Positions 1 to 32,000 of a stretch of DNA of 32,000 nucleotides are shown here, piece by piece. The notes under the pieces were generated by a model. That model did no database searches, had not been told where the DNA came from, and saw only the letters and a program-made list of their open reading frames with translations. This DNA comes from Qipengyuania aestuarii. Its GTDB lineage: Bacteria > Pseudomonadota > Alphaproteobacteria > Sphingomonadales > Sphingomonadaceae. The stretch is from the NCBI RefSeq assembly GCF_019711535.1, contig NZ_JAIGNP010000002.1, positions 902,318-934,317 on the forward strand, given 5' to 3'. Position 1 is the stretch's first letter. Each line of letters opens with the position of its first letter. A program made the position numbers and the translations under genes.

Positions 1-723
1 ATCGCACAATTGGAAAAACAGGACGAAATCGTCTCCGTGGCTCAAGGGGCTTCATTCGAGAACGAAGCTGCTCGTGCCTTTTTTAAACGACACCTCGACG
101 GTTACTTCGCGGCTGCCTTGTTGATGCCCTACGGTCGCTTCCTGCGCGCCTGCGAGGGAACGGGATACGACCTTCCCGTGCTTGAGCGTCGGTTTTCAGT
201 TAGCTTCGAGCAACTGGCCCACCGTCTCACAACGTTGCAGCGAGTGGGGCAGAGAGGATTGCCATTCTTCATGATCCGGCTGGACCGGGCAGGGCAGTTT
301 TCCAAGAGCTTCATGGGGGCCAGCACCGCTCGCTTTGCCGCAGAGGAAGTATCTTGTCCATTATGGGATGCCCACCGCGCTTTCGAACGTGGCGGCGAAT
401 TGCTTACCCAATATGTCAGCCTTGATGATACGGTAGAAGGCCAAGGCGGCTGGCTTACTATGATGCGCAGTGTGGAGGGGAGTGGGGCTCCTGGCCAGGC
501 GCGCTTCGTCGTGGCCGTGGGCGTCGAGGCCGTTCTTGCAACCGAATTGGCGCAGGCCAGAGGCCTTTCGCTGCGCTCCGCCGATGCCCAGCCGATAGGG
601 CCAGGTTGCGCGCGATGCTATCGACTGGGCTGTACCCAGCGATCGTTGCCGCCTCGGGGGCGCAAGCTGCACTTCGACCGGATGCGGCGAGGCACCACGC
701 CGTTCGAATTCGGTGAGCGCTGA
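1..723 (+). CDS. XRE / ImmA-IrrE peptidase-like / DUF2083 transcriptional regulator (short-chain fatty acyl-CoA regulator ScfR/PrpR/RamB-like), C-terminal part only; the 5' end lies outside the window
   Basis: Frame 1 is open from base 1; the ORF track starts it at a TTG at 10. The translation contains FAAALLMPYGRFL, RRFSVSFEQLAHRLTTLQR, LPFFMIRLDRAGQ and a Cys-rich tail GPGCARCYRLGCTQRSLPP. I recognise these as the peptidase-like plus DUF2083 half of this regulator family. The N-terminal HTH is not visible. Stop TGA at 721-723. Confidence 0.65.
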   Translation: MAQLEKQDEIVSVAQGASFENEAARAFFKRHLDGYFAAALLMPYGRFLRACEGTGYDLPVLERRFSVSFEQLAHRLTTLQRVGQRGLPFFMIRLDRAGQFSKSFMGASTARFAAEEVSCPLWDAHRAFERGGELLTQYVSLDDTVEGQGGWLTMMRSVEGSGAPGQARFVVAVGVEAVLATELAQARGLSLRSADAQPIGPGCARCYRLGCTQRSLPPRGRKLHFDRMRRGTTPFEFGER

Positions 724-747
724 TAATCGCGTTAACCCTCTTTGTCC

Positions 748-773
748 GGAACCGGCTGAACGATTGCCGCGTT
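748..773 (+). promoter_or_regulatory. Candidate sigma-EcfG (alphaproteobacterial general stress response ECF sigma) promoter, GGAAC-N17-CGTT
   Basis: GGAAC at 748-752, a 17-nt spacer, then CGTT at 770-773. The predicted TSS is near 780, about 28 nt ahead of the ATG at 808, which has a GAGGAAGG Shine-Dalgarno at 793-800. This is an exact match to the described -35/-10 core, but a motif match only. Confidence 0.5.
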
Positions 774-807
774 TTCGTCACAATTCAGATTCGAGGAAGG
801 CAATGCA

Positions 808-1104
808 ATGACTGAAGAACGGATTACCGAGACGACTGACAGAGCCGGCAATACTCATACCACACACACGGTCGTGACCGATGGGGAAGGCCGCAAAAGC
901 AGCGGGACTTCCTGGGGTTTGCTGATCATCCTTGCAGTAGTCGCAATTGCAGCAGTGCTTATTTTTTCGCAGATGAGGGGGGCTGAAGTTGCCAAGGATA
1001 ACGCTGTCGCAGGTGCGGCAGATCAGGTCGGCGAGGCAGCAGGACAGGTCGGAGATGCCGCACAAAACGCCGGTAATGCTGTGCAGGACGCAGTTGAAAA
1101 CTAA
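808..1104 (+). CDS. Small single-pass membrane protein with an Ala/Gly/Gln-rich repetitive tail (hypothetical, possibly stress-induced)
   Basis: 98 aa with a strong SD 7 nt upstream. One hydrophobic helix, WGLLIILAVVAIAAVLIF. The C-terminal tail has reiterated units (AGAADQVGEAAGQVGDAAQNAGNAVQDAV). A canonical terminator follows. I recognise no named family. Confidence 0.65.
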   Translation: MTEERITETTDRAGNTHTTHTVVTDGEGRKSSGTSWGLLIILAVVAIAAVLIFSQMRGAEVAKDNAVAGAADQVGEAAGQVGDAAQNAGNAVQDAVEN

Positions 1105-1132
1105 AACATTCACTCCAGCGAATTGACGAGAT

Positions 1133-1163
1133 GTGACGCCTGCGCAGTTAGGCGTCACTTTTT
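1133..1163 (+). terminator. Rho-independent terminator
   Basis: GTGACGCC (1133-1140) pairs with GGCGTCAC (1151-1158) as a perfect 8-bp stem with a 10-nt loop, followed by TTTTT (1159-1163). It begins 29 nt after the stop at 1104. Confidence 0.8.
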
Positions 1164-1299
1164 ACCTAGAACAAAGTGTAAAGTTTACCGACAATTCAGA
1201 ATTTATCAGCCATAACCCGTTCTGTCGTTGAGAAAGACAAATGGGATATGCCGGTCAAATGTCCGTAGCCAAAATGATTGAGCCGAAAGCTCTTTCCTG

Positions 1300-3405
1300 A
1301 TGGATTGGCTGGGGTATACATCCTTTTTTTCTTACTGCGTGGGGTCACTAACGGCCGGAATCTGTGCGGTGTGGATTGCCCGGTTTGGCCAGCCCAGACG
1401 ATCCGATAGGTTTTCTGCAGTTATCGCGCTTGTTTTGACGGCGATCTGGTGCGCCGCTTCTGCCTGCGTGGATCCGTACCATCCCGTAACAAAGATTGCG
1501 GAAATTGGCGTCAATCTGGCGTGGATTTTCACGCTTCTGCAGCATTTCAGAATTGATGGACGCGATGAAAGTGTCCACATGGTTCGGCCAGTCGCCGTGG
1601 CGCTCGCATTCTCCGAGATTTTACAGGTAATCTTCGTTTCGCTCGATTATCACATCGCGGCTGTTTCGGGGATGGCGCCGATCTCGTCGGAGACGTCGGC
1701 ATTGCTTCGAATGCTGACTGCCGTGGGCGCCTTGGTCTTGGTGCATAATCTCTACGTCGGTGCATCGCCGCAATCACGCCAGGCCTTGCGCTGGAATGCG
1801 GCAGCAATGGCGGGATTCTGGATCTTCACCCTGAATTTGCATAATTTGGCTTGGCTCAGCGGTTCTTTTCCTCCCGAACTCATGGCGGTCCGCGGTATAG
1901 CAGTTGCATTTGTCGCCCTGCTTCTCGTTGCTGGGTACAGTCGGAAAGCTGTAGGGCTGACTTTCAGTCCATCTCGCACTGCTACCTTCCGCTTTCTCTC
2001 CTTGGTTGCGATCGGTTTTTATTTAGGGGTCATGCTCCTTCTTGCGAGCTGGCTAAATCTTCTCGAGGGCAACGGCCGAAATTTATCGAAGCTTGGCTTA
2101 CTTGTTGCTGCAGGCGCCGTGGCACTTATCTGGCTGCCGTCCGAGAAACTGCGCGGCTGGGTAAAAGTCACTGCGCTCAAGCATCTTTTCAAATATCGCT
2201 ACGATTATCGCAGCGAATGGATTCGTTTTACCCACACGATCGGCCGCGCAACGCCCGGCGAGAGGCCTCTGCAAGAACGGGCAGTGAAAGCACTTGCCGA
2301 AATTACGGAAAGTCCTTCCGGCGTTTTGCTTTTGAGTAACGAAGACGGCTGCTTGCAGAATGGGGGGCATTGGCGATGGGGTGATCTGGATATTCCACCC
2401 AAACCAATTTCCCCCGAGCTTGCGCGGATTTTTGAGCAAACCGGTTTAATTCTCGATCTCGACGAGAGTCGTGAGGGTATTCAGCATCACGGAGAGCTCC
2501 CTTATCTTCCCCGGTGGATGCTAGATGATCTCAAGATTTGGGCCGTTGTCCCGCTCCTGCATTTTGAGCGTCTCGTCGGGGCCGTGGTCCTTTCGCGTCC
2601 CTTGGTCGACCGAAAGCTTGACTGGGAAGATTTCGACTTGCTTGGCGTGGTAGGGCAGCAATTGGCGAGCTATCTCTCCGAGCAAGCGGGCCAAGAAGCA
2701 TTGTCGGAAGCGAACAGGTTCGATGAATTCAATCGGCGAATGGCGTTCGTCATGCATGACATAAAGAATTTGTCGAGCCAGATGTCCCTCCTGCTGCGAA
2801 ATGCGGAGAAACATGCTGACAAGCCGGAATTTCGGAAGGATATGCTTGTTACTCTGCGCAACAGCGCTGACAAACTGAATACCATGCTTGCACGTCTTGG
2901 GCGATACGGTACCGGCGGACAGGAAAAAATTCGTGCCTTTGATATCACAGGTCATGCCGGTGCGTTAGTTGAACGCTATTCGAACCTTCACAGTGTCTCT
3001 TTGCTGCGATCGGAAGCCGTGCAAGTGAGCGGACGTCCCGAGAGTTTTGAGCAGGCTTTGGCCCATATCATCCAGAACGCCATCGATGCCAGCGATCCAG
3101 AATGTGCTGTAACGTTGGAGATTTTTAGTGATGGTCTATTCGGTGTAGTTCAGGTGGCCGATAGCGGGGAGGGTATGAGTCCAAGCTTCGTGCGCAATGG
3201 ACTTTTTACGCCGTTCGTATCCTCCAAGGAGGGAGGCTTTGGCATCGGTGCTTACGAGGCTCGCGAAATGATCCGTTCCATGGGTGGGCGACTCGATGTT
3301 GAATCGCGGGAAGGCCTCGGCACACGGTTCACCATCAGCCTGCCGCTCATATCTGCACACACTCTTTTAAGTGCAACGACTATGAAGCGAAAGGAGGCTG
3401 CGTGA
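1300..3405 (+). CDS. prsK: PEP-CTERM (XrtA/exosortase) system sensor histidine kinase PrsK
   Basis: 701 aa. The N-terminal half is a run of many hydrophobic helices, followed by a GAF-like soluble segment. H-box FVMHDIKNLSSQ and ATPase boxes IIQNAIDAS, ADSGEGMS, GGFGIGAYEA are present. The architecture fits the PrsK family (TIGR02916), and the gene is translationally coupled to a PrsR-type regulator. The ATG at 1300 has no clear SD, so the start is less certain. Confidence 0.8.
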   Translation: MDWLGYTSFFSYCVGSLTAGICAVWIARFGQPRRSDRFSAVIALVLTAIWCAASACVDPYHPVTKIAEIGVNLAWIFTLLQHFRIDGRDESVHMVRPVAVALAFSEILQVIFVSLDYHIAAVSGMAPISSETSALLRMLTAVGALVLVHNLYVGASPQSRQALRWNAAAMAGFWIFTLNLHNLAWLSGSFPPELMAVRGIAVAFVALLLVAGYSRKAVGLTFSPSRTATFRFLSLVAIGFYLGVMLLLASWLNLLEGNGRNLSKLGLLVAAGAVALIWLPSEKLRGWVKVTALKHLFKYRYDYRSEWIRFTHTIGRATPGERPLQERAVKALAEITESPSGVLLLSNEDGCLQNGGHWRWGDLDIPPKPISPELARIFEQTGLILDLDESREGIQHHGELPYLPRWMLDDLKIWAVVPLLHFERLVGAVVLSRPLVDRKLDWEDFDLLGVVGQQLASYLSEQAGQEALSEANRFDEFNRRMAFVMHDIKNLSSQMSLLLRNAEKHADKPEFRKDMLVTLRNSADKLNTMLARLGRYGTGGQEKIRAFDITGHAGALVERYSNLHSVSLLRSEAVQVSGRPESFEQALAHIIQNAIDASDPECAVTLEIFSDGLFGVVQVADSGEGMSPSFVRNGLFTPFVSSKEGGFGIGAYEAREMIRSMGGRLDVESREGLGTRFTISLPLISAHTLLSATTMKRKEAA

Positions 3406-4769
3406 TGGAAGGAGCCAAGCCGAGACTCCTCATCGTTGAAGATGACGAAGGCCTCCAGGCTCAGTTGAAATGGGCCTACGACGATTACGAGGTAATTATC
3501 GCCGGTAATAGGGATCAGGCGCTGGCTGCTCTGCGTAGCGAAGAGCCTGACGTTGTTACGCTGGATCTCGGCCTGCCACCCGATCCGGACGGGACGAGCG
3601 AGGGCCTAGCTGTTCTTGATGCGATCATGGCGATGAAACCCGATACAAAGGTGGTAGTCGCTTCTGGCCACGGTGCGCGTGAAAGTGCGTTGCAGGCAAT
3701 CGAGCGGGGAGCCTACGATTTCTATCAGAAGCCCGTGGACATTGAGAAACTAGGTTTGATTGTCGGTCGGGCGGTGAAGCTCGGCCAGATCGAGAAAGAG
3801 AACCGGCGCCTTTCCGCAAAGGTTGGCGAAGAAAAGACGGTTCTCGGTAATATGATTACCGCGGCACCCGAAATGGCCAAGGTCGCCCGTACGATTGAAC
3901 GAGTGGCTTCGACCAACATCTCAGTCATGCTGCTAGGAGCAAGCGGCACAGGAAAGGAATTGCTCGCCAGAGGATTGCATGAGGCGAGCGACCGCCGAAG
4001 CGGTGCGTTCGTTGCAATCAACTGCGCTGCAATTCCTGAAAACCTGCTTGAAAGCGAACTTTTCGGCCATGAGAAGGGGGCATTTACAGGCGCGGTAAAG
4101 ACCACCGAGGGCAAAATTGAGATGGCCAACGGCGGCACTCTCTTCCTCGACGAAGTCGGTGACATTCCATTGACGCTTCAAGTGAAATTGCTGAGGTTTC
4201 TTCAAGAAAGAGTCATTGAGCGGATTGGCGGCCGTAAAGAAATCGCCGTCAACACCCGGATAGTCTGCGCGACCCATCAGAATCTGGAGGAAATGATTGG
4301 TGTAGGGACATTCCGCGAGGACCTGTTTTACCGGTTGGCTGAAGTGGTGATCAGAGTGCCTTCTTTGGCAGAACGCCCGGGTGATAGCATTTTGTTGGCG
4401 AAGCATTTCCTTACCCGCTTCGCACGGGATATGAATCCGCAAGTAAAAGGTTTTGCTCCCGACGCGCTGGCAGCAATCGATAATTGGCAGTGGCCAGGCA
4501 ATGTGCGAGAGCTGGAAAACAGAGTAAAGCGTGCTGTCATTATGGCTGAGGGTAAACTCGTTGGCGCAGAAGATTTGGATCTTGCAGAGGAAAGCGAGAA
4601 TGAAAGTCTTGCCCTGAATCTCAAGCACGCACGAGAGGCTGCTGATCGGCGGATGATCCGCCAAGCGATGGCTCGTAGCCAAGGCAATATATCCATGACG
4701 GCCAAGCTATTGGGTATAAGCAGGCCCACTCTCTACGACTTGTTGAAACAGTACGATTTGCAGGACTGA
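3405..4769 (+). CDS. prsR: PEP-CTERM-box sigma-54-dependent response regulator PrsR
   Basis: AAGGAGG at 3391-3397 lies 7 nt before ATG 3405, which overlaps the prsK stop (TGATG). The GTG at 3402 used by the track is an alternative start. The receiver domain has [14 protein letters not shown]. The AAA+ core has Walker A GASGTGKE and the sigma-54 contact loop GAFTGA. The C terminus is a Fis-type [22 protein letters not shown]. Fits TIGR02915. Confidence 0.85.
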
Positions 4770-4800
4770 CAGGATAAAGGATCGCGGCTAGGCGCTAGCC

Positions 4801-5784
4801 ATGGCGCTGCGCACACTCATATCCGATCCGATGCTTCCTATGTTAGCGGCCGCGGTCGCGCTGGCCGCTCTAATGCCGGCTGCCGGGCACGCGCGGGAAT
4901 TTGTGCAGTGGTCCGCAAACGCCGGCATATTCCTTCTTTTCCTGCTCAATGGGATGCGGATCCCCCGCAGCGAAGTTCTTGCTGGGGCAGCCAATTTCAG
5001 GTTTCTTGGCCCGCTAGTGCTTTGGAGTTTCGGGGCCATGGCGTTCCTTGGGCTGGGCTTTTCCATAGCAGCCCCGTCAAGCGTTCCACCCCTAGTGGCA
5101 ATCGGTTTTCTCTACCTAGGTGTCCTTCCGACAACGGTACAGTCATCCACATCCTACAGTTCGCTTGCTGAGGGAAATGTGGCGCTCTCTGTCATTGCTG
5201 CGGCAATCTTGAGCATCCTCGGAGTTTTTATCAGCGTTCCCCTCTTCGTCGCTTTGGGTGGCACGGGCGAAGGTGCAATCGGAAGCGATGTCATCATCAA
5301 GATTATGCTGATCCTTATCGTCCCTTTCGCCATCGGCCAGATCGTGCAAAATCTTACAGGTCCATTCATTGCGACCCACAAAGCGAAGATTATTTGGCTC
5401 GACCGCGGTGTGATCGCGCTGGCTGTTTACGTGGCGTTTTCCGGTGCGGTGGTGCAAGGCATTTGGACCCGTATTGATCCGCAGGGCTGGCTCTGGACTA
5501 TAGGCATGGTTCTGGCGCTAATCCTTGTTGCGCATTTGGGCGCGTGGCTCGCTGCACGAAGCCTCCGCCTGCAGGTGAACGATAGTATCTCGTTTCTTTT
5601 CGCAGGTGGACAAAAATCCGCCGCCATCGGTGCCCCGTTGGCAACCATTCTTTTTAAGCCATCGACGGCTGGATTCATCGTCCTCCCGCTACTGCTCTAT
5701 CACCTCTTCCAACTTGTACTTGCAGCTCCGCTTGCTAGTCGGCTGAAGTCGTTGCCTCGTCCGGATAGCGGCGATTATATCTGA
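4801..5784 (+). CDS. Bile acid:Na+ symporter-like (SBF-like / YfeH-type) membrane transporter
   Basis: 327 aa polytopic membrane protein. The N-terminal region (FLLFLLNGMRIP...) and overall pattern resemble the SBF-like family. The 3' end overlaps the convergent gene by 50 nt. Confidence 0.7.
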   Translation: MALRTLISDPMLPMLAAAVALAALMPAAGHAREFVQWSANAGIFLLFLLNGMRIPRSEVLAGAANFRFLGPLVLWSFGAMAFLGLGFSIAAPSSVPPLVAIGFLYLGVLPTTVQSSTSYSSLAEGNVALSVIAAAILSILGVFISVPLFVALGGTGEGAIGSDVIIKIMLILIVPFAIGQIVQNLTGPFIATHKAKIIWLDRGVIALAVYVAFSGAVVQGIWTRIDPQGWLWTIGMVLALILVAHLGAWLAARSLRLQVNDSISFLFAGGQKSAAIGAPLATILFKPSTAGFIVLPLLLYHLFQLVLAAPLASRLKSLPRPDSGDYI

Positions 5785-6802
5785 CAGACCACAGGAAGCT
5801 GAGACCAATCAAAACCGCTCCCAATAGGCCGGTGACCGTCTCAGGAATGTGATAGCGAGCTGACAGTAACATGATCATGCCCAGCACGATGATCGCCCAG
5901 AATGCGCCGTGCTCGAGATAGCGATACTGGGCGAGAGTTCCCGTTTTCACGAGGTGGATAGTCATGGAGCGCACGAACATGGCCCCGACCGACAATCCTA
6001 AGGCGATGATTATCATATTGTTCGAGAGAGCAAATGCGCCGATTACACCATCGAAGCTGAAGCTCGCATCGAGCACCTCGAGATAGAGAAAACCGCCTAG
6101 GCCAGATTTCACGATCTCTCCAACAGCTTTCTTCCTGGCCTCTCGCTCCTCGATTATCGCTGCTATCGCATGGACTGCTATGAACGTCACCAAGCCGAGG
6201 ATTGCGGCAGTGAGGAATGTCACATCGTCAGCTGCGGGTAGGAGAGTCGACACAAAATAAACAAGCAGCAAGACCAAGCCGATTTCGACGGCGGGAACAT
6301 TTGAAAACTTGTTGATCGATTGCTCTACAATACGAATCCAGTGCACTTCCTTTTCATTGTCAAAAAAGAAAGTCAGACCAACCATCGCGAGAAATGCGCC
6401 GCCGAAGCCGGCGATGCCAACGTGAGCATCGGACACTATTCTTTCGTACTCAGCGGGATTGTTCAGAGACAGGTCGATCGCTTCTAGCGGCCCGACTTGG
6501 GCTGCGATAGCAACAATGGCGATCGGGAATACAATCCTCATTCCGAATACCGCAATCAAGATGCCAATCGTAAGAAAACGTTTTTGCCAGACCGGATCCA
6601 TGTCTCGCAGCACGGTCGCATTTACTACAGCATTATCGAAGCTTAGTGAGACTTCGAGGATGGAAAGAACAAGCACAATCCACAAAATCCCGAGCGTGGC
6701 AGTGAGTGAGCCGGTGCTCGACCAGCCATACCAGGCAGCCAGCGCGAAGCAGATCGCCGTGAACACAAAGGAAAAGGTGTAATATTCGCGGATTGTTTTC
6801 AT
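5735..6802 (-). CDS. DUF475 / TerC-family integral membrane protein
   Basis: 355 aa. LEVSLSFDNAVVNA is repeated later as LEVLDASFSFDGVIGA, the internally duplicated TerC/DUF475 signature. The ATG at 6800-6802 lies 12 nt after the panB stop on the same strand. Confidence 0.75.
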   Translation of the reverse strand: MKTIREYYTFSFVFTAICFALAAWYGWSSTGSLTATLGILWIVLVLSILEVSLSFDNAVVNATVLRDMDPVWQKRFLTIGILIAVFGMRIVFPIAIVAIAAQVGPLEAIDLSLNNPAEYERIVSDAHVGIAGFGGAFLAMVGLTFFFDNEKEVHWIRIVEQSINKFSNVPAVEIGLVLLLVYFVSTLLPAADDVTFLTAAILGLVTFIAVHAIAAIIEEREARKKAVGEIVKSGLGGFLYLEVLDASFSFDGVIGAFALSNNMIIIALGLSVGAMFVRSMTIHLVKTGTLAQYRYLEHGAFWAIIVLGMIMLLSARYHIPETVTGLLGAVLIGLSFLWSVRYNRRYPDEATTSAD

Positions 6803-6814
6803 GTGAGGGGTTCC

Positions 6815-7687
6815 TCAGCCCTTCGGCTGGTAAGTCTGGTCAGATGACGGGAAAGCGCGTCCACGCACTTCTTCGGCATATTGCGCCACCGTCTTTTCAA
6901 TTACGTCGGCTATATTTTCGTATTTCTTGACGAAGCGGGGCACGCGATCGAACATTCCGAGCATGTCCTCGGTCACGAGGACCTGTCCGTCGCACTGCGC
7001 GGAGGCGCCGATGCCGATTGTCGGACAAGCGACAGCTCTCGTCGCCTCTACTGCGATTGGTTCGAGCACCCCTTCCAGAACGATCGCGAACGCCCCCGCT
7101 TCATCCAGCGCCTTCGCATCGCCGATGATCTTTTGAGCTTCCGCCTCATCACGGCCGCGAGCCATGTAACCACCCAGGACATTTACTGCCTGAGGTGTCA
7201 GCCCGACGTGTCCCATGACTGGTATGCCTCTTTGATTGAGGAATGCGACAGTCTCGGCCATCTGCTCGCCGCCCTCGAGCTTCACCGCTGCCGCGCCGCT
7301 TTCTTTCAACAACCGGGCTGCGCTGTCGAAGGCTTTTTCTTTCGAGCCTTCGTAAGAACCGAAGGGCATATCGACGACTACCACTGCATGGTAACTCCCG
7401 CGCACCACAGCCGCAGCGTGATTGACCATCATATCCAAGGTCACAGGCACGGTTGAAGGTAGCCCATATATCACCTGCCCCAGGGAATCACCTACCAGCA
7501 ACATGTCACAATGTGCGTCGAGCAGTTGTGCCTGTCTCGCTGTGTATGCAGTGAGCATGACCAGAGGTTCGCGGCTATCGCCTTCGCTCTTTCGTGCACG
7601 AATCTTTGGTACTGTCAGCCGCTTCATGGGCTGCGGTGTGGGATTGGCGCGGCTGGTGCTGGTGTCGAGCTGGAAGGTCGTTGACAT
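6815..7687 (-). CDS. panB: 3-methyl-2-oxobutanoate hydroxymethyltransferase (ketopantoate hydroxymethyltransferase)
   Basis: PanB motifs are present: [37 protein letters not shown]. The in-frame ATG at 7687 (MSTTFQ...) gives 290 aa. The track's start at 7789 adds 34 residues that look non-conserved. Confidence 0.9.
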
Positions 7688-7817
7688 GTGGCACGCCCTA
7701 GCAAGCGTTGTCGACAGTTGGAAGCGAGGCTTGGACAGGGGCAGGATTACGTGCTTAAAGCCCGCGCACGTGAGCAGTGCGGGAGGCACTGCCTGATGGA
7801 GAGGGAATTAGTCGAGA

Positions 7818-9248
7818 ATGGTCGCTGCCGGAAAAACTACGGGTGAGGGTTGGTCCTCACGCTCTGCATTCATTCTTGCTGCGGTCGGCGCTGCGGTCGG
7901 CCTTGGAAATATCTGGCGTTTTCCGACACTCGCAGGTGAGAGCGGGGGCGGTGCGTTCGTCATATTCTATATCGCCTGCGTTTTCCTGCTCGGCCTTCCT
8001 CTTGTCCTTTCCGAGGTCTTCATAGGCCGCGTCGGTCAGACCGATGCTGTCGGCTCTATCCGTAAAGTGGCTCAGGCATCAAAAGCATCGCCAGGCTGGT
8101 CCATCTTCGGTGGTATCGGCGCGGTTGCCGCCTTTCTGATCGTTTCCTTCTATTCGGTCGTGGCAGGCTGGGTCCTCTACTACGCGGGAGTGATGGGATG
8201 GGATCTGGTGCAGGCGATTACCTCCGGCGATTTTTTCCGCGGGGCACTTGCAGGCGAGAATGAAGCTCAGATCCAGCAGAGGCTGGGGGATATGTTCGCT
8301 TCGTGGCCGCTCCTGCTCGTCATGCACTTGGGTTTCATGGGGCTTACGCTTTACATTGTGGCGCGAGGAGTAAGTTCCGGCATCGAAAAGGCGGCGACTT
8401 ACCTTATGCCTGCGTTTTTTGTTCTGCTTATCGGACTGGTCGTTTATGGAGCGATAGAAGGGGATATCGGCGAAGCTGCCGCTTTCCTGTTCACCCCCGA
8501 CTGGTCGAAGCTTACACCTGAAGTTATGAATTCTGCGCTCGGCCAAGCTCTTTTTTCTCTGTCGCTCGGCGTTGCAGGCCTCATTACCTACGGCTCCTAC
8601 ATCAAGGAGAAAAGCAATCTGGGCGCAACAGCTGCTATGATTGCCATCGCGGATACCAGTGTCGCGTTGCTGGCGGGCCTTATGATCTTCCCGATCGTGT
8701 TTGCTGTGGGCCTCGATCCCGCAGCGGGGCCGACGCTGGTGTTCCAGACGCTGCCCTTCGCATTCCAGACTATGCCTGGGGGCGCGTTGTTCGGCTTTCT
8801 TTTCTTCTTGCTCATCCTCGTAGCTGCAATCACCAGTTCGATCTCGCTGTTGGAAGTGCCCACGGCCTGGGGGATCGGCGAACTGGGCTGGAGCCGTCCT
8901 AAATCCGCCTTGGTCTTTGGAGTTGGGGCCTTCCTGATCGGCATTTTCTGCCTGCTAGGTTACAACGTTCTTTCGGATGTAAGGCCGCTCGGATTCTGGT
9001 CGCTTTTTGCAGAGACGGACATTCTCGACACCATCGATGGGTTTACCGGAAAAATCATGTTGCCGCTCGGAGCGCTGCTTACGTCCCTCTTTATCGGGTG
9101 GAAAGCAGACGGCAATCTGCTTCGCACGACCACGGGCCTTTCACCGATCGCCTTTGGCGTGTGGCGGTTTCTCATCGCTTGGCTGTGTCCGCTTGCAGTG
9201 ACCATCATCCTCGTGACGGGCCTTTTTCCGAGCATCTTGGGAGGCTGA
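7818..9248 (+). CDS. Sodium-dependent transporter, neurotransmitter:sodium symporter (SNF/NSS) family
   Basis: 476 aa with about 11-12 hydrophobic helices. Contains the N-terminal NSS signature GLGNIWRFP. A purine-rich GGAGAGGGA at 7798-7806 precedes the ATG. Confidence 0.85.
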   Translation: MVAAGKTTGEGWSSRSAFILAAVGAAVGLGNIWRFPTLAGESGGGAFVIFYIACVFLLGLPLVLSEVFIGRVGQTDAVGSIRKVAQASKASPGWSIFGGIGAVAAFLIVSFYSVVAGWVLYYAGVMGWDLVQAITSGDFFRGALAGENEAQIQQRLGDMFASWPLLLVMHLGFMGLTLYIVARGVSSGIEKAATYLMPAFFVLLIGLVVYGAIEGDIGEAAAFLFTPDWSKLTPEVMNSALGQALFSLSLGVAGLITYGSYIKEKSNLGATAAMIAIADTSVALLAGLMIFPIVFAVGLDPAAGPTLVFQTLPFAFQTMPGGALFGFLFFLLILVAAITSSISLLEVPTAWGIGELGWSRPKSALVFGVGAFLIGIFCLLGYNVLSDVRPLGFWSLFAETDILDTIDGFTGKIMLPLGALLTSLFIGWKADGNLLRTTTGLSPIAFGVWRFLIAWLCPLAVTIILVTGLFPSILGG

Positions 9249-9352
9249 GCGAAATCCTCTTTTCCGTCCGGAAGTTCGCGCGTAAATGCTGAGCTTCCGG
9301 TTGGCGGAGCGGGGCTGTCTCGCGGCGGGCCGGTGGAGGCCTCTGGCCGTAT

Positions 9353-10927
9353 ATGATCTTCGACAGGGTTAAGCCGCTCGATGCCATTCTGGCTGCGGCA
9401 CAAAGGAAGTCGTTGCACCGTTCATTGGGCGCGCTGCAATTAATGCTGTTTGGCATCGGTTGTATCATCGGCACCGGAATTTTCGTTTTGACGGCTGCTG
9501 GCGCTCAAAAGGCAGGTCCGGGCCTAATGCTGGCATTTGTCATCGCGGGGGCCGTCTGCGTGGTAGCCGCGCTCTGTTACGCCGAAATCGCTTCCATGAT
9601 CCCGGTAGCCGGTTCGGCCTATACCTACAGCTATGCCACCGTCGGGGAATTGGTCGCTTGGACCGTGGGCTGGGCGCTTATCCTCGAATACGCAATTGCC
9701 GCGTCGGCAGTTTCGGTGGGATGGTCCGGCTATTTCAGCGGCACCATTCTGAATGAATTTCTCGGCATTGAATTGCCGCGCTGGTTATCTGCAGGCCCAC
9801 TCGTCTTGGGCGGCGAGGCAGGCGGATTGATCAATTTGCCTGCTATGGTTATCGCTTTGCTTATCACATGGTTGTTGATGATTGGCACGAGCGAGAGCGC
9901 CAAGGTCAATGCCTTCCTCGTCGCTATCAAAGTGACAGCGCTGACGGCATTTATCGGACTTACTCTGACCAGTGCCTATTTCGATCCGGACAAGTTCAAC
10001 CCGTTTCTTCCGGCCGGTCTGTTCGGCGGTTTCGGCTCTGGGGTAGGTGCTGTAGGTGCTGCCGCGACTATCTTCTTCGCCTATGTGGGGTTCGATGCCG
10101 TATCTACGGCTGCTGAGGAAACGAAGAACCCGCAGCGCAATGTACCGATAGGTCTGGTCGGTTCGCTTATATTCTGCACTGTATTTTATATACTCGTGGC
10201 GGCGGGAGCGATCGGGACTATCGGTGGGCAGCCTATCATGGGGCCCGGCAATATCCCCTTTCCTGCAGGTTCCGAGGAGTTAGCCCGGCAATGCGCTCTT
10301 CCGGAGCACGTCGAGGCGTTGGTCTGCTCCAATGAAGCCTTGGCGCATGTGCTGCGTCAGATCGGATTTTCAGGGATTGGGAATGTTCTTGGCGTGGCTG
10401 CTTTTCTCGCCTTGCCATCGGTCATTCTTGTCCTGCTTTTTGCTCAGACTAGAATATTTTTCGTGATGAGTCGTGATGGCTTGCTGCCGGATGGTCTTTC
10501 GAAAGTGCATCCTCGGTGGAAGACGCCCTATGTCGTAACTGCCATTACCGGGGTGATCGTCGCCATCGGGGCCGCATTCTTTCCTGTTGGACAATTGGCC
10601 GACATTGCCAACGCGGGAACGCTCTATGCGTTCTTGATGGTGGCAGTTGCGGTCATGGTGCTGCGGCGGACTGCGCCAGAACGGAAGCGAGATTTCCGAA
10701 CGCCTATTTTGTGGTTGGTAGGCCCGGCAACTATTTTCGGTTGTGCTTCTTTGTTTCTCAATCTGCCAAGTGCGGCAATGCTGGTATTGCCTGTCTGGAG
10801 TTTGATCGGTCTGCTGGTTTATTTTGGCTATAGTAGAAGCCATAGCCGGTTGGGGCAGGGCATCGTTGAAGTAGCCGATGATGTGCTTGGGGAAGAAACC
10901 GCAGTTCCGATCCATTCGGATCGGTAA
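9353..10927 (+). CDS. Amino acid permease, APC superfamily (cationic amino acid transporter-like)
   Basis: 524 aa polytopic protein. The N terminus LMLFGIGCIIGTGIFVLTA...AGSAYTYSYA is typical of APC/CAT-type permeases. A strong terminator follows. Confidence 0.85.
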   Translation: MIFDRVKPLDAILAAAQRKSLHRSLGALQLMLFGIGCIIGTGIFVLTAAGAQKAGPGLMLAFVIAGAVCVVAALCYAEIASMIPVAGSAYTYSYATVGELVAWTVGWALILEYAIAASAVSVGWSGYFSGTILNEFLGIELPRWLSAGPLVLGGEAGGLINLPAMVIALLITWLLMIGTSESAKVNAFLVAIKVTALTAFIGLTLTSAYFDPDKFNPFLPAGLFGGFGSGVGAVGAAATIFFAYVGFDAVSTAAEETKNPQRNVPIGLVGSLIFCTVFYILVAAGAIGTIGGQPIMGPGNIPFPAGSEELARQCALPEHVEALVCSNEALAHVLRQIGFSGIGNVLGVAAFLALPSVILVLLFAQTRIFFVMSRDGLLPDGLSKVHPRWKTPYVVTAITGVIVAIGAAFFPVGQLADIANAGTLYAFLMVAVAVMVLRRTAPERKRDFRTPILWLVGPATIFGCASLFLNLPSAAMLVLPVWSLIGLLVYFGYSRSHSRLGQGIVEVADDVLGEETAVPIHSDR

Positions 10928-10933
10928 GAATCG

Positions 10934-10967
10934 AAAAGGGCCGCCCTATCGAGGCGGCCCTTTGTTT
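10934..10967. terminator. Bidirectional rho-independent terminator between convergent genes
   Basis: GGGCCGCC (10938-10945) pairs with GGCGGCCC (10953-10960) as an 8-bp GC stem with a 7-nt loop. It is flanked by AAAA (10934-10937) and TTTGTTT (10961-10967). Confidence 0.75.
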
Positions 10968-10979
10968 GATCTTGTTAAA

Positions 10980-11465
10980 TTAAAGGTCAGCTGATTTGAC
11001 GTGCTTTTCTTCAGCCTCTTCGTGGACACTCATCCCCAAGGCCATCTTTGCCGTGTTGAGGAGTCCCAGATCGCCGCTCCAGATTTCGGCATCGCCTAGA
11101 TCCATGCGCATGAAGAAAATGTCAGGATCGTTCTTGCCACCGTCGTACCAGGCTTCAACGAAATTGTTCCAGAATTGATCGAAGCGCTCCTGACTGGTTT
11201 CTTTTACCAGGTTTCCGTTGAAGCGGGCGAACATTTCGTGGCCCTTGCCGGCGAATGTCGCAGTTACAGGGCCGAGTTTGCAAAAGTCGCTTTTTGTGTG
11301 CGTGAAAAACCAGATCGAGCTGTTGGCATCCTTGTCGAGTTGCGGGCTCATCGGGACTGCGCTGGAGCTGTCGTTGTCTAGCTGCAGGAAAAGGAACGGG
11401 CTGTCGGCCAGCGCCTTCCAGAATTTGGTCTTCAGTTCGTCGGGATTACCTTCGGCGTGTTTCAT
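10980..11465 (-). CDS. Pyridoxamine 5'-phosphate oxidase-like protein (general stress protein 26-like)
   Basis: 161 aa. The pattern ...PMSPQ...SIWFFT...(split-barrel)...DPDIFFMRMDLGDAEIW resembles the PNPOx-like / GSP26 family. Assignment is by recollection only. Confidence 0.65.
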   Translation of the reverse strand: MKHAEGNPDELKTKFWKALADSPFLFLQLDNDSSSAVPMSPQLDKDANSSIWFFTHTKSDFCKLGPVTATFAGKGHEMFARFNGNLVKETSQERFDQFWNNFVEAWYDGGKNDPDIFFMRMDLGDAEIWSGDLGLLNTAKMALGMSVHEEAEEKHVKSADL

Positions 11466-11571
11466 TGTGGTCTCCGAGATTGGTTCATCTGGTCAATGAG
11501 CGAAGGGCAGGTTCGGTCCCGAGACAGATGCGGGAAAAGATGGAGCAGGAATTGCTAATGGACGGCTTTTG

Positions 11572-11586
11572 GAACATAATGGGAAC
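11572..11586 (+). promoter_or_regulatory. Alphaproteobacterial LexA operator (SOS box), GAAC-N7-GAAC
   Basis: GAACATAATGGGAAC is a perfect direct repeat of GAAC with a 7-nt spacer, 17 nt upstream of the imuA ATG. It is 12/15 identical to the box at 15595-15609. Confidence 0.7.
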
Positions 11587-11603
11587 ACAGAGTCGATTCC
11601 CTG

Positions 11604-12500
11604 ATGACCCAAACAGCCATTCCACCTTTACCTGCGACGGTTTCTGATGATGTTGCCACACTGCCTGTCTGGCATAGTGAGCGCTGGCGTCCTGGATTGG
11701 CTGCTGTGCAAGGCAAGGCGCTGCACAGCGAAGTTTTCACTTCTTCGAGAGAGGCAACCGGCATCGGGGCCGCACTGGCGCTGGCGTTAGACGACTGGCG
11801 TAGCGCCTTGTGCAATGATGATAAAGCGGTGCAAGATCAGCGAAATGTATTGTGGGTTCAAACCCGTGAGGCGGCGCGACTGGGGGGCAAGCCGTACCGG
11901 CCAGGATTGCCACCAGATTTGCAGTCGCGTGTAGTTCACGTTCTCACCGACAGACCTGAAGATGCGCTTTTCGCACTGGAGGAAGGTCTGCGCTGTCGCG
12001 AACTGTGCTTCGTTATAGGAGAAATTGCAGGCAATCCGAAAGGGCTGGACTTCACTGCTTCACGACGTTTGACGCTGACTGCGCAAAAATACGAAGTGCC
12101 TCTATTCCTGCTGAGGATAGATGCGGAGCGTGAACTGTCCTCGGCTCGAATGCGATGGGAAGTGACTGCTGCTCCGTCCGCTGAGCCCAGATGGAACGCG
12201 CAGGCCCCTGGTGATCCGTCGTGGCGCGGGGAACTGTTTCGCGCTCGTGCGCATCCGCCCGGTGAATGGATTTTCGAAGAGATCGGGACGCGACTGGAGG
12301 CTCGTCGCGACCTACCGAATGATTCTTCGCGGCAGAGTGACAAGCCATTTTCAGTCGCTCGGCATACGCAGCCATATTCAGCGCATACCAATGTTGTCGA
12401 AAGGCTGTCTTTTAGGCCGAAAAAGACTGCAGTTGAGAGTGCGAACACTGCGCTTTCGGAGCAGCTGCACTTTCGACAGGTCCAAGGCAATCGGCGCTAG
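11604..12500 (+). CDS. imuA: SOS mutagenesis protein ImuA (RecA/SulA-fold accessory factor of the ImuA-ImuB-DnaE2 mutasome)
   Basis: 298 aa. It sits directly upstream of imuB with a 14-nt gap and behind an SOS box. Core segments ALHSEVF, ATGIGAALALAL, VLWVQT, LEEGLRC, EVPLFLLR resemble alphaproteobacterial ImuA. The C-terminal 60-70 aa look non-conserved. Confidence 0.75.
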   Translation: MTQTAIPPLPATVSDDVATLPVWHSERWRPGLAAVQGKALHSEVFTSSREATGIGAALALALDDWRSALCNDDKAVQDQRNVLWVQTREAARLGGKPYRPGLPPDLQSRVVHVLTDRPEDALFALEEGLRCRELCFVIGEIAGNPKGLDFTASRRLTLTAQKYEVPLFLLRIDAERELSSARMRWEVTAAPSAEPRWNAQAPGDPSWRGELFRARAHPPGEWIFEEIGTRLEARRDLPNDSSRQSDKPFSVARHTQPYSAHTNVVERLSFRPKKTAVESANTALSEQLHFRQVQGNRR

Positions 12501-12514
12501 TTTGGTGATTTGCC

Positions 12515-14065
12515 GTGAATGTGCCACGCCGCATCCTCTCTATCTGGCTACCTGCCATGGCCATGGATCGTTGGCGGCTGGGCGCGGTCGAGAGGCGGAA
12601 ATTCGACGAAAAGCCCTTTGTTCTGACCGCTGATACAGCGCACGGTCCACGGATCGCTGCCACCAGCCGCCCAGGCGCTGCTGCGGGGGCAAGGCCGGGC
12701 ATGATGCTTGCCGATGCGCGCACGCTTTGTCCGGAAATCATAACGGCAGTTGCCGACCCGGCGGGCGATCTCGTTTTCTTGGAAAAGCTGGCCGTCTGGG
12801 CGCGGCGTTGGGGGCCGTGGTCGGCAATAGATGGAACCGATGGCCTGCTGGTCGATGTTACTGCAGTGGCGCATCTTTTCGGAGGCGAAGACAAATTACT
12901 TGTCGATGTGGCCGCCGCCTTCACACAGCGCGAGGTTGATATGCGCTGTGCCATAGCTCCGACTGCCGGGGCAGCCTGGGCGCTGGCTCACCACGCTGCA
13001 TCTGGCACGATCTTGCAACAACATGAGGATATGAAAGCAAGGCTGGGCGAACTTCCTGTAGAAGCGCTAAGGTTGGATCAGGATATCGTTACCGTTCTTC
13101 GCCGGCTTGGGCTCAAGAAATTGGGCGAACTTTCCACGATTGACAGCGATGCGATCAATCGACGGTTTCGCAACCGTAAATCTCCCTCAGCCAATCCGCT
13201 CACCCGGCTTGACCAGTTGCTTGGCCGGATACCGGAGCCTTTATTGCCGGTCATTCCCCAAAAAGTACCCATGGTGCAGCGCCGCCTGCTTGAGCCTATC
13301 CGTCACCGTCAGCTGCTTGATCAGGTGGTCAGGGATTTGGCTGGTGACATGGCACGCGAACTGGAGGGCAGAGGGGAGGGCGCCCGGGGACTTGAACTCG
13401 GCTTATGGCGCGTTGACGGAGAGGTGGTGACGCGCCACATCGAGCTTGCTGCAGCCACACGGGAGGCGGCCCATATTGTGCGCCTTTTTGCCAGAAAGCT
13501 TGACGATGTGGATGCCGGATTCGGAATCGAAATGTTGCGACTGCGAGCCATTTGGACCGAAAAGCTGGCGTTGGATCAAAGCGATATCGAGACGGCTTCG
13601 CAAAATCACGGCATTGCGCTGTCCACCTTGGTCGATCGGCTTGCGGTACGTCTTGGCCCGGGTGCCATCACGCGGCTCGTGCCCTTTCCCAGCCATATTC
13701 CCGAACGTGCGCAGCGCGGCCAATCGCCACTAGAACCGGAACCTACTAGTCAGGGGCAGCTAGCTTTCCATAAACGTCCTTTGAAACTGCTCGACAAAGC
13801 CGAGCGTATTGCCGTGCTCTATGCGACCCCCGACGGCTATCCGAAGCGATTTCGCTGGCGCGGCGAGGTGCATGATATCAAACGTGTTGAGGGTCCGGAG
13901 CGTATTGCTCCTGAATGGTGGCGCGAACGGGGCAGCACACGGTTACGCGATTATTACCGGATCGAGGACCAGCGGGGAAGGCGCTACTGGATCTATCGCC
14001 TTGGCATTATAGGAGATGGGCGCGGCGATATGCCGGACTGGTACCTGCAGGGCTTATTCGCCTGA
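12515..14065 (+). CDS. imuB: ImuB, catalytically inactive Y-family DNA polymerase paralogue
   Basis: GTG start. The N terminus RRILSIWLPAMAMDRW is typical of ImuB and lacks the D-x-D...FFA carboxylate motif of active Y-family polymerases. The C-terminal signature is GPERIAPEWW...RDYYRIED...WYLQGLFA. Confidence 0.85.
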   Translation: MNVPRRILSIWLPAMAMDRWRLGAVERRKFDEKPFVLTADTAHGPRIAATSRPGAAAGARPGMMLADARTLCPEIITAVADPAGDLVFLEKLAVWARRWGPWSAIDGTDGLLVDVTAVAHLFGGEDKLLVDVAAAFTQREVDMRCAIAPTAGAAWALAHHAASGTILQQHEDMKARLGELPVEALRLDQDIVTVLRRLGLKKLGELSTIDSDAINRRFRNRKSPSANPLTRLDQLLGRIPEPLLPVIPQKVPMVQRRLLEPIRHRQLLDQVVRDLAGDMARELEGRGEGARGLELGLWRVDGEVVTRHIELAAATREAAHIVRLFARKLDDVDAGFGIEMLRLRAIWTEKLALDQSDIETASQNHGIALSTLVDRLAVRLGPGAITRLVPFPSHIPERAQRGQSPLEPEPTSQGQLAFHKRPLKLLDKAERIAVLYATPDGYPKRFRWRGEVHDIKRVEGPERIAPEWWRERGSTRLRDYYRIEDQRGRRYWIYRLGIIGDGRGDMPDWYLQGLFA

Positions 14066-14083
14066 GCATCGCCTTTCGCAAGC

Positions 14084-14482
14084 TCAGCTGTCACGCGAAA
14101 CTAGCGAAGCCCGGCGTCCTCGTTTGGCTACGGGAATATTATCGAATTTCGCTACCGGCCCGGATTCCACTTCAACCACATCACAGGTTTCCTCGACAAC
14201 CGCTGGAGGTATGGGGCGCTCGAAAAGAAATCCGCAACTGCTGTCACGAGTCCATACGATCTTACCGAAGAACTCGTGCTCTCCCCATGTCAGCAAGCCT
14301 GAAACATCTTTTTGCGGCGGATTGGGTGTCTCGAAGCGAGCTCCGGACTGTGAAAGATCTGACAAGCGTCCATCCCGATTACCGCCAGGCATCTTCAACC
14401 TTGCACTACAATCTACGGAATAGCGCTGTACCGTTCTGCGCTCGTCGGTCTTCTCACCGGATTTTTTCTGGAAAAGTGCCAC
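14084..14482 (-). CDS. Stand-alone PilZ domain protein (predicted c-di-GMP receptor)
   Basis: 132 aa. Both c-di-GMP binding motifs are present: R16-TVQ-R20 (RxxxR) and D42-L-S-Q-S-G47 (DxSxxG), with about 21 residues between them. It is convergent with imuB; the stops are 18 nt apart. Confidence 0.7.
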   Translation of the reverse strand: MALFQKKSGEKTDERRTVQRYSVDCSARLKMPGGNRDGRLSDLSQSGARFETPNPPQKDVSGLLTWGEHEFFGKIVWTRDSSCGFLFERPIPPAVVEETCDVVEVESGPVAKFDNIPVAKRGRRASLVSRDS

Positions 14483-14572
14483 TCGGCGAGCCTCTCTTAT
14501 TCATCTCTTTTTACAAGGTAATGGTTAATTTCGAGTTATCACGAGCCTCAAGTTGCCGTGACAAATGATTGG

Positions 14573-14596
14573 AAAAGGGGCGCGTAATAGCGCCCC
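14573..14596 (-). terminator. Hairpin terminator downstream of the hydrolase gene
   Basis: GGGGCGC (14577-14583) pairs with GCGCCCC (14590-14596) as a 7-bp stem with a 6-nt loop. On the minus strand TTTT follows (complement of 14573-14576). It lies 25 nt after the stop at 14622. Confidence 0.55.
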
Positions 14597-14621
14597 TTAT
14601 TTGATATGGTGAGATCCAGGT

Positions 14622-15440
14622 TCAGTGCTTAGCTTGACCGAGAAACTGGAGGATGTCGTCACCCAGTCGCTCAGTTTGTGTGGCGAAGACGGCATGTGGC
14701 TCACCTTCATACTCAATTAACGATGCGCTTTTGACTTGGTCGGCTACGGCACGCCCAGTGGCGTTAATCGGTACGGTCACATCCTTGGTGCCATGTATGA
14801 CCAGCGTTGGAACGCGAAAGCTAGCAAGCTCTTCCCGAAAATCGGTTGTTGCGAAAGCATCGGCCGACTGAAGCGTAGCATATTGGCTCGCATGCATGGT
14901 CGTTTGCCAAGCCCAGTGGCGTTCTTCGTCGCTTACATCGTTGCCGTAAAAATCTTTAAAGAAACCCGTAAAGAAGGCCCGAAAATCTTTCTTCATGCCT
15001 TCTGTCATTTCATCAAACGTGCTTTGAGGAACGCCGTCGGGATTATCTTCGGTTTTCAACATGTAGGGCACGACAGAGCTAACAAGCACTGTCTGCGTTA
15101 CGCCTCGGCCTTCATGGCGCGACATATAACGAGCGATCTCTCCTCCACCCATTGAAAAGCCGACTAGAGCAACGTTGTCGGTCGCTCCGATCTCTTTCAT
15201 CACATCAGCCAGATCGTCGGCAAAAGTATCATAATCATAGCCTGACTTTGCGTGGTCCGAATGGCCGAAACCGCGGCGATCATATGCGATCGCGCGATAG
15301 CCGTTTTCTGCCAGTTTCATCATGATCGGGTCCCAGCTATCCGCAGAAAGGGGCCAACCATGAATGAGGATCACAGGCCGTCCTTCGCCCAATTCCTTGT
15401 AGCGCAGATGCGTGCCATCTCGGGTAGTAATATTTGCCAT
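14622..15440 (-). CDS. Alpha/beta hydrolase, non-haem haloperoxidase / arylesterase-like
   Basis: Starting at ATG 15440 (MANITTRDGTHLRYKE...) gives 272 aa, with GGAAGGGA as SD. HGWP oxyanion motif and nucleophile elbow GFSMGGG (GxSxG) are present. The track's start at 15539 adds 33 residues that look non-conserved. Confidence 0.85.
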   Translation of the reverse strand: MANITTRDGTHLRYKELGEGRPVILIHGWPLSADSWDPIMMKLAENGYRAIAYDRRGFGHSDHAKSGYDYDTFADDLADVMKEIGATDNVALVGFSMGGGEIARYMSRHEGRGVTQTVLVSSVVPYMLKTEDNPDGVPQSTFDEMTEGMKKDFRAFFTGFFKDFYGNDVSDEERHWAWQTTMHASQYATLQSADAFATTDFREELASFRVPTLVIHGTKDVTVPINATGRAVADQVKSASLIEYEGEPHAVFATQTERLGDDILQFLGQAKH

Positions 15441-15594
15441 CAGCACATCCCTTCCGTTCGTTTGCTTTTCAAACAAATCGGGATGGCTGTGAGTTCCGTA
15501 TGCGCTGCGGAGCCGGCGAAATGGGAAGGGGCACGTCACGAATTTGCGGTATAAAGCACGAGCCCATCATTTGTTCTTGGTGAATTCTAATTTA

Positions 15595-15609
15595 GAACAT
15601 ATAGAGAAC
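15595..15609 (+). promoter_or_regulatory. Alphaproteobacterial LexA operator (SOS box), GAAC-N7-GAAC
   Basis: GAACATATAGAGAAC is a perfect GAAC-N7-GAAC ending 2 nt before the radical-SAM ATG (15612). It overlaps a TATAGA -10-like hexamer (15600-15605). An imperfect GTTC-N7-ATTC lies just upstream at 15573-15587. Confidence 0.7.
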
Positions 15610-15611
15610 GA

Positions 15612-16856
15612 ATGGCTGCGCAAACCGTCCTTCAGAAGCTCGAGATTCTCGCCGACGCCGCTAAGTACGATGCATCCTGCGCATCCTCCGGCACGGCGAA
15701 CAAGAACAGTCTCGGAGGCAAGGGCATCGGATCGACGGAAGGCATGGGCATTTGTCACGCATATGCCCCCGATGGACGCTGCATCTCGCTGCTCAAGATA
15801 TTGCTGACCAATCACTGCGTGTTTGACTGCCATTACTGCGTCAATCGGAAGAGTTCGAACGTGATAAGGGCGCGCTTCACACCGCAAGAAGTGGTCGATC
15901 TCACTCTCGCTTTTTACCGGCGCAATTATATCGAAGGTTTGTTTCTCTCCTCCGGCATCGTGAAGAACTCTAACCATACGATGGAGCAGATCGTCGAAGT
16001 TGCCCGTATCCTACGCGAAGAGCATGATTTTCGCGGCTATATTCATCTTAAGACCATTCCCGAGGCGGATTCGGAGATCGTCCATCAGGCCGGGCTTTAT
16101 GCTGATCGCGTCTCAATCAATGTCGAATTGCCGACTGACAGCGGGCTGACCCGCCTCGCTCCCGATAAGGATGCGCGGCAGATTGAAGGCGCAATGGGCA
16201 AGGTGAAGGCCGATTTAGTCGAGGCGAAAGATGCAAAGAAGCGGTTTCGCCACGCACCGCGTTTCGCCCCTGCCGGCCAGTCCACGCAGATGATCGTCGG
16301 CGCCGATGCCGCGACCGATGCCGATATTGTGGGCAAGGCGAGCCGGCTCTACGATAATTTTCGCCTGCGCCGTGTTTATTACAGTGCCTTTTCGCCGATA
16401 CCAGATGCCAGCGCTGTGCTGCCGCTCAAGCGCCCTCCCTTGATCCGCGAGCATAGGCTCTATCAATCCGACTGGTTGATGCGCTTCTATGGCTACAAGC
16501 CGAGCGACGTAATGCAGGCGACAGAGGCAGACGGAAATCTGCCGCTCGATATTGATCCCAAACTCGCTTGGGCATTGAAGTTTCGCGAAGCTTTTCCGGT
16601 GGATGTGAACAGGGCGAGCAAAGAGCAGTTGCTGCGCGTGCCGGGGCTAGGGGTGAAGGCGGTACATAAAATCCTTGTCAGCCGCCGTCATCGTACACTG
16701 CGGCTTGACGACGTAGCACTGCTTACGCAGTCGATCGCCAAGGTGCGGCCTTTTATCTGCACCGTGGACTGGCGGCCAATCACACTGACCGATCGTGCCG
16801 ACCTGCGCAGTTTGCTCGCACCCAAAACCGAACAGCTTGAACTGTTTGCCGCATGA
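15612..16856 (+). CDS. Putative DNA modification/repair radical SAM protein with C-terminal helix-hairpin-helix (TIGR03916-type)
   Basis: 414 aa. N terminus KLEILADAAKYDASCASSG. Radical SAM motif C69-x3-C73-x2-C76 (CVFDCHYC, nt 15816-15839). C-terminal HhH SKEQLLRVPGLGVKAVHKIL (about nt 16614-16682). The stop overlaps the next gene's start (ATGA at 16853-16856). Confidence 0.85.
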   Translation: MAAQTVLQKLEILADAAKYDASCASSGTANKNSLGGKGIGSTEGMGICHAYAPDGRCISLLKILLTNHCVFDCHYCVNRKSSNVIRARFTPQEVVDLTLAFYRRNYIEGLFLSSGIVKNSNHTMEQIVEVARILREEHDFRGYIHLKTIPEADSEIVHQAGLYADRVSINVELPTDSGLTRLAPDKDARQIEGAMGKVKADLVEAKDAKKRFRHAPRFAPAGQSTQMIVGADAATDADIVGKASRLYDNFRLRRVYYSAFSPIPDASAVLPLKRPPLIREHRLYQSDWLMRFYGYKPSDVMQATEADGNLPLDIDPKLAWALKFREAFPVDVNRASKEQLLRVPGLGVKAVHKILVSRRHRTLRLDDVALLTQSIAKVRPFICTVDWRPITLTDRADLRSLLAPKTEQLELFAA

Positions 16857-18304
16857 CCGCGCTCCAGCATGTCAAGCTCGGCACCTATTATGTGGTGCAT
16901 TTACCCGAGCCGGATGATTTCGATTTCTGGCGTGAACAGGCGCGGGCACTGGTACAATGCGCTGTTCCGCCCGATCGCGTCGCCTGGGTCGAACCTGGCG
17001 GAAGCGGCGACCTGTTCGCACATGGTGAACGCCGTGCGCCCGCGCCTCCGGTCGATATCCGTCCCGTACGTGCCAACCGGCGTTTTTTGAGCTTGGCGAA
17101 GAATGCGATCCTTCATTCCGATGCAGAACGCTTTGCGCTGCTCTACCGCTTGCTGTGGCGGTTGCAGACCATTCCACGAATCATGGAAGACAAGGCCGAT
17201 CCCGACCTGCGCCGGATCGAGGAACTGGATAAGAATGTCCGGCGCGACAGCCACAAGATGCATGCCTTCGTGCGCTTCCGGCTCGTAGAGAGTGCAAGTG
17301 TTTCAGAGGGGCCGGAGTTGGGCGAGCATTACGTCGCCTGGTTCGAGCCCGAGCATCACATCTTGCGCGCGAATGCTGGCTTTTTTATGCGGCGCTTTTC
17401 CAACATGCGCTGGTCGATCCTGACCCCGCAGGGCAGCCTGCATTGGGACACCGAGACCATGTCCGAAGGTCCCCCTGCCCAGCGCCGCGATGCGCCCGGC
17501 GGGGATTCAATGGAGGATTTGTGGCGCAGCTATTATGCGTCGATCTTCAACCCCGCGCGTCTCAAAGTCGGCGCCATGTTGAAGGAAATGCCCAAGAAAT
17601 ACTGGAAGAATATGCCGGAAGCCGCGCTTATTCCCGAGTTGGTGGCGGGAGCGCAGAAACGGGAGAGCACCATGGTCGAGAAAGGTACGCTCGAATTCGA
17701 GGAGCGGCCCGAGACGCTGGAAGCGATCGATAAAGCCATCCATGCCTGCCGCAAATGTCCGATTGGCCTGCTCGACAGCCATGCTGTCATGGGGGAAGGG
17801 CCGCGAGATGCTGCATTCATGATCGTGGGCGAGCAGCCAGGCGATCAGGAAGATCAGCAGGGCCGTCCCTTCGTCGGTCCGGCAGGCCAGCTACTTGACG
17901 TGCATCTGGAAAAGGTCGGGATTGATCGGCGCGTGGCTTATGTCACCAATACGGTCAAGCATTTCAAATATGTACAGCGCGGCAAGCGGCGGCTGCACCA
18001 GAATCCGGGTGCAAAAGAGATCGATACCTGCCGTTGGTGGATCGAGAGTGAGCGCGCAATTGTGCAGCCCAAGCTGGTTTTGGCCATGGGCGCCAGTGCG
18101 GCGCGTGGCATACTGGGAAAAACGGTAAGTATCTCCAAGGTCCGCAGTACCCCGATTCCGCTGGAAGACGGCAGTGAGTTATGGGTCACCGCACATCCTT
18201 CCTATCTGCTGCGTCTCGATGGCCGCGCACGCGAGGAGCAAGAGCGATTATTTGATGCCGATCTCGCCGCCGTGAAGGTGAGGCTCGAGGAGCTGACACA
18301 ATGA
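16853..18304 (+). CDS. Fusion protein: N-terminal DUF4130 (probable DNA metabolism protein, TIGR03915-type) plus C-terminal UdgX-like family-4-related uracil-DNA glycosylase domain (TIGR03914-type)
   Basis: 483 aa. The C-terminal domain has a CxxC (ACRKCP), motif A GEQPG (aa 326-330, nt 17828-17842), a KRRLH loop (aa 378-382, nt 17984-17998) and motif B HPSYLLR (aa 448-454, nt 18194-18214). The N-terminal 270 aa or so (..FALLYRLLWRL.., ..HKMHAFVRF.., ..WRSYYASIFNPAR..) match my memory of DUF4130. Confidence 0.8.
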   Translation: MTALQHVKLGTYYVVHLPEPDDFDFWREQARALVQCAVPPDRVAWVEPGGSGDLFAHGERRAPAPPVDIRPVRANRRFLSLAKNAILHSDAERFALLYRLLWRLQTIPRIMEDKADPDLRRIEELDKNVRRDSHKMHAFVRFRLVESASVSEGPELGEHYVAWFEPEHHILRANAGFFMRRFSNMRWSILTPQGSLHWDTETMSEGPPAQRRDAPGGDSMEDLWRSYYASIFNPARLKVGAMLKEMPKKYWKNMPEAALIPELVAGAQKRESTMVEKGTLEFEERPETLEAIDKAIHACRKCPIGLLDSHAVMGEGPRDAAFMIVGEQPGDQEDQQGRPFVGPAGQLLDVHLEKVGIDRRVAYVTNTVKHFKYVQRGKRRLHQNPGAKEIDTCRWWIESERAIVQPKLVLAMGASAARGILGKTVSISKVRSTPIPLEDGSELWVTAHPSYLLRLDGRAREEQERLFDADLAAVKVRLEELTQ

Positions 18305-18322
18305 TTTTCCGGGATCGGTGCG

Positions 18323-21300
18323 ATGCCCGAGAATGACCAGCAGATACCAAAGCGAACCATTGATCTTGATCCCGAGGACGTAAATGCACCAGCGCGCGCA
18401 CCATTCGTAGAACTGGGTCTTGTTTCCTGTTTCAGTTTCCTGCGTGGAGCCAGCGATGCAGTCGACCTCGCGCTGCAGGCGCAAAAGCTGGGATATGATG
18501 CTATCGGGATAGCCGATGCCAATAGCATGGCAGGCGTGGTGCGCATGCATACCGAGGCAAAGAAGCTCAAGCTCAAGCCGTGCATCGGCTGTAGAATAGA
18601 GACTGCCGAAGGTTTGGCCTTTCTTGCGTATCCACGAGATCGCCAAGCCTATGGTCGCTTGTGCAGCCTGATTTCTGCAGGTCGGATGAGGACATTCGAT
18701 GGCCGATGGCAGGAGAAGGGCGCCTGCGACATCTCGCTAGATATGCTTGCTGAGCACAGTGAAGGCGTGCAGTTGATTCTCATCCCGCCGTCGGATCTGG
18801 CAAGCGAGTTTACCATTCCCGGCGGTGCTGCTGATGACCATGCCTCGGATGGTGAGAAGGGAAGGGCGCTATACACGGCGAAGTTTCAAGAAATCGTTCC
18901 GCTCCTTGCCGCCCGGTTTCCAACGCTGTGTCATATGGCAGCCAGTTTCCTTTATACTGGCGATGATCTTGCCCGGATTGCGCGGATCGACGCGCTTGCA
19001 AAGGCTAACGGTCTTTCGATCCTGGCCTCCAATGACGTTCATTATCACACACCCGAACGTCGTCCGCTGCAGGACGTGATGACTGCAATTCGCCACAAGA
19101 CCACTGTGGCGCGTGCCGGATACTTGCTCCACGGCAATGCCGAGCGATATCTGAAGCCGCCCGAGACGATGTGCCGTTTGTTCGAACCATGGCCGCATGC
19201 AATCGAGGCCGCGCGCGCAGTTGCTGACGCCTGCGATTTCAGCCTTGATCAGTTGCGATATGAATACCCCGAGGAATTCTATCCCGAGGGGACCCATCCA
19301 CAGGCTTATCTTGAAACTGAGACTTGGAAGGGGGCCGACTGGCGCTATCCCGAAGGTGTCCCCAAAAGCGTGGCAGCGACGCTAAGCAAGGAATTGGCGC
19401 TGATTGGGAAGATGGATCTTGCCCGCTATTTCCTGACAATCAAGGACATCGTCGACTTCGCTCGAAAGGAGGTTGATCCACCTATTTTGTGCCAAGGGCG
19501 CGGCAGTGCGGCCAATTCGGCTGTTTGCTACTGTCTTGGTATCACCAATGTCGACCCGTCGAAACACCAGCTCCTGTTCGATCGCTTCATCTCCGAAGAT
19601 CGGCGAGAGCCACCTGATATCGACGTGGATTTCGAGCATGAGCGGCGCGAGGAAGTCATCCAGTACCTCTACCGCAAATACGGCCGCAGGCGAGCTGGGC
19701 TATGCGCCACGGTGATCCACTATCGTCCGCGAATGGCGATCCGCGAAGTAGGTAAGGCGATGGGTCTGAGCGAGGATGTCACTGCGGCGCTCGCAAAAAC
19801 CGTATGGGGTGGATGGGGCCGTGAAATCAGTGATAAGCACGCCGCAGAAACCGGCATGGATGTAACCGATCCGCATTTAAAACGCGTTCTCAAATTGACC
19901 GAACAGATGATTGGTATGCCACGCCATTTGTCCCAACATGTCGGCGGTTTCATCCTCACCGACGGCGCGCTTACGGAAACGGTTCCGGTTGGTAACGGGG
20001 CTATGCCCGATCGCAGCTTTATCGAGTGGGATAAGGACGATATCGATGCGCTCGGTATTCTAAAGGTCGACGTCCTGGCCCTGGGAATGCTTACTTGCAT
20101 CAGGAAATGCCTCGACCTTCTGGACGATCATCACGGACAACAGCTAAGCCTTGCCACGGTCCCGGGCGAGGATCCGGAAACATATGCCATGCTGCGCAAG
20201 GGCGACTCGCTGGGCGTGTTTCAGGTGGAAAGTCGCGCACAGATGAACATGCTGCCTCGTCTGCGGCCGCGCGAGTTTTACGATCTCGTTATCCAGGTTG
20301 CGATCGTCCGCCCTGGGCCGATCCAGGGCGACATGGTGCATCCGTACCTCAAGCGTCGCCGCGGAGCAGAGGAGGTGGTTATCCCCGCGCCATCGCCTCA
20401 GTGCGGCCCTTCAGACGAGCTATCGAGCATTCTTGAGCGCACGCTTGGCGTACCAATCTTTCAGGAACAGGCGATGAAGATCGCGCTAGATGCGGCCAAG
20501 TTTTCGTCCGAGGAAGCGAACCGGTTACGCAAGGCCATGGCGACTTTCCGCAGCCGCGGCATGGTGGACGAATTGCAGGACCTGATGGTCGAACGCATGG
20601 TCGATCGTGGCTACGAACGAGATTTCGCCCAGCGCTGCTTCAACCAGATACGCGGTTTCGGCGAATACGGTTTCCCCGAAAGCCATGCGGCGAGCTTCGC
20701 CCATCTGGTCTATGTGTCCAGCTGGCTCAAGTGCCACTTTCCAGCGGCGTTCGCCTGCGCGCTGCTCAATTCGCAGCCGATGGGATTTTATGCCCCGGCG
20801 CAGATCGTGCGCGACGCGGCGGAACATGGGGTGCAGGTCCTGCCTGCCGATGTGAACCACTCGCACTGGGACTGCACGCTGGAAAAGCTGCAGCCGCCGG
20901 ATGCTCCTACAGATGGTCGCGTCGGCAATTGCGTGGCGCTGCGGCTGGGCTTGAGGCAGATCGATGGCCTGCCGGAAGCTGTCGCTGCGCAATTGGTAGC
21001 GGAACGAGAAGAGAGGGGCATCTATGATGATGTGCAAGCCTTGCGCGATCGAGCGCGGATCGGTCCTGCCCATGTCGAACGGCTGGCCAGTGCAGATGCC
21101 TTCGGCTCGATGAACCTATCTCGCAGGCAGGCACTATGGGATGCGAGGAGCCTCATCGCGGGACCTGACTTGCCGCTGTTCATGGCCGCTGCTGCCCGTG
21201 ACGAGGGTGCGGAAAAGCAAGTTACGCGCCTGCCGCAAATGCCGCTGTCCGAGGAAGTCGTCGCGGATTACCAGACTACTCGCCTCAGCCTCAAGGCGCA

Positions 21301-21856
21301 TCCCATGACTTTCCTGCGGGCAAGCTTAAACGATCGCGGGTTCGTGCGTGCCTGCGATCTTCGAGAGAAGAAATTTCGCAGCATGGTCCATGTCGCTGGC
21401 GTGGTGCTGATCCGCCAGCGCCCTGGCAGTGCCAAAGGTGTGTGCTTCATCACTTTGGAAGACGAAACCGGCGTCATCAATCTCGTGATCTGGCCGGATC
21501 TGAAAGAGAAGCAGCGGCGCGTGGTGATGGGGGCGCGATTGATGGAAGTACGCGGACGTGTCGAATATGACGACGAAGTGATCCATGTTATCGCACAACA
21601 CATGACCGATGCGACGGCGGATCTCCACAAGCTCTCCGACGACATGCTCAACGCCCCGCTTGCGCGCGCCGATCATGTCTCCTCACCTTTACCCGACAAG
21701 TTCAACCCACGTGACAATCTGCGTGAGGGTCAGAATGATCCTTACCGGCCAGTCGAACCATGGCAGGAGCCACAGCCCGGCAATCGCGAGTGCGGATGGC
21801 ACCAAGGGCATCCGCGAAATGTTCGCATTATTCCGAAATCGCGCGACTTCCATTGA
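18323..21856 (+). CDS. dnaE2: Error-prone DNA polymerase DnaE2 (ImuC), pol III alpha paralogue
   Basis: 1177 aa. PHP N terminus FVELGLVSCFSFLRGAS. Pol III alpha core motifs GRGSAANSAVCYCLGIT, DIDVDFEH, KVDVLALGMLT, FQVESRAQM. OB-fold region, and the C-terminal tail HPRNVRIIPKSRDFH typical of DnaE2. It starts 18 nt after the preceding stop. Confidence 0.92.
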   Translation: MPENDQQIPKRTIDLDPEDVNAPARAPFVELGLVSCFSFLRGASDAVDLALQAQKLGYDAIGIADANSMAGVVRMHTEAKKLKLKPCIGCRIETAEGLAFLAYPRDRQAYGRLCSLISAGRMRTFDGRWQEKGACDISLDMLAEHSEGVQLILIPPSDLASEFTIPGGAADDHASDGEKGRALYTAKFQEIVPLLAARFPTLCHMAASFLYTGDDLARIARIDALAKANGLSILASNDVHYHTPERRPLQDVMTAIRHKTTVARAGYLLHGNAERYLKPPETMCRLFEPWPHAIEAARAVADACDFSLDQLRYEYPEEFYPEGTHPQAYLETETWKGADWRYPEGVPKSVAATLSKELALIGKMDLARYFLTIKDIVDFARKEVDPPILCQGRGSAANSAVCYCLGITNVDPSKHQLLFDRFISEDRREPPDIDVDFEHERREEVIQYLYRKYGRRRAGLCATVIHYRPRMAIREVGKAMGLSEDVTAALAKTVWGGWGREISDKHAAETGMDVTDPHLKRVLKLTEQMIGMPRHLSQHVGGFILTDGALTETVPVGNGAMPDRSFIEWDKDDIDALGILKVDVLALGMLTCIRKCLDLLDDHHGQQLSLATVPGEDPETYAMLRKGDSLGVFQVESRAQMNMLPRLRPREFYDLVIQVAIVRPGPIQGDMVHPYLKRRRGAEEVVIPAPSPQCGPSDELSSILERTLGVPIFQEQAMKIALDAAKFSSEEANRLRKAMATFRSRGMVDELQDLMVERMVDRGYERDFAQRCFNQIRGFGEYGFPESHAASFAHLVYVSSWLKCHFPAAFACALLNSQPMGFYAPAQIVRDAAEHGVQVLPADVNHSHWDCTLEKLQPPDAPTDGRVGNCVALRLGLRQIDGLPEAVAAQLVAEREERGIYDDVQALRDRARIGPAHVERLASADAFGSMNLSRRQALWDARSLIAGPDLPLFMAAAARDEGAEKQVTRLPQMPLSEEVVADYQTTRLSLKAHPMTFLRASLNDRGFVRACDLREKKFRSMVHVAGVVLIRQRPGSAKGVCFITLEDETGVINLVIWPDLKEKQRRVVMGARLMEVRGRVEYDDEVIHVIAQHMTDATADLHKLSDDMLNAPLARADHVSSPLPDKFNPRDNLREGQNDPYRPVEPWQEPQPGNRECGWHQGHPRNVRIIPKSRDFH

Positions 21857-21879
21857 ACCTCGCGTTAGGCGCCGATCGC

Positions 21880-22518
21880 ATGTTTGACGCCGAGCGATTA
21901 CTGGCTTTTGCTCTTGTCACCGCTGCGACAAGTATCGTGCCCGGACCGTCGATGATGTTTGTCATGGGGCAGGCAATCTGGCGCGGTCCGCGGTCTGGCT
22001 GGACAGCGCTGGTGGGTATGCAGATCGGCTACATTATCTGGTGGATCGCTGCGGCATTCGGACTTGGTACGCTGGCTAAGGCCTACCCCCTGGCCTTTCG
22101 TCTTCTGGCGCTCTTCGGAATAGCCTATCTAGCGTGGCTAGGGGTAAAAGCCATCTGGCTTTCCTTTCATGCCGACGACGCAGATAATGCCGAGCCTTCC
22201 CGCAAACCATCGTCCCATGCATTTCGTGATGGAATTGCAGTGGCCATCGGCAATCCCAAGTCACTGGTCTACATGGTGGCGGTCATTCCCCCGTTCGTTG
22301 ATCCGGAACTGCCGGTGGGATGGCAGATCGTCACGCTCGCGCTGATCGCGCTTATACTCGATATGATCATTGGCTCGCTGTACATCTTTGCCGGAAAGCG
22401 TTTGGCTGGCGCTATGGAAAAGACCGCGACGCGACGCTGGATCGATCGAGCGATTGGCTGCGTATTCATTTTGATAGCCTTGGCTGTTGCAGTCGATCTC
22501 TATGGAACTGAGCTGTGA
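21880..22518 (+). CDS. LysE/RhtB-family amino acid exporter
   Basis: Starting at ATG 21880 (MFDAERLLAFALVTAATSIVPGPSMMFV...) gives 212 aa with 5-6 helices, typical of LysE-type translocators. The track's start at 21760 would overlap dnaE2 by 97 nt and adds only basic, non-hydrophobic sequence. Confidence 0.8.
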   Translation: MFDAERLLAFALVTAATSIVPGPSMMFVMGQAIWRGPRSGWTALVGMQIGYIIWWIAAAFGLGTLAKAYPLAFRLLALFGIAYLAWLGVKAIWLSFHADDADNAEPSRKPSSHAFRDGIAVAIGNPKSLVYMVAVIPPFVDPELPVGWQIVTLALIALILDMIIGSLYIFAGKRLAGAMEKTATRRWIDRAIGCVFILIALAVAVDLYGTEL

Positions 22519-23240
22519 AATTCACCCTGTCACGCCATATCGGTAAGTTCGTATTAGACCGACGAGTTCTCGCCCTGCTCGTGCTGGCAAATCTGTTCAT
22601 CGCGGCCCGCGCGTGGTTGGCTGCACATCCCGAACACAATCCATGGGCGCCGCTCTCGCTCGACGACCCGCAAGGCTGGGCGACCCAGCAGAAACTTCTC
22701 GCCTTACGGGATGACGTGCCCGCCTGCCGCGCAGTGTTGGAGCGCAGCGGTGTGGCATTCAATGTGCTGGATCCGGCGGGAGAGGGAGAGTGCCGCCGAA
22801 CGGACCGCACTCAATTATCAACCTTTCCGCTAAGTCCCGGCGTGCCCGCAACGACTTGCCCGGTCGCCATCGCTATGGAGCTATGGAAAAAGGATACACT
22901 CGAAACCAAGGCTGAAGAAATTTTCGGCAGTAGAATCACGCGAATCGAGCACCTGGGTGCCTATTCCTGCCGGCGGATTTATGGTCGCGATGAAGGCGCG
23001 TGGAGCGAGCATGCGACTGCAAATGCGCTTGATATTGCAGGTTTCGTGCTCGAAGACGGCAGACGGATTAGCGTGCTTGGCGACTGGGACGGCGAGGCCG
23101 ATAAGGCGCTATTTCTACGCGAGGTACGTGACGGGGCGTGCACTGCATTCTCGACGGTGCTGTCACCGGATTACAACGCTGCCCACGCCGATCACTTTCA
23201 TCTGGACATGGATAGCCGCTGGACCAGCGTCTGCCGCTAA
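22515..23240 (+). CDS. Extensin-like C-terminal domain protein (predicted M15/LAS-type zinc peptidase fold)
   Basis: 241 aa. The GTG start overlaps the LysE stop (GTGA). An N-terminal hydrophobic anchor is present. The C-terminal region RIEHLGAYSCRRI...WSEHATANALDIAGF...AAHADHFHLD is characteristic of alphaproteobacterial extensin-like proteins. S-x-H-x2-A-x-A-x-D (aa 164-173) and H-x-H (aa 227-229) resemble the metal ligand motifs of M15-type peptidases. Confidence 0.75.
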   Translation: MKFTLSRHIGKFVLDRRVLALLVLANLFIAARAWLAAHPEHNPWAPLSLDDPQGWATQQKLLALRDDVPACRAVLERSGVAFNVLDPAGEGECRRTDRTQLSTFPLSPGVPATTCPVAIAMELWKKDTLETKAEEIFGSRITRIEHLGAYSCRRIYGRDEGAWSEHATANALDIAGFVLEDGRRISVLGDWDGEADKALFLREVRDGACTAFSTVLSPDYNAAHADHFHLDMDSRWTSVCR

Positions 23241-23960
23241 TCAAGCCGCTTCCAGCGAATATCCCGCGCTACGGACGGTGCGGACCGGATCCTTTGCCCC
23301 GTCGATCTCCAATGCTTTGCGGAGCCTACGGATATGCACATCTACGGTCCGCAGTTCGATATCGCTTTCGGTACCCCACACACCATCCAACAATTGGTTG
23401 CGGCTGAACACCCGCCCAGGGCTTTCCATGAAGAATTTCAGCAACCGGTACTCGGTCGGGCCCAACTTGAGGGGAGTACCGCGCCGCAAAACTTTATGGG
23501 CGACCGGATCCAGCGTCAAATCGCCTACTTCAATGGATTCCCCTGCCAAAACGGGGCGGATCCGGCGCATGACTGCTGCAACCCGAGCCAAGAGTTCGCG
23601 TGGGGAAAACGGCTTGGTCAGATAATCGTCTGCGCCCGTCTCAAGGCCGCGGATACGGTCGTCCTCTGCCTCTCGCGCGGTCAGCATGATAATCGGAACA
23701 TGCGCTGTGGTCTTGTCGCGGCGGAGCCGACGGCAGACTTCGATCCCGCTGGTGCCCTCGATCATCCAATCCAGGATGACGAGATCGGGTACGTCTTCCG
23801 ATGCCAGCAGCAAAGCATCGTCACCGTCCGCAGTAGTACGGACATCGTACCCCTCATTAGAAAATCTGTATTCAAGAAGTTCCGAGAGGGCGGGATCGTC
23901 CTCTACCAACAATAACTTACCTGCCTTCACCTTGGCGCCTTCCTGCGGTTTCTTTGACAC
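23241..23960 (-). CDS. phoB: Phosphate regulon response regulator PhoB
   Basis: GTG start at 23960. Receiver domain (LLLVEDD, DLVILDWM, YLTKPF) plus OmpR/PhoB winged helix (LGPTEYRLLKFFMESPGRVFSRNQLLDGVWG, VDVHIRRLRKAL). It is the last gene after pstSCAB-phoU. Confidence 0.9.
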   Translation of the reverse strand: MSKKPQEGAKVKAGKLLLVEDDPALSELLEYRFSNEGYDVRTTADGDDALLLASEDVPDLVILDWMIEGTSGIEVCRRLRRDKTTAHVPIIMLTAREAEDDRIRGLETGADDYLTKPFSPRELLARVAAVMRRIRPVLAGESIEVGDLTLDPVAHKVLRRGTPLKLGPTEYRLLKFFMESPGRVFSRNQLLDGVWGTESDIELRTVDVHIRRLRKALEIDGAKDPVRTVRSAGYSLEAA

Positions 23961-23991
23961 GGCAGTATGACCTTCAAGCTACAGAATTGTG

Positions 23992-24663
23992 TCAACCATC
24001 CTCGTCAACGGGATAAGTGCCCGTAGCGGCAAAGTGGACCATTTCGGCCACGTTCGTTGCATGGTCGCCGATCCGTTCGAGATTCCGGGCAACAAACAGC
24101 AACTGCGCCGCGCTGGAGATCGTCGCGGGATTTTCTACCATGTGGCTGACGAGGTTGCGGAAGATAGAATTGTAAAAGGCATCAACCTTCTCATCGGCGG
24201 CGATGACTTCGCGTGCCAATTCCGCGTCGCGCGCAGCATAGGCCGTCAGCACGTCGTGCACCATCTCGCTCGCGACTTCGGCCATCGCCGGAAGCAGGGT
24301 GAGTGGTTCGAACTGCTTGCGATGGTCGCCTATCTCGCGGCTCGCCTTGGCGATGTTCTTCGAATAATCGCCAATACGCTCTACCACGCCGGCAATCTTC
24401 AAGGCGGCGATCACCTCGCGCAGGTCGTCCGCCATCGGCGCCCGCAAGGCGATTATGCGGACGGAAAGCTTGTCGATTTCGCTTTCAAGCGCATCAATCT
24501 TCTTGTCGCCCTTGACCACCTTCTTGGCCAGCTCGTCGTCACCCTGCACCAGTGCGTCGAGCGCCTCCTGGATCGCGACTTCGGCAAGACCACCCATCTC
24601 CGCAATCAGACCGCGCAGGCGGGTAATGTCTTCGTCAAAGGCCTTTACTGTGTGTTCTTGCAT
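23992..24663 (-). CDS. phoU: Phosphate signalling complex protein PhoU
   Basis: 223 aa with two PhoU repeats (..DKKIDALESEID.., ..ERIGDYSKNIAK.. and ..ERIGDHATNVAE..). Located between pstB and phoB. Confidence 0.9.
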   Translation of the reverse strand: MQEHTVKAFDEDITRLRGLIAEMGGLAEVAIQEALDALVQGDDELAKKVVKGDKKIDALESEIDKLSVRIIALRAPMADDLREVIAALKIAGVVERIGDYSKNIAKASREIGDHRKQFEPLTLLPAMAEVASEMVHDVLTAYAARDAELAREVIAADEKVDAFYNSIFRNLVSHMVENPATISSAAQLLFVARNLERIGDHATNVAEMVHFAATGTYPVDEDG

Positions 24664-24675
24664 TCTCTTGGAGCC

Positions 24676-25467
24676 TTATCCGTAGCGGCCGGTGATGTAG
24701 TCCTGCGTGCGCTGTTCGATCGGGTTGGTAAATATATCGGAAGTCCGCCCATATTCCACCATTTTACCGAGGTGGAAAAAAGCAGTCCGCTGGCTGACGC
24801 GCGCGGCCTGTTGCATGGAATGAGTTACGATGACGATGGCATAACGACCATTGAGATCGTCGATCAGTTCCTCAATTTTTGCGGTCGCGATGGGATCGAG
24901 CGCTGAACAGGGTTCGTCCATCAGGATCACCTCCGGATCGACCGCGATGGCGCGGGCGATGCACAGGCGTTGCTGCTGGCCGCCCGAGAGGGCTGTTCCG
25001 CTGTCCTGCAGGCGGTCTTTGACCTCTTCCCAAAGGCCGGCTCGGCGAAGCGATTTTTCAACCACCGCATCGAGCTCGTCCTTACCCTCGGCGAGGCCGT
25101 GGATCTTGGGCCCGTAGGCGATATTCTCGTAGATCGATTTGGGGAAAGGGTTGGGTTTCTGAAACACCATGCCCACACGTGCCCGCAATTGGACAACATC
25201 GAGCTTCGGCGAATAGATATTCTCGCCGTCGAGCGTGATCTCACCTTCGACACGTGCTGAAGGAATGGTGTCGTTCATCCGGTTCAGCGAGCGCAGAAAA
25301 GTCGATTTCCCGCAGCCCGAGGGGCCGATGAATGCAGTGACATATTCTGTTGGAATATCGATCGACACGTCGTCGATAGCTTTTTTCTGACCGTAGAACA
25401 CGGACACGTCGCGTGCACTCATCTTGGCGTCGACGTTCTCTAGATTTTCGTGAACTACAGTCACCAT
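24676..25467 (-). CDS. pstB: Phosphate ABC transporter ATP-binding protein PstB
   Basis: Walker [13 protein letters not shown] signature LSGGQQQRL, Walker B ILMDEP, and the PstB-typical C terminus [12 protein letters not shown]. Overlaps the pstA stop by 7 nt. Confidence 0.92.
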
Positions 25468-26711
25468 TTTTTCTCGAACTTATTGCGCAGGTAGATGGCG
25501 AGGCCGTTCATCAAAAGGAGGAACAGCAAGAGGACGATGATAGCAGCGCTGGTGCGCTCCACAAAGCCGCGGTCGATTTCGTCGGACCAAAGGAAAATCT
25601 GCATGGGAAGCACTGTTGCGGGCGCGGTCAAACTATCGGGCGGGCTTGCTACGAAAGCACGCATACCGATCATCAACAACGGCGCAGTCTCTCCCAATGC
25701 ACGGGCCATCCCGATGATGGTCCCTGTAAGAATGCCGGGAAGGGCGAGTGGCAGAACGTGATGGAAGACCACTTGGACCGGCGAAGCGCCAACTGCCAGA
25801 GCGCCATCACGAATGCTTGGAGGCACTGCCTTGATCGCGTTACGCCCGGCGATGACGATGACCGGCATGGTCATCAACGCTAAGGTCATCCCTCCAATCA
25901 ATGGGGCGGAGCGGTAGCTGGGGAAGACCGTCAGGAAAACGGCGAGCCCGAGCAAGCCGAAGATGATAGATGGAACGGCAGCCAAATTGTTGATCGAAAG
26001 TTCGATCAAATCCGTCCACCGGTTCTTGGGTGCGTATTCTTCAAGATACAGCGCAGCAAGCACACCGATCGGGAAAGCCAGAGCCAGAGTGACGATCATC
26101 GTCAAAATGGAGCCCTTCAGAGCGCCCCAGATACCCACCTGCTGTGGATTGGTAGCGTCAGCGCGGGTGAAGAACCCAATGTCGAAATTCTTCTCGAGTT
26201 TGCCCGCATCGGCAAGTTCAGCGGCCAGTTGACGTACGTCCTGCGAACCTTCGCCATCAAGACCGGAGGCCAGATCTGCGCTGGCGGGAATCCAGAACAC
26301 TGTTTCTCGCTGAAGAATAGCCGGATCGGCAACTATTGCCGCAGCGACATCTCTCCATGCCTGTCCGCCTATTTCAGCGGCTCCTTCGTCGCCGAGAGAT
26401 TGCTGGGCGAAATATTCAACGACCTGCGGTAAACCTTGGGATTCCAGCGACTGGACGGCGTTGCCTGTCTCGAGCGAAGACGCATCGATGGAGATCCCTG
26501 CCTCGGCGAAATCTATCGGCACTTCAACTTCGGCGCGCTGAAAGCCGCCAATGCCGTTAATGGTCATCGTGCCCAGAAGATAAAGCAGCACTAGAACCGA
26601 AAAGACGATCGCGCCGAGGCCCATGGCCTTAAACCGTTTTTCCGCGGCATAGCGCTTTTTAAGCCGCGCTTCGAAAGCTGGCGTGCGTGTGGGGGCGATC
26701 TGCTCACTCAT
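25461..26711 (-). CDS. pstA: Phosphate ABC transporter permease PstA (long form with an N-terminal periplasmic insert)
   Basis: 416 aa. One N-terminal helix, then an insert of about 150 aa that looks soluble, then a permease core with [14 protein letters not shown]. Overlaps pstC by 8 nt. Confidence 0.88.
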
Positions 26712-28089
26712 AAGCTTCGCGGAACCTTTTAACGACGCGCAGGGCGATAAAGTTTAAAGCAAGCGTAACCAGGAACAGCACGAAGCCGAGTGCAAATGCG
26801 CTGAGCGTGGCCGGATGGTCGAAACTCCCCTCTCCGGTCAGCATGGCAACGATCTGGACAGTGACCGTCGTCATGGATTCCAACGGATTGGCGCTGAGAT
26901 TGGCCGCAGTAGAGGCTGCCATGACAACGATCATGGTTTCGCCGATTGCACGACTCACCGCGAGCATCACGCCGGCCACAATGCCGGGCAGTGCAGCGGG
27001 CACAAGTACCCGCCGAATGGTCTCGTTCTTGGTCGCTCCCATCGCAAGACTGCCATCCCGCATGGCCTGGGGCACGGCGGCAATGCTGTCGTCGGCCATG
27101 GATGATACGAAGGGGATGATCATCACACCCATGACGAGGCCTGCGGCAAGGGCGCTTTCGCTGGATGCCGAAGTGGCACCAAGTGAAATGGCGAAATCCC
27201 GGATCGCCGGGGCGATGGTTAGTGCGGCGAAATAGCCGTAAACGACGGTTGGAACGCCCGCGAGGATTTCCAGAGCGGGCTTGACCCATGTCCGGAGCCT
27301 CGGGTCCGCATATTGAGTGAGATAGATGGCGCTCATCAGGCCGAGAGGAATTGCCACGATCATCGCAATGATAGCGCCGATGAACAAAGTGCCCCAGAAA
27401 AGAGGGATGGCGCCGTAGCGGCTCGCATCGGGATTGGCTGCATTGGCCATCGGGTCGGGGCCCCAATGCGCACCGAACAGGAAATCGATTGGGTTGACCA
27501 TGCCGAAAAATCGGACGGTTTCGAACACCAGGCTGACAAATATCCCGAGCGTGGTCAGGATCGCCACCAGCGACGCACCCAGCAGGATCGCCATAACGAT
27601 CTTCTCGACCCGGTTGCGCGCAGCAAAGTCCGGCTTGAGGCGCAAGAATGCATACGCTCCGCCAAGAAATGCGACCAGCAGGGTGACGATAATTCCAATC
27701 CAGTTGTAGCGTGACAGCGCCTCGCGATACGGCTCGACGAACTCACGTGCCAGAGGGTTGAAAACGGCCTGAGAAGCGCCTGTCGCTACTGCGCGGGCCT
27801 CGTTGAGGATCGTTTGCCTTTGGAAGCCGAATGCGGGAAGCTGATCGGCCGCGGGGCTCGCCAGCACCGACTGCGTAATCAGCCCCGGGGCGACAGCGCT
27901 CCAGATGCCGATAAAAATCAGCACCGGAAGCACGATCCAGAGCGCCACGTACCACGCATGGTAATTGGGCAGGCTGGCGATCCGCCCATGTGAACTGGCG
28001 CGCCGGAAGGTCCACGCCCGAGCACGGGCCGCCAACCACCCGGCGAGCCCGAGCCCGAGGGCCAGGAGGAGCAGGATAGTCAGCGACAT
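26704..28089 (-). CDS. pstC: Phosphate ABC transporter permease PstC (long form)
   Basis: 461 aa polytopic protein. The permease core contains SRAIGETMIVVMA. It lies between pstS and pstA. Confidence 0.88.
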   Translation of the reverse strand: MSLTILLLLALGLGLAGWLAARARAWTFRRASSHGRIASLPNYHAWYVALWIVLPVLIFIGIWSAVAPGLITQSVLASPAADQLPAFGFQRQTILNEARAVATGASQAVFNPLAREFVEPYREALSRYNWIGIIVTLLVAFLGGAYAFLRLKPDFAARNRVEKIVMAILLGASLVAILTTLGIFVSLVFETVRFFGMVNPIDFLFGAHWGPDPMANAANPDASRYGAIPLFWGTLFIGAIIAMIVAIPLGLMSAIYLTQYADPRLRTWVKPALEILAGVPTVVYGYFAALTIAPAIRDFAISLGATSASSESALAAGLVMGVMIIPFVSSMADDSIAAVPQAMRDGSLAMGATKNETIRRVLVPAALPGIVAGVMLAVSRAIGETMIVVMAASTAANLSANPLESMTTVTVQIVAMLTGEGSFDHPATLSAFALGFVLFLVTLALNFIALRVVKRFREAYE

Positions 28090-28107
28090 CGTGAGTACAT
28101 TTGAACC

Positions 28108-29172
28108 TTACTTGAGCTCGGAGCCATCGAGCGTGTCAAAGTTTGTGGCGGCCGACATCGAGCGGTCCATCACGTCATCGGGATTGGCCACGAGGCCGAT
28201 CTTGGCAAGCGGCCCGCCGCGATTCCACATCTGCGACCACTGGCCCAGGAATTCCTTCAGGCCCGGGATGGCATCAAGGTGCGCCTTCTTTACGTAAATG
28301 TAGAGCGGACGCGCGCCGGGATATTCGAAGCTGGCGATGTTTTCGTAGGTCGGGGCAACGCCGTTCATGTTGAGGCCCTGCACCTTGTCTGCATTTTCCT
28401 CAAGATACGAATAGCCGAAAATCCCCACGGCATTCGGATTGCCTTCGATCTTCTGGACGATGAGGTTATCCTGTTCGCCCTGATCGACGTACTTGCCGTC
28501 GCTGCGGACTTCGGTGCACAGCTGGGCGTGACGATCCTCGTCGCTATCCTTCAGGGCTTCCATCTCAGCATTAGTGTCGCAGCCCGGTTCGAGGATGAGT
28601 TCCTTGAGCGCATCGCGCGTTCCCGAAGTGCTCGGCGGCCCATAAACCAGGATCTGCGTGTCCGGGAGTGACGGATCGACATCCGACCAGGTCTGATTGG
28701 TCTGTTCTTCGCCGTACGGCCGAGCTGCGAGTGCTTCGTAGACCATTTTTGGCGTTAGATTCATCGTGATGCCGCCCTTGGCCGAAGCAAGCGCGATACC
28801 GTCAAGTCCGACCTGTACTTCGATGATGTCGGTAACACCATTCTGCTGACATGTTTCGAACTCGCTTGCCTTCATGCGGCGCGAGGCGTTCGCAATGTCG
28901 GGCGTAGCAGCGCCGACGCCTTGGCAGAACAGTTTCATGCCGCCGCCCGTACCGGTCGATTCGATAATCGGCGATTTGAAGTCGGGATTGGAGCGGGTGA
29001 AGGTTTCCGACACGGCCTTGGCGAAGGGATAAACGGTCGAGGATCCGACCGCTTTGATCTGATCGCGCGATGCGCCGCCGCCGGCATCGTTGCCGCCGCA
29101 AGCTGCGAGAGTGAGGGCCGACGTGGCCGCGAGAGCGAATTTGAAAGTCTTTGTCATTGGTAGAAACCCCAT
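28108..29172 (-). CDS. pstS: Phosphate ABC transporter substrate-binding lipoprotein PstS
   Basis: Signal peptide with lipobox ALTLAAC-GG. Phosphate-binding PBP motifs are GSSTVYPF, STGTGGGMK and SGTRD. An alternative start is ATG 29157 (MTKTFKF...), 5 codons downstream. Confidence 0.85.
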   Translation of the reverse strand: MGFLPMTKTFKFALAATSALTLAACGGNDAGGGASRDQIKAVGSSTVYPFAKAVSETFTRSNPDFKSPIIESTGTGGGMKLFCQGVGAATPDIANASRRMKASEFETCQQNGVTDIIEVQVGLDGIALASAKGGITMNLTPKMVYEALAARPYGEEQTNQTWSDVDPSLPDTQILVYGPPSTSGTRDALKELILEPGCDTNAEMEALKDSDEDRHAQLCTEVRSDGKYVDQGEQDNLIVQKIEGNPNAVGIFGYSYLEENADKVQGLNMNGVAPTYENIASFEYPGARPLYIYVKKAHLDAIPGLKEFLGQWSQMWNRGGPLAKIGLVANPDDVMDRSMSAATNFDTLDGSELK

Positions 29173-29206
29173 TGGTGTCCAACTAGCCGCGCAAAAGCGC
29201 GGAATT

Positions 29207-29235
29207 GTTACGTGTTGACGACAAGAGTGTGACTT
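29207..29235 (-). promoter_or_regulatory. Weak Pho-box-like phased repeats upstream of pstS
   Basis: On the minus strand AAGTCAC, TTGTCGT and ACGTAAC start exactly 11 nt apart (complements of 29229-29235, 29218-29224 and 29207-29213). They match the E. coli half-site CTGTCAT at 4/7, 5/7 and 3/7. They lie 35-63 nt upstream of ATG 29172. Confidence 0.35.
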
Positions 29236-29284
29236 TCGCTATCGGGTCGCCGAATCTGCTAGGCGGCCCTTAACGACATCGGGA

Positions 29285-30637
29285 TCAGAAATCGACCTGC
29301 GCCCGGACCCCGACCGCGTCGACGCCGTAATCCCGGTCGCCACCGGCAGTCGGAAGGGCGGCATCATCATATTCCAGCCGGCCGTAATTGACGCTGAAAA
29401 GCGTATAGTCGGTCGGTTTCCAGATCAGTGAAGCCTGATACCCGTTCTGTATCTCGCCGACTATGCCACCGTCGTTGAGGTCCAGATAGTCGTACCGCAG
29501 GTTTACCTGAAGCGAGCCGAAACCGCCTTCTCCGACCGGGTTGGCCGGCTTGACGCGATCGAACTTACCGCCCTTGTATCCGCGCGTGTCACCTGCGGTG
29601 AGGAAATAGCCTGCTTCTGCATACCCACCGAAGAAAGCGGGGTTCGAGCCTGCGATCGGCATATCGACTTTCTGCCTGTACCCTTCCGCTACAGCATGGA
29701 AGGGGCCAGCGATCGCGGCAGCTTCCAATCCGATGCCGAATTCATTGTCGGCAGCCAGCTCGCCGCTATCGACGAACCGGGTCGACGTAAAGTGGACCAG
29801 AGGGCGCTGGCGATAACGGACGCTAGCATCCTCGTCTCCGAGATCGTTGTAATGTAGCGAGCCGGCGAAATGCAGTTGGGTGGCGCCGATCTCGGGCATG
29901 ATGGCTATCCTTCCGTCGATCCCGCGATTATCGGTTCCTGTATCTGCAAAATTATCTGTAAACACTCCGAGCTGTGCGAGAAGAATGCCGGTTCCATAGG
30001 ACGCCGATGCGCCAATCCGCCTTTCGAAGCCGAAAGCATCGGTAAAGGCTGCCCGCTCGATGAAGCTCGTGTGTAGCGAACTGGTCAGCTCTTCCAGAGA
30101 CTGAAAGTTGTTATGCTGCCCGATTGCAATCTCGAGAGGTCCGTCGTCATAGGTTAGGATCGCGTCAGCGACTGCCACCTCATCGCCGGCAAAATCGACC
30201 TCGAACTTGTATCCGAAGCCTCCTGGAAGGTCGCCCGACGCCCCGATGCGCGCGCGGCGGACTTCATTTCCAAAGCCATCGTCAGCCGAAACTGAGTCGG
30301 GAGCAGAAAGAGTGCCGGCATCGAACATGAGGCGACCGCGCGGCGTAAAACTCCATCCATCAGATTTGACCAGAGTGTTAACCGGTGCGCTGGCGGCAGG
30401 CGCCGATACCTCTTCGGGACTATCAACGACCGCGGCGGCTTGAGTAGCACTTGCGGATTTTGCCGCGGCCAAATCGGATTCCAGTTCGTCGATCCGGGAC
30501 GTCAAAGCACGAAGCTGCGCACGCATGGTCTCCAGCTCCTGTTCGGTCGAAACCTCTTGGTCCTGGGCGAAAACGGGCGTGGCAATAGTGCAGCTAAGAG
30601 CTGCGGCTATGATGGAGGGCCGAAAAGCGATCTTCAT
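29285..30637 (-). CDS. OprO/OprP-family phosphate-selective porin
   Basis: 450 aa. Signal peptide ending PVFA-QDQ, then an N-terminal coiled-coil (ELETMRAQLRALTSRIDELESDLAAAK). The remainder alternates in a beta-barrel-like pattern and ends in a C-terminal Phe (VRAQVDF). It sits immediately upstream of pstS in a Pho locus. Family assignment is by recollection of Porin_O_P-like sequences. Confidence 0.78.
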   Translation of the reverse strand: MKIAFRPSIIAAALSCTIATPVFAQDQEVSTEQELETMRAQLRALTSRIDELESDLAAAKSASATQAAAVVDSPEEVSAPAASAPVNTLVKSDGWSFTPRGRLMFDAGTLSAPDSVSADDGFGNEVRRARIGASGDLPGGFGYKFEVDFAGDEVAVADAILTYDDGPLEIAIGQHNNFQSLEELTSSLHTSFIERAAFTDAFGFERRIGASASYGTGILLAQLGVFTDNFADTGTDNRGIDGRIAIMPEIGATQLHFAGSLHYNDLGDEDASVRYRQRPLVHFTSTRFVDSGELAADNEFGIGLEAAAIAGPFHAVAEGYRQKVDMPIAGSNPAFFGGYAEAGYFLTAGDTRGYKGGKFDRVKPANPVGEGGFGSLQVNLRYDYLDLNDGGIVGEIQNGYQASLIWKPTDYTLFSVNYGRLEYDDAALPTAGGDRDYGVDAVGVRAQVDF

Positions 30638-30656
30638 GTGACGAATCTCTTACAAC

Positions 30657-30707
30657 ATGACATTTCGGCGTCGCATCTATGACCGGTACATTACGTCTTT
30701 GTGACAT
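30657..30707 (-). promoter_or_regulatory. Pho-box-like array (11-bp phased CTGTCAT-like repeats) upstream of the porin gene
   Basis: The minus strand reads ATGTCAC-AAAG-ACGTAAT-GTAC-CGGTCAT-AGAT-GCGACGC-CGAA-ATGTCAT. These are 7-mers with 4-nt spacers, all in 11-bp register. The good copies are at 30701-30707 (5/7), 30679-30685 (6/7) and 30657-30663 (6/7). They lie 20-70 nt upstream of ATG 30637. Confidence 0.45.
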
Positions 30708-30770
30708 AAGTCTGACGCAACGAGGCGGGCCGTAAACGGCCTGCGCAAGACATTGATTTTCCGGCCTTAT

Positions 30771-32000
30771 CTATTCGGCGAGGGGCAGGGTTATTTTAAC
30801 CTTGGTGCCTTCTCCGAGAGTGCTATCGATAGCGAGCTTGCCACGATGACGTTCGACGATGTGCTTGACGATCGCCAGCCCCAGTCCCGTGCCGCCGGAG
30901 GCCCGGCTGCGGCCAGGATCGGTACGATAAAAGCGGCGCGTAAGGTGAGGCAGGTGTTCCGGCGCAATGCCGTCGCCGCGATCCTGCACCGACAAAACAA
31001 CACGCTTGTCGCCCTGCGGCTGCAGGCGAACCGTGACGGGCTGGTCTTCGGAGCCATATTTCAGCGCGTTGTCGACAAGGTTGCGGACCATCTGTTCCAG
31101 CTGCTGCTCATCACCGCCGACGCTGAAGTCGCCATGTGAATCCATATCCAGTCGAACCGCGCGATCTCCCGCTGCATCACGAGTGGCGCGATCGACCAGC
31201 TTGCCGAAATCGAGAATGTGGTCGGGCAGATCATGCTTTTCAGCTTCGATCCGCGAAAGCGACATGAGGTCGCTAATCAATTGCTGGAGGCGAAGCCCTT
31301 CACGCTGAATGGTAGCAAGAAACTTGTCGCCCATCTTGGGATCGAGATCGTCGATATCTTCGCGTAACGTTTCGACATAGCCCAGAATGGAAGCGAGAGG
31401 GGTCCGCAACTCGTGGCTGGCATTGGCCACGAAATCTGTGTGCGCTCTACTGATATCCGCCTCGGCGGTCTTGTTCACGAATTCGATGATGGACAGCCCG
31501 CCTTCCAGGCTCTGGCGATTGATCCGCCAGATATCCTTGCGCCGGGCGAGGCCGCGCACGATCGCAACCCCGTCCTCACCGCTTTCCAGCAGGCTAACAG
31601 CCTCGGGCTGCCGCAGCGCCATACGGGCGTCCTGTCCAAGGATGTGCGATCCGAGAAGGCGGCGCGAGGCCAGATTGGCGATCACGACCCGGCCATTCTC
31701 GATTACGATGACAGGGCTCTCGGAATGTTCAAGCAGATCGCCTATGTTCTCGCGGGAGATCCCGCCATTCTTGCGCTTTTCCACCGGGGGCGGCGGAGGT
31801 CCGCCTACAAGCCAGAGCGAGCCAGCCCAGACCAAAAGCATGAGCAGAATCGGGAGGGTGGGGAGGCCGAGAATGATCAGGCCCGTGGCCGTGGCGAGTG
31901 CCAGCGCAAAACCGGACCAGGGAAAGGGACGGGAAGTCATTATGACCAGGCGCTTAGCGGCCCGGGGCGGTGGGCGCCAGCCCGGCAAACCGATTGTCAT
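30771..32000 (-). CDS. phoR: Phosphate regulon sensor histidine kinase PhoR
   Basis: N-terminal TM hairpin, PAS-like segment, H-box FVANASHELRTPL, and ATPase boxes NLVDNALKYG, DRGDGI, GGTGLGLAIVKH. The reading frame runs to the window edge. Candidate starts are ATG 32000 (the last codon of the window) or ATG 31940 (MTSRPFPW...), so the true 5' end is uncertain. Confidence 0.85.
   Translation of the reverse strand: MTIGLPGWRPPPRAAKRLVIMTSRPFPWSGFALALATATGLIILGLPTLPILLMLLVWAGSLWLVGGPPPPPVEKRKNGGISRENIGDLLEHSESPVIVIENGRVVIANLASRRLLGSHILGQDARMALRQPEAVSLLESGEDGVAIVRGLARRKDIWRINRQSLEGGLSIIEFVNKTAEADISRAHTDFVANASHELRTPLASILGYVETLREDIDDLDPKMGDKFLATIQREGLRLQQLISDLMSLSRIEAEKHDLPDHILDFGKLVDRATRDAAGDRAVRLDMDSHGDFSVGGDEQQLEQMVRNLVDNALKYGSEDQPVTVRLQPQGDKRVVLSVQDRGDGIAPEHLPHLTRRFYRTDPGRSRASGGTGLGLAIVKHIVERHRGKLAIDSTLGEGTKVKITLPLAE

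Follow-up and report, generated by a model that had tools for sequence, protein, structure and literature searches.

In the marine sphingomonad Qipengyuania aestuarii, dnaE2, the gene for an error-prone DNA polymerase, is sited behind a radical-SAM (rSAM)/UdgX repair gene pair and apart from imuA-imuB, the genes that usually accompany it. The evidence, which comprises the sequence itself, its conservation, promoter register, gene coupling and natural deletion variants, supports dnaE2 as the predicted distal gene of a LexA-controlled rSAM/DUF4130-UdgX/dnaE2 unit, separate from a LexA-controlled imuA-imuB unit. The window, a stretch of 32,000 nucleotides, contains the following features.

10980..11465, minus strand: pyridoxamine-5'-phosphate-oxidase-like gene (Pfam PF16242); conserved upstream flank, divergent from imuA.
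11552..11580, plus strand: predicted imuA promoter from a promoter scan (-35 TTGCTA, 17-nt spacer, -10 CATAAT).
11572-11586, plus strand: predicted LexA box 1, GAACATAATGGGAAC, a perfect GAAC-N7-GAAC overlapping the -10 of the imuA promoter.
11590..11600, plus strand: leader element GAGTCGATTCC between box 1 and the imuA start; consensus GAGTCGtTCC from 61 distinct sequences.
11604..12500, plus strand: imuA (divergent ImuA), assigned by an NF033429 match and its place directly before imuB.
12515..14065, plus strand: imuB (Y-family-like, with ImuB C-terminal domain; Pfam IMS, IMS_C, DUF6504).
14084..14482, minus strand: PilZ-domain gene (Pfam PF07238), convergent with imuB.
14622..15539, minus strand: alpha/beta-hydrolase gene (Pfam Abhydrolase_1), divergent from the rSAM promoter.
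15577..15605, plus strand: predicted rSAM promoter (-35 TTGGTG at 15577-15582, 17-nt spacer, -10 TATAGA at 15600-15605).
15595-15609, plus strand: predicted LexA box 2, GAACATATAGAGAAC, a perfect GAAC-N7-GAAC covering the -10 of the rSAM promoter.
15612..16856, plus strand: rSAM gene (TIGR03916, NCBIfam 569 bits against a 343.5-bit cutoff; Pfam Radical_SAM).
16853..18304, plus strand: fusion gene of DUF4130 (TIGR03915) and a UdgX-family uracil-DNA-binding domain (TIGR03914); both parts exceed their NCBIfam cutoffs (223 and 314 bits).
18323..21856, plus strand: dnaE2 (imuC), error-prone DNA polymerase (NF004225, 1382 bits against a 939-bit cutoff).
21880..22518, plus strand: LysE-family exporter gene (Pfam PF01810); conserved downstream flank.

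Profile searches and inspection of the sequence bore out the gene identities, coordinates and junctions given in a first-pass annotation of this DNA, including the ATGA overlap of the rSAM stop and fusion-gene start (16853-16856) and the 18-nt spacer between the fusion gene and dnaE2 (18305-18322). NF033429 was the sole NCBIfam match for ImuA in 12/12 clade members scanned (best E 1e-7), with the scores of all 12 proteins below the 150-bit cutoff. The rSAM protein contains the motif C69-x3-C73-x2-C76; an HHH_3 domain scored 22.8 bits, under the Pfam gathering cutoff of 27. The dnaE2 start codon is fixed by a conserved N-terminus, M-P-E/D. The likely LysE start, ATG 21880, lies 23 nt past the dnaE2 stop with no terminator predicted between them, and LysE is possibly co-transcribed with dnaE2; in relatives it is found 3' of dnaE2, or of the UDG gene in loci that have only the pair. 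The PF16242 gene lies at the same place in most Erythrobacteraceae loci, in 3/4 canonical imuAB-dnaE2 loci and also in pair-only loci.

When the neighbours of TIGR03916 were compared in Sphingomonadales, the rSAM-UDG-dnaE2 layout was found to typify a clade, not one genome. Loci in this composite state form one clade of the rSAM tree, which indicates a single origin of the layout (Erythrobacteraceae, Croceicoccus and one Novosphingobium branch), in which the pair entered between imuB and dnaE2. In its common form in the clade the layout comprises five contiguous genes and a boxed promoter inside the cluster, with a gap from imuB to rSAM of 63 nt in 29 loci. The PilZ gene is confined to the closest relatives (L001, L010, L093, L097 and a few others) and is missing from contiguous-cluster loci, the hydrolase gene is patchy at the same position in relatives, and local GC dips over this segment, to 0.50-0.52 at PilZ. 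Comparison of these loci points to the PilZ and hydrolase genes as a later, local insertion that physically split the cluster. The earlier description of a mutasome split into two boxed units stands as regards the units; the physical separation belongs to this local event.

What the pair contributes to the mutasome is a separate matter. Its proposed wiring into the damage-inducible mutasome is upheld as far as a shared LexA unit with dnaE2 is concerned, and a biochemical role there can only be suggested. The linkage may instead be a genomic accident, in which a LexA-regulated module landed in a permissive spot and dnaE2 borrows its promoter, so that only SOS timing is shared; we give this reading slightly better than an even chance. 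The pair stands alone in 50 Sphingomonas and Sphingobium loci, without dnaE2 or imuB within 8-10 kb, and also in Rhodobacterales, Rhodospirillales, Hyphomicrobiales, Burkholderiales, Bacteroidales and Cytophagales. Even in the composite clade the two modules come apart freely: some six lineages kept the pair and lost imuAB and dnaE2, and five loci lost the pair and kept dnaE2. The interval between imuB and rSAM is a hot spot for insertions (PilZ, hydrolase), with gaps of 44-3514 nt. An accident would, however, have to accommodate an independent linkage with a different gene order next to lexA in the Flavobacterium Nonlabens (Aravind 2013 supplement), the retention across most of a family-level clade of the stop/start overlap between the UdgX fusion gene and dnaE2, and contig L149, in which rSAM and DUF4130 are lost and an intact stand-alone UdgX ORF is kept between imuB and dnaE2.

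The central proposal of the first-pass annotation, that dnaE2 is the third gene of a LexA-controlled unit, was strongly supported by three comparative observations. In 18/22 genome loci of relatives, dnaE2 starts between -1 and +3 nt from the UDG stop. No box was found between the UDG gene and dnaE2 in the window, or before dnaE2 in any composite locus scanned. Finally, five metagenome loci (L143, L146, L161, L162 and L164) have lost the rSAM and UDG coding sequence and kept the boxed rSAM promoter, now 29-112 nt upstream of dnaE2; an opposite-strand gene lies between imuB and this promoter in four of the five. In canonical relatives imuB and dnaE2 overlap and the internal box is absent. Expression of dnaE2 mainly from a promoter of its own, located in the 3' end of the UdgX-fusion gene or the 18-nt spacer and independent of both the rSAM promoter and LexA, is unlikely. 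It would suit the window, where the junction is an 18-nt gap rather than an overlap and longer than that of most relatives, and the inserts of 110-290 nt that some relatives tolerate there. Since several of these are palindromic inserts of about 110 nt, and the window's spacer is itself longer, tight coupling is not obligatory. Nevertheless, a promoter scan of 18000-18322 on the plus strand called no promoter-like site, the junction is without a box in every locus, the -1 to +3 nt spacing prevails, and it is the rSAM promoter that stays before dnaE2 after loss of the pair. The UDG gene may still harbour a weak internal promoter near its 3' end.

The two perfect GAAC-N7-GAAC boxes reported earlier at imuA and rSAM were reproduced in position and in their identity at 12/15 positions. 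Box 1, GAACATAATGGGAAC, lies 17 nt upstream of the imuA ATG at 11604, and box 2, GAACATATAGAGAAC, ends 2 nt short of the rSAM ATG at 15612. A third perfect copy (2971-2985) is deep within a histidine-kinase gene (1300-3405) and is consistent with chance (0.79 expected per window). The pattern GAACATA-N4-GAAC, allowing at most one mismatch, occurs in the window only at the two promoter sites (expected 0.29). Upstream of rSAM, 78/79 Sphingomonadales genome loci and 50/50 metagenome loci found with ImuB as seed carry the box without a mismatch, and a perfect box was found upstream of imuA in the relatives scanned. Across about 130 independent loci the same boxes stand at orthologous promoters, a conservation that exceeds what chance would be expected to give.

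The imuA promoter keeps its register across 85 loci, which represent 61 distinct sequences. For rSAM, a box-anchored position matrix over 79 sequences gave the consensus -35 cTTGgC (T 89%, G 87%) and -10 TATAAg (T 97%, A 100%), both at a constant distance from the ATG. A scanner built on the E. coli consensus did not call this promoter because its -10 (TATAGA; TATAAG in the family) is without T at position 6. The distance from the box to an in-frame ATG is 2 nt in 56/78 loci and, in 8 more, 3-4 nt; in the window the rSAM ATG is 6 nt downstream of the -10. With box 2 and the -10 this close, the transcription start is expected at or beside the A of the ATG, and the rSAM mRNA would be leaderless. 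In a Porphyrobacter-like subclade the leader is instead short and contains a clear Shine-Dalgarno sequence, which fits a transcription start at the box end.

LexA is indicated as the regulator by the way in which the rSAM-promoter operator switches with the LexA motif of the host. It is GAAC-N7-GAAC in Phaeobacter, Paracoccus, Azospirillum, Agrobacterium, Ensifer and Shinella, a perfect E. coli-type CTGT-N8-ACAG (CTGTATAAACATACAG) in two Caballeronia of the Burkholderiales, and a Cheo-like AAACATATGTTC, read by eye from the sequence, in the Firmicute Acetoanaerobium; the Acinetobacter promoter matched none of the motifs scanned. In the same loci the motif also stands at the imuA promoter, which experiments have established as a target of LexA in Caulobacter (PMC9578287, PMC12700426). 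SOS control of the pair is covered by PMC8565304, which cites reports for Caulobacter and Verrucomicrobia and adds Bacteroidetes, so that the suggestion in the first-pass annotation that the pair features in LexA-regulon predictions proved correct. LexA binding and damage induction are predicted at both promoters. It is very improbable that the repeats are instead AT-rich parts of the core promoter, or a binding site for some other regulator, with a fortuitous likeness to the alphaproteobacterial SOS box: the box 2 spacer doubles as the -10 element, so part of the conservation of box 2 is owed to the promoter, but the GAAC arms are 100% invariant while flanking positions vary, the motif recurs at imuA, orthologous promoters carry the E. 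coli-type and Cheo-like boxes, and published regulon studies include the pair. Acquisition of box 2 for dnaE2 was also considered and rejected; the box accompanies the rSAM pair everywhere, including lineages in which the pair stands alone.

We consider it probable that the SOS mutasome and an embedded repair gene pair form two LexA-repressed units with the history outlined here. Unit 1 would run from the imuA promoter through imuA-imuB, and unit 2 from the rSAM promoter through rSAM, DUF4130/UdgX and dnaE2, possibly on into LysE, each with a direct-repeat LexA operator over its -10. Without DNA damage, LexA would block RNA polymerase at both promoters; upon damage, RecA-stimulated self-cleavage of LexA would free both. 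Co-transcription is predicted for unit 2, its translation proceeding as a coupled series (the ATGA overlap, then the spacer, which is 18 nt here and 0-3 nt in most relatives), so that DnaE2 would be co-produced with the rSAM and UdgX proteins, and ImuA and ImuB would come from the other promoter. The ancestral site would have comprised the minus-strand oxidase-like gene, imuA-imuB-dnaE2 and LysE, into which a self-contained LexA-boxed rSAM-UdgX module entered a single time, separating imuB from dnaE2. The PilZ and hydrolase genes would have arrived later upstream of the rSAM promoter in the Q. aestuarii lineage, and we propose that they ended any read-through from imuB and so left dnaE2 wholly dependent on that promoter.

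Several parts of this arrangement have known counterparts. Split, separately LexA-boxed mutasome cassettes are already established, as summarised from Erill et al. 2006 in PMC3901139. The imuA'-imuB and dnaE2 units of Mycobacterium tuberculosis are likewise each LexA-boxed, with dnaE2 parted from imuB (PMC3901139). In Q. aestuarii, in contrast, dnaE2 is probably without its own promoter, third behind an unrelated two-gene module whose LexA-boxed, apparently leaderless promoter it is predicted to use, and the two units are only 1.5 kb apart (44-77 nt in many relatives). A LexA-regulated COG4277 (rSAM)/COG1573 (UDG) operon is described for Caulobacter crescentus, Verrucomicrobia and Bacteroidetes in PMC8565304, citing da Rocha 2008 and Erill 2016. 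Pair and regulator are the same, with an alphaproteobacterial operator of the GTTC-N7-GTTC type just before rSAM; however, the reports describe the pair as a bicistron on its own, as do the 10/10 annotated outgroup loci inspected here show it, whereas in Q. aestuarii it lies between imuB and dnaE2 and is predicted to be coupled to dnaE2 translation. In Nonlabens dokdonensis, the supplementary neighbourhood list of Aravind, Anand and Iyer 2013 gives SRAP-?-DinB(ImuB-like)-DnaE2-SplB-like rSAM-DUF4130, divergent from lexA. This single, unanalysed table line also places rSAM/DUF4130 in one LexA-associated operon with DnaE2 and an ImuB-like gene, physically linked, but in another phylum, with the pair after dnaE2 and DUF4130 listed without a UDG domain.

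The fusion protein encoded at 16853-18304 aligns through its C-terminal domain to Mycobacterium smegmatis UdgX (PDB 6AIL; E 1e-39), and this domain keeps GEQPG (326), KRRLH (378-382, with the covalent-trap His) and HPS (448). In the M. smegmatis enzyme (PDB 6AIL, 6AJO and others) the His of the KRR(I/L)H loop bonds covalently to the abasic site; covalent trapping is a candidate trait of the fusion protein. Unlike M. smegmatis UdgX, the domain here shares a protein with DUF4130, has an rSAM enzyme as partner, and is predicted to be LexA-controlled and co-transcribed with dnaE2. SRAP/YedK/HMCES proteins also form a covalent abasic-site adduct and are SOS-regulated and linked to ImuB/DnaE2, UmuDC and DinB operons (PMC3765255), and SRAP is induced next to imuAB-dnaE2 in Sphingopyxis (PMC6472365). 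Although unrelated to these in fold and chemistry, the UdgX domain might by analogy provide a similar shielding of abasic sites. Earlier publications already cover LexA control of the pair, cassettes split into LexA-boxed units, and a dnaE2-rSAM-DUF4130 operon in one flavobacterium; new here is the clade-wide placement of dnaE2 third behind the rSAM/UdgX pair, on what is predicted to be the pair's own LexA-boxed promoter.

Gene identities proposed for this region by the first-pass annotation, together with its ATGA overlap and 18-nt spacer, were upheld by NCBIfam and Pfam matches and by a check of the junctions. The positions it gave for two GAAC-N7-GAAC direct repeats, and their identity at 12 of 15 positions, agreed exactly with the sequence. 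The genes concerned are as follows.

11604-12500, + strand: divergent ImuA; sole NCBIfam match NF033429, with a score under the cutoff
12515-14065, + strand: ImuB; Pfam IMS, IMS_C and DUF6504, all over cutoff
14084-14482, - strand: PilZ protein (PF07238)
14622-15539, - strand: alpha/beta hydrolase (Abhydrolase_1)
15612-16856, + strand: TIGR03916 radical-SAM (rSAM) protein; 569 bits (cutoff 343.5)
16853-18304, + strand: fusion of TIGR03915 (DUF4130; 223 bits, cutoff 112) and TIGR03914 (uracil-DNA glycosylase, UDG/UdgX; 314 bits, cutoff 190)
18323-21856, + strand: DnaE2, error-prone Pol III alpha paralogue; NF004225, 1382 bits (cutoff 939)

The start of the fusion gene overlaps the rSAM stop codon (ATGA), and 18 nt separate the fusion gene from dnaE2. 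An uninterrupted imuABC operon is not found in the window: imuB is separated from dnaE2 (imuC) by the rSAM/UdgX pair and by two genes on the opposite strand. The imuA product matches NF033429 weakly, at 24.6 bits, far under the 150-bit cutoff. This family is nevertheless the sole match for the ImuA of all 12 clade members scanned (best E-value in the clade 1e-7), and PDB sequence searches with ImuA and with an ImuA profile gave no meaningful match. The position and regulation of the gene fit ImuA. No Rfam family or tRNA was detected in 10900-22600, and terminator-like hairpins inside the unit occurred at chance level (13 found vs 11 expected). A LysE-family exporter gene (21880-22518, likely ATG at 21880) lies on the same strand 23 nt past the dnaE2 stop codon, with no predicted terminator in the interval 21856-21880. 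In relatives, a LysE gene directly follows dnaE2, or follows the UDG gene at loci without mutasome genes, and it may be the fourth gene of the LexA-controlled unit.

Of the two direct repeats, box 1 (GAACATAATGGGAAC, 11572-11586) lies 17 nt upstream of the imuA ATG and box 2 (GAACATATAGAGAAC, 15595-15609) lies 2 nt upstream of the rSAM ATG; both are perfect matches to GAAC-N7-GAAC. The extended motif GAACATA-N4-GAAC, with one mismatch allowed, was found in the window only at these two promoters (0.29 expected). One more perfect GAAC-N7-GAAC, at 2971-2985, was dismissed as a chance match because it is intragenic, deep within a histidine-kinase gene (1300-3405); the chance expectation is 0.79 per window. 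The kinase gene overlaps by 4 nt the next gene, which encodes a sigma-54-dependent response regulator (3402-4769); together they span 1300-4769.

To place the boxes in a wider setting, 80 genome loci seeded with the rSAM protein and 80 metagenome loci seeded with ImuB were compared, along with 17 loci from other orders and phyla obtained by protein-level searches of a plasmid/chromid collection. The closest rSAM homologues are those of Qipengyuania polymorpha (96%) and Q. vulgaris (95%), which places the window in the Erythrobacteraceae (Sphingomonadales). A separate homologue search with the rSAM protein gave only relatives at least 88% identical, and distant lineages were sampled through the plasmid/chromid collection. 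A perfect box precedes rSAM in 78 of the 79 genome loci with upstream sequence, the remaining locus having one mismatch, and in 50/50 metagenome loci. The imuA promoters of the same loci carry the same motif as the rSAM promoters; in Caulobacter the imuA promoter is an established LexA target, and the SOS box there is GTTCN7GTTC (PMC9578287, PMC12700426).

Outside the clade, GAAC-N7-GAAC was found before rSAM in Phaeobacter, Paracoccus, Azospirillum, Agrobacterium vitis, Ensifer and Shinella. Two Caballeronia (Betaproteobacteria) carry at this position CTGTATAAACATACAG, a perfect E. coli-type box (CTGT-N8-ACAG), and the Firmicute Acetoanaerobium carries AAACATATGTTC, which by eye matches the Cheo box at 11 of 12 positions. 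Upstream of rSAM in Acinetobacter, no match to any of the motifs scanned was found; to our knowledge this genus has no LexA. The strongest argument for LexA as the regulator comes from this switch of operator type, at orthologous rSAM promoters, with the LexA specificity of the host. Taken together, the comparisons indicate that the boxes are real operators and that their regulator is very probably LexA. In PMC8565304, the COG4277-COG1573 pair is given as SOS-controlled in Alphaproteobacteria, Verrucomicrobia and Bacteroidetes, which bears out the suggestion of the first-pass annotation that members of the pair appear in LexA-regulon predictions.

Searches by tblastn with E. coli LexA, RecA and SSB queries gave no match in the 2.6 Mb of comparison loci; neither these loci nor the window has a lexA, recA or ssb gene. 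Across 1.46 Mb of Sphingomonadales flanks, approximately 23 further perfect boxes were counted vs approximately 36 expected by chance, nearly all of them intragenic. One of them, GAACATATGGTGAAC of Novosphingobium profundi (locus L045, ~16076-16090), is well formed and is flanked by a parA-like gene (14833-16026) on one side and a parB-like gene (16143-17303) on the other; it could belong to a LexA-controlled partition gene or be a chance match.

A matrix of the rSAM promoter was built from 79 sequences aligned on the box, and no position of the GAAC arms varies among them. The -35 element is conserved as cTTGgC (T 89%, G 87%); it is followed by a 17-nt spacer and a -10 element, TATAAg, that occupies box positions 5-10 (T 97%, A 100%), beyond which the second GAAC arm and a further 2 nt lead up to the ATG. 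The distance from the box to the in-frame start is 2 nt in 56 of 78 loci and 3-4 nt in another 8. The window promoter reads TTGGTG (15577-15582), 17 nt, TATAGA (15600-15605), GAACGA, ATG, with box 2 spanning the -10 and extending to the start codon region. The -10 ends 6 nt upstream of the ATG, the A of which is the seventh base after it. Since this geometry leaves no space for a ribosome-binding site and puts the A of the ATG seven bases past the -10, we infer that the rSAM mRNA is leaderless and that its start site falls within the LexA footprint. With a LexA operator over a leaderless promoter, a single site of repression would take in both the start codon and the point where transcription begins.

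At imuA, a scanner using an E. coli consensus called the promoter TTGCTA-17-CATAAT, and box 1 overlaps the -10 CATAAT. The same scanner did not call the rSAM promoter, because the -10 of the latter is without the final T of the E. coli-type consensus. Between box 1 and the imuA start, the element GAGTCG(T/A)TTCC (11590-11600) is kept throughout a set of 85 loci that comprises 61 distinct sequences; its GAG could serve as a Shine-Dalgarno-like element, or the motif could supply an additional GTTC half-site in inverted orientation.

Members of a Porphyrobacter/Erythrobacter subclade have a leader of 10-50 nt with a clear Shine-Dalgarno sequence (GAAAGGTG) immediately 3' of the rSAM box (L008, L009, L012, L014-L017, L019, L021, L024, L034 and L069). 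The leadered form fits the same predicted transcription start point as the leaderless form, and the subclade appears to present a natural leaderless-to-leadered switch at one promoter.

The coupling of dnaE2 to the pair was assessed at the 22 genome loci in which dnaE2 follows the fusion gene; the DnaE2 N-terminus, conserved as M-P-E/D, was used to set the dnaE2 start codon.

Spacing between the UDG stop codon and the dnaE2 start codon
-1 nt (TGATG overlap): 6 of 22 loci
+1 nt: 10 of 22 loci
+3 nt: 2 of 22 loci
+9 nt: 1 of 22 loci
more than 100 nt, with inserted palindromic repeats inside: 3 of 22 loci

No box was found at the UDG-dnaE2 junction in any locus examined. Natural variants were then sought among the 60 scorable loci of the ImuB-seeded metagenome set. 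The pair follows imuB in 50 of these, and a canonical imuA-imuB-dnaE2 arrangement, in which imuB and dnaE2 overlap or lie no more than 15 nt apart with no internal box, occurs in 4. Five loci have lost the rSAM and UDG coding sequences and kept the rSAM promoter: L143 and L146 retain cttggc-17-GAACATATATAGAAC-nn-ATG 63 and 30 nt upstream of dnaE2, respectively, L161 and L162 retain the box 29 nt upstream, and L164 retains the leadered promoter form 112 nt upstream. In four of the five, an opposite-strand PilZ or hydrolase gene stands between imuB and the relic promoter; because imuB is cut off in this way, the retained rSAM promoter is the sole plausible driver of dnaE2 there. The first-pass annotation had named the boxed rSAM promoter as that of dnaE2 and had placed dnaE2 in the LexA-boxed rSAM unit. 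The promoter relics, in which selection has retained this element, corroborate the former, and with the junction distances and the absence of a box at the junction they support the latter. On this comparative evidence it is highly probable that dnaE2 belongs to the LexA-controlled rSAM unit.

The remaining scorable locus (L149, the single contig Ga0164243_10016972) contains an intact stand-alone UdgX open reading frame of 239 aa (5770-6489), in which GEQPGD, KRRLH and HPS are all present. It lies between imuB, which ends at 5727, and dnaE2, which starts at 6550, giving the order imuA-imuB-udgX-dnaE2; this locus lacks both rSAM and DUF4130, and its udgX is without a LexA box.

Two further features of these intergenic regions were observed. 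A palindromic, MITE-like element of approximately 110 nt (CGTCATCCCCGCGAAGGCGGGGG...GGAATGACG) occupies the UDG-dnaE2 spacer of several relatives (L094, 14433-14557; L119, L125, L165, L007 and L020) and does not occur in the window; attenuation or stabilisation of the RNA by a hairpin are conceivable roles for it. The alpha/beta-hydrolase gene lies back-to-back with the rSAM promoter of the window, approximately 55 nt from its start to box 2. A hydrolase gene recurs beside the rSAM promoter in L161, L162, L125, L127, L138 and L147, adjoining the promoter relic after deletion of the pair, and the LexA site between them might control it in the divergent direction as well.

The composite state, with the pair between imuB and dnaE2, is restricted to one clade of the rSAM neighbour-joining tree, comprising Erythrobacteraceae, Croceicoccus and one Novosphingobium branch; Sphingomonas, Sphingobium and the outgroups have the pair alone. 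Composite loci are flanked by a pyridoxamine-5'-phosphate-oxidase-like (Pnpox-like) gene upstream, on the opposite strand, and by LysE downstream. Pnpox is also upstream in 3 of the 4 canonical loci, and loci inside the clade that have the pair without mutasome genes share these flanks (e.g. Q. vulgaris L001, L003, L011 and L069). The Pnpox-like gene of the window (10980-11465, - strand) borders the intergenic region with box 1. In Sphingomonadales such a gene lies next to imuA or rSAM on the upstream side and is transcribed away from it, and in Shinella (Hyphomicrobiales; L175:5712-6146) it lies just downstream of UdgX.

The commonest present form is a contiguous five-gene cluster in which a 63-nt imuB-rSAM spacer contains the box (29 loci). 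The PilZ and hydrolase insertion, where GC falls to 0.50-0.52, was found in the window and in its nearest relatives L010, L093 and L097. The simplest history would begin with an ancestral Pnpox / imuA-imuB-dnaE2 / LysE site, into which a self-regulated rSAM-UdgX module would have inserted once, between imuB and dnaE2; insertions, including PilZ and the hydrolase, would then have built up upstream of the rSAM promoter, and repeated deletions would have taken out either module. The physical split of the mutasome in the window is thus a local elaboration of the clade-wide five-gene layout. The locus would document an SOS operon rewired through insertion of a self-regulated module.

UdgX is a suicide uracil-DNA glycosylase, and hence biochemically striking, in which a histidine forms a covalent bond to the abasic site. 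We know of no physiological role for UdgX and of no substrate for its usual partners, the TIGR03916 rSAM protein and DUF4130, which occur in roughly a fifth of prokaryotic genomes according to the TIGRFAMs family description. The C-terminal domain of the fusion aligned to M. smegmatis UdgX (6AIL) with an E-value of 1e-39 and has the signatures GEQPG at 326, KRRLH at 378-382 and HPS at 448, His382 being the equivalent of the UdgX histidine. The rSAM protein has the canonical CxxxCxxC cluster (C69-x3-C73-x2-C76) and a helix-hairpin-helix region, but its Pfam HHH_3 match is under the gathering cutoff. Searches of PDB sequences with this protein gave nothing meaningful, and its AlphaFold2 model (mean pLDDT 36.8, from a 16-sequence alignment at 88-96% identity) was unusable. 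A 2026 preprint predicts that DUF4130 and rSAM form a heterodimer whose narrow channel would suit single-stranded nucleic acid, and DUF4130 was named a 'predicted mutagenesis-related enzyme' by Aravind et al. (2013, PMC3765255).

Whether the pair is more than a co-regulated neighbour of dnaE2 was considered, and its being a working accessory module of the ImuA-ImuB-DnaE2 mutasome is put forward as a tentative and rather unlikely proposal. The UdgX domain would excise uracil accumulating in damage-exposed single-stranded gaps and, by analogy with SRAP/YedK, could then covalently cap the resulting abasic sites; the capped gap would stay intact until DnaE2-dependent bypass or filling takes place, and processing of the lesion, or of the DNA-protein adduct, would fall to the rSAM-DUF4130 complex. 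Signatures of such a role would be the translational coupling between the UdgX fusion and dnaE2, the UdgX-only variant of L149 and an independent flavobacterial linkage in Nonlabens; these facts would allow a partnership without proving it. The unlinked state of the pair in most lineages, and the independent loss of pair and mutasome genes within the composite clade, argue against an obligate partnership.

No account was found in the searchable literature of how the pair is embedded between imuB and dnaE2 across the clade, of translational coupling between the UdgX fusion and dnaE2, of promoter relics before dnaE2, of the imuA-imuB-udgX-dnaE2 variant, or of the apparently leaderless, operator-covered geometry of the rSAM promoter. 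The locus is of value as a tractable system in which to study what UdgX and its rSAM partner do, with a natural genetic handle: the pair is probably chained to DnaE2 transcriptionally and translationally, relatives are missing either module, and one contig has UdgX only. Clean comparisons are therefore possible in cultivable Erythrobacteraceae, for traits such as damage-induced mutation rate and spectrum, tolerance of uracil or abasic sites, and DNA-protein crosslinks. Already known are split, boxed imuABC cassettes, LexA control of the rSAM/UDG pair and one catalogued dnaE2-rSAM-DUF4130 operon. Cassettes with separately LexA-boxed parts are recognised variants of imuABC, as set out in PMC3901139, and the catalogued operon, SRAP-?-DinB-DnaE2-rSAM-DUF4130 of Nonlabens, adjoins lexA (Aravind et al. 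2013, supplement) and represents an independent linkage in another phylum.
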